64,000 nucleotides of DNA, taken from positions 85,045-149,044 of the forward strand of contig JAVWTB010000011.1 of the NCBI GenBank assembly GCA_036667955.1. Direction: 5' to 3'. This DNA comes from Comamonas sp. GTDB lineage: Bacteria; Pseudomonadota; Gammaproteobacteria; Burkholderiales; Burkholderiaceae_C. Both the position numbers and the translations under genes were made by a program. The notes beneath the pieces were generated by a model, which did not search any database, was not told where the DNA came from, and saw only the letters and a program-made list of their open reading frames with translations. Within the stretch, counting starts at the first letter, position 1, and each line of letters opens with the position of its first letter. This document shows positions 1 through 64,000 of this stretch, piece after piece.

Positions 1-1
1 T

Positions 2-127
2 GACGCAGGGCCGGTGGACGAGGTCTTCTCGCGCCCCGGCAGCGCCTATACGCGTGAGCTGATCGCCGCCATTCCCGGAAAAAAACACCACCATGCACCC
101 GAGCCCCTCACTGAACTTGCCGCCTAG
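2..127 (+). CDS. 3' end of peptide/nickel-type ABC transporter ATP-binding protein (partial)
   Basis: Frame 2 reads ...EVFSRPGSAYTRELIAAIP...* (TAG 125-127), the typical C-terminal motif of dipeptide/oligopeptide ABC ATPases; overlaps the start of the next ORF. Confidence 0.7.
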   Translation, partial: DAGPVDEVFSRPGSAYTRELIAAIPGKKHHHAPEPLTELAA

Positions 128-1190
128 AAAACGCCTGGGCTTTTTCAGCCGCCTGCTGGACCCGACCAGCGCCGCTGAACGCTACCGCCTGGTGACCGCG
201 CAGATCCAGCATGCCGAGGCCCATGGCTTTGACACCGCCTGGGTAGCGCAGCACCACTTTCATGAAGCCGAAGGCGGCCTGCCCGCGCCGCTGGTGTTTC
301 TGAGCCATGTGGCCGCGCGCACCCAGCGCATTCGCCTGGGCACCGGCATCGTCACCTTGCCGATGGAAAACCCGATCCGTGTGGCTGAGGATGCGGTGGT
401 GCTCGATCTGCTGTCGGCCGGCCGGCTGGAGTTTGGCGTGGGCACCGGCGGCACGCCAGAATCCTTTACCGCCTTTGGGCTCAACAGTGCTGACCGTGCC
501 AGCATCTATGCCCAGCACCTGGCCGTGCTGCGCAATGCCTGGGCGGGGCTGCCTTTGCCTGGTGGCGATCGGCTCTACCCCGCTGGGCCGCAACTGTTGT
601 CTCGCATCTGGCAAGCCACGTTCTCGGCCGCTGGCGCCGAGCGCGCTGGCCTGGCAGGCGACGGGTTGATGCTGTCGCGCACCCAGCCGCGCAGTGCCGA
701 GGCGCCCGATGCCAGCCTGGCCGAGATTCAGAACCCCTTGATTGATACCTACCTGGCGGCGTTGCCAGCAGGCACGGCGCCGCGCATCTTGGGCTCGCGC
801 ACCCTGTTTGTCGCCGAAGACCGCCAGCGTGCCTTGCAGCTGGCCGATGTGGGCTTGCGTCGCAGCCTGGCCAGAGCCGCTGCTGCAGCCTCCGGACAAG
901 CGGCAAGGTTCGGGCCCGATGCGCCGCTGGCGCAACTGCTGGCCGCTTACGACGTGCATGTGGGCACACCTGATGAGGTGATTGCATCGCTGCGCGCCGA
1001 TAGCGCCCTGGCCCGTGCGACGGATATCTCTTTTCAGGTGCATGCCATCGACCCGCCGCATGCCGACATCCTGCACTCGATTGCGCTGACGGCGCAGTAC
1101 GTGGCCCCGGCGCTGGGCTGGCAGCGCGAGGATGCGCTGGCGCCGCAAGCAACGGCCTCTTTCCCCGTGCCGGTGCCGGCACTGGCCTGA
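93..1190 (+). CDS. Luciferase-like (LLM class) FMN-dependent monooxygenase, KPN_01858-like family
   Basis: RLGFFSRLLD, WVAQHHFH, RIRLGTGIVTLPME, GRLEFGVGTGG motifs; context with CMD/AhpD genes. Confidence 0.9.
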   Translation: MHPSPSLNLPPRKRLGFFSRLLDPTSAAERYRLVTAQIQHAEAHGFDTAWVAQHHFHEAEGGLPAPLVFLSHVAARTQRIRLGTGIVTLPMENPIRVAEDAVVLDLLSAGRLEFGVGTGGTPESFTAFGLNSADRASIYAQHLAVLRNAWAGLPLPGGDRLYPAGPQLLSRIWQATFSAAGAERAGLAGDGLMLSRTQPRSAEAPDASLAEIQNPLIDTYLAALPAGTAPRILGSRTLFVAEDRQRALQLADVGLRRSLARAAAAASGQAARFGPDAPLAQLLAAYDVHVGTPDEVIASLRADSALARATDISFQVHAIDPPHADILHSIALTAQYVAPALGWQREDALAPQATASFPVPVPALA

Positions 1191-1209
1191 CTTTTTGGAG
1201 CGATGACTT

Positions 1210-1878
1210 ATGACTTCTGAATGGAACCCATCGGTGACCGATGATGTGATAGACCAGCTCTCCGGCATCCAGCCGGGCAGCCATCTGGACGCCGTGCGCC
1301 GCCACCGCCTGCAGGCGCGTGAGCAGGCGCAGCAAAGCTACTTGGCGCTGTTTGCGCCCCGCGCACCGGTGATTAGCAATTGGCCGCTGCCCGAGCGGCT
1401 GGCGGTAGCGGCCTTTGTGGCGGGCCTGCACCAGCAGCCGCAGTCGCAGCGCTTTTACCATGATGCGCTGGTCAGCCAGGCATCTGCCGCGCTGGTGCAA
1501 GCCATCGATGCCGAGGTGGCGCAGGGTACAACCGCAGGGCCTTATGGCCGCTATCCGCAAGGCCCCTTGAGCGCAGAAGACCAGGCTGGCGTGGTCTATG
1601 CGGTGGGCCCAGAAGCCGCTGCGGTGCTGGGCGAGCGTTTGGCCGCCGGCCTGGCGCATGCGCATCTGCTGGTGTTCCACCCCCGCGATGCCCAGCCGGC
1701 CTACCTGCAGGCCTTGCTGGACGCCGGCTGGGGCGAGACGGACATCGTGGTGCTGTCGCAGCTGGTGTCGTTTCTGGCCTTTCAGATCCGCGTGGTGGCG
1801 GGCCTGCGCCTGTTGCAGGCCCATCCCGCCCCGGCCCTATCCACCCCACAACCGACCGCCGAAGAGAGCGCAGCATGA
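1210..1878 (+). CDS. CMD (carboxymuconolactone decarboxylase-like) domain protein, Avi_7170-like
   Basis: HAHLLVFHPRDA...LLDAGW...IVVLSQLVSFLAFQIRVVAGL; lies between the LLM and AhpD-like genes. Confidence 0.8.
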   Translation: MTSEWNPSVTDDVIDQLSGIQPGSHLDAVRRHRLQAREQAQQSYLALFAPRAPVISNWPLPERLAVAAFVAGLHQQPQSQRFYHDALVSQASAALVQAIDAEVAQGTTAGPYGRYPQGPLSAEDQAGVVYAVGPEAAAVLGERLAAGLAHAHLLVFHPRDAQPAYLQALLDAGWGETDIVVLSQLVSFLAFQIRVVAGLRLLQAHPAPALSTPQPTAEESAA

Positions 1879-2486
1879 GCAAGCAAACCCTGCACTACCC
1901 GAACAGCACCGAGCCCCAGGTCTTCACCCAAGCCCAACTGGACTGGCTGCCCTGGATCGAGCCCCTGCCGGAGGCCGAGCTGACCCCGCGCCATGTCGAA
2001 GGCCTGGTCGATGCCTCACGTGCCAAATCACCGTACTTTCGGCTGCTGGCCCGCGACCCCGACACCTTGGGCGCACGCACCCGCACCGACAAGGACATCT
2101 TCTACAACCCCGATGGTGGCCTGCCCCGCGCCGAGCGGGAGCTGGCCGCTGCGGCCACCTCTCGCCTCAATGGCTGCATTTACTGCGCCTCGGTGCATGC
2201 CCGCTTTGCCTCGCACTTCTCGCGGCGCGAGGAGGATGTGCAAAAGCTGCTGGACGTCGGGGTGCAGGCCGATCTGGGTGAGCGCTGGAACGCGATCGTT
2301 GCCGCCTCGGTGGCCTTGACCGAGACCCCGCTGGCGCTGGATGCTTCGCATATCGATGGCCTGCGCCAGGCCGGGCTGGATGACTATGCGATTGCAGACG
2401 CCTTGCAAGGCGCGGCCTTCTTCAACTGGGCCAACCGGCTGATGCTGAGCCTGGGCGAGCCGGCACTGGAAGCTGCGCAGGGCTAA
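1875..2486 (+). CDS. Alkylhydroperoxidase (AhpD-like) domain protein, Avi_7169-like
   Basis: ERELAAAATSRLNGCIYCASVH with CxxC; FFNWANRLMLSLGEP; 4-bp overlap with the upstream gene. Confidence 0.88.
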   Translation: MSKQTLHYPNSTEPQVFTQAQLDWLPWIEPLPEAELTPRHVEGLVDASRAKSPYFRLLARDPDTLGARTRTDKDIFYNPDGGLPRAERELAAAATSRLNGCIYCASVHARFASHFSRREEDVQKLLDVGVQADLGERWNAIVAASVALTETPLALDASHIDGLRQAGLDDYAIADALQGAAFFNWANRLMLSLGEPALEAAQG

Positions 2487-2701
2487 ATCGGCCCAGCAGC
2501 TTGAAATGCCCTGGGAGGATGCGCAGCGCCACCCAGGGTTTTTTCTGGGCGAGGTCGATGCCGGGCTGGAGAAGAAAAAGAGCATACTTTGGCGCTGTAT
2601 CTCTTTTAATCCCTGGCTTCCATGCGCTTTCTTCTGCATCCCTCTAGCGGCGGCATATCGCAGCAGCTCTCTGCGCCCAGGCTGCTGGCGAGGGGCTGGG
2701 T

Positions 2702-4846
2702 ATGAAGCCCTTGCAAATTCTGCGCGCATGGCGGTGGCTGCTGGCGCTCAGCCTCAGCGTGGCCAGCGCCCAGGCTGCACCGCCTGACTACCAGGCTCTG
2801 TATGCCCACCCCGAGCGCCCCATGCCGGTGCAGCAGCACTGGCAGTTGCAGCCCGTGTCTGCGGCTGAGGCGCGGTGGGCCGATATCTTCATGTTCGAGA
2901 CCCGCTTCGATCCCCGGTTGATGGACCGCGTGCGCTGGCTCAGCCTGAACCCCGGTCAGAACACCGGCTTGTCGCCGGCCTTGTTCGATGCCTTGGAGGG
3001 GCACACGCTGTTCCTGTCCCCTGCAGCGCGCAGCTTGTGTGGTGGTCGCTGGCAGGTGGTGCGGGTGGAATCCATCAGCAACTCCAGCGTCAACAACACC
3101 TTGCAGCCTGCCACCAAGGTGTGGCTGGTGCAGCACAAGCCAGGCGGCAAGCTGGAGGCCACCACCGCTTACGGGCGCGTGGATGCGCAAGGCGACTGGG
3201 CGGTGCCGCCGCTGCGCTGCGACGGCAGCACCACGAACGCGGAATACTCCCCCGATGCCATCGCTTATCTGATGCCCGACGATGCCAAGCCCTTGCCGTC
3301 GAACCTGACGCTGGATCTGGTGTATGCGCAGCCGGGCCTGCGCGATGCCCGGGGCCGCTGGCTGGCGCCCGTGCCGCCCAGCGATATCACAACTGCGCAG
3401 TGGATGGACTACAAAAAGCAGATCATCACGCCCGGCTCGGGCGGCTCAGGTCTGATTGATCCACAAGGGCGCATGGTGATTCCGTTCATCTTTGGCAATT
3501 TGCCCGATGCGACGGCACAGCGCCGCATCGAGCTGTGCAGCAACGCCGGGCTGCGCCTGCTGCGCGACTCCCGAACGCCCCGCGTGTGCCGCTGGCAGCG
3601 CCTGCAGCGCAGCCAGGGCGGGGCTGCACTGCGGCCCGTCCTGGATGCGGCGAGCGGGCGATGGGGCTACCAGAATGCGCGCGGCCAATGGGTGATTGCG
3701 CCGCAGTTCCGCGAGGCGCGCCGGTTTCGCCATGGCTACGCGGTGGTGACCGCCGCTTTCCCGGATGCCTGGCGCCCGCCCGGCTGGCAAGACGAGGCGC
3801 CGATGATTCTGCAATTTTGGCGCATGGGCCGCTACTGGGTGGCTGAGGCGCTGGTGCGCAACGCATCGACCTCTGGCGAGTGGGCCCTGCGCGTTGGCCT
3901 GATGAACGATGCCGGGCAGTGGCTGGTGCCTGTGTCGCAGTACCCGCTGCAGATTACGGTGCCGTCCCCAGCCGGCGGCCGCAATGGCCTTTATGCCCAG
4001 ATGCTGGCGGCGCACTTGCCACCGCTGCTGGGCCGCAACGTGGAGATCAAGCATCTGCCCGATGCCAGCGTGGCCGACTACGACCGGGTGGCCGCGCAAG
4101 GCGGCGACCGCCAGGTCCTGTTCACAGCCATGACCCTTCCGCGCGGCGGCATTCCAGGCTTGCACCAAGGGCCGCCGATTGATATGGCGTTGCGATTGCT
4201 GCTGCCAGTGACCTTGGTCGCGTCGCAGCCCTTGGTGTTGGCCATTGACAGTACACAAGCCGAGTCGCTGGGCATTGACAGCACCGACGCGATGCTGGCC
4301 TACGCAAGAGCGAACCCGGGTCGTCTTCGGGTGGGAACGGGGGACGATGGCTGGATCGGGCAACTGGCGTTTTCCGAGCTGGTGGCGCGCAGCGGTGTTG
4401 ACATGGAGCGCGTGGTCTTCCCCGGCAGGTACCCCGACTCCGATGTGGTGACGAAGGCGCATGCGGTGGAGCTGGTGTTGGCCCCTGTCAATGGCGTGGC
4501 CACAGCGGTGCGGCGCGGCCAGCTGCGGGTGCTGGGCACCACGGCCGACCCGGCCCATCCGCAAAGCCTGGATGGGGTCACCTGGCCCACGCTGGGCTCC
4601 CATGCGTCCCTGGCGGGTTTGGCGGTCTACGACCACTTCATCCTCTGGGCAGCGGCCAACTCCGACGCCGCTGCCAACCGCCAGCTGCAGCAAGCCATCG
4701 CCCAGCTGCTGGCCAAGCCCGAGCTGCAAAAGCAGCTGCAAGACATCCAGGCCGTGGGCGGTGGCGACTCGCCCGAGCATCTGCTGGCGCTGGAGGCGCA
4801 GATGCGCGAGGCCTGGTTGCGCGCGCTGGCCTTAGCTGAGCACTGA
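2702..4846 (+). CDS. Secreted protein: WG (KWG-type) repeats fused to a C-terminal Bug/TctC-like solute-binding domain
   Basis: Signal peptide ending SAQA; about 5 WG-like units (e.g. WGYQNARGQWVIAPQFREARRFRHGYAVV, GLIDPQGRMVIPFIF); then YPLQITVPSPAGGRNGLYAQMLAAHL..LGRNV, resembling the TctC N-terminus, and later LRVLGTT, GGDSPE. Confidence 0.75.
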   Translation: MKPLQILRAWRWLLALSLSVASAQAAPPDYQALYAHPERPMPVQQHWQLQPVSAAEARWADIFMFETRFDPRLMDRVRWLSLNPGQNTGLSPALFDALEGHTLFLSPAARSLCGGRWQVVRVESISNSSVNNTLQPATKVWLVQHKPGGKLEATTAYGRVDAQGDWAVPPLRCDGSTTNAEYSPDAIAYLMPDDAKPLPSNLTLDLVYAQPGLRDARGRWLAPVPPSDITTAQWMDYKKQIITPGSGGSGLIDPQGRMVIPFIFGNLPDATAQRRIELCSNAGLRLLRDSRTPRVCRWQRLQRSQGGAALRPVLDAASGRWGYQNARGQWVIAPQFREARRFRHGYAVVTAAFPDAWRPPGWQDEAPMILQFWRMGRYWVAEALVRNASTSGEWALRVGLMNDAGQWLVPVSQYPLQITVPSPAGGRNGLYAQMLAAHLPPLLGRNVEIKHLPDASVADYDRVAAQGGDRQVLFTAMTLPRGGIPGLHQGPPIDMALRLLLPVTLVASQPLVLAIDSTQAESLGIDSTDAMLAYARANPGRLRVGTGDDGWIGQLAFSELVARSGVDMERVVFPGRYPDSDVVTKAHAVELVLAPVNGVATAVRRGQLRVLGTTADPAHPQSLDGVTWPTLGSHASLAGLAVYDHFILWAAANSDAAANRQLQQAIAQLLAKPELQKQLQDIQAVGGGDSPEHLLALEAQMREAWLRALALAEH

Positions 4847-5021
4847 CTGGGATGAGCCTGCGATTGGTCAAATAGGCTTATAAAGCAGTTGCGTTAGACT
4901 GCTGCATCCTCGCGCGGGGCCTGCCCGCGCTCCCACCATGACTTTTTGCCGGTCCGGCGACTGACCATGCGACGGGTGCTCTCCAACCGCTCTCTGCTGC
5001 GGGCTGGCTGCGGCAGCCGGT

Positions 5022-6140
5022 GTGTCTGAGACGACCGTGCTGGCCCCCAACACCATGAGCACTTCCCGCCCCTTGCTGACCGAGAGCGCCCGAACCGATA
5101 TTGCGCAGCGCGCCTATGCGCTGGACACCCAGGCCGAGCTGGCCAGCACCGTGCTGCCGATGCTGGCCCACCATGACCTGCTGCGCACCGGCCTGCCAGT
5201 GGCGCAAGGCGGCCATGGCGGCGATGTGCGCGATGCCATTGCGGCGATCGCCGAAGTGGCCAGCCTGTCGCTGACGACGGCCTTTGTGTTCTGGAGCCAG
5301 CGCGCCTTTATCCACTACCTGCAAGCCAGCGGTAACGATGCCGCGCGCGAGCGCTGGTGGGATGCTTTGCTGCGTGGCGATATCGCGGGCGCGGTGGGCC
5401 TGTCCAATGTGATCAAGTTTCTATCGCGCATCGAGGCCTTGCAGGTGCAGGCCAAGCTGGTGGCGCAGGGCTGGTGCCTGGATGGCGTGCTGCCTTGGGT
5501 GTCCAACGTGCGCAGCCAGGGTTTTGTGGTGGCTGCCGCCGTGCAGCCCGAAGGCGGTGGACAGCCGATGGTGGTGGCGCTGGAGAGCGGCCTGCCGGGC
5601 CTGCTGCGTTCGCCCGATCTGGACCTGCTGGGCATGCGTGCCAGCAACACGGCCGCGCTGCAGCTGAAGCAAGTCCAGGTGCCGCCCCAGGCCCTGCTGG
5701 CGCAGGCGGGGCCCGCATACTTGAAGGCGGCACGGCCGGGCTTTTTGGGCATGCAATGTGCGTTGTCGATCGGGCTGGCGCGGGCCGCGTTGCAGGCCGC
5801 CGCCCAGGGCGGCGGAGCGCGTGGCCCCTTGCATAGCCGTGTGACCGAGGCCCTGCAGACGCTGGGCCAGATCGAAGCGGGCGTTTTGGATGGCGTGCAG
5901 GACCAGCGCTGGGTGGCCGATGTGACGCCCTTGTTTGCGCAGCGCATGCGCCTGGCCGCGCTGGTGCAAGAAGCCTTGCAGCTGGAGCTGCAGGCGACCG
6001 GCGGCCGCGCCTACCTGCAGGACCAGCAGCCCGATTTTGGCCGCCGCTGGCGCGAATCGGCTTTTATCCCCATCGTGACCCCCAGCCTGACGCAGTTGGA
6101 GGGAGAGCTGGCACAACATGCCGCGCAGGTGACGGCATGA
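5022..6140 (+). CDS. Acyl-CoA dehydrogenase-like flavoprotein
   Basis: ACAD fold motifs (SLTTAFVFWSQR, LDGVLPWVSN, LLGMRASNTA, GGRAYL...RRWRESAF); start uncertain (GTG 5022 or ATG 5055). Confidence 0.8.
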   Translation: MSETTVLAPNTMSTSRPLLTESARTDIAQRAYALDTQAELASTVLPMLAHHDLLRTGLPVAQGGHGGDVRDAIAAIAEVASLSLTTAFVFWSQRAFIHYLQASGNDAARERWWDALLRGDIAGAVGLSNVIKFLSRIEALQVQAKLVAQGWCLDGVLPWVSNVRSQGFVVAAAVQPEGGGQPMVVALESGLPGLLRSPDLDLLGMRASNTAALQLKQVQVPPQALLAQAGPAYLKAARPGFLGMQCALSIGLARAALQAAAQGGGARGPLHSRVTEALQTLGQIEAGVLDGVQDQRWVADVTPLFAQRMRLAALVQEALQLELQATGGRAYLQDQQPDFGRRWRESAFIPIVTPSLTQLEGELAQHAAQVTA

Positions 6141-6958
6141 CGGCAACGCTTGCACCCTCGCAGGCCTTGCAGGGGCGGGGCCTGCGCTATGGCTACCGTG
6201 CCAGCCAACCGGTGTTTTCCGGTATCGACATCGATATCGACAGCCAGGAGATTGTGGCCCTGCTGGGCGGCAGCGGCTGCGGCAAATCGACCCTGCTGCG
6301 CACCTTGGCGGGGCTGCAGCCGCCCGATGCGGGAACCCTGCAGTTTTTGGATGCGCCTTTGCGGGCGCCGCACCCGCGCGCGGCCGTGGTGTTCCAGCAA
6401 GCGAGCTTGCTGCCCTGGCTGACTGTGCGGGACAACGTGGCCTTTGGCCTGGACTTCAAGCACCAGCCCCCGGCCACGCAGCAGGTGATTGCGCAGCGCG
6501 TGCAGGCCAGCATTGAGGCCGTGGGCCTGCGCGGCAAGGAAAAGTTGTTCCCGGCCCAGCTCTCGGGTGGCATGGCCCAGCGTGCGGCGCTGGCCCGTGC
6601 GCTGGCGCGCGAGCCGCGCCTGCTGCTGGCCGATGAGCCTTTCTCGGCGCTGGATGTACTCACCCGCAGCGACATGCAGGCGCTGCTGGTGGAGGTGGTG
6701 CACCGCTGGCATACCGCTGCCTTGCTGGTCACCCACGATATCGACGAAGCCCTGCTGGTGGCAGACCGCGTATTGCTGATGGGCAGCACGCCCGATGTGC
6801 AGGGCGGCGCAGGCCGCATTGTGCAGAGCTGGCGCATCGACATTCCCCACCCCCGGCGCATCGACGACGAGCGCATTGCGGCCATGCGGCTGGAGATACT
6901 GCATGCGCTCCAGGCATTGCGCAGCCCAGCGACCAGTCCCGCAGACAGCCCAGTTTGA
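6137..6958 (+). CDS. ABC transporter ATP-binding protein, nitrate/sulfonate/taurine type
   Basis: Walker A GGSGCGKS, signature LSGGMAQR, DEPFSALD, VTHD. Confidence 0.95.
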   Translation: MTATLAPSQALQGRGLRYGYRASQPVFSGIDIDIDSQEIVALLGGSGCGKSTLLRTLAGLQPPDAGTLQFLDAPLRAPHPRAAVVFQQASLLPWLTVRDNVAFGLDFKHQPPATQQVIAQRVQASIEAVGLRGKEKLFPAQLSGGMAQRAALARALAREPRLLLADEPFSALDVLTRSDMQALLVEVVHRWHTAALLVTHDIDEALLVADRVLLMGSTPDVQGGAGRIVQSWRIDIPHPRRIDDERIAAMRLEILHALQALRSPATSPADSPV

Positions 6959-6998
6959 AGTCCCCGACAGCGAAACATTACAAACGAGGAGAGAACCC

Positions 6999-8219
6999 AT
7001 GACTTACCAACATATCTGTACGTCCAGCCACTGCGACTGCGGCATCAGCCGCCGCGACTGGCTGCGCATTGCCGCCATTACCGGCGCAGCCGCCACGCCT
7101 TTGCTGCGCGCAGGCGATGCCTTTGCACAAAAGTTCAAGGGCGACGATGTGCCCGTGCGCATCGGCTACCTGGCGATTACCGATGCCACGCCATTCTTTG
7201 TGGCGCACAGCCGCAAGATGTTTGAGGCCGAAGGTTTGCAGACGGAAAAGCCGCGCCTGTTTCGCAGCTGGGCGCAGCTCATCGAGGCCTTTATTGCGGG
7301 CCAGGTGAATGTGGTGCACCTGCTCTCGCCCACCACCTTGTCGGTGCGCTATGGCTCCAAGTTCGGGGCCAAGGTGGTGGCCTGGAACCATATGAGCGGC
7401 TCGGCCATCACCGTGGCCCCCAACATCAACAGCGTGGCCGATCTGGCGGGCACCACCTTTGCGATTCCGTTCTGGTACTCCATCCACAACATCCTTATTC
7501 AGCAGGTGCTGCGCAAGAACGGCCTCACGCCGGTCACCAAGCCCAAGGGCACAGCGCTGGGCGCCAAAGAGGTGAACCTGGTCATCGTGCCGCCCGCCGA
7601 GATGGTGGCGGCGCTGGCCTCCAAATCGGTGTCGGGCTTTATCGTGGCCGACCCCTTCAATGCCGTGGCCGAGACCATGGGTGTGGGCAAGGTGGCGCGC
7701 TTCCTGGGCGATATCTGGAAGGACCACGCCTGCTGCCTGGTGACCCTGTCCGAGCGTGACATTGCCGAGCGCCCCGAATGGGCGCAGCGCGTGACCACGG
7801 CCATCGTCAAGGCGCAGCTGTGGACGCGCGAGCACATGGGCGAGACGGCCGAGCTGATGTCCAAGGACGGCGCCAACAAGTACACGCCGCACCCGCTGCC
7901 GGTGCTGCAAAAGGTGTTTGACCTGAAGGACTTTGAGCAGTACCGCGCCAAGGGCGTGCTGCAGCACCCCGAGTGGAACCAGCGCCGCATCGACTTCCAG
8001 CCCTATCCCTTCCCCAGCTACACGCAGGAGCTGGTCAAGGCCATGCAGGGCACCTTGATGGAAGGCAATGTGGACTTTATCCGCGAGCTGGACCCGGCCT
8101 TTGCGGCCAAGGATCTGGTCGATGACCGCTTCGTCAAGCAGGCGCTCAGCCAGGTGGGCGGGCTCAAGGCCTTTGGCCATGCGGATGACTTCAGCCGCAA
8201 GGAAGTGATCGCCGCATGA
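6999..8219 (+). CDS. ABC transporter substrate-binding protein, NrtA/CmpA-like, Tat signal
   Basis: Start ATG 6999 after GAGGAGAG; twin-arginine SRRDWL; VRIGYLAITDATP, FAIPFWYSIHN, WKDHACC. Confidence 0.9.
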   Translation: MTYQHICTSSHCDCGISRRDWLRIAAITGAAATPLLRAGDAFAQKFKGDDVPVRIGYLAITDATPFFVAHSRKMFEAEGLQTEKPRLFRSWAQLIEAFIAGQVNVVHLLSPTTLSVRYGSKFGAKVVAWNHMSGSAITVAPNINSVADLAGTTFAIPFWYSIHNILIQQVLRKNGLTPVTKPKGTALGAKEVNLVIVPPAEMVAALASKSVSGFIVADPFNAVAETMGVGKVARFLGDIWKDHACCLVTLSERDIAERPEWAQRVTTAIVKAQLWTREHMGETAELMSKDGANKYTPHPLPVLQKVFDLKDFEQYRAKGVLQHPEWNQRRIDFQPYPFPSYTQELVKAMQGTLMEGNVDFIRELDPAFAAKDLVDDRFVKQALSQVGGLKAFGHADDFSRKEVIAA

Positions 8220-8998
8220 TGCAGACGGGCAACGACAGCGGCAAACGCTGGGCGGCGCGCCTGGCCTGGCCGCTGCTGGGCATGGCCATCACCCTGGGGC
8301 TGTGGGCCGTGGCGGCGCAGCACATCTCTGATGTGGAGGTCATCCGGGCGGCGTTTGCGCCGCAGGCCGGGCTCAAGGCACTGGCGCATCTGCTGGGCAG
8401 CGGCGAGCTGTGGCCGCACATCAGCACCAGCCTGCAGCGCATTGCGATTGCACTGGCGTTGGCCATCGCCATCGGTGTGCCGCTGGGCCTGTGCCTGGGG
8501 CTGTCGCCGCTGTTTGCGCGCATCAGCGGGCCGACTTTCCAGTTCCTGCGCATGGTCTCGCCCTTGTCGTGGATGCCGCTGGCGGTGATGGCGCTGGGTG
8601 TGGGCGAGGCACCGGTGATTTTTCTGCTGGCTTTTGCCACCGTCTGGCCCATCATGCTCAACACTGCCGCTGGTGTGGCCGCGCTGGACCCGGCCTGGAT
8701 GCGCCTGGCGCACAGCCTGTCAGCCACGCGCTGGGAAACCATTGCCCGGGTGGTGCTGCCCGGTTGCATCAGCCATATCCTGACCGGCTTTAGGCTGGCG
8801 GTGGGCATTGGTTGGATTGTGCTGGTGCCCGCTGAGATGCTGGGCGTCTCCAGCGGTCTGGGCTATTTTGTGCTCGATACGCGCGATCGCCTCGCTTACG
8901 ACGAGCTGATGGCCGGCATCGTGGTCATTGGCTGCCTGGGCTTTGTGCTGGATTGGTTGGCCCGCACGGTCAGCGGCCACTGGATGCAGCGGGGCTGA
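8216..8998 (+). CDS. ABC transporter permease, nitrate/sulfonate type
   Basis: Hydrophobic; LRMVSPLSWMP, VVLPG...ILTGFRLAVGIGWIVLVPAEMLG. Confidence 0.95.
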   Translation: MMQTGNDSGKRWAARLAWPLLGMAITLGLWAVAAQHISDVEVIRAAFAPQAGLKALAHLLGSGELWPHISTSLQRIAIALALAIAIGVPLGLCLGLSPLFARISGPTFQFLRMVSPLSWMPLAVMALGVGEAPVIFLLAFATVWPIMLNTAAGVAALDPAWMRLAHSLSATRWETIARVVLPGCISHILTGFRLAVGIGWIVLVPAEMLGVSSGLGYFVLDTRDRLAYDELMAGIVVIGCLGFVLDWLARTVSGHWMQRG

Positions 8999-9029
8999 GT
9001 ATTGCGCACCCATAGCGCACCCATGGCGT

Positions 9030-11231
9030 TCACTGGGGCACAGTGCTTGCGCTGCCGCTGCCGCTGCCTTTGCTTTGCAGCGCCAAGCTGCGGATACCCG
9101 CAAAGTCAAACTGCTCCAGCCGGTCCAGCAGCGCTGCGGTAAAGGCTGCATGGGCCGTGCTGTTGGCATGGTGGTTGATCCAGCCCTCGATGTCGCTCAG
9201 GCGGCCATGCAGAGCCAACTCGGCCAGCTCATCCAGCGCAGCATCGCCGGGTGTGGCGACGGCCGCCAAGGTGGCCAGGGCAGGGCGGGTCGGCTGTCCC
9301 GGCCATGCGCTTGCCGTTGTCGAGCCGCTGGCCGGCGCTGCGCCGCTGGCATCGATGACCGGTACACATAGTTCGAAGGTAAAAGTGGTGCCCTGGCCGG
9401 CGGTGCTGCTCACCTCCAGGCTGCTACCCATGGCCATCAGGATGCGTTGCGAGATGAACAGCCCCAGGCCGGTGCTGCCGCCTTCGGCCTGGATCTGCTG
9501 GAAGGCATCGAAAATATCGGGTTTTTGGGCCAGGTCGATGCCAATGCCGGTGTCGCTCACGGAGAGGTGCAGCACACAGAATTCCCCCTCCTGCCGGGCG
9601 TTGACCATCAGGGTCACCACGCCATCGCGGGTGAACTTGGCTGCGTTGGAGACCAGGTTCAGCAGCACCTGTTGCAGGCGCTTGCCATCCATCGCCATGC
9701 GCCGGGGCAGGACGCCGCTCAGGTGGCAGAGGAAGTGGTTGTTCTGCTGCGCGCACAGCGAGACGGCGTAGTCGGAGATGTCATCGAGCAGAGCCTGCAG
9801 ATCGATGGGCGCGGGGCGCACGGCCAGCGGCTGCAGCTCGGACTTGGCGTACTCCAGCAGCTCATCGATCAGGTCGAGCTGGTATTTGACGCTGCGCTGA
9901 ATGGTCTTGACCAGCGCTTGCTGCTTGGGGGGCGCATCGGCCAGCAAGAGTTCGGAGTAGCCCTTGATCGTGGCCAGTGGCGCGCGCAGATCATGGCCGA
10001 TATAGCCCAGCACCTCGACCTTCTGGCGCTCCTTGGTCTGGGCATCGCTCAGCGCCGTGCTCAGGTTGGCATTCAAAGCCGAGGTCAGCATGGAGGCGTA
10101 TTTCTCATCCTGGCGGCGCACCACCATTTGGCCCAGGATATGGCAGGACAGCAGGATCAGCACGGTGCCGACGGCGGCCACCAGAACCGCCGTCCACAGG
10201 TGCTGCTCACGGATGGCGGCCAAGGGCTCCAGCGATGCCAAGGTCAGCAGCTGGTAGTGCGTATTGTTGAGCGGCTGGCGCTTCATCACGTAGGGCCTGC
10301 CATCCACCAGCCATTGGCCGGCAACGCCGTTGGTTGCCACCGGGTGGATGTCCATCGCATCGCCCAGCTCCTCTCCATCGTCATCGTCCGAGGGGTGCAG
10401 CACGCCGGCTGGCAGCATCGCGGCCACATTGCGCAGCATGAAGGGCTCGGACGAGCTGGTGGTGACGCGCCCCTGGCGGTTGACGATCAGCGCAATATGC
10501 CTACCCGTCAGGTAGTGCGCCATATCGGGCGCATCAAACTTGACGGTGACGGAGCCCTGCACCTCGTCGTTGGCATCGTCAATGCGGCTGGCCACGAAAT
10601 ACGAGGGAGTCTTGTTGATGCGTGCAATGCCAAAGGAGTGGCCGCTGCCGTCGCGCAAGGCGTTGTTCAGGTAAATGCGCCCCGCGTAAATCATGCCAAC
10701 GATGCTGTCCGGTGCCGCCCAGTTGCTGGCCGTGACGGTGTCGTCAGACAGGTTGTTCTGGTAGATGCGGGCATAGCGCAGGTCGCTGGCCAGCGCGTCC
10801 ATGAAGTCACCCACCTTGCGCACCAGCGGGTCCGTGGTGAACTGCGCGGCTCGCTGCTGGCGGGTCAGGGCTTCCGCACCGGGCTGGTCCTCGCGGTAAC
10901 GGGTAGCGAGCTGGATCACCTGGCTCTGGCTGGCCACCATGTTGGCCACGCTCACCATCTGGGTAAAAAGCCGGTCCACCACACGGGCGGTGGTCTCGGC
11001 CTCATAGGCGGCGCTCGATGCCTGGCTCTGGGTCCACTGGGTGGCGATGCGCTGCGATATCCACCAGCCCAAAGCGGCCACCAGACACAGCCATAAAAGC
11101 ACCAATGCAGCGGTGGCTCTGCGCACCAGGGGCAGCATCTCCCGTCCGCGTTTCATGGTGGGTGGCGGTGCTATGCCCGTCTTGCCACGGCCGGAATCGG
11201 CGGGCTGCGCACTGGTGTCGAGGGTGACCAT
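9030..11231 (-). CDS. Sensor histidine kinase with DctB-like periplasmic Cache domain
   Basis: Two TM segments flanking a Cache-like region (GRIYLNNAL..G.GHSFGI..INKTPSYFVASRI); H-box GHDLRAPL; N-box NLVSNAAKFT; G boxes DTGIGI, GSTGLGL; start uncertain (ATG 11138 plausible). Confidence 0.9.
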   Translation of the reverse strand: MVTLDTSAQPADSGRGKTGIAPPPTMKRGREMLPLVRRATAALVLLWLCLVAALGWWISQRIATQWTQSQASSAAYEAETTARVVDRLFTQMVSVANMVASQSQVIQLATRYREDQPGAEALTRQQRAAQFTTDPLVRKVGDFMDALASDLRYARIYQNNLSDDTVTASNWAAPDSIVGMIYAGRIYLNNALRDGSGHSFGIARINKTPSYFVASRIDDANDEVQGSVTVKFDAPDMAHYLTGRHIALIVNRQGRVTTSSSEPFMLRNVAAMLPAGVLHPSDDDDGEELGDAMDIHPVATNGVAGQWLVDGRPYVMKRQPLNNTHYQLLTLASLEPLAAIREQHLWTAVLVAAVGTVLILLSCHILGQMVVRRQDEKYASMLTSALNANLSTALSDAQTKERQKVEVLGYIGHDLRAPLATIKGYSELLLADAPPKQQALVKTIQRSVKYQLDLIDELLEYAKSELQPLAVRPAPIDLQALLDDISDYAVSLCAQQNNHFLCHLSGVLPRRMAMDGKRLQQVLLNLVSNAAKFTRDGVVTLMVNARQEGEFCVLHLSVSDTGIGIDLAQKPDIFDAFQQIQAEGGSTGLGLFISQRILMAMGSSLEVSSTAGQGTTFTFELCVPVIDASGAAPASGSTTASAWPGQPTRPALATLAAVATPGDAALDELAELALHGRLSDIEGWINHHANSTAHAAFTAALLDRLEQFDFAGIRSLALQSKGSGSGSASTVPQ

Positions 11232-11291
11232 TGGTTTATGTCTGAGATCAAGCTGCCGGCAGAACAGGGCAGGGCCCTGGTGGCACAGCGC

Positions 11292-12131
11292 TCATTGGAA
11301 TTTGGATGCCACCAGGTTTTGCAGCACTTGCGGATCGGCCTGGCATTCGCTGCGCAGTTGGGTGGGCGATTTTTGCCAGAATTTTTTGAACTCGGTGGAG
11401 AAGTTGGCTGAGTTCAGATAGCCCACTTCAAGCGCCACATCGGCAATGCTCAAGGTGCTCTGCGCCAGCATCAGAGCGGCTCGCCGCATGCGTTCCTGGC
11501 GGATGAATTCAAAGGCCGACAGGCCATCACAGGCTTCAAACACCATGTTCAGGCGGCGCATGGACAGGCCCAGGCTTTGGGCCACGTCCGAGCTCTTGAG
11601 CGAGGGATCATTGATGTGACCCAGAATGAATTCGGTGGCCACTTGCTTGAGCGTGAGATTGGCCGGGGACCGGCTCAAAGGCTGCACCGCTTGGTCAGCC
11701 AGCGCCGGGTGCTTGTCGTCTTGGGCAGGCCGCGCCTGGTGCTGGGCGAGTGTGAGGTGGATGCGAATCCGCTCCTGGATCTCTTCCACATAAAAAGGCT
11801 TGGTGATGTAGTCCACGCCGCCAGCCCGCAACCCGGACAACCGGTCTTCTTGCGCCACCAAGGCGGACAGAAAAATGATCGGAATATGCTGGGTGGCAGG
11901 GTTGGTTTTGAGCAGGCGCGCAATCGTGATGCCATTGCGTCCGGGCATGCGCATATCCAGCAAGATCAGGTCGGGCAGCAAGACGGTCGCTCTCGCATAG
12001 CCCTGGTCTCCATTGAGCGCGACGCTCACCCGGAATGCGGTGTTGCGCAAGGCTGCCACCAGCAGACGAAGCTGGTCTGGATCGTCGTCCACGATTAATA
12101 CATGTGGAGACTTTATTTCACCATTGCTCAT
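11292..12131 (-). CDS. Response regulator, REC + AraC-type HTH
   Basis: LIVDDD, LLDMRMP, DYITKPF; C-terminal RMRRAALMLAQSTLSIADVALEVGYLNSANFSTEFKK. Confidence 0.92.
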   Translation of the reverse strand: MSNGEIKSPHVLIVDDDPDQLRLLVAALRNTAFRVSVALNGDQGYARATVLLPDLILLDMRMPGRNGITIARLLKTNPATQHIPIIFLSALVAQEDRLSGLRAGGVDYITKPFYVEEIQERIRIHLTLAQHQARPAQDDKHPALADQAVQPLSRSPANLTLKQVATEFILGHINDPSLKSSDVAQSLGLSMRRLNMVFEACDGLSAFEFIRQERMRRAALMLAQSTLSIADVALEVGYLNSANFSTEFKKFWQKSPTQLRSECQADPQVLQNLVASKFQ

Positions 12132-12476
12132 AGGTTTTGTGGGCGCTTATTTGTCTGTAACGGTTGTGAATTGTCACACATGCAAGGCATTTTGCTGGTC
12201 ATTTGCTTTGAATCAATACCCCTGTCAGCACCGATTTTTGGCCGGTTTTGCTGAGGAAAAAGACAAGCCTTGAAGGCCCTGCGACAGCACAGGCGAGCCA
12301 TCCTGGGGCCTTGCCGAGAAAGCCCGAAAACGCGCATGAATCCTATGATTCTTGGCTGATTTATGCCCCGATCTAGCTGGGGCCGGATGGGGTTGGAGAC
12401 ACCGCTGAGGGCGAGGTCCATCGGCCCCGAACGGCAGAGAAAAGGCGGGTCGAAATATGCCGCTGAGCTGTTGTGC

Positions 12477-12510
12477 CAATACCCGCTTTTCAAAAATTTC
12501 TTGGGTATTG
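12477..12510. promoter_or_regulatory. Inverted repeat CAATACCC-N18-GGGTATTG in the AT-rich divergent promoter (third copy at 12214-12221)
   Basis: Read directly from the sequence; lies between the response regulator and the surface-protein gene. Confidence 0.45.
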
Positions 12511-12709
12511 ATGTAATTCCAAAAAATTTATAAAAAAACCAAATAACAAATTTTGTTACGTATGTACAAATCCTCTGAGAGTTCTTCTATGCCTGCCGCA
12601 TGGGCGGTGGGACGAGCCGATGAATCGCAACTGGAGGTTTTGGAAAATGGCAAATTTATCTGGGATGGATGGGGCAGTGGCGCACCGCAAGATGCGCAAA
12701 GGACGAAAT

Positions 12710-14872
12710 ATGCCCAAGGTGCTCAAAGCCTTGCCGGCAGCGCTGCTGGCCTGGTCTTGCATGCTGGGCATGGCCCAGGCAGCCGTGTATGCCCCCGACA
12801 ACTTTGCCAATGCAGGCGGCAGCAATCTGGAGACCATGGTCATGGTCAAGGACGGCAGTGGTCGCGTGGTGATTGGCGGCTTGTTCAACACCGTGGAAGG
12901 CCAGGCTGGCTACCAGGGCGTGGCACGTTTCAAAGCGGATGATTCGCTGGACACGAGCTTCAAAGTAGCCACCAACGCCTATGTGAAAGCCATTGCTATC
13001 CAAAGCGATGGGAAGATCCTTATTGGTGGCGATTTCAACTATGTCACAGGAACCGGAAGTGCTTCCACAGTGACCAGTTCGGGAATAGCGCGCTTAAATG
13101 CCGACGGCACAGTTGATTCCACATTCCACAATGTGCCGCTGTTTAAAGTGAACAGTCCAGTACGCAGCATTGCCGTTCAGCCGGATGGAAAAATCGTTGT
13201 AGGTGGGTATTTCACTTCTTTTGATAGTGTGCCGCGCTCCTATCTGGTGCGATTGAACACCGATGGTACGCAAGACACCAGCTTTACTGCTTTGCCCAAC
13301 AATCAAATTGAAGATGTGAAGTTGCAGGCAGATGGAAAGATGGTGATCGCGGGTTCTTTTACCCAGGTGCAAGGTACGAACATTCGTGGTGTCGCGCGTC
13401 TGAACGCCGATGGCTCGCTGGACACCAGCTTCGATGCCGGCCAGTCGATTGGTGGTCGCAACGGCGCATGGGATGGTTCCTGGCCCGTCTACCAACTGGC
13501 GCTGCAGGATGACGGCAAGATTGTGTACGCCGGCGGTACGCACCGCTATGCCGATGAGATCCACTGGCGCATTGCACGCCTGAACACCGATGGCACGGTG
13601 GACAGCAGCTTCCAGTCCTATGTCAGCTGGTGGGCTTCCTCGATCGCCTTGCAGAACGTGGGTGGCGAGCAAAAGATTGTGGTGGGCGGTGACTACAGCA
13701 GAGCGGGTGTGACCAACCCTGCAACCGGTGCCGTGGTGAGCGATGCCGCGCGCCAGCGCATTGCGCGTTTCAACGCCGATGGCTCGCTGGACACCGAGTT
13801 TGACACCTCCTTCAGCGCCAACAGCTGGGTCTGGAGCGTGCTGCCCAACAGCGATGGCACCGTCTATCTGGGTGGCAAGTTCACCAGCGTGGCTGGCATG
13901 GCACGCCGAGGCATTGCCCGTTTGGCTGAGCTGGATCCCACCAAGCAGGTCATCAACTTCTTGGAGCCAGAGCCCGGCACCTATTCGGCGCTGAATGGTG
14001 CCTCCGTGTCCTGGAACCCCACGCCACCTACCACCAGCAGTGCCAATTTGCCGGTGACCTACACCAGCATCACCACCTCGGTGTGTACGGTGAACGCGTC
14101 GACCGGCGCAGTGACCCTGGTGACGCCGGCAGTGACGGGTCTGTGCACCATCGAAGCCAACGCAGCAGCGGGTACCCAGACGGTGGGTGGCCTGGTCTAC
14201 AACGTCGACCCGGCAACGCCGGTGCGCCAGAGCATGCAAATCGATGCGCCACCGGACCAGAGCATCAGCTTCCCGCAGCAAACCTCGCCGCGCAATGTGG
14301 CCGCAGGGACGTTCAGCATTGACCCTGCGGCGACGGCCAGCTCGACCCTGGCGGTGAGCTACTCCAGCCTGACCCCGTCCATCTGCACGGTATCGGGCAC
14401 CACGGTAACGCCGCTGTCCGGTGGCCTTTGCACCATCGCTGCCGACCAACCTGGCGGTACTTTGGGTGTGGTGGCCTTCAATGCCGCGGCGCAGGCGACC
14501 CAGAGCGTGACGGTGCAAAGCGCACAGACCATTGCGTTCCCGGCCCAATCGGCCCACAGCGTGGTGACGGGCAGCAGTTTTGCACTGGCGCCGGCCGCAA
14601 CGGCCAGCTCGGGCCTGGCGGTGAGCTACGCCAGCCTGACGCCTGCCGTCTGCACAGTGACCGCAGGCTCCGTGCGCGTTTTGGCCACGGGTACCTGCAC
14701 CATTGAAGCCAACCAGGAAGGCAATGACTTCTTCAGCGTGGCTGAGCCGGTGACCCAGTCCATCACCGTCACGGCGCTGCCGCCTGCAACCCCTGTGCCC
14801 ACGCTGGGCACCTGGGCGCTGGCCATGTTGGCCGCGATGCTGGGCTTTGTCGGCTTTCGCCGCCGCGCCTGA
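12710..14872 (+). CDS. Surface protein: 7 delta-60-type beta-propeller repeats, 3 Ig-like repeats, IPTL-CTERM sorting tail
   Basis: ATG 12710 after AAGGA; signal peptide; repeats Q.DGKI..GG.F....IARLNADG..D.SF x7; repeats ATASS.L.VSY.SLTP..CTV...CTI.A x3; tail TPVPTLGTWALAMLAAMLGFVGFRRRA. Confidence 0.88.
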   Translation: MPKVLKALPAALLAWSCMLGMAQAAVYAPDNFANAGGSNLETMVMVKDGSGRVVIGGLFNTVEGQAGYQGVARFKADDSLDTSFKVATNAYVKAIAIQSDGKILIGGDFNYVTGTGSASTVTSSGIARLNADGTVDSTFHNVPLFKVNSPVRSIAVQPDGKIVVGGYFTSFDSVPRSYLVRLNTDGTQDTSFTALPNNQIEDVKLQADGKMVIAGSFTQVQGTNIRGVARLNADGSLDTSFDAGQSIGGRNGAWDGSWPVYQLALQDDGKIVYAGGTHRYADEIHWRIARLNTDGTVDSSFQSYVSWWASSIALQNVGGEQKIVVGGDYSRAGVTNPATGAVVSDAARQRIARFNADGSLDTEFDTSFSANSWVWSVLPNSDGTVYLGGKFTSVAGMARRGIARLAELDPTKQVINFLEPEPGTYSALNGASVSWNPTPPTTSSANLPVTYTSITTSVCTVNASTGAVTLVTPAVTGLCTIEANAAAGTQTVGGLVYNVDPATPVRQSMQIDAPPDQSISFPQQTSPRNVAAGTFSIDPAATASSTLAVSYSSLTPSICTVSGTTVTPLSGGLCTIAADQPGGTLGVVAFNAAAQATQSVTVQSAQTIAFPAQSAHSVVTGSSFALAPAATASSGLAVSYASLTPAVCTVTAGSVRVLATGTCTIEANQEGNDFFSVAEPVTQSITVTALPPATPVPTLGTWALAMLAAMLGFVGFRRRA

Positions 14873-14904
14873 TCCTTTGCGGTCATAGGTGGACCGCGAA
14901 CGAT

Positions 14905-14944
14905 GCATACGGGGGGTAGATACATGTATCTGCCCCCCGTATGC
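14905..14944. repeat. 40-bp near-perfect palindrome
   Basis: GCATACGGGGGGTAGATACATGTATCTGCCCCCCGTATGC; a single T.G mismatch pair, no spacer. Confidence 0.95.
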
Positions 14945-15061
14945 CATGTGCCTCAGTGCCCGCGTCGGTAGCGATGCGGTGGCGCTGAGAGGGTACAGAG
15001 TGCTCCTGGGGAGCGCTGCAGAACCCTGGTCGATTCAGATCGATGGGAAGAGGAGAGAGCC

Positions 15062-16654
15062 ATGCCATGTCTTCGCAAATACCTTCCAGCCTTCGCACTT
15101 TTGGAGGCCATGGCCGCCGGCAGTGCCTCTGCAGCGCCGCTGGAATGGGATTACACCGTCACGGCCCGATTTGTGACGACGACTGGTGCCACGACGTTCA
15201 AGGGCGCAGGCCCGGGCAACGCGAACGGATGCGAACTGGTCTCCGCCACCAATATCACCTGGGGGGCTTGCCCCAGTGGCCCGGCAGGGGAGGGGCGCAG
15301 CGGTATTGGCGTTTCAGGCAGCGAGCAGACCGGCACCCTGGTGGCCAATGGTGGCGCCGAGTACGCCAATGTCTACACCCACACCAATAACGTCGTGACT
15401 TCTGCCTTTGCCACCTTGGCCAGCGCAACGATCAGCACCACGCTGGGTTTGAGGGCCAAGGGCAGCAGTGATCCCTACACCTATGAGAACTTCATCTATA
15501 CCATCAAGTTCTCTGAAACACCCAATGGCAGCGACCCGACCACCTGTGTGGTGCCCGGCGGCGACCCCTGCAGCGACATCTGGGTGCTGGACGGCTCGGT
15601 CAACCGTACTGTGGCCATGAATGGCCAGGAATTTACCTTCAGCTTTTTCCCCGAGCCTGCCGCCATTCCCTTGGATCCCGCGATTTGCGAGGCCGCGGGG
15701 GCGGAGGTCGGCTGCATCGGCTTTACCACGCAGGAGAACATGGCCAACGCGATCCCCTTCATGATGAACCTGACGCAGATCGCCCATGTCTCGGGCCGGG
15801 TGTATGCCGAGGGCAGCATCCCTGCCAACACGCAAGACGATGGCAGCGGTGTTGACATGGGGGCAGCCGTGGCGGTGTCTTTGCTGTGCACGGGCCCCGA
15901 TTACAGCGCGGGCCCGATCGATACCGCATCGGATGGCAGCTTCCGCTTTGAGAATGTGGCCGCTGGGGCGGACTGCGCCATCACGACCACGCCGCCGGCC
16001 GGTTTTCAGATGGCCTACACACAACAAGGCAGCACCGGGGAGAGCGGCGCGCCTGGCGTGCTGAACACCGGCGTTGCCGGCAGCACGGCGCTGCAGACGA
16101 TTGCGGTCAGCGTGCCGACCGAAGGATCAGCGGGCAACCTTTTTGCGCTGCGCGCGGTGAGCAATATGCGCAGCGCCACGGTGTGCACACCAGGCACAGC
16201 GGCCGCAGGCACCACGGTCAGCTGCACGACGACTTGCAGCAATGTGGGCAGCAGCACCGCCCTGCAGGGGTTTTGCAGCATCCCCAATGCGGCCAGTTTG
16301 CCCGGTAGCCCCACGCCCGTGTGCAGTGCGCCCGCTGATGTGCCGCCCCATGGCACGCTCAGCTGCACGCTGAACTTTGCCATGGCGGGCAGCGCCAGCA
16401 TCAGCGTGCTGGGCGGCACGGGTGCGGACAATGACAGCGATGGAGGGCGGGATGCCTCTGCGGGTGACAACGCGTCGAGCGCAGCCGTCGCACCACAGGC
16501 CACTATCCCCTCCACCCCCACAACGCCCACCAGCCCGGCCAGCCCCACGCCGGTGCCCGGCCCGGGCGGCTTTGCGCTGGTTGTGCTGGCGGGCTGGGTG
16601 GGCCTTATCGCATGGCGTCAGCAGCGGCTGCCAGCGCAACGCCGCGTGCGATAG
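15062..16654 (+). CDS. Cys-rich surface protein with THxN-type N-terminal domain, Ig/DUF11-like modules and IPTL/PEP-CTERM-like tail
   Basis: RBS GAGGAGAG; signal peptide; YTHTNN motif and FSETPNG...CSDIWVL; tail PTPVPGPGGFALVVLAGWVGLIAWRQQR. Confidence 0.78.
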   Translation: MPCLRKYLPAFALLEAMAAGSASAAPLEWDYTVTARFVTTTGATTFKGAGPGNANGCELVSATNITWGACPSGPAGEGRSGIGVSGSEQTGTLVANGGAEYANVYTHTNNVVTSAFATLASATISTTLGLRAKGSSDPYTYENFIYTIKFSETPNGSDPTTCVVPGGDPCSDIWVLDGSVNRTVAMNGQEFTFSFFPEPAAIPLDPAICEAAGAEVGCIGFTTQENMANAIPFMMNLTQIAHVSGRVYAEGSIPANTQDDGSGVDMGAAVAVSLLCTGPDYSAGPIDTASDGSFRFENVAAGADCAITTTPPAGFQMAYTQQGSTGESGAPGVLNTGVAGSTALQTIAVSVPTEGSAGNLFALRAVSNMRSATVCTPGTAAAGTTVSCTTTCSNVGSSTALQGFCSIPNAASLPGSPTPVCSAPADVPPHGTLSCTLNFAMAGSASISVLGGTGADNDSDGGRDASAGDNASSAAVAPQATIPSTPTTPTSPASPTPVPGPGGFALVVLAGWVGLIAWRQQRLPAQRRVR

Positions 16655-16756
16655 GCGAGGCGGAGGCCGCAAGCGCATCTGCGCTGTGCTGCGCTCCTGC
16701 GGCGGTGGCGGCGGTGTGCAGAGGCTTTGACCGGGCGTTTTGCGAGGGACGTTTTT

Positions 16757-17962
16757 CTAGTGGTGGCCCATCCCCGCGATGGCGCTACGGCGCTTGCGGG
16801 CGCTGCTGCCATAGGTGTCCCACAGCGCCACGCCCAGGATGAGCGCCGTCGTCAACCAGCCCAGCACCCACAGCTTGCAGGCCTGGCTGAGCGGCACAAG
16901 CACCAGCAGCAACAAGGCGCCCACCCAGTGCGAAGCGGGGAGCGAGCCATACACCGTCTTTTTGTAGATGGCACTGCCCAGCAGGTAGATGGCGGGCCCG
17001 GCGAGCAGGATGGCGATTTGCGGGGCTGCTGCCAGTGCAAGGGGGTGCGCTAGCACCAAGTCGTTGCCCACCGCAGAGGCGATCACGCCGGCGATCAGGA
17101 TGGCATGCACGTAGTGGAAATAGGCAGCGATGCGGCCTGGATCGTCGGCGCGGGTGATGGCCTCGGTCGCATCCTTGCTGGAGGTGCCAAAGTACAGCCA
17201 CCACATAGCCAGGGTGCCGACAAAGGTGGCGCCCAGGGCCATCAGCACCTGCCATTCCCAGGCCTTGGTATCTGCCAGGGTGGCGCCACTGGCCAGCAGC
17301 GTCTCGCCAAGAGCCACAATCACAAACAGCTGGCAGCGCTCGGCCATGTGGCCGCCCTCGATGGTCCAGTCCCGGGTCTGGCTGCGGCCCAGGCCTGGCA
17401 GCGCAAAGCCGAGCATGGGCGCCACATACTCGCACAGCACGGCCACCAGCCACAGCAGCAAGCGCAGCGGTGGCTCGGCCAGCGCTCCAGCCATCCAGAA
17501 CAGGGCAGAAATACAGACCCAGCCGAGCATGCGACGGTAGTTGTGCGCCAGCGGGTGCCAGGCAGGCAGCTGCCACCAGATGAAGGCGCTGCGCCCCACC
17601 TGCATGGCCACATAGGCCAGGGCAAAGACCAGCCCCCGCTCGGCGAAGGCCTCGGGAATGCTGGAGGCCATCAGCAAGCCCAGCAGCATGGTGCAAAACA
17701 GCATGCCGCGGATGCGGGGCGTCTGGGGATCGAACCAGTTGGTGACCCAGCAGGTGTACTGCCAGCCCAGCCAGACGGCAAACCAGAGCACCAAGGTCTG
17801 CGCGACACCGATGAAGCTCAGCTGGTGCAGCAGCTCATGGCTGAGCTGGGTGACGGCGAACACATAGACCAGGTCAAAGAACAGCTCTTCATAGGTCACT
17901 CGGGCGTGGTGACCGTCGCGCTGGCGCAGCAAGGGGTGGGAGAAGGCGGGAGTGATAGGCAT
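16757..17962 (-). CDS. ltrA: Low temperature requirement protein A family membrane protein
   Basis: ELFFDLVYVFAVTQLS, HMAERCQLFVIVALGE, MWWLYF motifs. Confidence 0.92.
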   Translation of the reverse strand: MPITPAFSHPLLRQRDGHHARVTYEELFFDLVYVFAVTQLSHELLHQLSFIGVAQTLVLWFAVWLGWQYTCWVTNWFDPQTPRIRGMLFCTMLLGLLMASSIPEAFAERGLVFALAYVAMQVGRSAFIWWQLPAWHPLAHNYRRMLGWVCISALFWMAGALAEPPLRLLLWLVAVLCEYVAPMLGFALPGLGRSQTRDWTIEGGHMAERCQLFVIVALGETLLASGATLADTKAWEWQVLMALGATFVGTLAMWWLYFGTSSKDATEAITRADDPGRIAAYFHYVHAILIAGVIASAVGNDLVLAHPLALAAAPQIAILLAGPAIYLLGSAIYKKTVYGSLPASHWVGALLLLVLVPLSQACKLWVLGWLTTALILGVALWDTYGSSARKRRSAIAGMGHH

Positions 17963-17980
17963 GGGAGTCCTTGGGGATTT

Positions 17981-18250
17981 TTATGCCTGGGACAGCACGC
18001 GGGTGATGAAGGCCGCCAGCAGCACCGGCACCATCAGCACGATGAGCAAAATCAGCGCCTCATCGCGCACGCTGTAACCCGCCTGCGTGACCCCCACCCA
18101 CATATTGGTGCAAGCGATCAGCAGCCACACCGGCATGAACAGCTTGGCTGCTACCAGCATGCCCACCGTGCTGGCTGACCACAGCCAGCCAAACAGCACA
18201 AACACCCCGAGCAGCAGCAGGCCACCGCCCATCACCATCAGTACATGCAT
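17981..18250 (-). CDS. Small membrane protein (about 3 TM), hypothetical
   Basis: 89-aa hydrophobic ORF in the same orientation, between SDR and ltrA; GAGAG upstream. Confidence 0.75.
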   Translation of the reverse strand: MHVLMVMGGGLLLLGVFVLFGWLWSASTVGMLVAAKLFMPVWLLIACTNMWVGVTQAGYSVRDEALILLIVLMVPVLLAAFITRVLSQA

Positions 18251-18350
18251 ATCGACACTCTCAAGCGTTGCTGAAGAAATTGCGGCTCTTGCGCCGCAAA
18301 CGTGCAGGCGCTGGCCCTGGGGCCGTTGTGACCCCAGGTTCTGCGCGCCC

Positions 18351-19127
18351 TTACTTGGTGGTGTAGCCGCCGTTGATCAGAATCGTCTGGCCCGTGATCC
18401 ACCAGCCATCGGTCACCAGGTGGCGGATAAAGGGGACGACATCTTCGATATCGGTCAGGCCCGTCTTGCTGAAGCCCGACAAGGCCGCGGCGGTTTTGTG
18501 GTAGGCCACTGCATCGGCGCCTTCTGCGGGGTAGAAGAAGTTGGTGTCCATCGGGCCGGGGCCGACGGCGGTGACCGAGATGCCACGTGCACCGAACTCT
18601 TTGGCCGCTGCGCGGGTGTAGTGCTCCACGGGGGCCTTGGTGCCGGCGTAAGACGAGTAGAAAGGGGTGAACGCGCCCAGCAAGGAGGTGACCAGGGTGA
18701 CGACTTTGCCGTTGTCGTTGAGCTGCAGGCCCGCTTCCTTCAAAAAGAAGAACGCCGCCTTGCTGTTGGCGTTGGACATCTCGTCAAACTCTGCCTCGGA
18801 GATCTCGACCATCGGCTTTTTGAGCACCTTGCCCACGGTGTTGATGGCGATGTCAGGCCGGCCCAGCGCTGCCACGGTGTCGGCGAACAGCTTTTGCACC
18901 GCGCCTGCGCTGCTCAGATTGCCTTGCAAGGCAATCGCCTTGGCACCCAGCTTTTCCACCGCTGCCACGGTGGCCAGCGCTTCATCGCGGCTGGCGGCGC
19001 TGTTGTAGTGGATGGCGACGGCTTTGGCGCCATGGCTGGCCAGGTCACGGGCAATCAGGCCGCCCAGGTTTTTTCCTCCCCCGGCGATCAGAACGACTTT
19101 GTCTTTGACAGTGTGGGCTTTAGGCAT
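18351..19127 (-). CDS. Short-chain dehydrogenase/reductase
   Basis: VVLIAGGGKNLG, INTVG, catalytic YAGTK, PGPMDT, ITGQTILINGG. Confidence 0.95.
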   Translation of the reverse strand: MPKAHTVKDKVVLIAGGGKNLGGLIARDLASHGAKAVAIHYNSAASRDEALATVAAVEKLGAKAIALQGNLSSAGAVQKLFADTVAALGRPDIAINTVGKVLKKPMVEISEAEFDEMSNANSKAAFFFLKEAGLQLNDNGKVVTLVTSLLGAFTPFYSSYAGTKAPVEHYTRAAAKEFGARGISVTAVGPGPMDTNFFYPAEGADAVAYHKTAAALSGFSKTGLTDIEDVVPFIRHLVTDGWWITGQTILINGGYTTK

Positions 19128-19283
19128 GTTGCATCTCCAAAAAAGTGATGTGAATGGTGGGTATCACCATGGAGATTTTTATTGTCTTTTCCAATCAATC
19201 AACATTGCTAAATCGATGGATTTTTTGCTTATTGGCGTGAATGCCATTTATTTTTGAATTTATTTCTTAGCCGGTCTTGGCCG

Positions 19284-19312
19284 ATAGCTGCCCCAATAGC
19301 TGCCCCAATAGC
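19284..19312. repeat. Short tandem repeat (ATAGCTGCCCCA)x2.4
   Basis: Read directly; intergenic. Confidence 0.8.
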
Positions 19313-19381
19313 GGGCAATGGCTGCTGGTATTTTTGCGGCCATCCCTGCCGGCAAGCGCTGCGTTGCCAGGCGGCAGTGCT

Positions 19382-20314
19382 TCAGCCTGGCTGGGCCATG
19401 CTGCGCAGCCAGGCCAGCAGATCGGCCTGCACGCTGCCCGGCGGCATAGGCTGGGGGGACAGCAGGCAGTACTGCGAGCCGTCATCCACAAAGCCCAGTG
19501 GGGCGGCCAGCAATCCATGGGCCAGGTCGTCCTGCACCAGGTGCCAGGGGCCCATGGCCACGCCCAGCCCGGCCACGGCCGCTTGCAAGCTGAAATAGAA
19601 ATGCTCAAAGCTTTGCCCCGCCTGCTTGGACAAGGGCTGGCCCGTGGCCTGGGCCCAGTCCTGCCAAGCAGCGGGCCGCGTGCGCGTGTGCAGCACAGGG
19701 GCATCGGGGCGCAGGGCGCTGCGGCGTTTGCCGCCGCTGAACCAGCGCGCCTGCTGGTCGGGGCGGCAAACCGGGCCAATGCGTTCTGCAAACAGAGGCT
19801 CCACATGGCAGCCCTGGGGCCAGGCAAAGTCATCGCGGCGGATGGCCAAATCGATGCCGCTGGCAAAAGAAAAGGGGCCGCCACCAGCGACCAGATGCAA
19901 CTCCAAGCCCGGGTGCCGCGCCTGGAAATCCGGCCAGCGCGGAATCAGCCAGCGCATCAGCAAGGTGGGCTCGCAGGACAGCACCCAGCGCAGTTGCCGG
20001 CGCGCGCGGGCCCGCAGCTCGCCCACGGCCTGGCGCATCAGATCTAGCCCCTGGCTGACCGCCTGGGCCAGCGAGCGCCCCTCGGCGGTGAGGAAGACGC
20101 GCCGGCTGCGCCGCTCAAACAGTGCCAGGCCCAGCTCGTCCTCCAGCAGGCGCACAGCGCGGCTGACGGCGCCATGGGTCAGGTGCAGCTCGTCGGCGGC
20201 GCGGCTGAAATTCTCCAGCCGCGCGGCGGCCTCGAAGCAGCGCAGTGCCAGCAAGGAGGGCAGGCGGGTGTCAGACAATGGTGAGTCAGACTCACCATGT
20301 TTGTTAAAAATCAT
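19382..20314 (-). CDS. LysR-family regulator (GcvA/AmpR-like)
   Basis: LPSLLALRCFEAAARLENFSRAADELHLTHGAVSRAVRLLE; true start probably about 35 nt downstream of 20314. Confidence 0.95.
   Translation of the reverse strand: MIFNKHGESDSPLSDTRLPSLLALRCFEAAARLENFSRAADELHLTHGAVSRAVRLLEDELGLALFERRSRRVFLTAEGRSLAQAVSQGLDLMRQAVGELRARARRQLRWVLSCEPTLLMRWLIPRWPDFQARHPGLELHLVAGGGPFSFASGIDLAIRRDDFAWPQGCHVEPLFAERIGPVCRPDQQARWFSGGKRRSALRPDAPVLHTRTRPAAWQDWAQATGQPLSKQAGQSFEHFYFSLQAAVAGLGVAMGPWHLVQDDLAHGLLAAPLGFVDDGSQYCLLSPQPMPPGSVQADLLAWLRSMAQPG
20278..20298. promoter_or_regulatory. LysR recognition site ATGGTGAGTC-A-GACTCACCAT
   Basis: Perfect inverted repeat containing T-N11-A (TGAGTCAGACTCA), between divergent lysR and lysE. 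Confidence 0.75.
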
Positions 20315-20379
20315 CGTTTTTCATGGCGCTGCATGGCAGGCATCATGCGGGCTGTTTTTGCTATTGCACAGGATACGCC

Positions 20380-21003
20380 ATGACGGAATTGCTAGCGGTT
20401 ATCACCATCACCTTGCTTGCGGTCATCAGCCCGGGGCCTGACTTTGCGATGGTGACGCGCAACAGCCTGCTGCTGTCGCGGCGCGCCGGGGTACTGACGG
20501 CCCTGGGTATTGGGCTAGGTGTGCTGGTCCATGTCAGCTACACCTTGCTGGGCCTGGGGCTGCTGATCCAGCAGTCGCTGTGGCTGTTCAATGCCATCAA
20601 GCTGGCGGGCGCTGCCTACCTGGTGTACCTGGGGCTGAAGATGCTGCGCGCCCAGCCTGCAGGTGCAGTGGCCGCTGCCGAAGCCGCCGCTGCGCCGCTG
20701 TCGGACGGGGCGGCTTTGCGCACCGGCTTTCTCACCAATGCGCTGAACCCCAAAACCACGGTGTTCATGCTGAGCCTGTTTTTGCAGGTGGTGCAGCCCC
20801 AGACGCCGCTGGCCGTACAGATTGGCTATGGCGCCTTCATATCGCTGGCGCACATCGCCTGGTTCAGCCTGGTGGCGCTGTGCTTTTCGGCAGGCGCCGT
20901 GCGTGGCCGTTTGCTGGCAGCACGCCACTGGATTGACCGCGCCTTTGGCGGCTTGCTGGTGGGCTTTGGCGTGTTGCTGGCGCTGTCACGCGGCACGCGC
21001 TGA
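20380..21003 (+). CDS. LysE/RhtB family translocator
   Basis: ISPGPDFAMV, GAAYLVYLG, GFLTNALNPK. Confidence 0.95.
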   Translation: MTELLAVITITLLAVISPGPDFAMVTRNSLLLSRRAGVLTALGIGLGVLVHVSYTLLGLGLLIQQSLWLFNAIKLAGAAYLVYLGLKMLRAQPAGAVAAAEAAAAPLSDGAALRTGFLTNALNPKTTVFMLSLFLQVVQPQTPLAVQIGYGAFISLAHIAWFSLVALCFSAGAVRGRLLAARHWIDRAFGGLLVGFGVLLALSRGTR

Positions 21004-21031
21004 GAGCGGCCCAGCCACGCTATCAATGCGC

Positions 21032-22618
21032 TTAGCGACGGCGGCGCTGGCGGAGGATGCCGAGGGTGCCCAGCAGCAAGGCCAGCAAGGACAGGCTATA
21101 GGCCCCCGCCGTCGGTACCGGGGTGGGCGTTGGCGGCACGGCAGCGGGTTGTAGCGCGGAGACGCGAACCGTTGCCGTGGTGCATACCGTTTGGTTAGGC
21201 GCTGCCAGGCACACGTTGTACTGGTAGCTCACCGGGCTGGTCAGCCCACCCGCTGGCGGCACAAAGCTACAAATACCCGCTGCACAGCTGACTGAGCCCG
21301 CGGCGGGTGGCGTGGCCAAGCTCAGGCTCGTGGGGTCTACCTCCCCGTTGCTGCCGCTGTCGTTGCCAGCCACGGCCGTTGCGGCGCTGCTGGTGTGGGT
21401 GGCCAAGGTCACTGCATCGTCCACAGCCGTGATCGTGGGAGGGCTGAGTGGGAGTTCGGCCGTGTTGTTGTTGGCGATGGGATCGGTCGGGCTGCCCGGT
21501 GCGGGCAGCGCAGTGACGGTATGGGTGCTGGCCGCCGTGATGCCCGGGCCGGACCAGGACACCGTATACACGGCTGTCTGCCCGGAAGTCAAAGGCTGCG
21601 CAACGGCACTGAGGGGCCCGGTGCCCGATGGGCTGGCGCAGGGTGCACCCGAAGGCTGCAGCGCGCATGACCAGCTGGCCGTAGCGCCGTTGGCTGCCGC
21701 AGGCAAGGGGTCTGACACCAGCGCGGTGGTCGCATCAGGCCCGTTGTTGTAGACACTGAAGGTATAGCTGTAGTTGTTCTGCGCACCGGCGGGCACTGCA
21801 GATACCGCGCTGGCATTCACGACGATTTCCGCCAGCGTTTGGCGGCTCATCGTGAATAAGGTGTCATCCCAGGATGCCTTGTTGTCGCTGTTGGCCGGCG
21901 TACGGTAGAGGTAGAAGCGCAAGGCGTAGGGCGTGCCGGGCTGCAGCGCGATGCCGGGGCCGGGGCCATCCGGTGCGCGGACCACTTGAAAACCATCCCC
22001 AGCCACTGCGCTGACGTCATCCACCTGCTGTATTTGCTCGCCAACCGGATGGCCGCTGGCGTCCACGATATAGGCGGCATAGCCAAAGGCGCGCGGATGC
22101 AGTTTGTCGTTCAGGTTCCAGCGTTTTGCAGTGAAGGCGCCATTGACATAGAACAGCGCAGCCGATGCGGTCGCATCCGCATACTGCATGGTGCCGGTGG
22201 TGAAAGGGAAATCGATGTACTGCCCGGCAAGTAGGGCCGCTGCGGCCGTATTGGTGGCCAGACCAGAGATGATTTGAAAATCCGGAAAAGTAGGATCGGG
22301 ACTGGCGCTCAAGCCTGTGCCAAAGCGCTGTGGGCCGGTGCTGGACAGGAAGGTCGTGTCATGCGTTGGACCGGTAACGGCGGTCGTGCCTGTGCTGTCC
22401 TCGCCCGAGCCCGGATACCAGTCCTGGGTCAGCGTTCCTGGCGGGCGATTGCTCATCCATCCGGCGACCCAGCCGTCATAGCCAAAGCCGCTGGCAGGCG
22501 CAAACACATAGGGCTGTGCCAGGCTGGGGCCGGCGGCCCCTGCGAGCCACAAGGCCGCCATCCCTAGGCGGTATCGACCGACCATCCGAGCACACATCGA
22601 CTTCATGAATCCATCCAT
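21032..22618 (-). CDS. Surface protein with DUF11-like and Ig-like modules and IPTL-CTERM tail
   Basis: Signal peptide; YSYTFSVYNNGPD.....VSDPLP...DPIANNN (DUF11-like); AVDD..T...VAGND module; tail TPTPVPTAGAYSLSLLALLLGTLGILRQRRRR. Confidence 0.82.
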   Translation of the reverse strand: MDGFMKSMCARMVGRYRLGMAALWLAGAAGPSLAQPYVFAPASGFGYDGWVAGWMSNRPPGTLTQDWYPGSGEDSTGTTAVTGPTHDTTFLSSTGPQRFGTGLSASPDPTFPDFQIISGLATNTAAAALLAGQYIDFPFTTGTMQYADATASAALFYVNGAFTAKRWNLNDKLHPRAFGYAAYIVDASGHPVGEQIQQVDDVSAVAGDGFQVVRAPDGPGPGIALQPGTPYALRFYLYRTPANSDNKASWDDTLFTMSRQTLAEIVVNASAVSAVPAGAQNNYSYTFSVYNNGPDATTALVSDPLPAAANGATASWSCALQPSGAPCASPSGTGPLSAVAQPLTSGQTAVYTVSWSGPGITAASTHTVTALPAPGSPTDPIANNNTAELPLSPPTITAVDDAVTLATHTSSAATAVAGNDSGSNGEVDPTSLSLATPPAAGSVSCAAGICSFVPPAGGLTSPVSYQYNVCLAAPNQTVCTTATVRVSALQPAAVPPTPTPVPTAGAYSLSLLALLLGTLGILRQRRRR

Positions 22619-22845
22619 TTCTATGAATCACCCTGGTCGGGTTTTGCTGCGCCAGTGCACAGACCAGGGCCTTGCGCCAACGTCTGCTTGAAGGCGCCGC
22701 TGGGCCGTAGGAACGTTGCTAGTTGTAAGAATAATCAACAAAATGCCTGAATTTTAAAAACCAGCTCCCATTTTTTGTTGACCCGTAGCAGAAATAAAAC
22801 GCGCCGTTTCGCAGGCTGGCAAGCTGCTGTTTGCATGCCTTGTGC

Positions 22846-22877
22846 AAAAGAAACAGGCTCCGCAGCGGCGGAGCCTG
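22846..22877 (-). terminator. Rho-independent terminator downstream of the FHA gene
   Basis: Stem CAGGCTCCGC/GCGGAGCCTG with 4-nt loop, followed by TTTCTTTT on the minus strand. Confidence 0.8.
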
Positions 22878-22918
22878 GTGGCATGCGCAAGCCCAGGGGT
22901 TGGGGCGCGTCGGGGCGG

Positions 22919-23239
22919 TTAAGAGGTGTCTGGCGACGACGCGGCAGAGCCCTTTTGGATGTATATCTCGGTGGGTCCCACCTTGACACGATCGCCGGCA
23001 TACAGCACCTGGCGCTTGACCCTGGCGCCGTTGACAAAGATGCCGTTGGTGCTGTCATGGTCCTCCACCATCAGCACCCCGATGTAGTAGGTGAAGGCAC
23101 CGTGGTCCCGGCTGACGCCCTGGTCCTCCAGCCGCAGACCGCAGCCCAGGCCGCGACCGATCTGTGTGCGACCTTTGCTGAGCTTGAGCTGGCTAGGAGA
23201 CGACGATGTGGCGTAACGAACCTGAATGAGCGCTGGCAC
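22919..23239 (-). CDS. Stand-alone FHA domain protein
   Basis: IGRG, VSRDH, DHDSTNGIFVNG, GDRVKVG: pThr-binding R, S, H and N residues present; GGAGG RBS. Confidence 0.9.
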   Translation of the reverse strand: MPALIQVRYATSSSPSQLKLSKGRTQIGRGLGCGLRLEDQGVSRDHGAFTYYIGVLMVEDHDSTNGIFVNGARVKRQVLYAGDRVKVGPTEIYIQKGSAASSPDTS

Positions 23240-23584
23240 GGGGAACCTCCAATCGTGGAAAGCAAACCCTGGGAAAGGCCCCGGCTGCGTTCTTGAGGAT
23301 ATGGATTCTGTATGAAATTATTGAAATAGATTGTCAGCAATCTCTAACCTGGGGTGGCTGGTGAATCTGCGCACTCGCGCCTGGGCTGGGCGCGTTGGCC
23401 AAGGCGCTGCCATCGCTGCATCCAGGTCTGCGGTATCCGCAGCCTATGTCCGCGCTCAGTTTGCAATTGATTACAAGCAAACCCTGGCCATCTCGGTCTA
23501 CTTCTTGACTTTGCACAGGCAAGTCTTACATTCTTAAGTCATTGACTGAATCGATTAAGAAGACTCAGGTGAAAGGAGTTGGGT

Positions 23585-23758
23585 ATGCAAAACCAGCCAT
23601 CATTTCCGATGCTGACCATGCCAACTCGCCCGCTGGTGGCCCATCGCGGCGAGAAAGCGAAGCGCTATGTGCCTTCGGTCTCCACGGATATCAGCAAGAC
23701 TTTTGAAAAGTACCGCAGGCTGGCAGCGATGCAGCATGCCAAGCACTTGGGGGATTGA
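23585..23758 (+). CDS. Small protein, 57 aa, absent from the ORF track: MQNQPSFPMLTMPTRPLVAHRGEKAKRYVPSVSTDISKTFEKYRRLAAMQHAKHLGD
   Basis: AAAGGAG 6 nt before ATG; translated by hand; YVPSVSTDISKTF resembles a motif I recall from small betaproteobacterial proteins. Confidence 0.7.
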   Translation: MQNQPSFPMLTMPTRPLVAHRGEKAKRYVPSVSTDISKTFEKYRRLAAMQHAKHLGD

Positions 23759-23826
23759 CGGGGTGCCAGGCCGAGCCCTGGTCCCTGGTGGCAGGCGCCT
23801 TGACCCTGCCAGCCTGGGTGCGGGGG

Positions 23827-24696
23827 TCAGTCCTTTTGCAGATGCTTGTACACCGCCTGCGAGACGCGCAGCAGCTCGGCCCGGTCTGCACCTGCTGAGA
23901 TGGCGTAGCCCAGTTGGTTCTCCACCCAATAGAACACGTTGACTGCCCCCTCCTGGCCGAACTTGAATTGCGCATCACCAGTGCCGGGCACCTCGCGGGT
24001 GACGTAGAGGGTCAGGCGCATCCCCGCCCCGGTCTCATACATGAACTGCGCCACCGGCCCGCTGCCGCCCGGCAGCAGGCGGCCACCGATGAGCCGGTAG
24101 CCCAGCGCCGTGAGCGGCGGTGGCTGCACGGTGGTGCCCATGCGCTTGGTCAGCCAGGTGACCAGTGCCTGCTCTTGCTCGGCACCAATCTCCACCGGGC
24201 GCCGCACATCGGGGCTGTAGACCGTATGTGCAATCGCGGCGCGTTGTGCAAAGCCGCTCAAGGCGCTGCCGCTGGCGGGCAGAAGTGGGGGTGGGGCGGA
24301 TGATGGGGTGTGGGCTGCGGGCTGGCCAGCCATCGCGACCTGGATGGCCTTGGCATCGACCGCGCCACGGATTGACCAGGCAGCGCCGGCACTGATAACC
24401 GCCACCAGCAAGCCGGCAGCCAGGCTGCGCCAGGGCATGGCGCTGTGCATAGGGCGCAAGGGCAAGCCCATGGGCAAAGGCTCATCCATCACGGGCGCCA
24501 GCATCTCGCGCAGCCGCGCATTTTGCTGCTGCCAATCCTGCACCCGGGCGCGCTCTTCTGGGTGGTCCTGCAGGTATTGCTCCACCTGGATGTGGCGCGC
24601 GCTGGGCAGTTGCCGGTCCACATAGGCATGCAGATCGGCTTCGGTCACCGGCGGCGTCGGACTCGTGTCCAAGGTTTTGAGGGGGGGCTGGTCCAT
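23827..24696 (-). CDS. Transmembrane anti-sigma factor (PrtR/RsiW-like)
   Basis: EADLHAYVDRQL, single TM, AAIAHTVYSPDVRRPVEI, LIGGRLLP, FYWVENQLGYAISA. Confidence 0.9.
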   Translation of the reverse strand: MDQPPLKTLDTSPTPPVTEADLHAYVDRQLPSARHIQVEQYLQDHPEERARVQDWQQQNARLREMLAPVMDEPLPMGLPLRPMHSAMPWRSLAAGLLVAVISAGAAWSIRGAVDAKAIQVAMAGQPAAHTPSSAPPPLLPASGSALSGFAQRAAIAHTVYSPDVRRPVEIGAEQEQALVTWLTKRMGTTVQPPPLTALGYRLIGGRLLPGGSGPVAQFMYETGAGMRLTLYVTREVPGTGDAQFKFGQEGAVNVFYWVENQLGYAISAGADRAELLRVSQAVYKHLQKD

Positions 24697-24698
24697 GC

Positions 24699-25241
24699 TT
24701 ACTTCACCCGTTGAATTCTTTGCGCTGCACTGCTGACTTTGTCCTGCGCCTTGCCCTGACCAGCGCCGGCCATCTCATCGCGCAGTCTGGCGCGCGCACG
24801 CGAGAGCCGCGACATCACCGTGCCCAGCGGCACACCGGTGATCTGCGCCACCTCTTGGTAGCTCAGCGCTTCGACGCTGACGAGCAGCAACACCTCGCGT
24901 TGCTCAGGCGGCAGGCGCTGCAGCAGGCGGTCCAGGTCACGCACTTCCAGCGCATCGGTCTGCTGGGCGCGTTGGGGTAGCTCTGGCAAGTCATCGCCCG
25001 CGCTGTCTTCGGGCCGGCTGCGCTGGGCGCGCAGGCGGTCGATGAAATGGTTGTGCATGATGCCAAACATCCAGGCCCGCAGCTCATTGCGCTTTTGCCA
25101 CATGGAAAAGCGCGACCAGGCGCGCTCCAAAGTGTCCTGCACCAGGTCATCGGCCCGGTCGGGGTCGGAGACCAGCCCGCGCGCATAGCGCCGCAGGCTG
25201 GGGATGCAGGCCACAATCTCGGCTTCGTCCTGTGCGCGCAT
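24699..25241 (-). CDS. ECF sigma-70 factor (PrtI-like)
   Basis: ADDLVQDTLERAW, RAWMFGIMHN, LSYQEVAQITGVPLGTVMSRLSRAR. Confidence 0.95.
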   Translation of the reverse strand: MRAQDEAEIVACIPSLRRYARGLVSDPDRADDLVQDTLERAWSRFSMWQKRNELRAWMFGIMHNHFIDRLRAQRSRPEDSAGDDLPELPQRAQQTDALEVRDLDRLLQRLPPEQREVLLLVSVEALSYQEVAQITGVPLGTVMSRLSRARARLRDEMAGAGQGKAQDKVSSAAQRIQRVK

Positions 25242-25298
25242 GGGGTGGCAGCTGGCGTTAAAGGGGCAGTGAATGAGAGGATCAGCAGCGGCCAGCGT

Positions 25299-25673
25299 TT
25301 ACTTGATGACGTGCCAGACGTCCTTGAAGTTGTCGCCCGTGGCGTCGCCGGCCTTCTTGTCCGCAGTATAGGTATAGAGCGGCTTGCCCTGGTAGGCCCA
25401 CTGCTTGCTGCCGTCGTCACGGGTAACGATGCTGTAGTCGCCTTCGGGCTTGGCATCGGCGGGTGCCGAGACCGCTGGCCACAGCGCAATGCAGGGGCCA
25501 TTGCACATGCTTTTTTGGCTGCCCGCTACATCCTTGTCGAAGGTGTAGAGCGTCATGCCGCTGGCATTGACCAGCATGCCATTGGCCATCTTGGCCACAG
25601 GCTCAGCCTGGGCCAAAGGGGCCAGCAGGGCGGCCAGTGACAGGGCGATCAGGGAGGCGTAAGGGGTTTTCAT
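25299..25673 (-). CDS. Secreted repeat protein with Yx(FWY)xxD motifs (COG4315-like)
   Basis: Signal peptide; GMTLYTFDKD, CIALWP, QWAYQGKPLYTYTADKKAGDATGD. Confidence 0.9.
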   Translation of the reverse strand: MKTPYASLIALSLAALLAPLAQAEPVAKMANGMLVNASGMTLYTFDKDVAGSQKSMCNGPCIALWPAVSAPADAKPEGDYSIVTRDDGSKQWAYQGKPLYTYTADKKAGDATGDNFKDVWHVIK

Positions 25674-25712
25674 GGCGACCATCTTTCAGGGTTGGGTGGA
25701 GGAACACCTCTG

Positions 25713-25741
25713 TAGACGGATGGCAGGGCTGGATTATTCCC
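25713..25741 (-). promoter_or_regulatory. Candidate ECF-dependent promoter GGAAT-N17-CGTC(TA)
   Basis: Minus strand GGGAATAATCCAGCCCTGCCATCCGTCTA, about 40 nt upstream of the lipoprotein-sigma-anti-sigma operon. Confidence 0.6.
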
Positions 25742-25844
25742 GCTCTGCTGGACATTTCTTCGCTGGCGATTGTTTACCAGGGCCTGTGTTGCACATGCAG
25801 GGCTTTCAACGATGCGAATTCAACACAGCAATCTTTCTTAAATA

Positions 25845-25860
25845 CTGTATATTTATACAG
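25845..25860. promoter_or_regulatory. LexA (SOS) box CTGTATATTTATACAG
   Basis: Matches CTGT-N8-ACAG with an AT-rich spacer, in context TACTGTATATTTATACAGTT. Confidence 0.85.
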
Positions 25861-25929
25861 TTTTAAAGAATCCACCAGCCCCTGCCCAGGCAGGCGGTGC
25901 TGGCTGCCTATAAGAAAAGAGGAGTGTGC

Positions 25930-26133
25930 ATGATTGAAGTGGCCCATGACAACCTGAGCGACGCCGGTGACTGGGGAGCGGGCGCAGGGGGTGCGGCAGT
26001 GCCGCAGCTGGCTGCTGCCTCGGTGTTTCGGCAGCTGGCACACAAGCACGGCTTGCTGGCGCCGGGTGAAGAGGCCAGCCCGCAGATGCAGGCGTTTCTG
26101 GCCGAGCTGGCCTTGCTGACCGATCTTTTCTGA
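25930..26133 (+). CDS. Small hypothetical protein (67 aa), probably SOS-regulated
   Basis: AGAGGAG RBS before ATG 25930; GC-typical codon usage; 70 nt downstream of the SOS box. Confidence 0.7.
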   Translation: MIEVAHDNLSDAGDWGAGAGGAAVPQLAAASVFRQLAHKHGLLAPGEEASPQMQAFLAELALLTDLF

Positions 26134-26216
26134 AGCGAGGCATGGCATTTTTCTGGACTGATCCCTGCTTTCAGGGCACGCCTCTGCCCTAGGCCAAACC
26201 CGGATTTCTCCAAAAT

Positions 26217-26236
26217 TACATTACACGCATAATGTA
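26217..26236. promoter_or_regulatory. Probable TetR operator TACATTA-N6-TAATGTA
   Basis: Perfect inverted repeat just upstream of the RBS of the TetR gene. Confidence 0.7.
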
Positions 26237-26254
26237 TTTCAGGAGACCCCTGTT

Positions 26255-26854
26255 GTGCCCAACCTGCATCAGATCAAGAGTGAACAGACACGCGAGCGGC
26301 TGATGGATGCTGCGCTGGATTTGATGCAGGCCAAAGGGCTCGCGGGCCTGTCCATGCACGAGGTTGCGCGAACGGCAGGCATGACCACGGGGGCGGTGCA
26401 GCACCACTTCCCGTCCAAGGCCACGCTGATGCTGCAGATCATCCAGCGGTTGGTGCAGCAGATAGACACCGACGACAGCTTCTGGCCCTCGCCGCACTGG
26501 CCCTTGCCGCGGCGTGCCGACCACTTTGTGCAGCAGGCCTGGCAGCGGCTCTATGGCCAGCCGCGCTTTGCGGTGGCCTGGGAGGCCTACCTGGCGGTGC
26601 GTGCCGACGCGGCCATGGTGGCGCATATCCAGGCCGAGCGCGCACCCATCAACGACAAGCTGTTGCTGCGCATGGTCGGCAGTTTTCCCGAATGGGCCTC
26701 CACGCCTGCCGCTGAAGCGCGCTTTCAGCTGGTGCTGTCCTGCCTGCGTGGCCTGGGCGTGGTCGCTCCCTTCTCCAGCCCGGCTGCGATTGACCAGCAG
26801 CTGCAGCAGCTGTCCCTGCTTCTTCAATCTTTTTCCAGCGAGGTGACCCTTTGA
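26255..26854 (+). CDS. TetR/AcrR family regulator
   Basis: TRERLMDAALDL...SMHEVARTAGMTTGAVQHHFPSK. Confidence 0.93.
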   Translation: MPNLHQIKSEQTRERLMDAALDLMQAKGLAGLSMHEVARTAGMTTGAVQHHFPSKATLMLQIIQRLVQQIDTDDSFWPSPHWPLPRRADHFVQQAWQRLYGQPRFAVAWEAYLAVRADAAMVAHIQAERAPINDKLLLRMVGSFPEWASTPAAEARFQLVLSCLRGLGVVAPFSSPAAIDQQLQQLSLLLQSFSSEVTL

Positions 26855-27804
26855 CCAGAGCATTCCTTCTTGCCTGTGGCCTGTCGGCCTGGGCGCTCGG
26901 CGCCGCCGCCCAGACGCCCCTGCAGGTGATCGCGCAGCAGCCGCCAGGCAGTGGATCGGACGCGATGACCCGCGCCTGGGGCGAATGCACCGGGCGGCTG
27001 ATGGGGCGCCCGGTGGTAGTGCAGAACAAGGCGGGGGCCAATGGCATCCTGGCCATCAACTACCTCAAGGGCCAGCCAGCGGATGGCTCGTTTGCGATGA
27101 CGATTGGCATGTCGCAGATGACGATCACGCCCTATGTGCACCAGCAGATGCCCTATGACCCGCTCAAGGACTTTGCCGGTGTGGCGATGATTGGCTCGTC
27201 GCCGCTGGTGCTGGTGGTGCCGGCGGGCGCTGGCGTCAGCAAGCTGGCCGATCTGGAGAAGGTGGCCAAGTCCCAGGCCGGCGGGCTGAACTTTGGCTCG
27301 CCCGGCAAGGGCAGCCCGGCCCATTTGCTGACCACGGCGTTGACCGATGCCATGCACTGGCCTGCGACCCATGTGCCCTTTGTGGGCGAGAGCGCAGGCC
27401 TGACGGCCTTGATGGGCCAGCAGATCCAGGCGATGACGCTGGTGCTGAACACCGCAGCGCCCCAGGTCAAGGCGGGCAAGCTGGTGCCGCTGGCAGTGTT
27501 TGCCAGCCAGCGCTCGGCCGTGCTGCCCGATGTGCCCACCATCGCCGAAGCCGGTGGGCCGGCCGTGCTGGCGCGGCCGTCCTGGATTGCAGTGGTGGCC
27601 AAAAAGGGTACGCCGCCGGAGTTCATCAAGACCTTGAACGAGGCCACCAACCAGTGCTATACCGACCCGGTCTATGCCAATAGCATGGACAAGATGGGCG
27701 TGACCTTGATGCGCAGCCAGCCCGCCGATGTGCTGGGTTTTGCCGAGCGTGACATCGCGGTCTGGAAGCCTTTGATCGATAAATTGGGATTGGCCACGCA
27801 ATGA
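26851..27804 (+). CDS. Bug/TctC family tripartite tricarboxylate transporter substrate-binding protein
   Basis: QPPGSGSD, VVVQNKAGANG, LPYDPLKDF-like MPYDPLKDF, LPDVPTIAEAG. Confidence 0.93.
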   Translation: MTRAFLLACGLSAWALGAAAQTPLQVIAQQPPGSGSDAMTRAWGECTGRLMGRPVVVQNKAGANGILAINYLKGQPADGSFAMTIGMSQMTITPYVHQQMPYDPLKDFAGVAMIGSSPLVLVVPAGAGVSKLADLEKVAKSQAGGLNFGSPGKGSPAHLLTTALTDAMHWPATHVPFVGESAGLTALMGQQIQAMTLVLNTAAPQVKAGKLVPLAVFASQRSAVLPDVPTIAEAGGPAVLARPSWIAVVAKKGTPPEFIKTLNEATNQCYTDPVYANSMDKMGVTLMRSQPADVLGFAERDIAVWKPLIDKLGLATQ

Positions 27805-29311
27805 GTTTGGTAGAACACAGCGCCGTTGAGTTGCGCGCACTGATCCAGAGCCGGCAAATCTCGCCGGTCGAGTTGCTCGATGACTGCATCGCCCGCATGC
27901 AGGCCCTCAACCCGGCGGTGAATGCGCTCTGCGCCTCCGACTTTGAGCGTGCCCGCATTGCCGCCAAGCTGGCCGAGGAACAGGTGGGGCGGCGCAGCCA
28001 GTTACCGCTCTTGCATGGCCTGCCCTTGGGTGTGAAGGATTTGCAGGCCACTGAAGGCCTGCTGACCACCAGCGGTAATGTGCGGCTGCGTGGCCTGTGC
28101 CTGTCAAAGACAATGCCTTCGTGGCCCGGCTACGCGGCCAGGGCGCGATTGTGACGGCCAAGACCAATACGCCCGACATGGGCGCGGGTGCCAACAGCCG
28201 CAACCCGGTTTGGGGCGCCACCGGCAACCCTTTCAATCCGGATCTGAATGCCGGGGGCTCATCGGGTGGCTCGGCCGCGGCGCTGGCCACCGACATGTTT
28301 CCGCTGTGTACCGGCTCGGACACCGGCGGCTCGCTGCGCATTCCTGCGGCGCTGTGCGGCGTGGTCGGCTTGCGCCCTTCGCCGGGTTTGATTGCCAATG
28401 ACGACCGGCCGCTGGGCTGGTCGGCCATCTCGGTGCTCGGCCCCATGGGCCGGGATGTGGCCGATACCGCGCTGATGATGCAGGCCAGCATGGGCCCGCA
28501 CCCCATGGACCCGCTGAGCATGGGCGTGAGCCATGCGCCCGTCTGGCCCGTGCCGGAGATGGACCTGCGCGGGCTGCGCGTGGCCTATACCGAGGACTTT
28601 GGCACCTGCGCGGTGGACCCGATGGTGCGCCGCGCCTTCCGCCAGCGGGTGAAGGCCCTGGCCGCTGAGGTGGCATGCATGGATGCCTTGCCCTGGAACC
28701 TGGAAGAGGCCCACCGCTGTTTCGATATCATCCGCGCCGAGAGCTTTGTCGCCGCCTTTGCCGATATCTACCGCACGGCCCCCGAGACCCTGGGCCCCAA
28801 CGTGCTGGCCAATGTGGAGATGGCCGCGCGCATCAGCCTGGGCGACCGGGCCTGGGCGCATCTGGCGCAGACCCGCATCCAGCGCATGTTCCAGCGCACG
28901 TTTGCGCAATACGACCTGGTGCTGGCCCCGGTGACCCCGCTGTCGCCCTTTCCCTGGACGCAGCTCTATGCGCAGGAGGTGGATGGCAAAGCCCAGCGCA
29001 ACTACTACGAATGGCTGAGCCTGACCTATGTGGTGACCCTGGCGACCAACCCGGCGCTGTCGCTGCCCTGCGGCCGTGATGAGGCGGGCATGCCCTTTGG
29101 CCTGCAGATGATTGGCCCGCTGCACCAGGATGGGCGCCTGCTGGCGATGGCCGCAGCGGTGGAAAAGATGGGCCTGCACCACCCGGACTTTGCCCGCCCA
29201 CGCCCCGATCTGTCAGCCCTGGCACAGCCCCGGCCCGAATTGCGCAGCATCGTCACCCATCCGCCAGAGTTGGGTGGCGCCGCGCAGGCGGAGGTCGGCC
29301 AGGCGGTCTAA
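27801..29311 (+). pseudogene. Amidase (amidase-signature family) interrupted by a single -1 frameshift at about 28097
   Basis: ORF 27801-28154 carries LGVKDL; ORF 28097-29311 carries GGSSGGS and GSDTGGSLR; one extra G in CTG|GTG CCT restores one continuous frame. Could be a sequencing error. Confidence 0.85.
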
Positions 29312-29333
29312 GCCTTTCGCAGCTTGATGGACC

Positions 29334-29367
29334 AAGCCTGCCATGGCTGTGGCAGGCTTTTTTCTTT
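29334..29367 (+). terminator. Rho-independent terminator after the amidase
   Basis: AAGCCTGCCA-TGGCTG-TGGCAGGCTT followed by a T-rich tract. Confidence 0.85.
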
Positions 29368-29406
29368 CTGGCGGGAGATATCCCCAATCTTTGTTTAAAT
29401 AGCGGG

Positions 29407-29967
29407 ATGAACAAGGCTTTTACCAAAGAGACAGACAACGACGACGATGACGATCTGCCGCAACTGCCCAAGATTGCCGGCGGCAAGAACTACATCACGC
29501 CCGGCGGCTACCGCGCGCTGGAGCAGGAGCTGCTGCAGCTGATCGACGACGAGCGGCCCAAGGTGGTGGAGGTGGTGCACTGGGCGGCCAGCAATGGCGA
29601 CCGCTCGGAAAACGGCGACTACCTGTATGGCAAAAAGCGCCTGCGCGAGATCGACCGGCGCATCCGCTTTCTGACCAAGCGCATGGAAGCGGCCGAGGTG
29701 GTAGACCCTGGGCTGCACCATGGCAGCGACCAGGTGTATTTTGGGGCCACGGTGCGTTACTGCGACCAGCACGGCAGTGAGGAGTCGATCACCATCATGG
29801 GCATTGACGAGGCCGATGCCAGCCGGGGCCAGGTCAGTTGGGTGTCCCCCATTGCACGGGCCTTGCTTAAATCCCGGGTGGGCGATGAGGTGCAATTGCC
29901 TACACCGGGCGGGGTGCGCGTGCTGGAAGTGCTGGATGTGCAGTACCCGGAGCTGGGCGTGTCCTGA
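29407..29967 (+). CDS. greB: Transcription elongation factor GreB
   Basis: KNYITPGGY, WAASNGDRSENGDYLYGKKRLREIDRRIRFL. Confidence 0.97.
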   Translation: MNKAFTKETDNDDDDDLPQLPKIAGGKNYITPGGYRALEQELLQLIDDERPKVVEVVHWAASNGDRSENGDYLYGKKRLREIDRRIRFLTKRMEAAEVVDPGLHHGSDQVYFGATVRYCDQHGSEESITIMGIDEADASRGQVSWVSPIARALLKSRVGDEVQLPTPGGVRVLEVLDVQYPELGVS

Positions 29968-30056
29968 GCGCCATCAAAACCCACGCTCAAAGCACAAGCG
30001 CGCCGTAGAAGGCGCGCTGGGTGTTGGGGCAGTGCCCCGATCGCTATTGGGCGGAA

Positions 30057-32309
30057 TCAGGCAGTCGGCAGCACCCGGTGCGCACGCAGCACATAGGGCA
30101 GCTTGACGAGCTGGCGCAGTAGCAGCTCGACCTGCGCGCGGTCCTTGACGGTCAGTACAAAACGCAGCGCCATCGTGTCCATGGCGACTTCATCATCCAT
30201 CGTAATGTGGGTGATGTCCGAGCCCATCGCGGCAATTTCTGCGGCGATCTTGCCCAGCACACCCTTGCCATTGTTGATGGTGACCACGACACCGGTATCG
30301 AACTCGCTGGCGGGTTCATCGGCCCATTCCACATCGACGAAATGCTCGGCGTCCTTGGCCAGCAGGCGTTTGCACACGGCGCACTGGGCGTTGTGCACCA
30401 TCAGGCCGGCATTGCGGTCCAGGTGGGCGGCAATCGGGTCGCCGGGCACGGGGCGGCAGCACTTGGCGTATTTGACGGCGGCGTTGGGCGAGCCGTCCAG
30501 CAGCAGGGCCGGGCTTGCGGTGCTGGCTTCGGTCTTGAAGCGTTCCTGGCTCAGCAGCACGGCATCCGGGCGCTGGCCTTGCTCGGCGAGCAGGTCCACC
30601 ACCTGCTTGGCGGCAAACACCGCAATGCGCTTGCCCTGGCCGATGTCGTTGAACAGCTCCACCTTGTTGCGCGCTTCCAGGCGGGTGAGCAGGCTGTCCC
30701 AGACGGCCTTGTCCTCGGGCAACTGCGAGATGCCTTCGGCCCGCATGGCTTGCAGCAGCAGGCGCTCGCCCAGCGCAGCGGTCTCGTTCTGGCCCTGGGT
30801 CTTGAGGTAATAGCGGATCTTGGATTTGGCGCGGCCCGTGCGCACAATGGTGAGCCATGAGGGGTGGGGTGCGGCATCTGGCGACGTCGATATCTCGACC
30901 ACATCGCCGCTCTTGAGCACCGTGCTCAGTGGCACCTGCTCGTTGTTGATGCGGGCGCCTTGCGTGCGCTCGCCGACATTGGAGTGGATCGCGTAGGCAA
31001 AATCGAGCACGGTCGCGCCCCGGGGCAGCGTGAGCATCTGGTTCTTGGGCGTGAACACATAGACCGAGTCGGGGAACAGGTCGACCCGCACGTTGTCCCA
31101 GAACTCATGGGCGTCGTGGGTCTCGTCTTGAATCTCAAGCAGGGACTGCACCCATTTGTTGCCCAGCTGCTCGCCACTGGGCATGGCACGCGCCTGGATC
31201 ATCCAGTGCGTGAGCACGCCGTACTCGTCGACCAGGTTCATGTCCTCGGTGCGGATCTGGAAATCCATGCTCACGCCGGAAGGGCCGACCAAGGTGGTGT
31301 GCAGGGACTGGTAGCCGTTGGACTTGGGGTTGGCGATGTAGTCGCGAAACTTGGAAGGCACCGGGCGGAACACCTGGTGCAGCACGCCCAGCGCGGTATA
31401 GCAGTCGATGAGGTTGGGCACGATGACGCGCACGGCGTAGGAGTCAGTCACCTGCGCAAACGACAGGCGCTTGCCATCCATCTTCTTGTAGATGGCGTAG
31501 AGCGTTTTTTCCTGGTTGCCCAGGCGGATCTTGATGCCCGATTTGGCAAAGGCCGAATCGACCTCGGCATGGATCTTCTGGACCACATCCTTGCGGCGGT
31601 TGCGCGAGCGACTCAGGGCCTTGACCAGGGTGTCATGGCGCCAGGGATAGAGGTGGCGAAAGGCCAAATCCTGCAGCTCGCGGTAGACGCGGTTGATGCC
31701 CAGGCGGTTGGCGATGGGCACATGGATTTCCATGGTCTCGGTCGAGATGCGCCCCCATTTGCTGCGCGGCATGTCGGACATGGTGCGCATATTGTGGGTG
31801 CGGTCGGCCAGCTTGACGAGGATGACGCGCACATCGCGCGCCATCGCCAGCAGCATCTTGCGGAAGGACTCGGCCTGGTTCTCTTCGCGCGAATTGAACT
31901 GCAGCTTGTCCAGCTTGGTGAGGCCATCGACCAGTTCGGCCACGGTGTCGCCAAACTGGCGGGCAATGTCATCGCGGGTGACGCCGCAGTCTTCCATCGC
32001 GTCATGCATCAGCGCGGCCATCAGCGCCTGGGCATCGAGCTTCCAGCTGGCGCAGATTTCTGCCACGGCAATCGGGTGGGTGATATAGGGGTCACCGCTG
32101 CTGCGGAACTGGCCCATATGGGCCTTGGCTGCAAACTCGAAGGCCTCTTCGACGAGGGCCAGGTCGGCTTCGCTGAGGTAGTCGAGTTGCTCCAGAAATT
32201 CGGCGTAGGCACTCACCACGACCGGGTAAGACATGGCAGGCTTGGCTGCGGCGTTAGCGATGGCGCCAGAGACTTGGGCGGGTGCGGAGGGGATGGACAC
32301 GGACTTCAC
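30057..32309 (-). CDS. spoT: Long RSH protein SpoT (HD, SYNTH, TGS, ZFD, ACT)
   Basis: PYITHP, LMHDAMED, KLADRTHNM; GYQSLHT; VFTPK/DFAYAIHS TGS; located after rpoZ. Confidence 0.96.
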   Translation of the reverse strand: MKSVSIPSAPAQVSGAIANAAAKPAMSYPVVVSAYAEFLEQLDYLSEADLALVEEAFEFAAKAHMGQFRSSGDPYITHPIAVAEICASWKLDAQALMAALMHDAMEDCGVTRDDIARQFGDTVAELVDGLTKLDKLQFNSREENQAESFRKMLLAMARDVRVILVKLADRTHNMRTMSDMPRSKWGRISTETMEIHVPIANRLGINRVYRELQDLAFRHLYPWRHDTLVKALSRSRNRRKDVVQKIHAEVDSAFAKSGIKIRLGNQEKTLYAIYKKMDGKRLSFAQVTDSYAVRVIVPNLIDCYTALGVLHQVFRPVPSKFRDYIANPKSNGYQSLHTTLVGPSGVSMDFQIRTEDMNLVDEYGVLTHWMIQARAMPSGEQLGNKWVQSLLEIQDETHDAHEFWDNVRVDLFPDSVYVFTPKNQMLTLPRGATVLDFAYAIHSNVGERTQGARINNEQVPLSTVLKSGDVVEISTSPDAAPHPSWLTIVRTGRAKSKIRYYLKTQGQNETAALGERLLLQAMRAEGISQLPEDKAVWDSLLTRLEARNKVELFNDIGQGKRIAVFAAKQVVDLLAEQGQRPDAVLLSQERFKTEASTASPALLLDGSPNAAVKYAKCCRPVPGDPIAAHLDRNAGLMVHNAQCAVCKRLLAKDAEHFVDVEWADEPASEFDTGVVVTINNGKGVLGKIAAEIAAMGSDITHITMDDEVAMDTMALRFVLTVKDRAQVELLLRQLVKLPYVLRAHRVLPTA

Positions 32310-32350
32310 GCCTTAACTGTAGCCTGCGATGACAAATTTGTGTGAATACC

Positions 32351-32381
32351 AAGAAAAATGGCACCGACATTCGGTGCCATT
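32351..32381 (-). terminator. Terminator-like hairpin between rpoZ and spoT
   Basis: AATGGCACCGA-CAT-TCGGTGCCATT, T-tract follows on the minus strand. Confidence 0.7.
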
Positions 32382-32398
32382 GGAAGCGCAGGCAGGTA

Positions 32399-32602
32399 TC
32401 AGCCTGGTACTTTTTTTAACATTTCCAGACCCACTTTGCCGGCAGCGATTTCGCGCAGTGCGGTGACGGCTGGCTTGTTGCGGCTGTCGATCTTTGGCGT
32501 GTGGCCTTGGCTCAGCATACGGGCGCGGTAGGTAGCGGCCAGAACCAGTTGGAAGCGGTTGGGGATTTTGTCGAGGCAGTCTTCAACGGTGATACGGGCC
32601 AT
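32399..32602 (-). CDS. rpoZ: RNA polymerase omega subunit
   Basis: [26 protein letters not shown]. Confidence 0.98.
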
Positions 32603-33240
32603 CAGGAGTTCTCCAGGGTGATAGGGATGTCGAGTGACGAGAAAATTTCGCTGCGAACGCGCTTTTGGGCTGAATAGCGCAATCGTTGTGAATGTACAAC
32701 GGCCTTCAAATCGAACAAAGCGCGTTCGAACAATTCATTAATTATAACGAAGTCGAATTTATGCACCTGGGCCATCTCATCCTTGGCGTTCTTGAGGCGC
32801 TTTTCGATGACGTCGGATGCGTCCTCGCCGCGGTTCTCCAGCCTTGAGCGCAGCTCTTCCCAGCTGGGCGGCAGGATGAAGATCAGCACGGCATGGGGGA
32901 AGCTTTGCTTGATCTGCAAGGCACCTTGGTAGTCGATCTCCAGCACGATATCGGTGCCCTTGGCCAGACGCTCCTCGATGGCCTTCTTGGAGGTGCCGTA
33001 GAGGTTGCCATGCACATTGGCCCATTCGACAAAGGCATTGGAGGCAATCATGCGCTCGAAATCATCGCGCGAGGCGAAGTAGTACTCGCGGCCATGCTTT
33101 TCCTGGCCACGCGGGGAGCGCGTGGTGTGGGAGATGGAGCGAAAGACCTGGGAGTCCAGCTCCAGCAGTGCCTTGACGAGGGACGACTTGCCCGCGCCAC
33201 TGGGGGCCGAGACGACAAAGAGATTTCCGGGGTATTCCAT
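32602..33240 (-). CDS. gmk: Guanylate kinase
   Basis: [31 protein letters not shown]. Confidence 0.98.
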
Positions 33241-33254
33241 GGTGTAGCTTCTTT

Positions 33255-34166
33255 TTATTCGATGTTCTGCACTTGCTCGCGCATCTGCTCGATCAGCACC
33301 TTCATATCCACGCTGATGCGGGTCAGGTCCAGCGCGGCCGATTTGGAGCCCAGGGTGTTGGCCTCGCGGTGCAGCTCCTGGATCAGGAAGTCGAGGCGCT
33401 TGCCGATGTCGCCGCCCTTGGTGAGCAGGCGGCTGATTTCTTCCAGGTGCGAGCGCAGGCGGGTGACTTCTTCGGCCACATCGATGCGGATCGCAAAGGA
33501 TGTCGCTTCGGTCAGCGCGCGGTCTTGAGCGGCCTCAGGCGAGACGCTGCCAGCGCTGAGCGCCATGGCTTCTTGCCAGCGCTCCAAAAAGCGCTGCTTT
33601 TGTTGTTTGACGAGTTCGGGGATCAGGGGCTCGGCCTGGTCGGCCAGTTGGCGCAACTGCTTGACACGGTCTTGCAGCATGTCGGCCAGGCGCTTGCCTT
33701 CGCGCTGGCGCGCATCGAGCAGGGTCTTGAGGGCTTGCTGGCACGCGGCGGCTACGCGCTCGGCCCAGTTCTCAGGCAGATCCAGGTTGCCACTGCCGCT
33801 CAGGCGTAGCACTTCTGCCACAGAAAAGGGCTGGGCAGTAGGCATCCAGGCTTTGACCGTGTCTTGGAAGCTGCCCAACTGCTGCAGCAGCCGAGGCGAG
33901 GCGACGGGCACGCTGGAAGCTTGTTCACTGTTGATGAGCAGCCGTACTTCCACCTTGCCGCGCTTCAGACTATTATCTACAAGAGAGCGTAACTGTGGTT
34001 CGCAGCTTCTGAGGTCTTCCGGAAGCTTAAAAGATAAATCGAGAAATCGGCTGTTAACCGAGCGAATTTCCAGTCCGACGCGCCAGAGGGAGGGAGCATG
34101 GTTGTCACCGTCAGGTGGGATGCTTTGCTGGACAGAGGCATAGCCTGTCATGCTGTAAACTGGCAT
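33255..34166 (-). CDS. yicC: YicC/YloC family endoribonuclease
   Basis: [44 protein letters not shown]. Confidence 0.95.
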
Positions 34167-34238
34167 AGGACTGTATGAGGTTGCTTGCAATCGCGCTCAT
34201 TATCAGGCTTCTCATATACCTGCGTTGTTCATCAAACT

Positions 34239-35231
34239 ATGTCAAAAGTAAAGCCAGCGCCGCTACCAGCCAATACCGTCATAGGTGGCTACCGTATCGT
34301 GCGGCGCATTTCGGCAGGGGGGTTCGGGGTGGTTTATCTGGCGCTGGCGCCTGATGGCCAGCAAGTGGCGATCAAGGAATACCTGCCGTCGAGCCTGGCC
34401 ACCCGTGCGCCGGGCTCGCTGTCTCCGAGCATTGAGCCCGACAAGCTGTCGCTGTACCGCTTGGGTCTCAAGAGCTTTTTCGAAGAGGGCCGTGCGCTGG
34501 CCCAGATCTCGCACTCCTCGGTTGTCAGTGTCTACAACTTCTTCCGCGAGAACGACACCGTCTATATGGTGATGAACTACCTGCAAGGGGCGACCCTGCA
34601 GGATTTTGTCGTCACCGCACGCGATTTGAAGGAAGCCAAGGTTTTCCGCGAGTCCACCATCCGCTCCTTGTTCGACGAGGTGCTGCGCGGTCTGCGCATC
34701 GTGCACCAGCACAAGATGCTGCACCTGGATATCAAGCCGGCCAACATCTTCATCACCGACGACAACAAGGCCGTGATGATCGACTTTGGCGCCGCGCGCG
34801 AGGTGCTGAGCAAGGAGGGCAACTTTGTCCGCCCGATGTATACGCCCGGTTTTGCCGCGCCGGAGATGTACCGCCGCGACATGTCGCTGGGCCCCTGGAC
34901 CGATATCTACGCCATTGGCGCCTGCATCTATGCCTGCATGCAGGGCATTCCGCCCAATGATGCGCCCAAGCGCCAGGAAAAGGACCGCCTCGGCCTGGCG
35001 ATGTCCAAGGTGCGCGGCGTCTACTCGGACAACCTGATCGAACTGGTGGAGTGGTGCATGGCACTGGATCCCCAAGCCCGGCCGCAGTCGGTGTTCCTGT
35101 TACAAAAAGAGCTGGCGCGCGAGGACGAGCGCCGCTATACCAAACTGAGCGTCTCCGAGAAGGTTCGTATGTCGATTGATTCGCTGGTCAGCGATACCAA
35201 AAAACGCGTGGGCGGAGGCCAAACCAAATGA
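34239..35231 (+). CDS. Hanks-type Ser/Thr protein kinase
   Basis: GGFGVVY, VAIKE, HLDIKPAN, DFG, APE, DIYAIG. Confidence 0.95.
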   Translation: MSKVKPAPLPANTVIGGYRIVRRISAGGFGVVYLALAPDGQQVAIKEYLPSSLATRAPGSLSPSIEPDKLSLYRLGLKSFFEEGRALAQISHSSVVSVYNFFRENDTVYMVMNYLQGATLQDFVVTARDLKEAKVFRESTIRSLFDEVLRGLRIVHQHKMLHLDIKPANIFITDDNKAVMIDFGAAREVLSKEGNFVRPMYTPGFAAPEMYRRDMSLGPWTDIYAIGACIYACMQGIPPNDAPKRQEKDRLGLAMSKVRGVYSDNLIELVEWCMALDPQARPQSVFLLQKELAREDERRYTKLSVSEKVRMSIDSLVSDTKKRVGGGQTK

Positions 35232-36073
35232 AGTTCTCGGTCTTCCAGCTCAGCCGCAAGGGCGGGCGGGAAAAAAACGAAGACAGGATGGGCTATAGCT
35301 ACACCAAGGAGGCCTGCCTGTTTGTCGTGGCCGACGGCATGGGTGGGCATCCCGAGGGTGAAGTGGCTGCACAGCTGGCCTTGCAGACCGTGTCGCTGGA
35401 TTTTCAGCGCCTGGCCCGGCCCAAGCTGGAGGACCCGGCCGAGTTTCTGGAGAACGCGCTTTTGTCAGCGCACCACAATATCCTGAAGTACGCGATCGCC
35501 AACAACATGGATGACCCGCCCCGCACCACCTTGGTGGCCTCGGTGGTGCAAGACGGCAATATCTGGTGGGTGCATTGTGGCGACTCGCGGCTGTACCTGG
35601 TACGCGGCAACAAGGTGATGGCGCGCACACGCGACCATTCCTACATGGAGCTGCGCGGCTCCGGCGTCACCAGCATCAACCCCGATCGCTTCAACCGCAA
35701 TGTGCTGTTTACCTGCCTGGGCAGCCCATCGCGGCCGTTTTTTGACGTGGCAGGCCCCACCGAAATGCACCGCAGCGACCGCATCATGCTGTGCTCCGAT
35801 GGCCTCTGGAGCAGTGTCTCCGAGACCGTGATTGCCCGTGAACTGGCCAACAAGTCGGTCTCGCGTGCCATCCCTGACCTGATCGATGCGGCACTGCGCA
35901 AGGCTGGCGCCACCAGCGACAACGTCACCGCCGTGGCGATGGAGTGGGAGATGCCCGGTGCCGAGCGTTTTGAATCAGAAGACCCGGTGAGTGATACCTT
36001 GCCGCCGGCGCTGGAGCCCGATGCCGAGCGCAAGCCGCAAGCCGAGCCCAAGCCCGATACGCCTGCGGCATAG
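35228..36073 (+). CDS. PP2C-family Ser/Thr phosphatase
   Basis: REKNED, VADGMGGH, HCGDSR, CSDGLW, DNVT. Confidence 0.95.
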   Translation: MKFSVFQLSRKGGREKNEDRMGYSYTKEACLFVVADGMGGHPEGEVAAQLALQTVSLDFQRLARPKLEDPAEFLENALLSAHHNILKYAIANNMDDPPRTTLVASVVQDGNIWWVHCGDSRLYLVRGNKVMARTRDHSYMELRGSGVTSINPDRFNRNVLFTCLGSPSRPFFDVAGPTEMHRSDRIMLCSDGLWSSVSETVIARELANKSVSRAIPDLIDAALRKAGATSDNVTAVAMEWEMPGAERFESEDPVSDTLPPALEPDAERKPQAEPKPDTPAA

Positions 36074-36123
36074 GCCCGGCACGCACTGCGTTTTGTCGGT
36101 CGGCCGATAATTCAGTCTGTCCT

Positions 36124-36156
36124 GGCATGGCGGCCCTAGGCCGCCATGCCTGTTTT
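36124..36156 (+). terminator. Hairpin/terminator between the PP2C gene and rdgB
   Basis: GGCATGGCGGCC-CTA-GGCCGCCATGCC then TGTTTT. Confidence 0.65.
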
Positions 36157-36220
36157 CCCCTTCTTGAAAAAGCAGCGGGCTGCGCGCGCTAGGGCGGGTG
36201 CAGCCCGCTGGTGCCCTCCC

Positions 36221-36856
36221 ATGAAAATCGTTCTTGCTTCCAACAACCAGGGCAAACTTGCCGAGCTGCAGGCCCTGTTTGCGCCCCTGGGCGTGCAGTT
36301 GCTGCCCCAGGGCACGTTGATGGAGGGCGAGGCGCCCGAGCCTTACGCTACCTTTTTGGAGAACGCGCTGACCAAGGCCCGGTTTGCGTCGGAGCGCACC
36401 GGCCTGCCCGCCATTGCCGACGATGCCGGCCTATGCGTGGCGGCGTTTGGCGGCCTGCCGGGCGTTGATACCGCCTACTACTGCACGCAGTTTGGCTACG
36501 AGAAAAGCGATGCCAACAATGTGCGCGCCTTGCTGGAGCAAATGGCCGGTGTGACCGACCGCCGTGCGGCCATGGTCAGCACCTTGGTGGCGGTGCGCCA
36601 TCCCAAAGACCCGGAGCCGCTGGTCGCCGTCGGCCGCGTAGCCGCAGAAATTACGACCGAGCCTCTGGGCGACGGGGGCTTTGGCTTTGATCCGGTGCTG
36701 CTGATCCCTGAGCTGGGCATGACCTTTGCGCAGATGGCCACCGAGGTCAAGCATGCGCACAGCCACCGTGGCCGTTCGTCGCGGTTGATGATGGCCTTGC
36801 TCCAGGACAGCTGGTTGTCTGGCGAGGCCCAGGTGGCTGCGGCGGCGAAGGACTGA
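36221..36856 (+). CDS. rdgB: Non-canonical purine NTP pyrophosphatase (dITP/XTP)
   Basis: VLASNNQGK, ENALTKA, ADDAGL, GFGFDP, SHRGR. Confidence 0.96.
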   Translation: MKIVLASNNQGKLAELQALFAPLGVQLLPQGTLMEGEAPEPYATFLENALTKARFASERTGLPAIADDAGLCVAAFGGLPGVDTAYYCTQFGYEKSDANNVRALLEQMAGVTDRRAAMVSTLVAVRHPKDPEPLVAVGRVAAEITTEPLGDGGFGFDPVLLIPELGMTFAQMATEVKHAHSHRGRSSRLMMALLQDSWLSGEAQVAAAAKD

Positions 36857-36857
36857 G

Positions 36858-38099
36858 ATGGCGGTGCATATTCCCTTGCAGTCCGAGCCCAGCACCGAGC
36901 CCGTGGTGCAGCGTGATATCCAGCACTACATGCGCCCGGGTACCTTGCAGCTGCCCAGCCTGCCCCCGCTGTCGCTCTATGTGCACCTGCCCTGGTGCAT
37001 CAAAAAGTGCCCGTACTGCGATTTCAACTCGCACGAAGCGCGGGATGGCCGCCATGCCGTGCCCGAAGAACGCTATATCGATGCGCTGATCGCCGACCTG
37101 GAGCAGGCCCTGCCGCTGATCTGGGGCCGCAGCATCCACAGCATTTTTCTGGGCGGCGGCACGCCCAGCCTGTTCTCGCCCGAGTCGATTGACCGGCTGG
37201 TCTCGGCCATCCGCGCCCGTCTGCGCGTGGAGGCCGGTTGCGAGATCACGATGGAGGCCAATCCCGGCACCTTTGAGAAGGACCGCTTCCGGGCTTTCCG
37301 GGGCGCAGGCATCACCCGCTTGTCGATTGGCGTGCAGAGCTTTGATGACCGCTTTCTGGAGGCCATCGGCCGGGTGCACAACGGCGCGCAGGCCTTGGCG
37401 GCTGTCGAAGAGGCCGCGGCCAGTTTCGAGACTTTCAACCTCGACCTCATGTATGCCTTGCCCGGCCAGACCGCCCAAGACCTGGCGCGGGACCTGGATA
37501 CGGCGCTGGGCTTTGCGCCGCCGCATATCTCGATCTACCACCTGACCATCGAGCCCAACACCTTTTTTGCCAAGTACCCGCCCGTGGTGCCCGAGGACGA
37601 TGTGGCCTATGCCATGCTCGACCAGATCACCGCGCGCACGGCGCAGGCCGGCATGCAGCGCTACGAGGTCTCGGCCTATGCCAAGCCGGGCCATGCCAGC
37701 GTGCATAACAGCAATTACTGGTTGTTTGGCGACTACCTGGGCATCGGCGCCGGTGCCCACAGCAAGCTGAGCTTTGCCCACCGGGTGGTGCGCCAGGTGC
37801 GCTTGCGCGATCCGGCGCGCTACATGACCCAGGCACTGCAGGGCCATGCGCTGGCGCAGGATGCCGACGTCAAGCGCGCCGATCTGCCCTTCGAGTTCAT
37901 GCTCAACGCCCTGCGCCTGCGCGAGGGCTTTGCACTGCAGGACTACCTGGACCGCACAGGCCTGCCGCTCAGTGCCATCGCCAAGGCCCTGCAGCAGGCC
38001 GAGGCCAAGGGCCTGATCAGCCTGGATTTCCAAAAGGTCACCCCCACAGAGCGGGGTTTTGACTTCCTCAACGACCTGCAGGAGCTGTTTCTGGCCTGA
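36858..38099 (+). CDS. hemW: Radical SAM heme chaperone HemW
   Basis: YVHLPWCIKKCPYCDF, GGGTPS, EITMEANP, GIGAGAHSK; follows rdgB. Confidence 0.95.
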   Translation: MAVHIPLQSEPSTEPVVQRDIQHYMRPGTLQLPSLPPLSLYVHLPWCIKKCPYCDFNSHEARDGRHAVPEERYIDALIADLEQALPLIWGRSIHSIFLGGGTPSLFSPESIDRLVSAIRARLRVEAGCEITMEANPGTFEKDRFRAFRGAGITRLSIGVQSFDDRFLEAIGRVHNGAQALAAVEEAAASFETFNLDLMYALPGQTAQDLARDLDTALGFAPPHISIYHLTIEPNTFFAKYPPVVPEDDVAYAMLDQITARTAQAGMQRYEVSAYAKPGHASVHNSNYWLFGDYLGIGAGAHSKLSFAHRVVRQVRLRDPARYMTQALQGHALAQDADVKRADLPFEFMLNALRLREGFALQDYLDRTGLPLSAIAKALQQAEAKGLISLDFQKVTPTERGFDFLNDLQELFLA

Positions 38100-38277
38100 G
38101 GATGCGCATGCAAGCGCTGCAAGTTTTACCGACTAGTCAATGTGTGGACTGTGCAGCGCCTACGCAGAGCGTATAGATATCGCGCACAATACGCCCCGCT
38201 GCTGATCGCCGATGCCGCCCACTGTGCGGCATTTTTTGCGACCAGGGCAGTCATAAAACCTACTACAAAGCGCCTCC

Positions 38278-39531
38278 ATGTCTTCTCCCGCTGCTGCGTC
38301 TGCTGCTTCAGGCACCGCCTCTACCTCCTCTGATATCGTCAACCGCTATGGCTGGAAGGCCTTGGCTGGTTCGGCCGTGGGCTATGCCATGGATGGCTTT
38401 GACCTGCTGATCCTGGGTTTCATGCTCAGCGCCATTCGCGAGGACCTGGGGCTGACCGCAGCCCAGGCCGGCTCCCTGGTCACCTGGACCTTGATCGGTG
38501 CCGTTGTGGGCGGGGTGGTGTTTGGCATGCTCAGCGACCGTTATGGCCGCATCCGCGTGCTGACCTGGACCATTGTGCTGTTTGCGGTGTTCACCGGGCT
38601 GTGCGCGTTTGCGCAGGGCTATTGGGATTTGCTGATCTACCGCACCATTGCAGGCATTGGCCTGGGGGGCGAATTTGGCATTGGCATGGCGCTGGCGGCC
38701 GAGGCCTGGCCCGCACGCTACCGCGCCCGTGTCTCGTCCTATGTGGCATTGGGCTGGCAGGTGGGGGTGTTGGGCGCCGCCTTGCTCACGCCCTTGTTGC
38801 TGCCCTATATCGGCTGGCGCGGCATGTTCCTGGTGGGCGTGATCCCCGCCTTTGTCGCCTGGTTCATTCGCAACCGCCTGCATGAGCCCGAGGTGTTTGT
38901 GCGCAGCCAAGAGAAAAAGCAGTCGGTGCTGCAGTGCTTCAAATTGCTGGTCAAGGACCGCGCCACCACCCGCATCAGCGTCGGTATTGCCGTGCTCACC
39001 TCGGTACAGAACTTTGGCTACTACGGCATCATGATCTGGATGCCCGCGTTTCTGGCCAACAAGCTGGGATTCAACCTGACCAAGTCTGCGCTGTGGACCG
39101 CTGTGACCATCCTGGGCATGATGGCCGGCATCTGGATCTTTGGCCAGCTGGCCGACCGGATTGGCCGCAAGCCGAGTTTCCTGCTGTTCCAGGCGGGCGC
39201 GGCCGCCATGGTGCTGTTCTATTCCCAGCTCAACGACCCGATCACCATGCTCTGGGCTGGCGCGCTGATGGGCATGTTCGTCAACGGCATGATGGGCGGC
39301 TTTGGCGCGCTGATGAGCGAGGCCTACCCGACCGAGGCGCGTGCCACGGCGCAGAACGTACTGTTCAACATTGGCCGCGCTGTGGGCGGTGCCGGCCCGG
39401 TGGTGATCGGCGCCATCGCCGCCCAGTACTCGTTCCAGATGGCCATTGGCCTGCTGGCGGCCATCTATGTGCTCGATGCCTTGGCGACGCTGTGGCTGAT
39501 ACCGGAGCTCAAAGGCAAAGAACTGGACTAG
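38278..39531 (+). CDS. MFS transporter (aromatic acid/niacin-type subfamily)
   Basis: AMDGFD, GMLSDRYGRIR, GIGLGGE, EAYPTEARATA. Confidence 0.92.
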   Translation: MSSPAAASAASGTASTSSDIVNRYGWKALAGSAVGYAMDGFDLLILGFMLSAIREDLGLTAAQAGSLVTWTLIGAVVGGVVFGMLSDRYGRIRVLTWTIVLFAVFTGLCAFAQGYWDLLIYRTIAGIGLGGEFGIGMALAAEAWPARYRARVSSYVALGWQVGVLGAALLTPLLLPYIGWRGMFLVGVIPAFVAWFIRNRLHEPEVFVRSQEKKQSVLQCFKLLVKDRATTRISVGIAVLTSVQNFGYYGIMIWMPAFLANKLGFNLTKSALWTAVTILGMMAGIWIFGQLADRIGRKPSFLLFQAGAAAMVLFYSQLNDPITMLWAGALMGMFVNGMMGGFGALMSEAYPTEARATAQNVLFNIGRAVGGAGPVVIGAIAAQYSFQMAIGLLAAIYVLDALATLWLIPELKGKELD

Positions 39532-41885
39532 GCCGCTTGCGCTGCCAGACTGGTGGGCGCGACGGATGCCTTGGGCAAGTGCAGGCTAAAGCAGGAACCC
39601 TCGTTGACCGCGCTGGTCACCGTGACAAAGCCCTGGTGCCGTTGCACCACGGTGTGTACAAAGCTCAGGCCCAGGCCGATGCCGGATATCTGCGGCTGGC
39701 TGCTTTGGTGGAAGCGGTGAAACGGCTGGAACAGCTGGTCCAGCTGCTCCTGGGTCATGCCAAAGCCATGGTCACGCACCCGCACCAGCCAGTAGTCGCC
39801 GTCATCGGCCATGCTGGCCTCCACCGCCGTGCCGCTGGGGCTGTATTTGATGGCGTTGGTCAGCAGGTTGGTGAAGCAGCGCTGTAGCAAGGAGCGGTCG
39901 CCCAGGCAAGCCATGTCGGTCTCTGCTGCCTCCAGTGCGCCGGGCAGGTAGTGCAGCTGTATTTTTTTCTCCGAGGCCTTGGCCCAGCAGTCGTCCACGG
40001 CTTCTTGCAGCAGCACATCGATGCTGAGCAGCTGGGGCTGCATGGCCTGCGACTGCGCTGAGGCCAGCTGCACAAAGCTCTCGGCCATCTCCAGTGATTG
40101 GTGGGCCAGGCGGTTGATCTTCTGGTGCAGCTCGGCCTCGCTCATCTGGCCAGGGAACTCCTTGTACATCTCCAGCAAGGTGATGATCGAGGCCTGGGGC
40201 GAGCGGAAATCGTGCGAGATAAAGCGCAGTGCCTGGTCGCGCTGCTGCATGGCCTTGTGCAGCTCCGTCAGGTCCACCAGCATCAGCAGCCAGCCGGCGG
40301 GGGCTGGGGCCCGGAAAGCCTCGGCCAACAGCAGCCAGGGGTGTTCGCGGCGGTCCAGGACCTCGCACTCGGCGGGTAGCTCGCGCAGTTGCTCGGCGTT
40401 GGCAAAGGACAGCACCTGCCCCGACTCCTTGATACGCATGCCGCCCAGCGCCGATTGGATGGCGACCAGGCCTTGGCTGGGCAGGCCCAGGTCTTGCAGG
40501 TAACGGCCGGCCGCGGCGTTGTGCAGGCTGACCATGCCCAAGGGGTCCACCACAAAGGTCGGGGAGGGGATCTGGCGCAGGGTATCGCGCACAAAGCCGT
40601 GCATCTGGCGCAAGGTATCGGTGGCGGTCTCCACGGCCTTGATGCGCCGCTCCAGAAAGTCGTCCATCAGCATGCCGTTGCGCTGGGGGGCACTGGTGGT
40701 GTCCAGCGCGGCGCGCAGGTTGTGCATCTCCTGCTGCAAAAACTGGGCGGCGGCACTCAGGCGCCGCCAGCTCCAGATCGGGTAGATCACCAGCAGACCC
40801 ACCAAGGCGGCGCCAGGGGCCAGCTGCAGGCCGGCAAAGCTGCGTAGCGCCAGGCACAGCAGCAGCAGCATGGCGGCCGTGGCGATCTGGGCGATCAAAC
40901 CCGCCATGGGGCCCAGCAGGGCAATGGCCATCAGGGCCAACACGATGGCCCCCAAATTGACAGCCAGGTTGACCGAGGTGGAGAGCGCATGCACATGCTG
41001 GCCAGACAGCTGCGAGTCCAGCGCATGCGCAATCAGCTCCACCCCGGCGATATGGCGTGAGGCGGGGCGGGCGGGGCTGGCGAAATAGTCCCCCAGGCCT
41101 GAGGCCGTGGCTCCGAGCAGCACATATTTGCCACGGAAGGCATCGGGAGGCACGCGGTTGGCCAGCACGTCTTCTGCGGAGTACAAGACATAGGGCCGGT
41201 CGCCCCGGGCAAAGTTGAAAATCTCGGGCGAGCGCTGCTCCCATTGATCCCCTGCCTCGGGCGGGTGGGTGCCTTGGCACAGGGGGTGGCTCTGGCCGCT
41301 GGCGCAGAGCATGGCAATGCTGAAATGCGGCCAGGGGCCGGTGTTCTCGCCTTGCGCGCCGAAGTAACGGCGTATCACGCCATCGTCGTCAACGGTGACA
41401 TTCACATGGCCCAATTGCCGCGCCGCGCTGCGCAGCATGGGCAAGGGCAACTCTGCACCAATGTCCACATTGGCCATGCGCCAGTCCACGGGCAGCACCA
41501 CGTTGCCTGCCTGGGCAATAGCTTGGGCCAGCTGTGCATCGTCTTGCGGCCGCTGCCAGTCGGGCTCGCTGAACAGCACATCCACCCCCAGGGCCTTGGG
41601 CTGCTGGGCGGCAATGCGCGCTATCAGCTGTGCATGCACGGCGCGGCTCCAGGGCCAACGTCCCAGGCTTTGCAAGCTGGCATCGTCGATGGCCACAATA
41701 ACAATGTCATCGCGCGGCTGTGGCGCGCTGAGCCAGCCCGTTATGTCCTGCACAAAGGTGTTGATGACGCGGGGTTGGTGGCGCAGGCTGGCCCAAGCCA
41801 CCAGGCCCAGCAACAGCGCCGCCAGCGCCAGCCATTCCAGCCAGCGCAGCTGGGTTCGGCTCAGCGGCAAGGAAGGGGCTGCCAT
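39528..41885 (-). CDS. CHASE2-PAS-like sensor histidine kinase
   Basis: IVIVAIDDASL..GRWPWSR, DDDGVIRR, GVELIAH (CHASE2); 3 TM; SHDFRSP; NLLTNAIKYS; GIGLGL. Confidence 0.93.
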   Translation of the reverse strand: MAAPSLPLSRTQLRWLEWLALAALLLGLVAWASLRHQPRVINTFVQDITGWLSAPQPRDDIVIVAIDDASLQSLGRWPWSRAVHAQLIARIAAQQPKALGVDVLFSEPDWQRPQDDAQLAQAIAQAGNVVLPVDWRMANVDIGAELPLPMLRSAARQLGHVNVTVDDDGVIRRYFGAQGENTGPWPHFSIAMLCASGQSHPLCQGTHPPEAGDQWEQRSPEIFNFARGDRPYVLYSAEDVLANRVPPDAFRGKYVLLGATASGLGDYFASPARPASRHIAGVELIAHALDSQLSGQHVHALSTSVNLAVNLGAIVLALMAIALLGPMAGLIAQIATAAMLLLLCLALRSFAGLQLAPGAALVGLLVIYPIWSWRRLSAAAQFLQQEMHNLRAALDTTSAPQRNGMLMDDFLERRIKAVETATDTLRQMHGFVRDTLRQIPSPTFVVDPLGMVSLHNAAAGRYLQDLGLPSQGLVAIQSALGGMRIKESGQVLSFANAEQLRELPAECEVLDRREHPWLLLAEAFRAPAPAGWLLMLVDLTELHKAMQQRDQALRFISHDFRSPQASIITLLEMYKEFPGQMSEAELHQKINRLAHQSLEMAESFVQLASAQSQAMQPQLLSIDVLLQEAVDDCWAKASEKKIQLHYLPGALEAAETDMACLGDRSLLQRCFTNLLTNAIKYSPSGTAVEASMADDGDYWLVRVRDHGFGMTQEQLDQLFQPFHRFHQSSQPQISGIGLGLSFVHTVVQRHQGFVTVTSAVNEGSCFSLHLPKASVAPTSLAAQAA

Positions 41886-41947
41886 GGGCTAGTGGATGGG
41901 CGGGGTGTGAACGCGGTCATGCGCGTCTGCCGGGACCGGCACGCCCC

Positions 41948-43651
41948 TTACTTCGGGCTGAGCACCGATTTGCCATCACCGCTCTTGAGCACGCTGCCGG
42001 CGCCAGTCATGATCGCGGGCTCTACCGGCAGCTTGCGCGGGGCAGAGTAGCGGCTCTTGAGGCCCGAAGGGTCCAGCACCTGGATGCGCACATAGTAGTC
42101 GCCGGGCGGCAGGCTGTCCGATGCCCATTGCGGGGTATCGAGTTCATAGCTGCGGGCATCGCTGAAGGCCTCGTCGCTGGCCAGTTGCAGATTGAAGCGC
42201 TGGCCGGCTTCTGCTTGCCAAGACAGCTGCAGCTGGTTGGGATTGTTGGTCTCGGCGGGGCTGAGTGCGTCGGCGCCCAAGGTCGGTGGGTTGCTGCCTG
42301 TATTGAAGGCCTGGGGCTGTGCAAACGGACCTTGGTCCAGGCTGCCATCGGCCAGCTTGCGCACACTGGCCACGCGCCAGAAATAGGAGCCCACACCCAA
42401 GCCAGCTGCGCTGGCATAGCAGTTGTCCACGACACCGCTGTCCTGCAGCGGGTTGGAGAAGTCCTGGCTGGCGGCCACCTGAATGCGGTAGCCTGCAATG
42501 CCCGTACCGCCTTCGGTACAAAGCAGCTCGCCGTCCGACAGGCCGATGAGGCCACCGGGGGCCGGGCTGGCGTAGAGCGGAGGCACCGGCGTGGCCTTGA
42601 CCTTGATGGCCTGTACCGCGGGCATGCCCGGAATTCCCTGGGCGTCGATGGCCCTGGCGCTCATGTAGTAAGTGCCATCTGCAATGGCTTCGAACTTGAA
42701 TGTGGGGCTGGCATGGCTCTCGTGCAGGACCACGCGCGCGAGCTCCGGGTCCAGGGCCAGCACGACACCGTATTTCTGGGCCTGCGGCACTTCGCCCAGC
42801 TGCAAGGTCAGAAAATTGGCGTCCTCAAAGACGGCAGGATTGGCTTGCAGGCTGGGGGCTTGCAGCAATGCCACCGTGGGCCCGACCTGGCCATTGTTGG
42901 CAACAGCAACACCTTGGCCTGCCTTGACGCGCGCCTGTTGCGCCGCCTGGCGGCCCTGGACGTCGACCACCCCCTTGTCAACGGCCGTGATGGCTTTGCC
43001 GGACTCGGAAATACTGACCGAGAACACGGTGCCGCGCACGCTGGTGGTGGCCATCGGGGTCTTGATCTCGAACTTGCGTTTGCGACGCTGCTCCATCACC
43101 GGTGTGACATGCGATTCCAGGCCGCCACGGCTGAGATCCAGCACCGATTGCTGCTCGTCGGTGCGGCTGCTCTTGCGCAATTCGCTCAGCTTGAGCTCGG
43201 AGTTTTCATTGATGCGCACTGAGCTGCCATCGGCAAAGCGCAAGGTCACAAAGCTGCCTGCGGGCACCCGCAGCTCATCACCTTCAGTCAGTTTGGCGCC
43301 GGAGACCACGCCTTGCCAGTCGCTGCCAAGCAGGGGCGAGCGCGCCTGCGCGATGCCTTTGACATGGCTGATGGTCACGTCCTGGTAGCCCACCAGGTGT
43401 GCAGGGATGACGATCACCGAGCCAATCGGCAGGCGCAGCGGATTCTTGACCCCATTGAGTGTTCCGACCGCTTGCCACTGCTGCGGATCCCGGAGGTAGC
43501 GTTTGGCCACTGCCTCCAAGGTGTCTCCGCTTTGCACGGTGTGGCGGATATCGGGCAACTGGTCTGCCGATGCCGCCAGCACCAGGCCCGGGGCGGCCAC
43601 GCCAATGGCCAGCACGATGGCAGTAGTAAACGGCAGACGCGAACGAAACAC
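41948..43651 (-). CDS. Periplasmic LysM-FecR domain protein with C-terminal Fn3-like modules
   Basis: GTG 43651 after AGGAGA; signal peptide; HTVQSGDTL (LysM); LRFADGSSVRINENSEL...TPMATTSVRGTVFSV (FecR). Confidence 0.88.
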   Translation of the reverse strand: MFRSRLPFTTAIVLAIGVAAPGLVLAASADQLPDIRHTVQSGDTLEAVAKRYLRDPQQWQAVGTLNGVKNPLRLPIGSVIVIPAHLVGYQDVTISHVKGIAQARSPLLGSDWQGVVSGAKLTEGDELRVPAGSFVTLRFADGSSVRINENSELKLSELRKSSRTDEQQSVLDLSRGGLESHVTPVMEQRRKRKFEIKTPMATTSVRGTVFSVSISESGKAITAVDKGVVDVQGRQAAQQARVKAGQGVAVANNGQVGPTVALLQAPSLQANPAVFEDANFLTLQLGEVPQAQKYGVVLALDPELARVVLHESHASPTFKFEAIADGTYYMSARAIDAQGIPGMPAVQAIKVKATPVPPLYASPAPGGLIGLSDGELLCTEGGTGIAGYRIQVAASQDFSNPLQDSGVVDNCYASAAGLGVGSYFWRVASVRKLADGSLDQGPFAQPQAFNTGSNPPTLGADALSPAETNNPNQLQLSWQAEAGQRFNLQLASDEAFSDARSYELDTPQWASDSLPPGDYYVRIQVLDPSGLKSRYSAPRKLPVEPAIMTGAGSVLKSGDGKSVLSPK

Positions 43652-43771
43652 TATGAGTCTCCTTGCAGCCAGGCGTTGACGCCGGGCGCTATGGGTGAAT
43701 GCTGCCGAGCAAATACGGCCAACACGTGTTGCGTGTTGGCCGTATACCGGGCTGCGCAAAATGGCAGGGGC

Positions 43772-44479
43772 CTATTCGGGCAGCGTCTCGGACAAAGGTT
43801 TGACGGCCTCGAACCGGTAGCCGACCCCGTACACGGCGGTGATGATGAAACCGTTTTCCGGTCGCAGATCCAGCAGTGTACGCAAGCGCGATACATGGGT
43901 GTCCAGCGAGCGCGAGATGACATCCGAGTTCTGGCCCCAGATGATTTCGCGCAAATGGTCGCGAGACAGCAGGCGGCCCATGTTCTGAAACAGGAACAGG
44001 GCCAGGTCGTACTCGCGGTTTTTCAATTCCACCAGCTTGCCATCCACTTCAAGTGCCCGGGCATCCGAGAGGAACTTGTAGCGGCCAAACTCCAGCGTGC
44101 CTTTGGTGGCTGCCGGATAGGCGCGGCGCAGCAGGGCGCGTACACGCGCCACCAGTTCAGCCACACGCAAGGGCTTGATCATGAAATCATCGGCCCCCGA
44201 CTCCAGGCCTTCGACAATATCTGCCTCGCCATGGCGGCTGGTGATAAACAGCACCGGCAGTTCCTGGTTGACGTTTTCACGTATCCAGCGCACTACCTGC
44301 GGACCGGTGGTGTCTGGCAATTGCCAGTCCAGGATCAGCAGGTCATAGGTCTCCCGGCGCATATCTTTTATCAGAGAGGCGCCAGAAGAATGGGTTGTAC
44401 AGGCGTGGCCCTCTGCCTCCATTGTTTTGGAGAGCATGTCCAACACCACTAGATCATCATCCAGTGCCACAATTCTCAT
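43772..44479 (-). CDS. OmpR-family response regulator
   Basis: LDDD, ILDWQLP, DDFMIKP, winged helix SRSLDTHVSRLR...VYGVGYRFE. Confidence 0.95.
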   Translation of the reverse strand: MRIVALDDDLVVLDMLSKTMEAEGHACTTHSSGASLIKDMRRETYDLLILDWQLPDTTGPQVVRWIRENVNQELPVLFITSRHGEADIVEGLESGADDFMIKPLRVAELVARVRALLRRAYPAATKGTLEFGRYKFLSDARALEVDGKLVELKNREYDLALFLFQNMGRLLSRDHLREIIWGQNSDVISRSLDTHVSRLRTLLDLRPENGFIITAVYGVGYRFEAVKPLSETLPE

Positions 44480-44636
44480 AAGTGCTCACTCCCACAAATC
44501 TCGATAGTCTGCTTTTATTTGATAACTCAATAATAAAAGCAAATTGAATCACTGGCTCCACACTGCGTTAAACGGATAAGTTGCCACTTTGGTGACGGCG
44601 TCAACAATTGGTTGCAATTGCAGTATAGGCAGTCTC

Positions 44637-45929
44637 TTAACTCTCGGCTATCTCTTTGAGTGCCAACTGCACATCGGACAGAGAAAAGCTGTGGCCCAGT
44701 TGCAGGTTCGCCATCGCCTGCTGCAGGTCCTCTGGCTGGGCCTGCAAGCGGGCAATCATCGCACCGGCATCCCTGGGTGCATCAAAGCCCTGGCTTTGCA
44801 GCAACACGGCCCCATCGGCAGCCACCAGCTTGAAGTAGAACTTGCCGTCCTTGTCGCGGTACTGCTTGAAGGCGGCACCCGTTTGCTTGGCGGCCGCCTT
44901 GGGGGCAGCGGCCGTGCTGGCGGGCGTCAGTGGCCGTAGACCAACGGCAGCACGTAACTTGTGTAGTAAAGGGCTCGAATATGTACGCGCCTTTTCTGCA
45001 CCTTTAAGCAAAATTGCTTCCACTTCCTGGGGGTGGGTCATCAGGTAGTTGTAGCGCTCGCGCAACGGAGCGAGTTCCCGGTCAATGCATTCGAACAGCA
45101 GGGCCTTTGCATCACCCCAGGCAATGCCTTGGGCATAGGCCTGGCGCAGGGCTGCGGTTTCCTCGGGCGTCGCAAAGGCCTGGTACATCTGGAACAGCGC
45201 CGAGCCTTCCACGTCCTTGGGTTCACCCGGAGCGCGCGAGTCGGTCACGATGCTGCCAATCAGCTTCTTGAGCTGGGCCTGGGTGGAGAACAGCGGGATC
45301 GTGTTGTCGTAGCTCTTGCTCATCTTGCGGCCGTCCAGGCCAGCCAAGGTCGCCACATTGTCATCCACTGCGGCCTCGGGCAGCACAAAATGCTCGCCAT
45401 ACAGGTGGTTGAAGCTGGATGCCATGTCCCGCGCCATCTCGATGTGCTGGATCTGGTCCCGGCCCACCGGTACCTTGTTGGCGTTGAACACCAGAATATC
45501 GGCACCCATCAGCACGGGGTACATGAACAGGCCGGCCGTTACGCCGTCATCGCCGTCCTTGCCGCTTTCGGCATTCTTGTCTTGTGCGGCTTTGTAGGCA
45601 TGGGCGCGGTTGAGCACGCCCTTGCCGGTCACGCAGGTCAGCAGCCAGGTCAACTCGGGAATCTGCGGAATGTCCGACTGGCGGTAGAAGGTGACCTGCT
45701 CGGGGTCCAGGCCTGCTGCTAGCCAGCTGGCGGCAATTTCCAAGGTGGAGCGGTTCACGCGCTCCGGGTCCTGGCACTTGATCAGCGCGTGGTAGTCGGC
45801 GAGGAAGTAGAAGTTCTCGACATCGCCGGCGCGGCTGGCCGCGATGGCCGGGCGCATCATGCCGGCGTAGTTGCCCAGATGGGGCGTCCCAGAAGGGGTG
45901 ATGCCGGTGAGGTAACGGGTTTTGGTCAT
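44637..45929 (-). CDS. trpS: Tryptophan--tRNA ligase with C-terminal DUF1508/YegP-like extension
   Basis: GITPSGTPHLGNY, VPVGRDQIQH, KMSKS; tail FKQYRDKDGKFYFKLVAADG. Confidence 0.97.
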   Translation of the reverse strand: MTKTRYLTGITPSGTPHLGNYAGMMRPAIAASRAGDVENFYFLADYHALIKCQDPERVNRSTLEIAASWLAAGLDPEQVTFYRQSDIPQIPELTWLLTCVTGKGVLNRAHAYKAAQDKNAESGKDGDDGVTAGLFMYPVLMGADILVFNANKVPVGRDQIQHIEMARDMASSFNHLYGEHFVLPEAAVDDNVATLAGLDGRKMSKSYDNTIPLFSTQAQLKKLIGSIVTDSRAPGEPKDVEGSALFQMYQAFATPEETAALRQAYAQGIAWGDAKALLFECIDRELAPLRERYNYLMTHPQEVEAILLKGAEKARTYSSPLLHKLRAAVGLRPLTPASTAAAPKAAAKQTGAAFKQYRDKDGKFYFKLVAADGAVLLQSQGFDAPRDAGAMIARLQAQPEDLQQAMANLQLGHSFSLSDVQLALKEIAES

Positions 45930-45973
45930 AACGGGAAAATCGCAATAAAGACGGTGCGTGCGCTTGCCGGGCA

Positions 45974-46630
45974 TCAGCCCGTGAACGGCAGCAAAATCAG
46001 GTTGATCAGGCTGCGGCCCACGCTGATCAAGGGGGTCATCCAAATGGTGCTGAGCACACCGCTGATGATCAGGCCCATGACAATAAAGAAACCATAGGGC
46101 TCCATCTTGGAGACCGCCACGGCCGGCTTGTAGGGCAGCAGGCCCACCAGCACACGACCACCGTCAAGCGGGGGAAGCGGAAACAGATTGAGGGCCCACA
46201 TCACCAGATTCACCGAGATGCCCGCGTAGCACATCTTGATGAAAAACGGCTCGTGCACACCGGTCACCGCCAACAGCCCCAGCAGCAGCGCCCAGATGAT
46301 GGCCTGCGCGAAATTGGTGAGCGGGCCGGCAAGGGCGACCCAGATCATGTCGCGCTTGGGGTTGCGCAGGTTGCCAAAGTTCACCGGCACCGGCTTGGCA
46401 TAGCCAAACACAAAGGCACCGCTGGTGGCAAAGTACAGCACCAGCGGCATCACGATGGTGCCGATGGGATCGATGTGCTTGAACGGGTTGAGGGTGATGC
46501 GCCCCAGCATATAGGCGGTGTTGTCGCCGTAGTGGCGCGCCACATAGCCATGGGCAGCCTCATGCACCGTGATGGCAAACAACACGGGCAGGGCAAAGAT
46601 CAGAATGTTTTGGATCAGGTCAGGGTTCAC
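45974..46630 (-). CDS. Site-2 protease (M50) family protein
   Basis: HEAAHG, AGPLTN, NLFPLPPLDG. Confidence 0.95.
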   Translation of the reverse strand: MNPDLIQNILIFALPVLFAITVHEAAHGYVARHYGDNTAYMLGRITLNPFKHIDPIGTIVMPLVLYFATSGAFVFGYAKPVPVNFGNLRNPKRDMIWVALAGPLTNFAQAIIWALLLGLLAVTGVHEPFFIKMCYAGISVNLVMWALNLFPLPPLDGGRVLVGLLPYKPAVAVSKMEPYGFFIVMGLIISGVLSTIWMTPLISVGRSLINLILLPFTG

Positions 46631-46746
46631 GGATCGATTGTCGCAAAACTGGAGAAAACCGCGGCCTCAGGGCACGCAAGCGAGCGGCCAAGCCTAACAG
46701 ATTCACCAAGGGCCTCCATCGCGTAGATGGAGGCGGGCGGGGCGCT

Positions 46747-47382
46747 CTACAAGCCCAGCTGCGCGAGCGGCCCCCGGCCTTCGCGCACGATGACCGGTGC
46801 GCCACCGGTGCCCATGGGGGTCAGATCCACGATGGTCGTGGGCTCCAGCGGGCAAGGGCCGGCATTGACCACCAGCTCGATCTGCGATTCAAAGCGCTCG
46901 CGGATCTCTTCCGGGTCGTTGAGAGGGTCGGTCTCGCCGGGCGGAATCAAGGTGGTGGACAGCAGCGGCTCGCCATGCAGCTCCAGCAGCATCAGCAGGC
47001 CCTTGTTGTCGGGCACGCGCAGGCCGATGGTCTTGCGCGAGGGATGGCTGATGCGGCGCGGCACTTCTTTGGTGGCATCCAGAATGAAGGTGAAGGGCCC
47101 GGGCGTGCCCAGCTTGAGGATGCGGAACTGGTGGTTGTCCACCATCGCGTAGCTGGCCAGCTGGGACAGGTCGCAGCACAGCAAGGTGAGCATGCGCTTG
47201 TCATCGATCTGGCGGATGCGGCGCAGGCGGTCCACCACCTGCTTGTTGTCCAGCGCGCAGACAAAGGCGTAGCTGGAGTCCGTGGGGACGGCCAGGATAC
47301 CGCCCTGTTTGAGCATGGCAGCGGCCTGCTTGAGCAGGCGCGGCTGGGGGTTGTCGGGGTGAACCTCAAAATATTGGGCCAT
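46747..47382 (-). CDS. YciO/Sua5 family protein (threonylcarbamoyl-AMP synthase-like)
   Basis: PTDSSYA, TPGPFTFIL, TIGLRVP, LLSTTL. Confidence 0.93.
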   Translation of the reverse strand: MAQYFEVHPDNPQPRLLKQAAAMLKQGGILAVPTDSSYAFVCALDNKQVVDRLRRIRQIDDKRMLTLLCCDLSQLASYAMVDNHQFRILKLGTPGPFTFILDATKEVPRRISHPSRKTIGLRVPDNKGLLMLLELHGEPLLSTTLIPPGETDPLNDPEEIRERFESQIELVVNAGPCPLEPTTIVDLTPMGTGGAPVIVREGRGPLAQLGL

Positions 47383-47438
47383 GGTATTGCTTTGCTTTTG
47401 CTTTTGTTATCGGTGGGGGCTGCTGCGGGGCATTGCCG

Positions 47439-48323
47439 TCAAAGGGCTGCTGGCGGCGGATGGGGAGGGTAGAGAATACGCCCCTCCAGCGCTTGCCACA
47501 CGGGCACGACGCCGGTGGGCAGCGGGGGCAGGGCGCCAAAATCGGTGCCCGATTCGCCGGGGCTGTGAAAATCGCAGCCGCGCGAGGCATAGAGCCCAAA
47601 GCTGTTGGCCATGTCCGCATAGGTGGTGTACTCATGGGCAAAGTGGCTGCCGGTCACCACTTCCACGCCTTGGCCGCCATAGTCCTTGAAGGACGTGAAC
47701 AGCGCATGCTCCTCACCGCCATTCAAATGGTAGCGTGCAGGGTGGGCGATGACCGCCATGCCGCCCGCCGCCACAATCCACTGCACCGCATCTTGCAGCC
47801 GGGCCCAGCGGTGGGGCACAAAGCCTGGCTTGCCTTCGACCAGGTAATGGCGAAACACCTCGGCCGGATCGCGGCAGACCCGGGTTTCGACCAAAAAGCG
47901 CGCAAAGTGGGTGCGCGAGATCAGGTCGGGGTTGCCAACATAGCGCAGCGCCCCTTCGTAGGCGCCGCCGATGCCTACTTTTTCCAGGCCGGCTGCCATA
48001 TCGCGGGCGCGCTGCTCGCGGCCACCGCGCGTGCTGGCCAGGCCGGCGCGCAGGCCGGTGTGCTGCCAGTCAAAGCCCAGGCCCACGATATGCACGGTGG
48101 TTTGGCCAAAGCTGACTGAGATTTCAACGCCACTCAGAAAAGCCAGCTGCTGCTGCGCGGCTGCGGCGCTGGCGCGGTCCAGGCCGCTGACCTCGTCATG
48201 GTCGGTCAGCGCCCAGATCTGCACACCCCGCTCGCGTGCACGCTGCGCCAGCGCTTCCGGGCTCAGGGTGCCGTCGGAAAACGTGGAGTGGCAGTGCAGA
48301 TCGGCGTTCAGCATGTCTGGCAT
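47439..48323 (-). CDS. PHP domain protein (YciV/TrpH-like)
   Basis: DLHCHS..SDG, LTDHD, GVEIS, IAHP, GCDFH. Confidence 0.93.
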   Translation of the reverse strand: MPDMLNADLHCHSTFSDGTLSPEALAQRARERGVQIWALTDHDEVSGLDRASAAAAQQQLAFLSGVEISVSFGQTTVHIVGLGFDWQHTGLRAGLASTRGGREQRARDMAAGLEKVGIGGAYEGALRYVGNPDLISRTHFARFLVETRVCRDPAEVFRHYLVEGKPGFVPHRWARLQDAVQWIVAAGGMAVIAHPARYHLNGGEEHALFTSFKDYGGQGVEVVTGSHFAHEYTTYADMANSFGLYASRGCDFHSPGESGTDFGALPPLPTGVVPVWQALEGRILYPPHPPPAAL

Positions 48324-48595
48324 GAAATTAGCTTAGGGTATCGGGGCATTGTAGGCCGCGTGTTGGGCTGGGCACGTCAGACCGGACGCAGCCTCAGGTG
48401 TATCTCGGGTTTTCTAAGGTCGGCTGTCTCTGAAATGTCAGTATTAACCCTTAAATTGTCGTTGTTTCGCCGATTTGACGAAAATAACAATGCATCTCGA
48501 CGTTTTGTGTTTTTCACTAGGGTTTTTAACAGGAATACACTGTCGGTTTTTCACGGTCGCGCAGCCCGTTTTCGCTGCGTCTAGAGGATACGTAG

Positions 48596-49435
48596 ATGTT
48601 TTCTGTCAAAAAGTGGATGGGTGCAGCCGCCTTGGTGGTCGCAGGTGTATCGGTGACCGGTGCGGCGCTGGCGCAAAGCGGTGAATCGACGATGGACCGC
48701 GTCAAGCGCACCAAGGAACTGCGCGTGGGTGCCGTGGCAGGCGCCATTCCCTATTTCAACAAGGATCTGGTGTCGCAGAAATGGGAAGGCTTTGGCCCGG
48801 ATTTTGGCGAAAGCCTGGCCAAGAAGCTCGGCGTGAACGTGAAGTTTGTCGAGACCACCTGGGGCAATGCCGTGCTGGATCTGCAGGCCAACAAGATTGA
48901 CCTGATGTTTGCGATGGCGCCTACGCCCCAGCGCATGGAAGTGGTCAACTTCTCCAAGCCTCTGCTGAACAACACCTTCACGGCTGTCTGCAAAAAAGGC
49001 CATGCCCCTGTGCAAACCTGGGAGCAGCTGAACACGCCCGATGCCAAGGTGGTGGTCGATATCGGCTCCAACCAGGACCAGTTCGCCACGCGTGCGCTGC
49101 CCAAGGCCAGCATTTCGCGTCTGGAAAGCTCGGGCGCGGCCACGATGTCGGTGCAAACCGGCCGCTCTGACTGCCAGGTGCTGGTGGTGCTGCTGTCGCA
49201 GCCGCTGATCGCCAAGCGCCCGGATGTGGGTGCCGTGTATGTGCCCACGCCGGTGGAGACGGCCAACACCAATGTCGGCCTGCGCAAGGAGTCCAACAAG
49301 GACTTCGAGAATGCCGTCAATGCCTGGTTGGATGAGTCGCGCGCCAAGGGCGAGATCCAGTCCGTGGTGCTGAAAAACATGGAAAAGCTCGCTGGTGTGA
49401 AGGCCGAGTCCTTCCCCAAGGAAGTCAAGTTCTGA
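48596..49435 (+). CDS. Polar amino-acid ABC transporter substrate-binding protein
   Basis: Signal peptide; WEGFGPDFGESLAKKLGV..KFVETTW..AVLDLQANKID. Confidence 0.93.
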   Translation: MFSVKKWMGAAALVVAGVSVTGAALAQSGESTMDRVKRTKELRVGAVAGAIPYFNKDLVSQKWEGFGPDFGESLAKKLGVNVKFVETTWGNAVLDLQANKIDLMFAMAPTPQRMEVVNFSKPLLNNTFTAVCKKGHAPVQTWEQLNTPDAKVVVDIGSNQDQFATRALPKASISRLESSGAATMSVQTGRSDCQVLVVLLSQPLIAKRPDVGAVYVPTPVETANTNVGLRKESNKDFENAVNAWLDESRAKGEIQSVVLKNMEKLAGVKAESFPKEVKF

Positions 49436-49444
49436 TGGTTGGTC

Positions 49445-49506
49445 CACATGGGTGTTCTGCCCATGTGAAACACCCCGGTTGCAGCCGCATGCTGCCTCCG
49501 GGGTGT
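49445..49506. other. Two tandem intergenic hairpins between the binding-protein and permease genes
   Basis: CACATGGG-N7-CCCATGTG (49445-49467) and ACACCCCGG...CCGGGGTGT (49470-49506) with inner GCAGC/GCTGC. Confidence 0.75.
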
Positions 49507-49529
49507 ATGCGTTAAAGGTAGGTTGATTT

Positions 49530-50195
49530 ATGTACGAGTGGGACTTTGCTTTCCTGTGGAAGTACCGCATGCTGCTGGTCGGCGGTGTGGGCTACACCTT
49601 GCTGTTTACCGTGATCTGCGTGCTCGGTGGCCTGGCGGTAGGCCTGGTGGCGGGGCTGGGCCGTTTGTCCAGCAACAAGATCATCACAGCGCCGCTGCGC
49701 GCCTTTGTTGAGGTGTTCCGCTGCACGCCGGTGCTCGTGCAGCTGGTGTGGTTCTACTACGCGCTGCCGGTGCTCACCGGTATCGAGATGAGCGCGCCCG
49801 TAGCGGCCGCTCTGTGTCTGTCACTCTACGGTGGTGCCTTTTATTCGGAAATTATCCGAGGCGGCATCATCTCCACCGACATCGGCCAGACCGAGGCGGG
49901 CCAGGCGATTGGCATGACGCGTTTTCAGGTGATGCGCCGCATCATCCTGCCCCAGGCTTTCCGCAAGATGATCCCGCCGCTGGTCAACCAGTCGATCCTG
50001 CAGCTCAAGAACACCTCCTTGCTGATGGTGTTGGCCGTGCCCGATCTGCTCTACCAAGGCCAGGTGATCGCGCATGACACCTACCGCCCGCTGGAGGTCT
50101 ACACCTTCATCGCCATCACCTATTTCCTGATTCTTTTCCCAGTGACTTTGTGGGCCAAGCGTCTGGAGCACAACAGCGCAGTCAAGGAGGCCTGA
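49530..50195 (+). CDS. Polar amino-acid ABC transporter permease
   Basis: EVFRCTPVLVQL, SEIIRGGI, GQTEAG.AIGM, ILPQAFR. Confidence 0.95.
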   Translation: MYEWDFAFLWKYRMLLVGGVGYTLLFTVICVLGGLAVGLVAGLGRLSSNKIITAPLRAFVEVFRCTPVLVQLVWFYYALPVLTGIEMSAPVAAALCLSLYGGAFYSEIIRGGIISTDIGQTEAGQAIGMTRFQVMRRIILPQAFRKMIPPLVNQSILQLKNTSLLMVLAVPDLLYQGQVIAHDTYRPLEVYTFIAITYFLILFPVTLWAKRLEHNSAVKEA

Positions 50196-50196
50196 G

Positions 50197-50970
50197 ATGC
50201 AAGACCAACCGCTCATCTGTATTCGTGGCCTGAAAAAATCCTTTGGCAAGCTCGAAGTTCTCAAAGATATCTGCCTGGATGTGAATCGTGGCCAGGTGGT
50301 GGCACTGATCGGGCCTTCGGGCTCGGGCAAGTCCACCTTGCTGCGCTGCATCAACCTGCTGACCGTGCCCGATGGCGGCGATGTGCGGGTCGATGCCCAG
50401 TCGCTGGCCTTCAGCGGCCAGCAAACCCAGCTGCCCAAGGACAAGGTGCTGGCAGGTTTCCGTGCCCGCACCGGCATGGTGTTCCAGCACTTCAACCTGT
50501 TCCCGCACATGACCGTGCTGCAGAACGTGATGGAAGGCCCGCTCACGGTGCTGCGCATCAGCAAGGCAGAAGCGCAGGCCCGTGCCACCGCGCTGCTGCA
50601 AAAAGTGGGCCTGGCCGAGCGCGCGCAGATGATGCCCGACCAGCTCTCGGGCGGCCAAAAGCAGCGCGTGGCCATTGCCCGCGCACTGGCCATGCAGCCC
50701 AGCGTGATGCTGTTTGACGAGGCCACCTCCGCCCTCGACCCCGAGCTGGTGGGCGAGGTGTTGCAGGTGATCCAGTCGCTGGCCAAGGACGGCATGACCA
50801 TGATCCTCGTGACCCATGAAATCGCCTTTGCCCGCGAGGTGGCCGACAAGGTGGTCTTCATGCGCGATGGCGTGGTGGTCGAAGAAGGCCCGCCCTCGCA
50901 GGTGATCGACAACCCGCAGCACGAGGCCACGCGCAGCTTTTTGGGCCGTATCATCGGCCACGCCGTATAA
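50197..50970 (+). CDS. Polar amino-acid ABC transporter ATP-binding protein
   Basis: GPSGSGKS, LSGGQKQR, DEATSALDPE, VTHE. Confidence 0.96.
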   Translation: MQDQPLICIRGLKKSFGKLEVLKDICLDVNRGQVVALIGPSGSGKSTLLRCINLLTVPDGGDVRVDAQSLAFSGQQTQLPKDKVLAGFRARTGMVFQHFNLFPHMTVLQNVMEGPLTVLRISKAEAQARATALLQKVGLAERAQMMPDQLSGGQKQRVAIARALAMQPSVMLFDEATSALDPELVGEVLQVIQSLAKDGMTMILVTHEIAFAREVADKVVFMRDGVVVEEGPPSQVIDNPQHEATRSFLGRIIGHAV

Positions 50971-50985
50971 CAAGCAGGGGGACCT

Positions 50986-51456
50986 ATGGATTTTCGACTC
51001 GACGATATTGACCGCAAGCTGCTGGCGCTATTGCAGGCTGACGCACGCGAGTCCACGGCCAAGCTGGCGCGCAAGCTCAACCTGGCGCGTACCACCGTGG
51101 TGGCCCGCATTGCGCGGCTGGAGAAAGAGGGCGTCATTGCCGGCTATGGCGTGCGTCTGGGCTCCAAGCTGGAGCAGTCGGCCGTGCGCGCCTACTGCGG
51201 CATCAGCGTGATGCCCAAGACCGCCCAGGCGGTGATGCAGGTGCTCGAAAGCATCCCTGAAGTGGAAGAGGTCTCGGCCGTCTCCGGCCAGCACGACTAC
51301 ATGATCTTCTTGCGCTGCGACTCCAACGAAAAGCTCGATACGCTGCTGGACCGCATTGGCCTGATCGAAGGCATCCGCCAGACCTACACCTCGGTGGTGC
51401 TGAGCCGCAAGATTGACCGCCGAGGCGCACTGCCGGCGCTGCCTTTGCTCGACTGA
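50986..51456 (+). CDS. Lrp/AsnC family regulator
   Basis: LDDIDRKLLALLQADAR, RLEKEGVIAGY, VSGQHDY. Confidence 0.95.
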   Translation: MDFRLDDIDRKLLALLQADARESTAKLARKLNLARTTVVARIARLEKEGVIAGYGVRLGSKLEQSAVRAYCGISVMPKTAQAVMQVLESIPEVEEVSAVSGQHDYMIFLRCDSNEKLDTLLDRIGLIEGIRQTYTSVVLSRKIDRRGALPALPLLD

Positions 51457-51464
51457 CACCTGCC

Positions 51465-52166
51465 ATGCTGCCAACGCCCGCTGTGACTGTGCCCGCTGTA
51501 GCCCATGTACCGTTCCTTGGCATCCTGATGCTGGACACGCAGTTCCCGCGCCCGCCCGGCGACATCGGCAACCTGCAGACCTGGGCAGCGCTGGGCATCC
51601 CCGTGCAGATGCACAAGGTGCAAGGCGCCTCGCCCGCCAAGATTGTGCGCGAGGCCGATCCCCGCTTTGTGCAGCCTTTTGTCGATGCCGCCCGCGCGAT
51701 GCAGGCGCAGGGCGCGGCGCTGATCACCACCAGCTGCGGCTTTTTGGCCGCCTACCAGGATCTGCTGGCCCGCAGCGTCGATGTGCCCGTCGTCAGCTCC
51801 AGCCTGCTGCAGTGCGCGCACTTACCCCAACCCGGCGTGGTCACCATCGCTGCGGCCAGCCTGACGCCACGCATTCTGGCCGCCGCTGGCGTCCCCGCCG
51901 GCACCCCTGTGCAAGGTGTGGCACCGGATGGCGAATTTGCCACGCGCATCCTCGGCAATGCGCTCGACATGGACATCGCCCAGGCCGAGCGTGAGGTGGT
52001 CGCTGCCGCCGTCGCCCTGTGCCGGGCCCATCCGCAGGTGCAATCAATGGTGCTGGAGTGCACCAATATGCCGGTCTACCGCGATGCGGTGGCACGCGCT
52101 ACAGGCTTGCCGGTACACGATGTGGTGAGCCTGCTGGCGCAGCGCTGGTCTGCTTTGCAAGGCTGA
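51465..52166 (+). CDS. Asp/Glu/hydantoin racemase superfamily protein
   Basis: GILMLDTQFPRPPGDIGN; two catalytic-type cysteines in TTSCGF and LECTNM. Confidence 0.85.
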   Translation: MLPTPAVTVPAVAHVPFLGILMLDTQFPRPPGDIGNLQTWAALGIPVQMHKVQGASPAKIVREADPRFVQPFVDAARAMQAQGAALITTSCGFLAAYQDLLARSVDVPVVSSSLLQCAHLPQPGVVTIAAASLTPRILAAAGVPAGTPVQGVAPDGEFATRILGNALDMDIAQAEREVVAAAVALCRAHPQVQSMVLECTNMPVYRDAVARATGLPVHDVVSLLAQRWSALQG

Positions 52167-52207
52167 TCCCTAACGCGCCTGGCCGAGCGGCCAGGGCGCT
52201 GGCACGA

Positions 52208-53467
52208 CTAGCCCTTTAGGAAACGCTCGGCGCGGAATGGCCGCGCATCGACCGGCGCATCATCCCCGCGCATCAGCGCTGCCAAAATCGCCCCCGTCCC
52301 GGGCCCCGTGCTAAAGCCAATGTGCTGGTGGCCAAAGGCTAGCCAGAGGTTGCGCTGGCCCGGCATCGCGCCAATGATGGGGCGGCTGTCCGGCAAGGTG
52401 GGCCGGCTGCCCATCCAGGGGGCGGGCTCCAGTGCCTCGCCCAGGTCAATCGCCTCGCGTGCTGCGGCCTCAGCCAAACTCAGCTGCACGGGGTTGGCGG
52501 GGGCATCGATATCGGTCAGCTCCACGCCACTGGTCAAGCGCAGGCCTTGCTCCATCGGGCTCAGCACATAGGCGCCGGCGGTGTCGTACACCGGGCGCGA
52601 GATATTGCAGGATGCGGGCGGCGCAAAGTGCATGTGGTAGCCGCGCTCATAAGCCATCGGCACCTTCACGCCCAGGGTCGCCATGAACTGGCGGCTCCAG
52701 GGGCCCAGCGCGACCACCACCCGGTCGGCCTCCAGGCCATCGTGCGCACCATCGGCGCGTATGCGCCAGCGGCTGCCGGCCAGCGGCTCCACGGTTTTGA
52801 TGCGGGCCTGCGCAAACTGCCCGCCTTGTTTGCGGAACAGCTCGGCATAGGCCTTGACGACATCGCCAGGGCTGTCGACCGACCAGGTGTCCTTGACCCA
52901 GAGCGCGCGCTCAAAGATCGGGTTCAGGGCCGGCTCGAGCTGGCGGATGTGGTCGCGCTCCAGCACCTCGGTGGCCACACCAAAGTGGGCCATGCGCTCA
53001 CGCGCCAGCGCGCCACCGGCAAAGGCGGCGGACTGGCGGTAGAGGAACAGCCAGCCGTTGTCGCGCATGCGGTGGGCCGCACCACTGGCGCGCAGCAGCT
53101 GCGCGTGCTCGGTCATCGACAGGCGAATCAGGCTGTCGAGCGCGGTGGTGGTTTCCTCAAACACCCGGGTGCGCGCCTGGGCCACAAAGCGGGCGGCCCA
53201 GCCCAGGTTTTGCAGCAAAAACTGCGCCTGGTAGCGGAAGCCGGCGCTCTGGTTCTTCAGCAGCACGGGCAGGTTGGACCAGAGGCCGGGGTTGTTGAAG
53301 GGCATCAGCGAGCTGCGCGCAATCACCCCGGCGTTGCCGTAGGAGGTCTCTTCGCCAGGGGCCAGCCGGTCGAGCAAGGTGACGCGGAAGCCCTTTTTCT
53401 GCAGCGCCAATGCGCTGGCAACGCCGACCATGCCGGCACCCAGCACGGCCACGGAAATATTGCTCAT
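52208..53467 (-). CDS. FAD-dependent oxidoreductase, D-amino-acid dehydrogenase family
   Basis: GAGMVG, ETSYGNAG, ERGYH, GSRPTLPDSRPIIG, FGHQHIGFSTG. Confidence 0.93.
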   Translation of the reverse strand: MSNISVAVLGAGMVGVASALALQKKGFRVTLLDRLAPGEETSYGNAGVIARSSLMPFNNPGLWSNLPVLLKNQSAGFRYQAQFLLQNLGWAARFVAQARTRVFEETTTALDSLIRLSMTEHAQLLRASGAAHRMRDNGWLFLYRQSAAFAGGALARERMAHFGVATEVLERDHIRQLEPALNPIFERALWVKDTWSVDSPGDVVKAYAELFRKQGGQFAQARIKTVEPLAGSRWRIRADGAHDGLEADRVVVALGPWSRQFMATLGVKVPMAYERGYHMHFAPPASCNISRPVYDTAGAYVLSPMEQGLRLTSGVELTDIDAPANPVQLSLAEAAAREAIDLGEALEPAPWMGSRPTLPDSRPIIGAMPGQRNLWLAFGHQHIGFSTGPGTGAILAALMRGDDAPVDARPFRAERFLKG

Positions 53468-53662
53468 GGAGTTTCTTGGTGCATAGCAGCCATCCAGAAA
53501 ATATCTAGGATATGACTGATATTAAATTAACAGTTGAATTGACTGAAGCAGCAAGCGCTGGCGGCCCAGCCAGGGTCGGGCGCGAAGCGCTTGCCAGCCG
53601 CTGCGCCGGTCGCCTCTGCAAAAAGGGTTTTAACAGCAACGCCTGCGGTGTGCATTTTAGAA

Positions 53663-53699
53663 AATTGCCGCAGCGAAGGTCGTCGCTATGGCGGCAATT
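53663..53699 (-). terminator. Probable recJ terminator hairpin
   Basis: AATTGCCGC...GCGGCAATT with inner AGCGA/TCGCT; TTCT follows on the minus strand. Confidence 0.55.
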
Positions 53700-53749
53700 C
53701 CCTTAACTTTTCGTAAAGTCTTGCGTCGGCGCAAGCGCAGCGCCTGCAC

Positions 53750-55465
53750 TCACACGGGCAGCTGCGCGCCTTCGACCAGAAACTGCAGCTTGCGCTGGCC
53801 CTGCCATTCATTGATGTCCAGCCGGTAAGCCAACAGCACCTTGGCCGGCAAGGGCTCGGTGTGGCCAAACCAGATGCCGTCCACCATCTCGCCGTGGTGG
53901 CGCAGCTTGAGCGACAGGTGCTTTTCACCGACCAGACGCTGGCTCACCACTTCCAGCTCTTCGCTGAAGGTGGGCGGCGCAAAACCCTGGCCCCAGACCT
54001 GGCTGTTGAGGGTGTCCACCGTCTCGGCATGGCGAAACTGCACCGGCAGCGGGCCATCGGTTTCCAGCTGGCGGGTGAGGGTGCGCTCGTCCAGCCATTC
54101 CTGGGCGACCTGGGCAAGGGCCTGCTCAAACACCTCAAAATCATCCAGCGCAATGGTGCAACCTGCGGCCATCGCATGGCCGCCAAACTTCAGCAGCACG
54201 CCCGGGTGGCGTTTGGCCACCAGGTCCAGCGCATCGCGCAGATGAAAGCCGGGGATGGAGCGACCCGAGCCCTTGAGCTCATGCTCATGGCCCGGCGCAC
54301 TGCTGGCGGCAAACACAAAGGTCGGGCGGTGCAGCTTGTCCTTGATGCGCGAGGCGACGATGCCCACCACGCCTTCGTGGAAATCCGGGTCGAACACGCT
54401 CACGGCCGGTGGCGGCTCTGCGCCTTCTTCAAACAAGGCCTCGGCCAGCAGCATCGCGTGCTCGCGCATGCCCGTTTCGATGTCGCGGCGCTCGCGGTTG
54501 ATGGCGTCCAGCTGGCGCGCCAGGGTGTCGGCCAGCAAGGTGTCGTCGGTCAGCAGGCACTCGATGCCGATGGTCATATCGGCCAGGCGCCCGGCGGCAT
54601 TGATGCGCGGGCCCAGCGCAAAGCCAAAGTCAAAGGTGCTGGCCGTGGCCGCACGCCGGCTGGCCGCCGAGAACAGCGCGCCCAGGCCGGGCGGCATATG
54701 GCCGGCGCGGATGCGGCGCAGGCCCTGGGCCACCAGGCGGCGGTTGTTGGCATCGAGCTTGACCACATCGGCCACGGTGCCCAGCGCCACCAGCGGCAGC
54801 AGGCTGTCCAATCGCGGCTGGGCCATGTCGGCAAAGGCGCCGCGCTCGCGCAGCTCGGCGCGCAAGGCCATCAGCACATAGAACATCACGCCCACGCCAG
54901 CCATGGCCTTGCTGGCAAAGCCGCAGCCGGGCTGGTTGGGGTTGACGATGGCGTCCGCCAACGGCAAGGTGGCTGCGGGCAGGTGGTGGTCGGTGACGAT
55001 CACCGTCATGCCCAGCGCCTTGGCGCGGGCCACACCCTCCACGCTGGCGATGCCGTTGTCCACGGTCACCAGCATCTGGGCACCTTGCTGGTGCACGCGC
55101 TCGGCAATGGCTGCGGTCAGACCATAGCCATCGACCACGCGGTCAGGCACCAGGTAGCTGACATGGTGCGCGCCCAGCATGCGCAGGCCGCGCAGGGCCA
55201 CGGCGCAGGCGGTGGCCCCGTCGCAGTCGTAATCGGCCACCACGCAGATGCGCAGCTGGCGGCCGATGGCATCGGCCAGCAGCAGGGCGGCTTCGCGCGT
55301 GCCCAGCAGATCAGCAGGCGGCAGCAGCTGCGCCAGGCCGTCGTCGAGCTCGGCCACCGCCTGCACGCCCCTTGCGGCAAACAGGCGGGCGAGCAGCGGA
55401 TGCACACCAGCCTGTTCCAGCGTCCATACGGTGCGCGGGGGAATATCTCTTGCCAGAATTTTCAT
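53750..55465 (-). CDS. recJ: Single-stranded-DNA-specific exonuclease RecJ
   Basis: DYDCDG, TVDNG, TDHH, GTVADVV, GPRINAAGR, GGHAMAAG; start ATG 55465. Confidence 0.97.
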   Translation of the reverse strand: MKILARDIPPRTVWTLEQAGVHPLLARLFAARGVQAVAELDDGLAQLLPPADLLGTREAALLLADAIGRQLRICVVADYDCDGATACAVALRGLRMLGAHHVSYLVPDRVVDGYGLTAAIAERVHQQGAQMLVTVDNGIASVEGVARAKALGMTVIVTDHHLPAATLPLADAIVNPNQPGCGFASKAMAGVGVMFYVLMALRAELRERGAFADMAQPRLDSLLPLVALGTVADVVKLDANNRRLVAQGLRRIRAGHMPPGLGALFSAASRRAATASTFDFGFALGPRINAAGRLADMTIGIECLLTDDTLLADTLARQLDAINRERRDIETGMREHAMLLAEALFEEGAEPPPAVSVFDPDFHEGVVGIVASRIKDKLHRPTFVFAASSAPGHEHELKGSGRSIPGFHLRDALDLVAKRHPGVLLKFGGHAMAAGCTIALDDFEVFEQALAQVAQEWLDERTLTRQLETDGPLPVQFRHAETVDTLNSQVWGQGFAPPTFSEELEVVSQRLVGEKHLSLKLRHHGEMVDGIWFGHTEPLPAKVLLAYRLDINEWQGQRKLQFLVEGAQLPV

Positions 55466-56382
55466 AAAGAACTTAAAAGCGCGGCCGGCTTGGGTTGGCC
55501 CAGCCATTGCTTGATTTTGGGTAACCAGCCCAGGGCCAGAGGCTCCAGGGTGATGGCATTTTTTTCGCCGCACAAGGTCAGCTTGGTCAGCTTGGCCGTA
55601 GCCAGTGTCTCGTCGATCTGCTGCCACTGCTGCTGCCAGCCGGCCCAGTCGCCCACCAGGGCGCTGTCGCGCAGCGCGGTGTTCAGCACGGGCGTGTGGG
55701 CAGGAAGCTGGTAGCCGGCGGGCAGGGCACCAGCGCCATGTATCCAGAAGGAGTTGATGGGCGCGCGCCCGCTGGCCTCGCGCGCATCGCTGAAGGCGTG
55801 GGTGTAGAGCAGCATCTGCATCTCCGTCTGCAGGCGCTGCAGCACGGCGGCCTGCGCCTTGTTGGGCAGCCAGGGCCGCACATCGCGCAGTGCAATGCGG
55901 TCCAGTGCCGCGGTGTCAAGCTGGTCAAAGACTTCGCCGCATGCCAGCCAGCGGTCGGGCCGGTCATAGACGAGGGTGATGCCGTCTTCGGTAAACCAGG
56001 GCGCCATGATGGCCAGCAGGCTGCGGGATTCTTCCTCGCTCATCTGCGCAGCCGCCAGCGCGCTCATGCGCACCTGGTCGGGCGAGATCTGCCAGTGGCA
56101 GGGCGAGAGAAAGGCCCATGCGGCGTCGCCCGGCGCCTGGCCTTGTTGCAGTTGCTGCAACGCCGCCCAGGGCGTGGCCTGGCGGGGCAGGCCCAGCGCG
56201 CTGGCCAGCGCCCGTTCATGCGGGGGCGCAAAATCTTCCAGCGTGCCGCTGTCGGTCATGCTGACGGACCACTGCTTGAGCAGGCGTTGCAGGTTCGGCA
56301 GGGCGAGGGTTTGCAAGGCTTGCTGGCAGCCTGGCTCGTCCGTGGCTGCGTAAGAGATGATCAAATGCTGGTTTTCCGACAT
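55462..56382 (-). CDS. Conserved protein upstream of recJ (RpfE/phosphoglycerate-mutase-like)
   Basis: LSPCHWQ, LQTEMQMLLY, NSFWIHG; 4-bp overlap with recJ. Confidence 0.7.
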   Translation of the reverse strand: MSENQHLIISYAATDEPGCQQALQTLALPNLQRLLKQWSVSMTDSGTLEDFAPPHERALASALGLPRQATPWAALQQLQQGQAPGDAAWAFLSPCHWQISPDQVRMSALAAAQMSEEESRSLLAIMAPWFTEDGITLVYDRPDRWLACGEVFDQLDTAALDRIALRDVRPWLPNKAQAAVLQRLQTEMQMLLYTHAFSDAREASGRAPINSFWIHGAGALPAGYQLPAHTPVLNTALRDSALVGDWAGWQQQWQQIDETLATAKLTKLTLCGEKNAITLEPLALGWLPKIKQWLGQPKPAALLSSL

Positions 56383-56482
56383 GGGTCTATTGTCGGCGAT
56401 GCCACAATGCGGTTTGCGGTGCAGTGGTTTATGGCGCTGTATTAGCTGAGACCTTGCACCAACTATATTTTTAGAACGATTT

Positions 56483-57739
56483 ATGCAGATTCCCTATGAA
56501 TTGGCGCTGGGCTGGCGCTACACCCGGGCAGGTCGGGCGACCCGGCGCAACGGGTTTATTTCGTTCATCTCGGGCGTGTCCATGCTGGGCATTGCCTTGG
56601 GGGTGGCGGCCTTGATCATCGTGCTGTCGGTGATGAATGGTTTTCAAAAAGAGGTGCGCGACCGCATGCTCAGCGTGGTCTCGCATATCGAGATCTTCAC
56701 GCCCGGTGGCGATGCCTTGCCCGATGTGGCACGTACCATCGCCGAGGCCAAGGCCAACCCGAATGTGATCGGCGCGGCACCCTTTGTCTCAGCCCAGGCG
56801 CTGGTGGCACGCGGCGAGGATATGCGCGGCGCTCTGCTGCGCGGTATCGACCCGGCGCTGGAGCCTGAGGTCACCGATATGACCACTGGCATCGATCAAA
56901 GCAGTTTGCAGGCGCTCACACCGGGCAGCTTCAATGTCGTGCTGGGCTCGGAGCTGGCACGCATTCTGGGCGTCGGCCAGGGCGACCAGGTCACCCTGAT
57001 CGTGCCCAGCGGCCAAGTGACGCCAGCGGGCACCGTGCCCCGCCTCAAGCAGATGCAAGTGGTAGGCACCTTCAACTCCGGTCACTACGAGTACGACTCC
57101 AGCCTGGTGCTGATGCACCATGAGGATGCCGAACGCCTGTTCCGCCTGGAAGGCCCCACGGGCGTGCGCCTCAAGCTCAAAGACCTGCACCAGGCCCCCG
57201 AGGTCACCCAGCAGCTGGCCCACAGCCTGAGCGGCCACCTGCTGATCCGCGACTGGACGCAGCAGAACAAGACCTGGTTTGCCGCCGTGCAGGTCGAAAA
57301 ACGCATGATGTTCATCATCCTGACCCTGATCGTCGCGGTGGCCGCATTCAACCTGGTGACCACCTTGGTGATGACCGTGACCGACAAGCGGGCCGATATC
57401 GCCATCCTGCGCACCCTGGGCGCCAGCCCGCGCAGCATCATGGGCGTGTTTGTGGTGCAGGGGGCGCTGGTCGGCGTGATCGGCACCCTGGTTGGCCTGG
57501 GCCTGGGCCTGCTGATTGCCTGCAATATCGATGTGATCGTGCCCGCGATCGAGCGCGCACTGCACACCAGCTTCCTGCCCAAGGACATCTACCTGATCAG
57601 CCAAATGCCCAGCGAGCCCCAGCGCAGCGACATCGTGCCGATCACCGTCATTTCCCTGATTCTGGCCTTTGTGGCCACCCTGTACCCCAGCTGGCGTGCC
57701 AGCCGCGTGAACCCGGCGGAGGCACTGCGCTATGAATGA
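56483..57739 (+). CDS. lolC: Lipoprotein-releasing ABC transporter permease LolC/E
   Basis: [45 protein letters not shown]. Confidence 0.95.
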
Positions 57740-58415
57740 TTCGTCGATTGTGTTGGAGGCCTCGGGCCTGACCAAGCGCTTTACCGAAGGCCTGCTCGAT
57801 GTCGAGGTGCTCCATGGCATCGACCTGACTGTGCGTGCGGGCGAAACCCTGGCCATCGTCGGCGCCTCCGGCTCGGGCAAATCCACCTTGCTGCACCTGC
57901 TCGGCGGGCTGGATGCCCCCAGCAGCGGCACGGTCAGCCTGCATGGCCAGCGGCTCGATACCTTAAGCGCCACCCGCCAGGGTGAGTTGCGCAACCAGCA
58001 CCTGGGCTTTATCTACCAGTTTCACCACCTGCTGCCTGAGTTCAGTGCGCTGGACAACGTGGCGATGCCGCTGCGCATCCGCCGCCTGCCCTATGCCGAA
58101 TGCGCCGAGCGCGCGCGCGAGGTGCTGGCCTCGGTGGGTCTCAAGGACCGCGTGCTGCACCGCCCGGCCGAGCTGTCCGGCGGCGAGCGCCAGCGCGTGG
58201 CCATTGCGCGTGCGCTGGTCACCCAGCCCGCCTGCGTGCTGGCCGATGAGCCCACCGGCAACCTGGACCGCGCCACGGCAGACACCGTGTTTGCGCTGAT
58301 GCTGCAATTGGCGCGCGACCGCGGCACCGCCTTTGTCATGGTCACCCATGATGGCGAGCTGGCCCAGCGCTGCGACCGTGCCGTGCGCATGGTGAACGGG
58401 CAGTTCGAAGGTTAA
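57732..58415 (+). CDS. lolD: Lipoprotein-releasing ABC transporter ATP-binding protein
   Basis: [43 protein letters not shown]. Confidence 0.96.
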
Positions 58416-58432
58416 CAACGCCTCCGATCCGC

Positions 58433-59305
58433 ATGCCATTCTGGATTGACACCCACTGCCACTGGGATGCCCCGGAGTTCGATGCCGACCGCGATGCCTT
58501 GCGCGCGGACGCGCAGGCGGCCGGGGTCGCGCACTGCGTGATTCCAGCGGTGGAGCGCAGCAACTGGGCCACCGTGCGCGATCTGGCCCATCGCTGGGGC
58601 GACAGCTATGCGCTGGGCATCCATCCGCTCTACACCGGGCGCGCGGCTGAAGACGACATCGGCGCCTTGGCCACCATGCTCGAAGCCTGCCGCGATGACC
58701 CGCGTCTGGTGGCCATTGGTGAGATTGGTCTGGATTTTTTTGTACCAGGGCTGGATGCCGAGCGCCAGACCTGGTTTTACGAGCAGCAGCTGCAACTGGC
58801 GCGCCGCTTTGATCTGCCCGTCATCCTGCATGTGCGCCGCTCGTCCGACCAGCTGCTGCGCGCGCTGCGCCGCTGGCCGGTGCAAGGGGGCATAGCGCAT
58901 GCCTTCAACGGCAGCCTGCAGCAGGCGCAGCAGTTTATCGAACGCGGCTTTGCGCTGGGTTTTGGTGGCGCCGTCACCTATGAGCGCGCGCTGCACCTGC
59001 GCCGCCTGCTGCAACAGCTGCCGATGGAGGCCATCGTTGTCGAGACCGATGCGCCCGATATTCCGCCGCACTGGCTCTACACCACGGCCGAGCAGCGCGA
59101 CGCCGGCCAGGCCCAGGGACGCAACCAGCCGGCGGAGATTCCGCGCATCGCCCAGGTGATGGTGGCACTGCGGGCCGAGGCGCATCCGGACGAGGCCTTG
59201 ACGGCTGTGGACTGGCAGTTGGCCACCAGCACCAACTCCGCCAGGGTGTTGCCCCGGCTGGGGCCCTTGCTGCCCGCTGCCGTTGAGGGCGCTCAGCATG
59301 GCTGA
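58433..59305 (+). CDS. TatD family deoxyribonuclease
   Basis: IDTHCH, GIHP, GEIGLD, ILHVR, HAF, ETDAP. Confidence 0.95.
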   Translation: MPFWIDTHCHWDAPEFDADRDALRADAQAAGVAHCVIPAVERSNWATVRDLAHRWGDSYALGIHPLYTGRAAEDDIGALATMLEACRDDPRLVAIGEIGLDFFVPGLDAERQTWFYEQQLQLARRFDLPVILHVRRSSDQLLRALRRWPVQGGIAHAFNGSLQQAQQFIERGFALGFGGAVTYERALHLRRLLQQLPMEAIVVETDAPDIPPHWLYTTAEQRDAGQAQGRNQPAEIPRIAQVMVALRAEAHPDEALTAVDWQLATSTNSARVLPRLGPLLPAAVEGAQHG

Positions 59306-59804
59306 TGCATTGCTCTGCGGGCTGGCGCCTGTTGTGGGGCCGGGCACCCAAGTGCTGATCCTCGGCAGCTTCCCCGGCGTGCAATCCTTGCAATTGCAGC
59401 AGTACTATGCCCATCCGCGCAACCATATGTGGCCGCTGCTGGCGGTGCTGTGGCCCGAGCAGCCGCAACCCACGGCTTATGCCGAGCGCTGCGCCTGGCT
59501 GCTGGATAGGGGCCTGGGTTTGTGGGATGTGTATGCCGCCTGCGAGCGCGAAGGCAGCCTGGACACGAGCATCCGCAACGCCCAGCTCAATGATTTTGTG
59601 GCGCTCAAGCAGCAATGCCCGCAACTGGTGGCCGCTGCGCACAACGGTGGCGAAAGCTTTCGCCATGCGGCCAAGGTGCAGGCCGTTTTGGGCTTGCCCA
59701 GCTACCGGTTGCCATCGAGCAGCCCGGCCAATGCCTCCTGGAGCTTTGAGCGCAAGCTGGCTGGCTGGCGCGAGGTGATGCAGCAGGCGGGCCTGCTGCG
59801 CTGA
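59298..59804 (+). CDS. DNA-deoxyinosine glycosylase (UDG superfamily)
   Basis: LILGSFPG..SL..QQYYAHPRN, LWDV, LPSSSPANA. Confidence 0.92.
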   Translation: MADALLCGLAPVVGPGTQVLILGSFPGVQSLQLQQYYAHPRNHMWPLLAVLWPEQPQPTAYAERCAWLLDRGLGLWDVYAACEREGSLDTSIRNAQLNDFVALKQQCPQLVAAAHNGGESFRHAAKVQAVLGLPSYRLPSSSPANASWSFERKLAGWREVMQQAGLLR

Positions 59805-59888
59805 ATGCGTCGGTGGCAAGTTGCCAACTGCGGGACTTGCGGGCAGTAGTACGGCGACCAGGATGACAACGGCCGATAATCCCACCCC

Positions 59889-60671
59889 ATGACGACGAAA
59901 AGAAAATCTCCGCAGGCAGCCGAGCCGCTGCCCGAGGTCACCATCTCCGACTACGACGGCACCCGCTACCTGCACCTGGGAACGCCCTGGGTGCAAGGCT
60001 CGATGCGCATCAAAAAGCCTTTCGACATCGACCTGGAATATGTGCAGCGCATGATGGCCTGGCTGCTGCTGGTGGACTGGCCCACCGTGCCCGAGCGCCG
60101 GGCCATGCAGCTGGGCCTGGGCTCGGCGGCCGCTACCAAGTTCTGTACCCAGAAGCTGGGCATAGCGACCACAGCCGTGGAGCTGAACCCGCAGGTCATC
60201 ACCGTGTGCCGCCAGTGGTTCAAGCTGCCACCTGACAGCGACAAACTGCAAGTGGTGCTGGGCGATGCGGGTGTTGAGATCCAGAAGACCCCGTACCTGC
60301 AGACGGTGGATGCCCTGCAGGTGGACCTGTATGACCACGAGGCCGCCGCCCCGGTGCTCGACAGCCCCGACTTCTACCAGCATTGCCGCAATCTGCTGAC
60401 CGAGGACGGCTGCATGACCGTCAACCTGTTTGGCCGCACCAACAGCTATGCCCGCAGCCTCGCCCACATCCAGGAGGCTTTTGGCGCCGAGGCGGTCTGG
60501 CGCTTTGCAGCGACGAAAGAGGGCAATACCGTCGTGCTGGCCCAGCGCAACGCCAGCCGCCCCAGCCGCGAGCTGCTCAGCCAGCGGGCGGACCTGGTGC
60601 AGCAGCAGACCGGCTTGCCGGCGCTCAAGTGGTTAAAGGTTTTTAAACCTGTGCAGCCGCTGCTGGACTGA
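59889..60671 (+). CDS. Spermidine-synthase-like SAM-dependent methyltransferase
   Basis: LHLGTPWVQG, LEYVQRMM, QLGLG, VELNP, LQVDLYD. Confidence 0.85.
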   Translation: MTTKRKSPQAAEPLPEVTISDYDGTRYLHLGTPWVQGSMRIKKPFDIDLEYVQRMMAWLLLVDWPTVPERRAMQLGLGSAAATKFCTQKLGIATTAVELNPQVITVCRQWFKLPPDSDKLQVVLGDAGVEIQKTPYLQTVDALQVDLYDHEAAAPVLDSPDFYQHCRNLLTEDGCMTVNLFGRTNSYARSLAHIQEAFGAEAVWRFAATKEGNTVVLAQRNASRPSRELLSQRADLVQQQTGLPALKWLKVFKPVQPLLD

Positions 60672-60740
60672 CTTTACGCAGCGCGGCGCGGTCATTCAGG
60701 TATAAAGCCAGAAGCTAAAAAAAATACCGAGGGAATCACC

Positions 60741-62780
60741 ATGGCAGCGCCTGATCAGCCAAGCAAGCAGCACAAGAGCCGGGGCGATGCCTTGTCCGGC
60801 GATACGCCCACCAGGAGCCGCAGCGCCAGCAGCGCTGGTGGCGCGGCCCCGTCCGGGGCGTCGGCACCCATCCGGCGCTCGGCGATCTTTGTGCCTGGCA
60901 ACGTCGAAGACGGTCCTGCGCCGTCCAAGCCCAGCGCCCCTGCCTCGGTCCCATCAACGCCCAGCGGACCAGGCCCCGCCACCGTGCCGCCAGCGCGCAG
61001 CGGCCTGCCTGCGCTGATGCAGCGCCCGCTGGATCTGACCCAGATCATCAACTGGCTGCAGACCGATGGCTGGATCAGCCCCGAGCTGGCCCAGGCGACC
61101 ATCAACCGCTGCAGCCATGCGGCCAGCAGCCAGCACCCCATCGTGCGCCTGGCCAGTGTGGTGGTGCCACGCCAGCTGGACGGCAAGGCGCTGGATGTGG
61201 AGCTGCTCACCGAGTTTGTCGCCAAACACTGCGGCCTGCCTTACTACAAGATTGACCCACTCAAGGTCGATGCCGCCAAGGTGGCCGAGACCATGGGCGC
61301 GCCCTATGCGCAGCGCCACGGCATCCTGCCGGTGCAGGTCACCGCCCAGGAAGTGGTGATTGCAGTCAAGGAGCCCTGGATTGACGAATGGGTCAGCGAA
61401 GTGGAGCGCCAGGCGCGGCGCAAGGTACGCCGGGTGCTGGCCAATCCCAAGGACATTGACCGCTACCGCAGCGAGTTCTTTGCGCTGGCCCGGTCGGTCA
61501 AGGCGGCCAGCAAACTGAGCGGCTCGCTCAGCTCGTTGGGCAACTTCGAGCAGCTGGTCGACCTCAGCAACAGCAACCAGCAGTTTGACGCGAATGACCA
61601 GGGCATCATCCGCCTGGTGGACTGGCTGTGGCAGTTTGCGTTTGCGCAGCGCGCCAGCGATATCCACCTGGAGCCCCGCCGCGAACAAGCGGTGATCCGT
61701 TTCCGCATTGACGGTGTGCTGCACAAGGTCTACCAGATGCCACTGGGCGTGCACAACGCCATCGTCTCGCGCGTCAAGCTGCTGGGCCGCATTGACGTGG
61801 TCGAAAAGCGCCGCCCGCAAGATGGCCGCATCAAGACCCGCAACACCTTGGGCGATGAGGTGGAAATGCGCTTGTCCACCTTGCCCACCGCCTTTGGCGA
61901 GAAGATGGTGATGCGTATTTTTGACCCAGAAAACACCGTCAAAGATCTGTCGGCCCTGGGCTTTACCGCGCACGATGCGCAGCGCTGGGAGCAATTGGTG
62001 GTGCGGCCCCATGGCATCATTTTGGTCACCGGCCCCACCGGCTCGGGCAAGACCACCACCTTGTATTCCACCTTGAAGCGCCTGGCCACCGAAGAGGTCA
62101 ACGTCTCGACCGTGGAGGACCCGATCGAAATGATTGAGCCGGCCTTCAACCAGACCCAGGTGCAGCCGGCACTCGACTTTAGTTTTGTTGAAGGGCTGCG
62201 CGCGCTGATGCGTCAGGACCCGGACATCATCATGGTCGGTGAAATCCGCGATCTGGAAACCGCCGAAATGGCGGTGCAGTCTGCGCTGACGGGCCACTTG
62301 GTTTTCTCCACCTTGCACACCAACGATGCGCCCAGCGCCATCAGCCGACTGATGGAGCTGGGCGTGCCGCCGTACCTGATCAATGCCACCTTGCTGGGCG
62401 TGCTGGCACAGCGCCTGGTGCGCACCTTGTGCCCGCAGTGCAAGCAGCCCGATGAGGAGGCATCCACCGACGCGCTGACCACCGCCATCCAGCCCTGGAA
62501 GATCAAGCGCGAATACCGGCCCTACAAACCGGTGGGCTGCGAAGAGTGCCGCGACACTGGCTTTCGCGGCCGCATGGGCCTGTACGAGCTGCTCACTGTC
62601 TCCGAAGCGCTCAAGGACCAGGTGCATGCCTCGCCGTCGATGTCGGTGCTGCGCCGCCAGGCCGTCAAGGACGGCATGCATCCCTTGCGCCTGGCCGGCG
62701 CCTTGCGCGTGTCGGAGGGCCTCACCACCATCGAAGAGGTGATGGCCAACACGCCGCCCATCGAGATGGGCGACCGCTAA
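60741..62780 (+). CDS. GspE/PulE/PilB family ATPase (orphan)
   Basis: ASDIHLEP, RRPQDG, GPTGSGKT, RQDPDIIMVGEIRD, STLHTN, CPQC/CEEC zinc motif. Confidence 0.95.
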   Translation: MAAPDQPSKQHKSRGDALSGDTPTRSRSASSAGGAAPSGASAPIRRSAIFVPGNVEDGPAPSKPSAPASVPSTPSGPGPATVPPARSGLPALMQRPLDLTQIINWLQTDGWISPELAQATINRCSHAASSQHPIVRLASVVVPRQLDGKALDVELLTEFVAKHCGLPYYKIDPLKVDAAKVAETMGAPYAQRHGILPVQVTAQEVVIAVKEPWIDEWVSEVERQARRKVRRVLANPKDIDRYRSEFFALARSVKAASKLSGSLSSLGNFEQLVDLSNSNQQFDANDQGIIRLVDWLWQFAFAQRASDIHLEPRREQAVIRFRIDGVLHKVYQMPLGVHNAIVSRVKLLGRIDVVEKRRPQDGRIKTRNTLGDEVEMRLSTLPTAFGEKMVMRIFDPENTVKDLSALGFTAHDAQRWEQLVVRPHGIILVTGPTGSGKTTTLYSTLKRLATEEVNVSTVEDPIEMIEPAFNQTQVQPALDFSFVEGLRALMRQDPDIIMVGEIRDLETAEMAVQSALTGHLVFSTLHTNDAPSAISRLMELGVPPYLINATLLGVLAQRLVRTLCPQCKQPDEEASTDALTTAIQPWKIKREYRPYKPVGCEECRDTGFRGRMGLYELLTVSEALKDQVHASPSMSVLRRQAVKDGMHPLRLAGALRVSEGLTTIEEVMANTPPIEMGDR

Positions 62781-63035
62781 AAGACCGCGGCAACGTCCAT
62801 CGCCCGCAGGGCATGGAGGCGTTGCGCCGGCAGGGACTTACCCTTGTCACTCCGCCCGCGTCAGGGGCAGGCCATCCTGCGCAAACCCGCGCCAGGCTTG
62901 GGTTTTGGCCGCTTGAGAGCCTGGCATGCCCTAGGGGTTTTCCTGTGTGCAATCGTAAGTGGAATCCACATCAGTCAGCTGGCTGTCAGCGTTGACAATG
63001 CATGGCATCCCTAAAATTGTTTGGAGACAAAGTTA

Positions 63036-63524
63036 ATGAAGCTCAAAAGCCAAAAAGACTTTTGGGCGGGCATGATGTACATGGCAGTGGGTATTGGGTT
63101 CGCCGTAGGCGCCCAGAACTACTCGATCGGTACAGGTGCTCGCATGGGTCCGGGGTATTTCCCGTTGATTCTTGGCGTCTTGCTGACGCTGATTGGCGCT
63201 GCGGTGGCCTTCAAAGGCCTCAGTGCAGGTCCCGCTGATGGGGACCCTATCGGCAAATGGGCATGGCGGCAGGTGTTCTTCATCTTGCTGGCCAACTTTG
63301 CCTTCGGCATCTTGCTTGTGGGCGTGCCCAGCATCGGCATTCCCGCCATGGGCCTGATTGTTGCGATCTACGCACTGGTCTTCATCGCCAGCCTGGCCAG
63401 CCAGGAATTTCATGCCAAGTCAGTCTTCGTGTTGGCCACTGTCCTGGCCATTGGCAGCTACGTCGCATTCGTGTGGGCACTGAACCTTCAGTTCCCCGTG
63501 TGGCCCAGCTTTATTACCGGATAA
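63036..63524 (+). CDS. tctB: Tripartite tricarboxylate transporter small membrane subunit
   Basis: KDFWAG, GTGARMGPGYFP; 4-5 TM; precedes tctA. Confidence 0.92.
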   Translation: MKLKSQKDFWAGMMYMAVGIGFAVGAQNYSIGTGARMGPGYFPLILGVLLTLIGAAVAFKGLSAGPADGDPIGKWAWRQVFFILLANFAFGILLVGVPSIGIPAMGLIVAIYALVFIASLASQEFHAKSVFVLATVLAIGSYVAFVWALNLQFPVWPSFITG

Positions 63525-63536
63525 GGGGCCAGGACC

Positions 63537-64000
63537 ATGGAATTATTTGACAATTTGGCCATCGGCTTCGGTGTTGCCTTTACCTTTCAAAACCTGATTT
63601 ACTGCTTTGTCGGCTGTCTGTTGGGTACCTTGATTGGCGTGCTGCCTGGCATTGGCCCCGTGGCCACCATCGCCATGCTGCTGCCTGCTACCTACGCACT
63701 GCCACCCGTGGCGGCGCTGATCATGCTGGCTGGTATTTACTATGGCGCCCAGTACGGCGGCTCCACCACCGCTATCTTGGTGAACCTGCCGGGAGAATCC
63801 TCCTCGGTGGTGACCGTGATTGACGGCTACCAGATGGCCCGAAAAGGGCGCGCTGGGCCGGCACTGGCGGCTGCGGGCATTGGCTCGTTCTTCGCTGGCT
63901 GCGTGGGCACCATCATCTTGGCTGCCTTTGCACCTCCGCTGACCGAAGTGGCCTTCATGTTCGGCCCTGCCGAGTACTTCTCGCTGATGACCCTGGGCCT
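63537..64000 (+). CDS. tctA: Tripartite tricarboxylate transporter large permease (partial, runs off the window)
   Basis: GTLIGVLPGIGP.ATIAMLLP, YYGAQYGGSTTAIL.NLPGE, DGYQMA. Confidence 0.96.
   Translation, partial: MELFDNLAIGFGVAFTFQNLIYCFVGCLLGTLIGVLPGIGPVATIAMLLPATYALPPVAALIMLAGIYYGAQYGGSTTAILVNLPGESSSVVTVIDGYQMARKGRAGPALAAAGIGSFFAGCVGTIILAAFAPPLTEVAFMFGPAEYFSLMTLG

Follow-up and report, generated by a model that had tools for sequence, protein, structure and literature searches.

A WG-repeat/TctC fusion protein of Comamonas as a candidate single-chain form of a two-component periplasmic module

In Bordetella, Cupriavidus, Comamonas and their relatives, Bug/TctC proteins rank with the largest gene families, and nearly all of them are 'orphans' to which no partner or ligand has been assigned. 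The usual TctC is a single-domain protein of ~300–330 aa, and an N-[KR]-x-G-A-G-G loop together with a D-G-Y-T-L segment of lobe 1 is found family-wide in the Pfam consensus, with which many of the ordinary TctCs examined here agree. Why Bug proteins are over-represented is left undecided in a review, where signalling is considered as a possible part of the answer (PMC5812351). Among solved structures, the closest relatives of the C half of the protein described below are two terephthalate-binding proteins, TphC of Comamonas sp. E6 (7NDR/7NDS) and TBP of Ideonella sakaiensis (8HK9/8HKA). The first ligand loop of the TTT family carries the motif P-F-x-A-G-G-x-x-D, and TphC binds carboxylates via T155 and T242 as well as backbone and water contacts (PMC8556258). 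Besides transport, a TctC protein may contact a sensor kinase, as seen for BctC in the BctC-BctE pair (PMC5812351). WG repeats form a family without a solved structure (PMC8078820), and a literature search on PF14903 found it mentioned in four papers, none of them functional.

The gene analysed here lies in a Comamonas sp. window, by which we mean the whole 64,000-nucleotide stretch of DNA under study (Table 1). The original prediction, made from the sequence alone, described one uninterrupted ORF with a signal peptide, about five WG-type repeats and, directly after the last repeat, a complete TctC domain with replaced canonical motifs, and the analysis bears out each of these features. The N-terminus, MKPLQILRAWRWLLALSLSVASAQA followed by AP, reads as a predicted Sec signal peptide with a basic n-region, a hydrophobic core and an A-x-A site, no Cys at +1 and no lipobox, and the A-x-A pattern followed by AP is kept across the family alignment. 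The domain scan and structure prediction proposed at the time returned PF14903, PF03401 and a flytrap fold, and the same architecture was indeed found elsewhere, in 32 homologue clusters (53–98% identity) that all consist of one ORF of 705–750 aa. These come from Comamonas, Variovorax, Ottowia, Acidovorax and Lysobacter, and the fused gene is carried by 11 named genomes. The fusion architecture is thus already present in public databases under automatic names and is not new as a sequence; a literature search combining WG repeat and TctC found no paper on the family. The family is small, with ~50 clusters at 90% identity among the fused and split forms examined, and is mainly limited to Comamonadaceae. 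One metatranscriptome contig (3904–4135) crosses the domain junction; such contigs are few and of low depth, and DNA carry-over is a possible source. No promoter or terminator was found in a scan of 2400–5100, and an NCBIfam search with the window protein gave no match. Pfam scores for PGDYG (E 0.011–0.017), MF_alpha and VWA_4 fell below the cutoffs and were dismissed.

Table 1 Features of the WG-module/TctC fusion gene in window coordinates; aa numbers refer to the 714-aa protein.
Feature	Position	Strand	Basis
Whole gene, 714-aa secreted WG-module/TctC fusion	2702..4846 (stop codon included)	+	ORF, Pfam, homologues, assemblies
Predicted Sec-type signal peptide, aa 1–25, cleavage after ASAQA	2702..2776	+	Read from sequence
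N module, aa 26–412, beta-rich, Trp-rich	2777..3937	+	AF2; stand-alone relatives
Four Cys (C113, C173, C279, C296) invariant in the fused family	3038..3589	+	32-sequence alignment
Span of five G-x-x-[DN]-x-x-G-x-[WM] cores	3173..3922	+	Regex on translation
Canonical WG_beta_rep repeat, aa 321–349	3662..3748	+	PF14903, fragment 40.7 bits, E 2.3e-10
Domain junction, aa 407–421, WLVPVSQYPLQITVP	3920..3964	+	AF2 strands at aa 407–412 and 416–420
Complete TctC/Bug Venus-flytrap domain, aa 413–710, WG-associated clade	3938..4831	+	Profile, Foldseek, tree
Altered first ligand loop P-S-P-A-G-G-R-N-G	3962..3988	+	Alignment to TphC P29–D37
Clade signature L-P-R-G-G, aa 479–483	4136..4150	+	P480 aligns with pocket-lining TphC P86
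Second ligand loop D-D-G-W-I-G-Q, aa 548–554	4343..4363	+	Alignment to TphC
Y643-D644	4628..4633	+	D644 aligns with ligand-contacting TphC hinge residue T242

The N-terminal half of the protein scores 50.1 bits with Pfam WG_beta_rep (PF14903), for which the cutoff is 25.6 (E 2.7e-13), the best stretch being the canonical repeat listed in Table 1 and a second, weak one lying near aa 255–270. The estimate of about five repeats is a fair one, as five motif cores are present (aa 158–166, 212–220, 250–258, 322–330 and 399–407), only one of which is scored clearly by Pfam; the G and W positions of the cores are invariant in fused and split N modules. AlphaFold2 (AF2), run on the N module with 24 sequences, predicts a nearly all-beta structure (pLDDT 83, pTM 0.76) with about six beta-hairpin units at aa 247–412. 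Foldseek searches of this model against the PDB gave no match at E ≤ 0.001, and weak fold matches to beta-propellers and GH43 proteins were rejected since their TM scores lay below 0.2. The whole module, including its unique first half, is present in the window protein (647 bits with the N-module HMM) and common to fused and stand-alone members; in a library of 1.84 billion proteins, the best 150 matches listed held it in a handful of 50%-identity representatives. For its first half (~215 residues, aa 26–240), the matches examined contained no counterpart outside this small family. The four invariant cysteines probably form two periplasmic disulfides, the first Cys pair being kept in stand-alone modules as well and the second missing from the stand-alone module P0042. 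Most invariant positions of the module are occupied by W, G, P or F, and its alignments show no conserved His/Ser/Glu/Lys catalytic set. At the junction, the last WG strand leads directly into the first TctC strand, and no linker is present.

The C-terminal half passes the Pfam TctC threshold (PF03401) by a small margin: in the whole protein it scores 29.9 bits (cutoff 27), over aa 498–682 only, and when scanned alone it reaches 32.7 bits. A family profile of aa ~399–705 aligns over almost the full length of solved TTT binding proteins, with TphC 7NDR at E 3.5e-23, TBP 8HKA at 1e-19 and further matches to AdpC 5OEI, Bug27 and BugD. Likewise, Foldseek superposes the AF2 model of the C half on TphC, TBP, Bug27, BugD, AdpC and MatC (target-normalised TM 0.70–0.81, E down to 5e-16). 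The near-full-length profile alignment and the superposition of the AF2 model on TTT proteins show that the domain is complete, and the C half is predicted to adopt the two-lobe type II Venus-flytrap fold, with a pLDDT mostly of 65–92. For the full-length protein, AF2 gave a model of mediocre quality (pLDDT 69, pTM 0.55). With 714 aa and a 390-aa module in front of the domain, the protein departs from the usual TctC size, and its C half lacks a separate signal peptide.

Sequence alignment to TphC at ~24% identity, combined with the residues reported for that structure (PMC8556258), was used to map the ligand pocket. In the first ligand loop the Gly-Gly of the TTT motif is kept and the Asp is lost; the Asp is absent from every clade member seen, fused or split, and the Gly-Gly is followed by an Arg that is clade-specific (R427 in the window protein). 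The replacement of canonical motifs that had been noted from the sequence is visible in the alignment as NKPGAGG changed to HLPDASV and DG-TLL changed to GDRQVLF, so that neither the N-[KR]-x-G-A-G-G loop nor the D-G-Y-T-L segment of lobe 1 is present in the window protein. Across the loci, the N-[KR]-x-G-A-G-G pattern occurs in 0/22 clade ORFs and in many, not all, of 100 ordinary TctC ORFs, and the signature LPR(G/R)G shows the reverse distribution (22/22 and 0/100). Within this signature, TphC P87 corresponds to R481. In the second loop, W551 replaces TphC S154 and I552 replaces the ligand-contacting T155. This loop differs between groups, reading G-S-T-S in split proteins, G-S-T-G in the distant fused members P0036 and P0037, G-W-T-G in the core fused proteins and G-W-(I/V)-G in the Comamonas branch to which the window belongs. 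The Y-D pair is invariant in the fused family and in 8 proven partner TctCs and is replaced in the divergent P0210 and P0211. GGR, LPR(G/R)G and YD, the clade's own motifs, all map onto the ligand pocket of TphC.

The two halves are also found as separate genes. A stand-alone N-module family of 10 clusters (396–444 aa) ends at the fusion junction, two members (P0038 and P0042) exactly so. In 8/8 loci that could be examined (L005, L006, L007/L008, L009, L010, L011, L012 and L093/L094), the immediate, opposite-strand neighbour of the stand-alone module is a TctC. As a control, 69 ordinary TctC loci were examined, and in 0/69 did an N module lie within 4 kb. At least five divergent members of the clade (P0207, P0209–P0211 and P0213) stand outside the adjacency count. 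The intergenic gap is 3–65 bp in seven split loci, and in L093/L094 the called gene ends 20 bp from the module. The partner TctCs have single-domain size (338–377 aa), carry the clade motifs GGR, LPRRG and YD, and align with the C half of the window protein over its full length (30–32% identity, E 1e-31 and 2e-34), whereas the ordinary Bug protein of the window gives a match of 140 aa only, at E 0.001. In the split pairs, both proteins are exported, the WG module with a Sec-like signal and the TctC with a twin-arginine signal. Since the two genes lie on opposite strands, they do not form one operon, and since both divergent and convergent arrangements occur, the adjacency has outlasted at least one rearrangement. 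The split form, seen in some Comamonadaceae, is known from eight contig groups, each found via an exact protein sequence; three of the loci come from Logan or ENA contigs shorter than 5 kb, and the evidence for L012 is a fragment of 99 aa. The eight loci, mostly on metagenome contigs, fall into two or three related groups and are therefore not eight independent observations. Profile scans of genome and metagenome contigs for stand-alone N modules and a scan of metagenome contigs for split-type TctCs yielded none.

In the TctC tree, the fused proteins group with the split ones (SH-aLRT 100), away from 45 ordinary TctCs, and within this clade the fused (99) and split (98) proteins are each monophyletic. 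The N-module tree shows the same fused/split division (100) and the same subgroups, so that both half-trees mirror each other and would fit a single fusion or fission event. The window C half falls within the clade and bears its GGR, LPR[GR]G and YD signature; a clade HMM, for which some clade members had served as training sequences, gives 420 bits or more for the clade and at most 183 for ordinary TctCs. With dN/dS values of 0.17–0.31 for the C half and 0.16–0.38 for the N half, purifying selection acts alike on both halves; the C half is not decaying, and it has near-invariant motifs of its own (GGR, LPRGG, DDGW, YPDSD and YD). The description of the TctC domain as degenerate is not upheld by these values, motifs and clade support; the domain belongs to a distinct, well-separated TctC clade and is no decayed ordinary Bug. 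The related idea of a repurposed binding protein fares better in part: the loss of TctC motifs and the lack of TTT membrane genes nearby make a role other than standard transport plausible, although 'degenerate' has to be dropped from it.

Concerning the genomic surroundings, the original prediction that no transporter membrane genes are adjacent holds for TctA and TctB, while ABC transporter genes unrelated to these (for an ATPase, an NMT1-type binding protein and a permease) do lie downstream at 6137–8998. Members of the TctA/TctB families are absent from all 14 loci with called genes, which comprise syntenic or related loci (±8 kb) and split loci. The window's neighbours, which include genes for a luciferase-like monooxygenase, CMD, an ACAD-like protein and the ABC/NMT1 system, are shared with Comamonas sp. 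JUb58 only, and fused loci of Ottowia, Variovorax and Lysobacter have unrelated flanks. As the flanking genes vary between genera, the context gives no clue to the ligand and was rejected as a guide to function. No conserved operon was found around the gene, and no histidine kinase is conserved beside the fused-family loci.

Because the halves also occur as separate adjacent genes and their trees mirror each other, the window protein can be read, with moderate confidence, as a conserved periplasmic module of the receptor type whose two components are here united in a single chain. One component would be a non-catalytic, disulfide-stabilised, Trp-rich WG beta-repeat module, and the other a dedicated Venus-flytrap solute-binding domain from a distinct Bug/TctC clade; in the fused genera, the two are joined end to end without a linker and share a single predicted Sec signal at the front. 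Judged from fusion and adjacency, the two halves may bind each other physically. The flytrap would still close on a small ligand, yet not by the water-mediated, backbone-only carboxylate binding of Bug proteins, as the Asp and the PGAGG loop have been lost and the charged R427, R481 and D644 gained, with W551 added in the fused branch. A pocket remodelled in this way would suit an anionic or zwitterionic ligand. It could be speculated that the WG module couples ligand occupancy to a component of the cell envelope or to a signalling or uptake partner. The most likely role is that of a receptor or sensor in the periplasm, as opposed to standard delivery to a TctAB transporter. That the WG module and its dedicated Bug/TctC make up a previously unrecognised, TctAB-independent binary periplasmic receptor, in which a flytrap domain has a hard-wired protein partner, is a more tentative proposal, and one we hold to be doubtful.

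Other explanations differ mainly in what the TctC-like domain is taken to do. It might be a pseudo-receptor or, as the original prediction had suggested, a scaffold, that is, a structural or protein-interaction platform without small-molecule binding, and the WG module would then carry the function. The loss of the conserved Asp and of the NxPGAGG loop in the whole clade favours this, as do the stepwise drift of the second loop from the split form to the window's branch and the absence of an interdomain linker, which suggests rigid packing. In particular, a Trp at the position of the small TphC S154 and an Ile in place of the ligand-contacting Thr could fill the pocket and abolish ligand binding. 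However, the C half is as constrained as the N half, the cleft-shaping Gly-Gly loop, the G-x-x-G loop, G575 and P578 are retained, the split partners keep the canonical G-S-T-S loop, and the clade-specific invariants (R427, P480/R481 and D644) cluster at TphC pocket positions and are not spread across the surface. We thus consider a scaffold unlikely, if worth keeping in view. Less probable still is an ordinary TTT uptake protein with its TctAB encoded elsewhere, in which the WG module would be an accessory for substrate capture or concentration. Transport binding proteins do have this fold, and most Bug proteins are orphans located far from the few TctAB genes (PMC5812351), so the missing adjacent membrane genes prove little. 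Yet TctA/TctB were found in 0/14 loci, the clade lacks the family-wide conserved motifs, a rigid N-terminal module of 390 aa would be unusual for a transporter-docking protein, and the sole conserved genetic partner is the WG module and not a transporter.

An assembly or annotation artefact, in which a WG gene and a Bug gene were merged by a sequencing error at ~3930–3960, has the occurrence of the halves as separate genes in other bacteria in its favour. A continuity check across the junction had been proposed earlier: in four independent assemblies of public data (ice, soil, an isolate and biofilm), contigs span 2602–4946 and differ by substitutions only, with 0 indels. Moreover, the gene is a single ORF in the 32 clusters, drawn from isolates and metagenomes, and the fused gene is carried by the 11 named genomes. 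No second signal peptide precedes the fused C half, and given the opposite orientation of the split genes, a frameshift could not join them. The assemblies, clusters and named genomes refute the artefact, whose probability we regard as negligible. Finally, an immunity-like factor had been suggested, and WG-repeat domains are known in varied multidomain proteins; WG_beta_rep is reportedly listed in a retron survey. A defence, immunity or toxin-associated role is nevertheless very improbable, as PADLOC-DB returned no family at E ≤ 0.01 for the fused protein, a stand-alone module or a partner TctC (P0001, P0038 and P0185), and the Pfam listings of the fused loci, among the 14 loci covered, showed no defence, toxin or mobile-element neighbours and ordinary chromosomal metabolic contexts instead.

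If the binary-receptor proposal is true, the WG module would be the first partner other than a transporter to be defined genetically for an 'orphan' Bug protein. The pair would then offer a concrete system for testing an old idea, namely that signalling or sensing, and not uptake, is the purpose of the large Bug expansions in Betaproteobacteria. Fusion and conserved adjacency probably reveal one TctC clade with an obligatory, co-evolving partner. The remodelled pocket, with its two Arg, Asp and Trp, predicts a ligand chemistry other than classic water-mediated carboxylate binding, and the WG-repeat module, from a class without a solved structure, gains a confident predicted model (pLDDT 83) and a putative functional association.

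Compared with known systems, the C half most resembles TphC and TBP, which align with it over their full length (Foldseek TM 0.71–0.81, 22–24% identity) and which are likewise two-lobe, periplasmic flytraps from the same bacterial family. TphC is, however, a 300-aa single domain encoded in a catabolic operon and working with TpiBA, whereas the window protein lacks the Asp, has T155 replaced by Ile, S154 by Trp, T242 by Asp and P87 by Arg, and carries a 390-aa module in front. Generic PF14903/KWG proteins have the ~35-residue WG repeat (aa 321–349) in common with the N module, and of the 17,145 library matches at E ≤ 0.001, thousands arise through this one repeat; typical members contain 6–17 tandem canonical repeats, in contrast to one canonical and about four degenerate repeats here. 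As an analogy only, the protein MltF (PDB 5AA4; a weak fold match, at rank 35) also has a flytrap domain permanently joined to a periplasmic module, as its regulatory or ligand-sensing part, but it belongs to another SBP family, its fused partner is an enzyme and its domain order is different. The Bordetella orphans BugD, BugE and Bug27 belong to the same family (PF03401) and are likewise encoded without TctAB, yet they and BctC are single-domain proteins in which the canonical motifs are present. What they work with is a transporter or a kinase, whereas here the partner would be a dedicated periplasmic beta-repeat protein; BctC-BctE is the nearest precedent for a non-transport role.

The WG-repeat module (N module, aa 26-412) and a dedicated clade of TctC domains, represented here by the C half (aa 413-710), form a conserved, co-evolving partnership that occurs split or fused, and both of its parts are exported and under selection. 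The single uninterrupted reading frame of the original prediction was recovered (see table), and the signal peptide noted there could be read from the N-terminal sequence as a Sec type without lipobox (MKPLQILRAWRWLLALSLSVASAQA followed by AP). In Pfam, the window ORF matches WG_beta_rep (PF14903, E 2.7e-13; best repeat at aa 321-349) and, at aa 498-682, TctC (PF03401; 29.9 bits, cutoff 27), while no NCBIfam model matches it. The estimate of about five repeats is fair, as five G-x-x-[DN]-x-x-G-x-[WM] cores were counted (aa 158, 212, 250, 322 and 399), although Pfam scores only one strong and one weak repeat. In the AlphaFold2 model, the first TctC strand (aa 416-420) directly continues the last WG strand (aa 407-412) with no linker. 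An artefactual junction was rejected, as 2602-4946 is covered by contigs of four independent public runs (biofilm, ice, soil and an isolate) whose only differences are substitutions, with no indels; one metatranscriptome contig of low depth also crosses the junction (3904-4135). At 4610-4685, a metatranscriptome contig of run X25 fuses opposite strands into a hairpin-like chimera (depth 3), which most likely arose during assembly or library preparation.

The C half is a complete TctC fold. In the family profile, aa ~399-705 align to almost the whole of the solved binding protein TphC (7NDR, E 3.5e-23), and TBP (8HKA), AdpC (5OEI), Bug27 and BugD are matched near full length. The AlphaFold2 model superposes on the solved TTT proteins with a target-normalised TM of 0.70-0.81; its pLDDT is 69 for the whole protein and rises in the C half. 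Membership of the TctC superfamily is thus supported by profile and by fold; the C half does not carry the conserved TctC motifs, and the fused protein breaks the single-domain rule. In TphC, T155 and T242 contact the ligand, with T242 in the hinge, P86-P87 line the pocket, and P-F-x-A-G-G-x-x-D is the family motif (PMC8556258). Mapped onto these residues by an alignment of ~24% identity, the substituted positions are conserved in the family and placed around the pocket (see table), and the ligand-loop substitutions first named from the sequence are real. The second ligand loop changes stepwise, from G-S-T-S in split partners through G-S-T-G in the distant fused proteins P0036 and P0037 and G-W-T-G in the core fused family to G-W-(I/V)-G in the window's Comamonas branch. 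The description of this half as degenerate did not hold, as both parts show similar purifying selection: when Comamonas and Variovorax orthologues are compared pair by pair (Nei-Gojobori), dN/dS is 0.17-0.31 in the C domain and 0.16-0.38 in the N module.

The N half contains the WG repeat, but the module is atypical and family-specific. WG_beta_rep is among the repeat families without known structure (PMC8078820). Modelled alone from a more diverse 24-sequence alignment, the module is nearly all beta (pLDDT 83, pTM 0.76), and Foldseek found no PDB hit at E ≤ 0.001 (TM <0.2). In an exhaustive profile search of 1.84 billion representative proteins, thousands of generic WG proteins matched the canonical repeat only, while few of the best 150 matches listed, the query's own family included, covered the whole module. 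Among these were P0036 (748 aa) and P0037 (780 aa), both WG plus TctC, and the stand-alone modules P0038 (411 aa) and P0042 (433 aa), which end exactly at the junction. Four cysteines invariant in the fused family (C113, C173, C279 and C296) point to putative periplasmic disulfides. Ten tryptophans, along with Gly, Pro and Phe, account for most positions that are invariant in both the fused and the stand-alone forms. No catalytic set is conserved, and the module can therefore be read as a binding or scaffold module rather than an enzyme.

The stand-alone family comprises 10 clusters (396-444 aa). An opposite-strand TctC gene immediately adjoins the module in 8/8 fetched contig groups, which represent only two or three related groups. 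Beyond these loci, the clade has at least five further, divergent members (P0207, P0209-P0211 and P0213), two of which miss the Tyr-Asp pair. Locus scans of contig collections for the split form gave no match, and the control found an N module within 4 kb in 0/69 ordinary TctC loci. Judged by sequence, the neighbouring TctCs differ from ordinary Bugs: they align with the window C half from end to end (30-32% identity, E 1e-31 and 2e-34), while the window's Bug at 26851 reaches E 0.001 over 140 aa. They have GGR, LPRRG and YD in common, nearly all with an R-W C-terminus, and LPR[RG]G occurs in 22/22 clade ORFs versus 0/100 ordinary TctC ORFs. A twin-arginine motif, [ST]-R-R-x-[VLA]-L, opens every partner TctC (L005-L012, L093). 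Stand-alone WG modules and fused proteins instead carry Sec-like signals, and the split partners therefore appear to use different routes into the periplasm. Four convergent contigs have a YchJ_M-like gene (PF17775) after the partner TctC in the same orientation, either overlapping it or within ~30 bp. L006 and the divergent-type loci lack this gene, which could represent a third partner confined to one lineage or mere synteny.

A maximum-likelihood tree groups the TctC domains of both types (16 fused, 6 split) with SH-aLRT support of 100 and separates them from 45 ordinary TctCs; within the group, the fused domains (99) and the split domains (98) are each monophyletic. The N-module tree gives the same fused/split branch (100) and subgroups, and this agreement is consistent with one fusion (or fission), after which the two parts diverged together. 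Since the split clade includes divergent and convergent arrangements, adjacency outlived at least one rearrangement. Lysobacter enzymogenes copies (L004, L021; Gammaproteobacteria) nest within Comamonadaceae beside Variovorax in both trees, which indicates that the fusion as a whole was acquired horizontally. The Lysobacter copies also carry a Pro/Ser/Ala-rich C-terminal tail absent elsewhere. Between Comamonas koreensis (L014) and C. sediminis (L023), the threefold difference in dS (N 0.116, C 0.337) suggests within-gene recombination near the domain boundary.

The proposed search for the architecture elsewhere returned 32 clusters (clustering at 90% identity; 705-750 aa; 53-98% identity to the query; both Pfam domains in all) and, scanning one genome per species, 11 named genomes. 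Automatic public names are 'tripartite tricarboxylate transporter substrate-binding protein' or 'WG repeat-containing protein'. The library protein P0035 (371 aa) is colinear with the fused family to ~residue 280 and unrelated thereafter; the pattern suggests a copy altered by frameshift or truncation, perhaps a pseudogene or the result of misassembly in a single metagenome.

Positions and arrangements of the fused gene, its surroundings, its relatives and the mapped pocket residues
Feature	Location	Strand or arrangement	Details
Fused ORF	window 2702-4846	+	714 aa, no interruption
Left side of fused gene	window 93-2486		luciferase-like monooxygenase and two CMD-type genes
Right side of fused gene	window 5022-8998		ACAD-like gene and ABC transporter with NMT1/SsuA-type binding protein
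Split pairs	L005, L011, L012	divergent	gap 3-56 bp
Split pair	L093/L094	divergent	gap about 20 bp
Split pairs	L006, L007/L008, L009, L010	convergent	gap 15-65 bp
YchJ_M-like genes	L007:7355-7801, L008:2572-2868, L009:4253-4675, L010:3165-3566	convergent contigs	
Lysobacter enzymogenes fused gene	L004:8001-10211		
Closest fused gene	Comamonas sp. PR12		86-87% identity in C-terminal domain, 82% in N module
Fused gene, Comamonas genomes	PR12, C. koreensis, C. sediminis, three C. odontotermitis, JUb58		
Fused gene, other genomes	two Variovorax, Ottowia thiooxydans, Lysobacter enzymogenes		
TphC P-F-x-A-G-G-x-x-D	P-S-P-A-G-G-R-N-G		Asp lost, R427 gained
TphC P86-P87	P480-R481		within invariant L-P-R-G-G motif
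TphC S154	W551		
TphC T155	I552		ligand contact in TphC
TphC T242	D644		ligand contact and hinge in TphC; invariant across fused family
TphC N-K-P-G-A-G-G loop	H-L-P-D-A-S-V		

The flanking genes in the window, 215 and 175 bp away, look like an organosulfur or alkanesulfonate-type utilisation cluster (one CMD-type protein has no Pfam match). As this arrangement is common only to Comamonas sp. JUb58, the fused gene may simply have been inserted; flanks differ in Ottowia, Variovorax and Lysobacter. A simple consensus scan at the gene found no promoter or terminator consensus, and PADLOC gave no match. Besides the fused gene, the 64-kb window holds just one TctC-like ORF (26851-27804, +; 39 bits against a clade HMM partly trained on sequences scored with it). 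First described as a normal Bug, it is itself atypical, with a TTG start, QQPPGSGSD for PFxAGGxxD, and NKAGANG.

It could be proposed that the WG and TctC parts contact each other in the periplasm, and such a physical partnership is considered likely. The flytrap cleft would be remodelled rather than lost, with Arg, Arg and Asp probably sitting where canonical Bugs use Thr and backbone/water contacts, and would for this reason be suited to side-chain binding of an anionic or zwitterionic ligand. That the domain still binds a ligand is put forward tentatively; the combined statement of partnership and retained binding is held with moderate confidence. The main rival is the scaffold role originally suggested for the TctC half, which is strongest in the window's own branch, where W551 and I552 occupy the pocket positions. 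Ordinary TctAB-dependent transport comes next, yet neither TctA nor TctB was called in any of 14 loci, in line with the earlier remark that no transporter membrane genes are adjacent. In the preferred reading of a WG module partnered with a remodelled flytrap, the module may connect the flytrap with some other component of the envelope or of signalling, and the Tat route of the split TctC would be unnecessary for a cytoplasmically inserted cofactor, as a Sec signal directs export of the fused form.

The fused sequences are not categorically new, since they are already in databases. Literature searches combining WG repeats with TctC, or on the WG-repeat Pfam family, returned no paper describing the architecture, nor did the literature searched describe the partnership, the clade definition or the pocket remodelling. 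SBP-like domains fused to other periplasmic modules exist and offer an analogy to the fused protein. Among functional precedents, the closest is BctC of Bordetella, whose signalling runs through BctE (PMC5812351).

Follow-up and report, generated by a model that had tools for sequence, protein, structure and literature searches.

A candidate two-component switch for an operon of IPTL-CTERM-tailed surface proteins in Comamonas

Here we describe, in a 64-kb stretch of Comamonas sp. DNA (the window), a two-component gene pair that diverges from genes for exported proteins with IPTL-type C-terminal tails. With moderate confidence, and from comparative sequence analysis, we propose that it forms a locally acting switch for an operon of IPTL-CTERM-tailed surface proteins. 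The pair probably switches this cargo on, since its arrangement and a shared DNA site are both found again in related bacteria. IPTL-CTERM proteins, like the exosortase presumed to act on them, have received almost no study, and our literature search found no paper on such a pairing of a two-component system with IPTL-CTERM genes, nor any on XrtH or its regulation.

The response regulator gene (11292-12131, minus strand) encodes a receiver (REC) domain (Response_reg, 90.9 bits) and an AraC/XylS-type DNA-binding domain (HTH_18, 67 bits). Response_reg and HTH_18/HTH_AraC are its only domains, and a sigma-54 activator domain is absent. Across 24 homologs K110 never varies and the phospho-acceptor D58 is nearly invariant (at least 90% of sequences). 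Orthologs in the Comamonadaceae share 53-89% identity. The regulator gene lies 60 nt upstream of a sensor histidine kinase gene on the same strand (9030-11231, minus strand), and the tandem pair diverges from the cargo genes. The kinase, whose true start is probably M32 at 11138, has two hydrophobic segments and matches the Pfam models HisKA (55.8 bits) and HATPase_c (85.7 bits), with the H-box IGHDLRAPL and the ATP-binding boxes DTGIGI and GSTGLGL all intact. The two genes therefore have the marks of a classical two-component system: an H-box HisKA domain, HATPase_c, the receiver Asp and Lys, and adjacent, co-oriented genes.

The kinase is laid out as transmembrane helix 1, a periplasmic, DctB-like dCache region, transmembrane helix 2, HisKA, HATPase_c and a family-specific C-terminal domain of ~90 aa. 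On the sensor, the Pfam model dCache_1 (PF02743) scored 14.6 bits (E 0.025), far under its gathering cut-off of 45, and the Cache assignment was based instead on a sequence match to DctB and on the predicted fold. By sequence the sensor matches that of DctB (3e4o) with an E-value of 6e-12 over the membrane-distal domain. A predicted model of the sensor (pLDDT 82.8, with long terminal helices) gave the same structure as its best Foldseek match (E 9e-13, target-normalised TM 0.77), with further matches to Mlp37, McpH, Tlp3, PctC and KinD. Together these results support a predicted dCache sensor, a double PDC fold between two transmembrane helices and of the kind that binds small ligands, so that the Cache-type kinase of the original prediction stands despite the sub-threshold Pfam score.

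Comparison between genera shows that the input module of this two-component system is exchangeable and that the regulator does not always have the dCache kinase beside it. In Comamonas and Xylophilus the dCache sensor is joined to the same transmitter core that carries a multi-transmembrane sensor in Diaphorobacter and Ottowia; in these last two genera the regulator is paired with a multi-transmembrane kinase that has the catalytic core alone in common with the window kinase, and several regulator orthologs have no kinase nearby. Identity of the core to the multi-transmembrane kinase of other genera is 63-71%, and that of the sensor to the sensors of GGDEF cyclases is 60-71%.

The first cargo gene (12647-14872, plus strand) encodes a delta-60 protein (TIGR02608, 171 bits; DUF5122 PF17164, 235 bits) made up of a signal peptide whose N-terminal region is long, a beta-propeller of the delta-60/DUF5122 type, Ig-like repeats and an IPTL-CTERM tail that exceeds both curated cut-offs (TIGR04174, 26.9 against 20.5; PF18203, 32.1 against 20.8). 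The ATG at 12647 is its more likely start, since a GGAGG stands before it (12633-12637) and other genera keep this start; proteins ~70% identical to it are encoded in the Diaphorobacter and Xylophilus loci. The second cargo gene (15062-16654, plus strand) starts 189 nt after the first, and a terminator scan of the intervening 14873-15061 found none. Its product carries a signal peptide, a THxN domain (NF038125, 157.7 bits against 85), a region of ~250 aa and a degraded IPTL-like tail, TPVPGPGG. Across the alignment T106, H107 and N109 of the domain do not vary, and its model gives matches (E 2e-8) to the peptide-binding domains of two RTX adhesins, MpIBP and FrhA. With their beta-propeller and Ig-like repeats and their RTX-adhesin-like peptide-binding domain, the cargo proteins look like adhesins or matrix proteins. 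The THxN tail, its signature degraded (PGPGG), matches neither curated IPTL-CTERM model; the ortholog in Comamonas JUb58 has PTLGVW at this point, in a canonical tail that scores 25.2 bits. Among 14 aligned whole-domain THxN homologs, 13 are 264-285 aa long and end in VPEP with PF07589, and the fourteenth (P0275, 272 aa) is without the VPEP tail. We rejected the reading of the window protein as a typical PEP-CTERM protein: it is 530 aa long, ends in TPVPGPGG and has no VPEP after the domain.

A third gene of this kind, for a DUF11 (CLIPPER) protein (21032-22618, minus strand; PF01345, 26 bits), lies 4.4 kb beyond the THxN gene. Its tail passes PF18203 (21.5 against 20.8) and fails TIGR04174 (16.7 against 20.5). 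The three proteins all have a signal-peptide-like start and end in TPVP-x, a helix of ~18 residues and R/K-rich residues, the tails reading TPVPTLGTWALAMLAAMLGFVGFRRRA, TPVPGPGGFALVVLAGWVGLIAWRQQR and TPVPTAGAYSLSLLALLLGTLGILRQRRRR. Several cargo tails in other genera also score above the TIGR04174 cut-off (24.7-36.6 bits), and an IPTL-CTERM domain has been predicted in the S-layer protein of Methylomirabilis lanthanidiphila (PMC8671808). Short metatranscriptome contigs match all three cargo genes, a weak line of evidence. Neither the multi-transmembrane ORFs of the window nor the 10 kb around the regulator in eight annotated loci yielded an exosortase. Every sequence feature that the original prediction listed is borne out by these results: a REC-AraC regulator and kinase diverging from an AT-rich region of ~580 bp, the delta-60 propeller, THxN and DUF11-like proteins in their places, a common tail of TPVP-x, hydrophobic helix and basic residues (missed by the curated models in the THxN protein), and a window without an exosortase gene.

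How far this arrangement extends was surveyed in 13 Comamonadaceae lineages whose regulator shares at least 53% identity. A divergent neighbour with an IPTL-type tail adjoins the regulator in nine of them, with different flanking genes in each: the window, Comamonas JUb58 (L087), Diaphorobacter (L001), Ottowia (L003/L094), Xylophilus (L090), C. odontotermitis (L005), a C. piscis paralog (L089), L095 and L100. A probable pairing in L096 was left out of this count. In four lineages (L088/L092, L091/L099 and L101/L104), close Comamonas relatives among them, the regulator is present but no cargo adjoins it; close relatives have kept regulator and kinase after losing the cargo. Across genera the cargo falls into about five homologous families, with a family B gene nearest the promoter in the window, a family A gene in five lineages and a family C gene in two. 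Since the cargo is homologous between genera, we read the locus as a conserved island and not as a repeated independent association, and the co-occurrence as partly a matter of inheritance. An H-NS-like gene is present in the C. odontotermitis locus. The gene-neighbourhood survey, which the original prediction had set as part of the test on which it could fail, returned the pairing in nine of 13 lineages. The prediction's core claim, of a sigma-70-type module with AraC output tied to IPTL-CTERM genes, survives this survey, and its interpretation as a whole is upheld in part: the pairing, the shared site, the lack of sigma-54 features and the dCache sensor speak for it, and the separate DUF11 gene, the exchangeable kinase, the homology of the cargo and the four lineages without adjacent cargo speak against it or call for amendment.

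The intergenic region between regulator and cargo (12132-12709) spans 578 bp with a GC content of 0.49, against 0.636 for the whole window; taking the delta-60 start as 12647 brings it down to 515 bp. It contains a 32-nt candidate operator, AATTCCAAAAAATTTATAAAAAAACCAAATAA (12515-12546, plus strand), which faces the delta-60 gene and has the form CCAAA-N15-CCAAA, a tandem repeat with 20-bp spacing and half-sites at 12519-12523 and 12539-12543. The site was recovered de novo by expectation-maximisation with seeds from outside the window. Scored with a weight matrix derived from five other genera, it reaches 33.6 bits, and the next best independent site in the 64 kb reaches 10.9. Nine of the 12 held-out lineages have the site at 21 bits or more in the same orientation, and 1.76 Mb of unrelated control DNA contains six matches of at least 20 bits, a far lower rate. 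The -35 position (ATAACA, 12543-12548) shares one base, the last, with the proximal half-site and comes immediately after it, and a -10-like element, TG-T-ACAAA (12563-12570, plus strand; hexamer TACAAA at 12565-12570), is tentatively assigned downstream. Twelve aligned lineages have a TAnAAn element equally far from the proximal CCAAA, and this spacing stays constant though the downstream gene changes and intergenic length varies from ~320 to 920 bp. A strict consensus scan found no sigma-70 promoter, the promoter elements being weak, and a scan of 12132-12709 for the sigma-54 consensus with up to two mismatches gave no match.

On the regulator side, a conserved TGTGACAAT (12170-12178, minus strand) lies ~40 nt upstream of the regulator ATG and is a candidate extended -10 of the regulator-kinase promoter; the window shares GTGACAATT in this position with L087, L088, L001, L003 and L090. 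Ottowia (L003/L094) and the metagenome lineages L095-L098 and L103 have a second, inverted operator copy 92-96 nt before the regulator ATG, which would fit autoregulation. The window is without this regulator-proximal copy.

Whether the DUF11 gene belongs with the other two is a separate matter, as the original prediction had treated all three as one cluster. The region upstream of it (22619-22918) has no match to the operator and nothing in common with it; the gene is kept in L091 and L099, both of which are without the delta-60 and THxN genes, and five unrelated genes separate it from the cargo operon. The lack of an operator, together with independent presence and absence, resolves the cluster into one two-gene operon plus a separate gene, and the DUF11 gene is best read as a transcription unit of its own, which the evidence here does not tie to the regulator. 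That all three IPTL-tail genes nevertheless form one regulon of this two-component system would accord with their common tail type and with their joint absence from L088 and L092; given the observations above, we consider it very doubtful.

Two further readings concern the operon itself. Regulator and cargo may merely have been inherited together on one island, the regulator acting on other targets and the repeat being a UP element or a site bound by a nucleoid protein of the H-NS, Fis or IHF type; the AT-rich candidate operator could indeed be bound by another protein. Several features suit co-inheritance: the homology of the cargo families between genera, the retention of regulator and kinase after cargo loss in close relatives, the AT-rich intergenic region, the H-NS-like gene of C. 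odontotermitis, and an island-like composition, with third-codon-position GC of 0.72-0.77 in the regulator and cargo genes against 0.78-0.86 in their neighbours. We nonetheless hold this account to be rather improbable, since the tandem repeat keeps both its spacing and its distance to the -10-like element through changes of downstream gene and of intergenic length and has few matches in control DNA, and since the second copy that faces the regulator gene in several lineages is expected for autoregulation and not for a generic nucleoid protein. Alternatively, the regulator might bind the site as a repressor or anti-silencer, the signal lifting repression, or silencing by H-NS, from a surface-protein operon gained by horizontal transfer. 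The proximal half-site abutting the -35 is also compatible with occlusion of RNA polymerase, and the AT-rich, island-like composition would suit silencing. The poor -35 (ATAACA) and non-consensus -10 are, however, typical of activator-dependent promoters, and AraC/XylS regulators with tandem sites beside the -35 are usually activators, so that a repressing or anti-silencing role appears distinctly unlikely.

The activating switch that we favour would work as follows. A small periplasmic ligand would change the activity of the kinase, which would phosphorylate D58 of the regulator. Two regulator molecules would bind the tandem repeat, the proximal half-site abutting the weak -35 as with class II AraC/XylS activators, and the bound, phosphorylated regulator would recruit sigma-70 RNA polymerase and turn on the delta-60 gene and probably the THxN gene too. 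The cargo proteins would then be exported by Sec, and an exosortase (XrtH by family annotation) whose gene lies in another part of the genome would process or anchor their tails.

Several known systems resemble parts of this proposal. DctB (3e4o, 2zbb, 3by9) is likewise a membrane kinase with a homologous periplasmic sensor, a double PDC/dCache between two transmembrane helices, but overall identity is only ~17-18%. DctB/DctD is a C4-dicarboxylate sensor system in which DctD, a sigma-54 activator, controls a transporter; the window regulator, by contrast, is AraC-type and stands beside surface-protein genes. With the class II AraC/XylS activators XylS, RhaS and MelR it has in common HTH_18, a tandem repeat about two helical turns apart and a half-site abutting a weak -35. 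Those proteins sense their ligand through an N-terminal effector or dimerisation domain, whereas the window regulator has a phospho-receiver in its place and takes its input from a membrane kinase. Compared by domains alone, YesM/YesN of Firmicutes also combine a REC and AraC-type helix-turn-helix regulator with a kinase that has an extracytoplasmic sensor. YesM-type kinases have the phospho-acceptor domain His_kinase (PF06580), and their systems lie beside sugar-uptake genes; the window kinase has HisKA (PF00512) in place of PF06580, on which ground we rejected membership of this type, and its neighbours are surface-protein genes.

The proposed switch is analogous to PrsK/PrsR (with PrsT), which regulates PEP-CTERM genes. 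That system was found by matching phylogenetic profiles, and its PrsR is an NtrC-type sigma-54 enhancer-binding protein whose targets have -24/-12 promoters (Haft et al. 2006, PMC1569441). Both are two-component systems linked by comparative genomics to genes with exosortase-type sorting signals, and both have a conserved cis-element upstream of the cargo and large intergenic regions. The window system differs in its AraC-type output, in a regulator that adjoins its presumed target and in a tail of IPTL type instead of PEP; lacking both a sigma-54 domain and a -24/-12 promoter match in the intergenic region, it was rejected as a PrsK/PrsR-type system.

A more far-reaching reading, which we think unlikely, would make this regulator family a dedicated master switch of the IPTL-CTERM (XrtH) system in Comamonadaceae, with CCAAA-N15-CCAAA defining its regulon, a counterpart to that of PrsR among PEP-CTERM genes, and the input modular. 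Because the dCache sensor is 60-71% identical to that of a widespread diguanylate cyclase family, one extracellular cue would, if this were true, both raise c-di-GMP and put adhesin-like proteins on the surface.

Comamonadaceae are abundant in wastewater and biofilms. In such settings PEP-CTERM proteins have been implicated in floc formation, according to two papers (PMC9850573, PMC9012009). For the IPTL-CTERM proteins, a defined regulator, operator and ligand-binding sensor would give an experimental handle on the timing of their expression and a means of inducing them for the study of processing and function. If the proposed switch is real, sets of proteins with sorting signals would be controlled by a local module of the sigma-70/AraC type as well as by the sigma-54 system PrsK/PrsR.

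The two-component module at the centre of this locus faces a set of surface-protein genes, and the gene-by-gene description in the original prediction was borne out by ORF listing, translation and profile searches. The regulator gene (11292-12131, minus strand) encodes a response regulator of 279 aa in which a receiver domain is joined to an AraC-type HTH_18 domain. Also on the minus strand, 60 nt downstream, a second gene (9030-11231) encodes a histidine kinase of 733 aa that contains HisKA and HATPase_c as well as two hydrophobic segments. Both genes diverge from an AT-rich region (GC 0.49 vs 0.636 for the whole window), on the other side of which lies a plus-strand gene for a delta-60/DUF5122 propeller protein (12647-14872). 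Its start is most likely the ATG at 12647, given a GGAGG at 12633-12637 and an N-terminus (MANxS...) conserved in Diaphorobacter and Comamonas JUb58. A gene for a THxN-family protein (15062-16654, plus strand) begins 189 nt after the delta-60 gene, and five unrelated genes (LtrA, a small membrane protein, a short-chain dehydrogenase, LysR and LysE) separate it from the gene for a DUF11 protein (21032-22618, minus strand), which is preceded by a small FHA-only gene. The three proteins, referred to here as cargo, end alike in TPVP-x, a hydrophobic helix and arginines, an IPTL-type tail that in the delta-60 protein scores above both curated IPTL-CTERM model cut-offs. None of the multi-transmembrane ORFs of the window is an exosortase; all are of other kinds (transporters, LtrA, an M50 peptidase, kinases and LolC/E-like proteins), as had been claimed.

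Third-codon-position GC is 0.72-0.77 in the regulator and the three cargo genes and 0.78-0.86 in neighbouring genes including the kinase, which suggests either an island-like origin or a different ancestry of the kinase. Small FHA-only genes (106-116 aa) lie just upstream of IPTL-tail genes in the window (22919-23239) and in two other loci carrying a regulator ortholog (designated by L-numbers; JUb58 L087 1-42, C. odontotermitis L005 18026-18352), and in relatives this gene is retained after loss of the DUF11 gene. Elsewhere in the window, an amidase gene is broken into two ORFs that overlap (27801-28154, 117 aa, profile positions 1-70; 28097-29311, 404 aa, positions 77-445), through a frameshift, pseudogene formation or an error in sequencing, and a separate signalling cluster at 39528-44479 comprises a CHASE2 histidine kinase, a FecR/LysM protein and an OmpR-type response regulator.

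Orthologs of the regulator are 84-89% identical within Comamonas, 69-73% in Diaphorobacter, Ottowia and Xylophilus, and 65% in C. odontotermitis, with a paralog-like group at 52-57%. The neighbourhoods of eight of these proteins and 14 metagenome loci were examined, all ORF C-termini were scored with a small tail profile made from annotated examples, and near-identical loci were merged, leaving 13 lineages with enough upstream sequence. The gene divergent from the regulator carries an IPTL-type tail in nine of these: the window, Comamonas JUb58 (L087), Diaphorobacter (L001), Ottowia (L003/L094), Xylophilus (L090), C. odontotermitis (L005), a C. piscis paralog (L089), L095 and L100. L096 is a probable further case, left out of the count because some 530 nt separate the site from the nearest tailed ORF. 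Several tails in the paired loci exceed the curated TIGR04174 cut-off, and the genes flanking the module vary by genus (ileS-lspA, mutS, SapC with an AMP-binding enzyme, and aldehyde dehydrogenase, among others).

The survey of Comamonadaceae neighbourhoods proposed in the original prediction thus recovered the pairing, but not as a series of independent associations. Once tails are set aside, the cargo falls into about five families common to the genera at 55-72% identity, which makes the loci variants of a single ancestral island. The family next to the promoter varies: the window and JUb58 have delta-60 there, five lineages have family A, and Ottowia and Xylophilus have family C. Cargo loss is common: L091 and L099, whose regulator is 86% identical, keep the DUF11 gene without the delta-60 and THxN genes, L088 and L092 are without all three cargo genes, and L101 and L104 are without the upstream gene. 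A profile search of contigs with the regulator alignment listed at least eight relatives of the same architecture at 32-45% identity, in Pusillimonas, Duganella, Pseudoduganella and Massilia; no IPTL- or PEP-like tail was found near these eight, which confines the regulator-tail association to the Comamonadaceae clade. A neighbouring NMT1-type ABC transporter was also considered as a regulator target and rejected, since its synteny holds within Comamonas only.

Cross-genus comparison of the intergenic regions revealed a conserved 32-nt element, a candidate operator that repeat finding inside the single intergenic region of the window did not disclose. Read towards the cargo, it is a tandem repeat CCAAA-N15-CCAAA with 20-bp spacing, located in the window at 12515-12546. 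Expectation-maximisation with seeds from Diaphorobacter and C. odontotermitis alone recovered the same positions in six genera. With a weight matrix built from five other genera the window copy reaches 33.6 bits, against 10.9 for the next-best independent site of the 64 kb. Among held-out metagenome loci, nine of 12 lineages have the element at 21-36 bits, in the same orientation and at most 1 kb upstream of the regulator, and a control set of 1.76 Mb of unrelated loci, scanned on both strands, gave six matches of at least 20 bits.

Downstream of the proximal half-site, with unvarying spacing, comes a -10-like TAnAAn, usually after TG (window 12563-12570), which would place that half-site directly beside a weak -35 position; transcription is predicted to start near 12577. 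A strict consensus scan of 11200-17000 returned no sigma-70 promoter, so the promoter call comes from conservation only; a search for sigma-54-type promoters gave nothing convincing, and profile searches found no sigma-54 domain in the regulator. The cargo-less loci L088 (9304-9590) and L092 (7301-7590), from close relatives, retain the operator at 36.5 bits and diverge immediately after CCAAATAAC, so that the -10 region is gone, a break that looks like the scar of a cargo deletion.

On the regulator side, a second, inverted operator copy lies 92-96 nt before the regulator start codon in Ottowia (L003/L094) and in metagenome lineages L095-L098 and L103 (listed positions: L003 9907, L094 7907, L096 7907, L097 1410, L098 339 and L103 674). 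No such copy occurs in the window group. The second copy would fit autoregulation of the regulator, and GTGACAATT, conserved about 40 nt before the regulator gene, may be its extended -10. Upstream of the DUF11 gene there is no operator-like site, and that region shares nothing with the element. In C. odontotermitis, an operator-like match of 21.1 bits (L005 19676-19707) lies upstream of, and facing, an H-NS-like gene (19110-19403).

The kinase had been described as Cache-type, and this assignment is upheld by the predicted fold, although the Pfam dCache_1 score falls well below threshold. At the sequence level the sensor matches the periplasmic sensor of DctB (E 6e-12), and its AlphaFold model (pLDDT 82.8) matches DctB (target-normalised TM 0.77, E 9e-13) and then many dCache ligand-binding domains. 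The dCache domain spans residues of about 60-345, and its kinship with DctB makes carboxylates a first guess for the ligand. Over its full length the kinase is 64% identical to a 758-aa Diaphorobacter kinase located 5 kb from the regulator. The regulator-adjacent kinase in Diaphorobacter and Ottowia is a different protein of 551 aa with a multi-transmembrane N-terminus. Its similarity to the window kinase (63-71% identity) is limited to residues 378-722 of the latter, which make up the core and a C-terminal domain of some 90 aa. Residues 32-377, comprising the dCache sensor and the second transmembrane helix, have counterparts at 60-71% identity in the sensors of GGDEF diguanylate cyclases, in over 100 clusters that come from Achromobacter, Bordetella, Comamonas testosteroni, Delftia, Pseudomonas aeruginosa, Agrobacterium and others; four of these clusters were checked and gave neither a characterised member nor a ligand. 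Since its sensor is common to these cyclases and its core to the 551-aa kinase, the window kinase looks like a fusion protein, in which a dCache sensor of wide distribution is joined to a transmitter specific to the regulator family at RRQDEKYA, near codon 377 (about 10100).

A role as adhesins or matrix proteins is plausible for the cargo. In the delta-60 protein a beta-propeller occurs together with Ig-like repeats, and the THxN domain, when modelled (pLDDT 78), matches the peptide-binding domains of two RTX adhesins, MpIBP and FrhA (E 2e-8, query-normalised TM 0.53). Further cargo families in the island include DUF11/CLIPPER proteins and a pertactin-like passenger. Two proteins with pertactin-/autotransporter-passenger-like domains and an IPTL-like tail at the end (L001 144-2144, L005 3383-5701) match only the first 112/432 positions of the autotransporter beta-barrel model. 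The tail of the window THxN protein (16570-16654) is not recognised by the curated IPTL-CTERM models and reads TPVPGPGG, vs TPVPTLGV(W) in the JUb58 ortholog (L087 5738-5830), which is 66% identical and whose tail scores 25.2 bits; the sorting tag may be impaired in this strain. In other proteins with a THxN domain, which are 264-285 aa long, a PEP-CTERM tail comes directly after it, so the window protein has exchanged one sorting tag for another. A search for RNA-seq of the strain found none; all three cargo genes have scattered short matches among metatranscriptome contigs of wastewater and lake water, which is a weak sign of expression.

In the best-supported reading, a ligand would act on the dCache kinase, which would phosphorylate the regulator; the regulator, bound to the tandem repeat, would activate the delta-60 gene, and probably also the THxN gene, from a sigma-70 promoter, and the products would be exported and then handled, presumably by an exosortase, via their IPTL-type tails. 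The closest precedent is the PrsK/PrsR pair of PEP-CTERM genes, likewise found by comparative genomics (PMC1569441). The present system differs from it in output domain, sigma factor, promoter and tail type, and is thus an analogue rather than a member. In the literature we found no paper in which exosortase substrates are tied to an AraC-type regulator, and very little about IPTL-CTERM; the main value of the locus is as a concrete, testable entry point to an unstudied sorting system.
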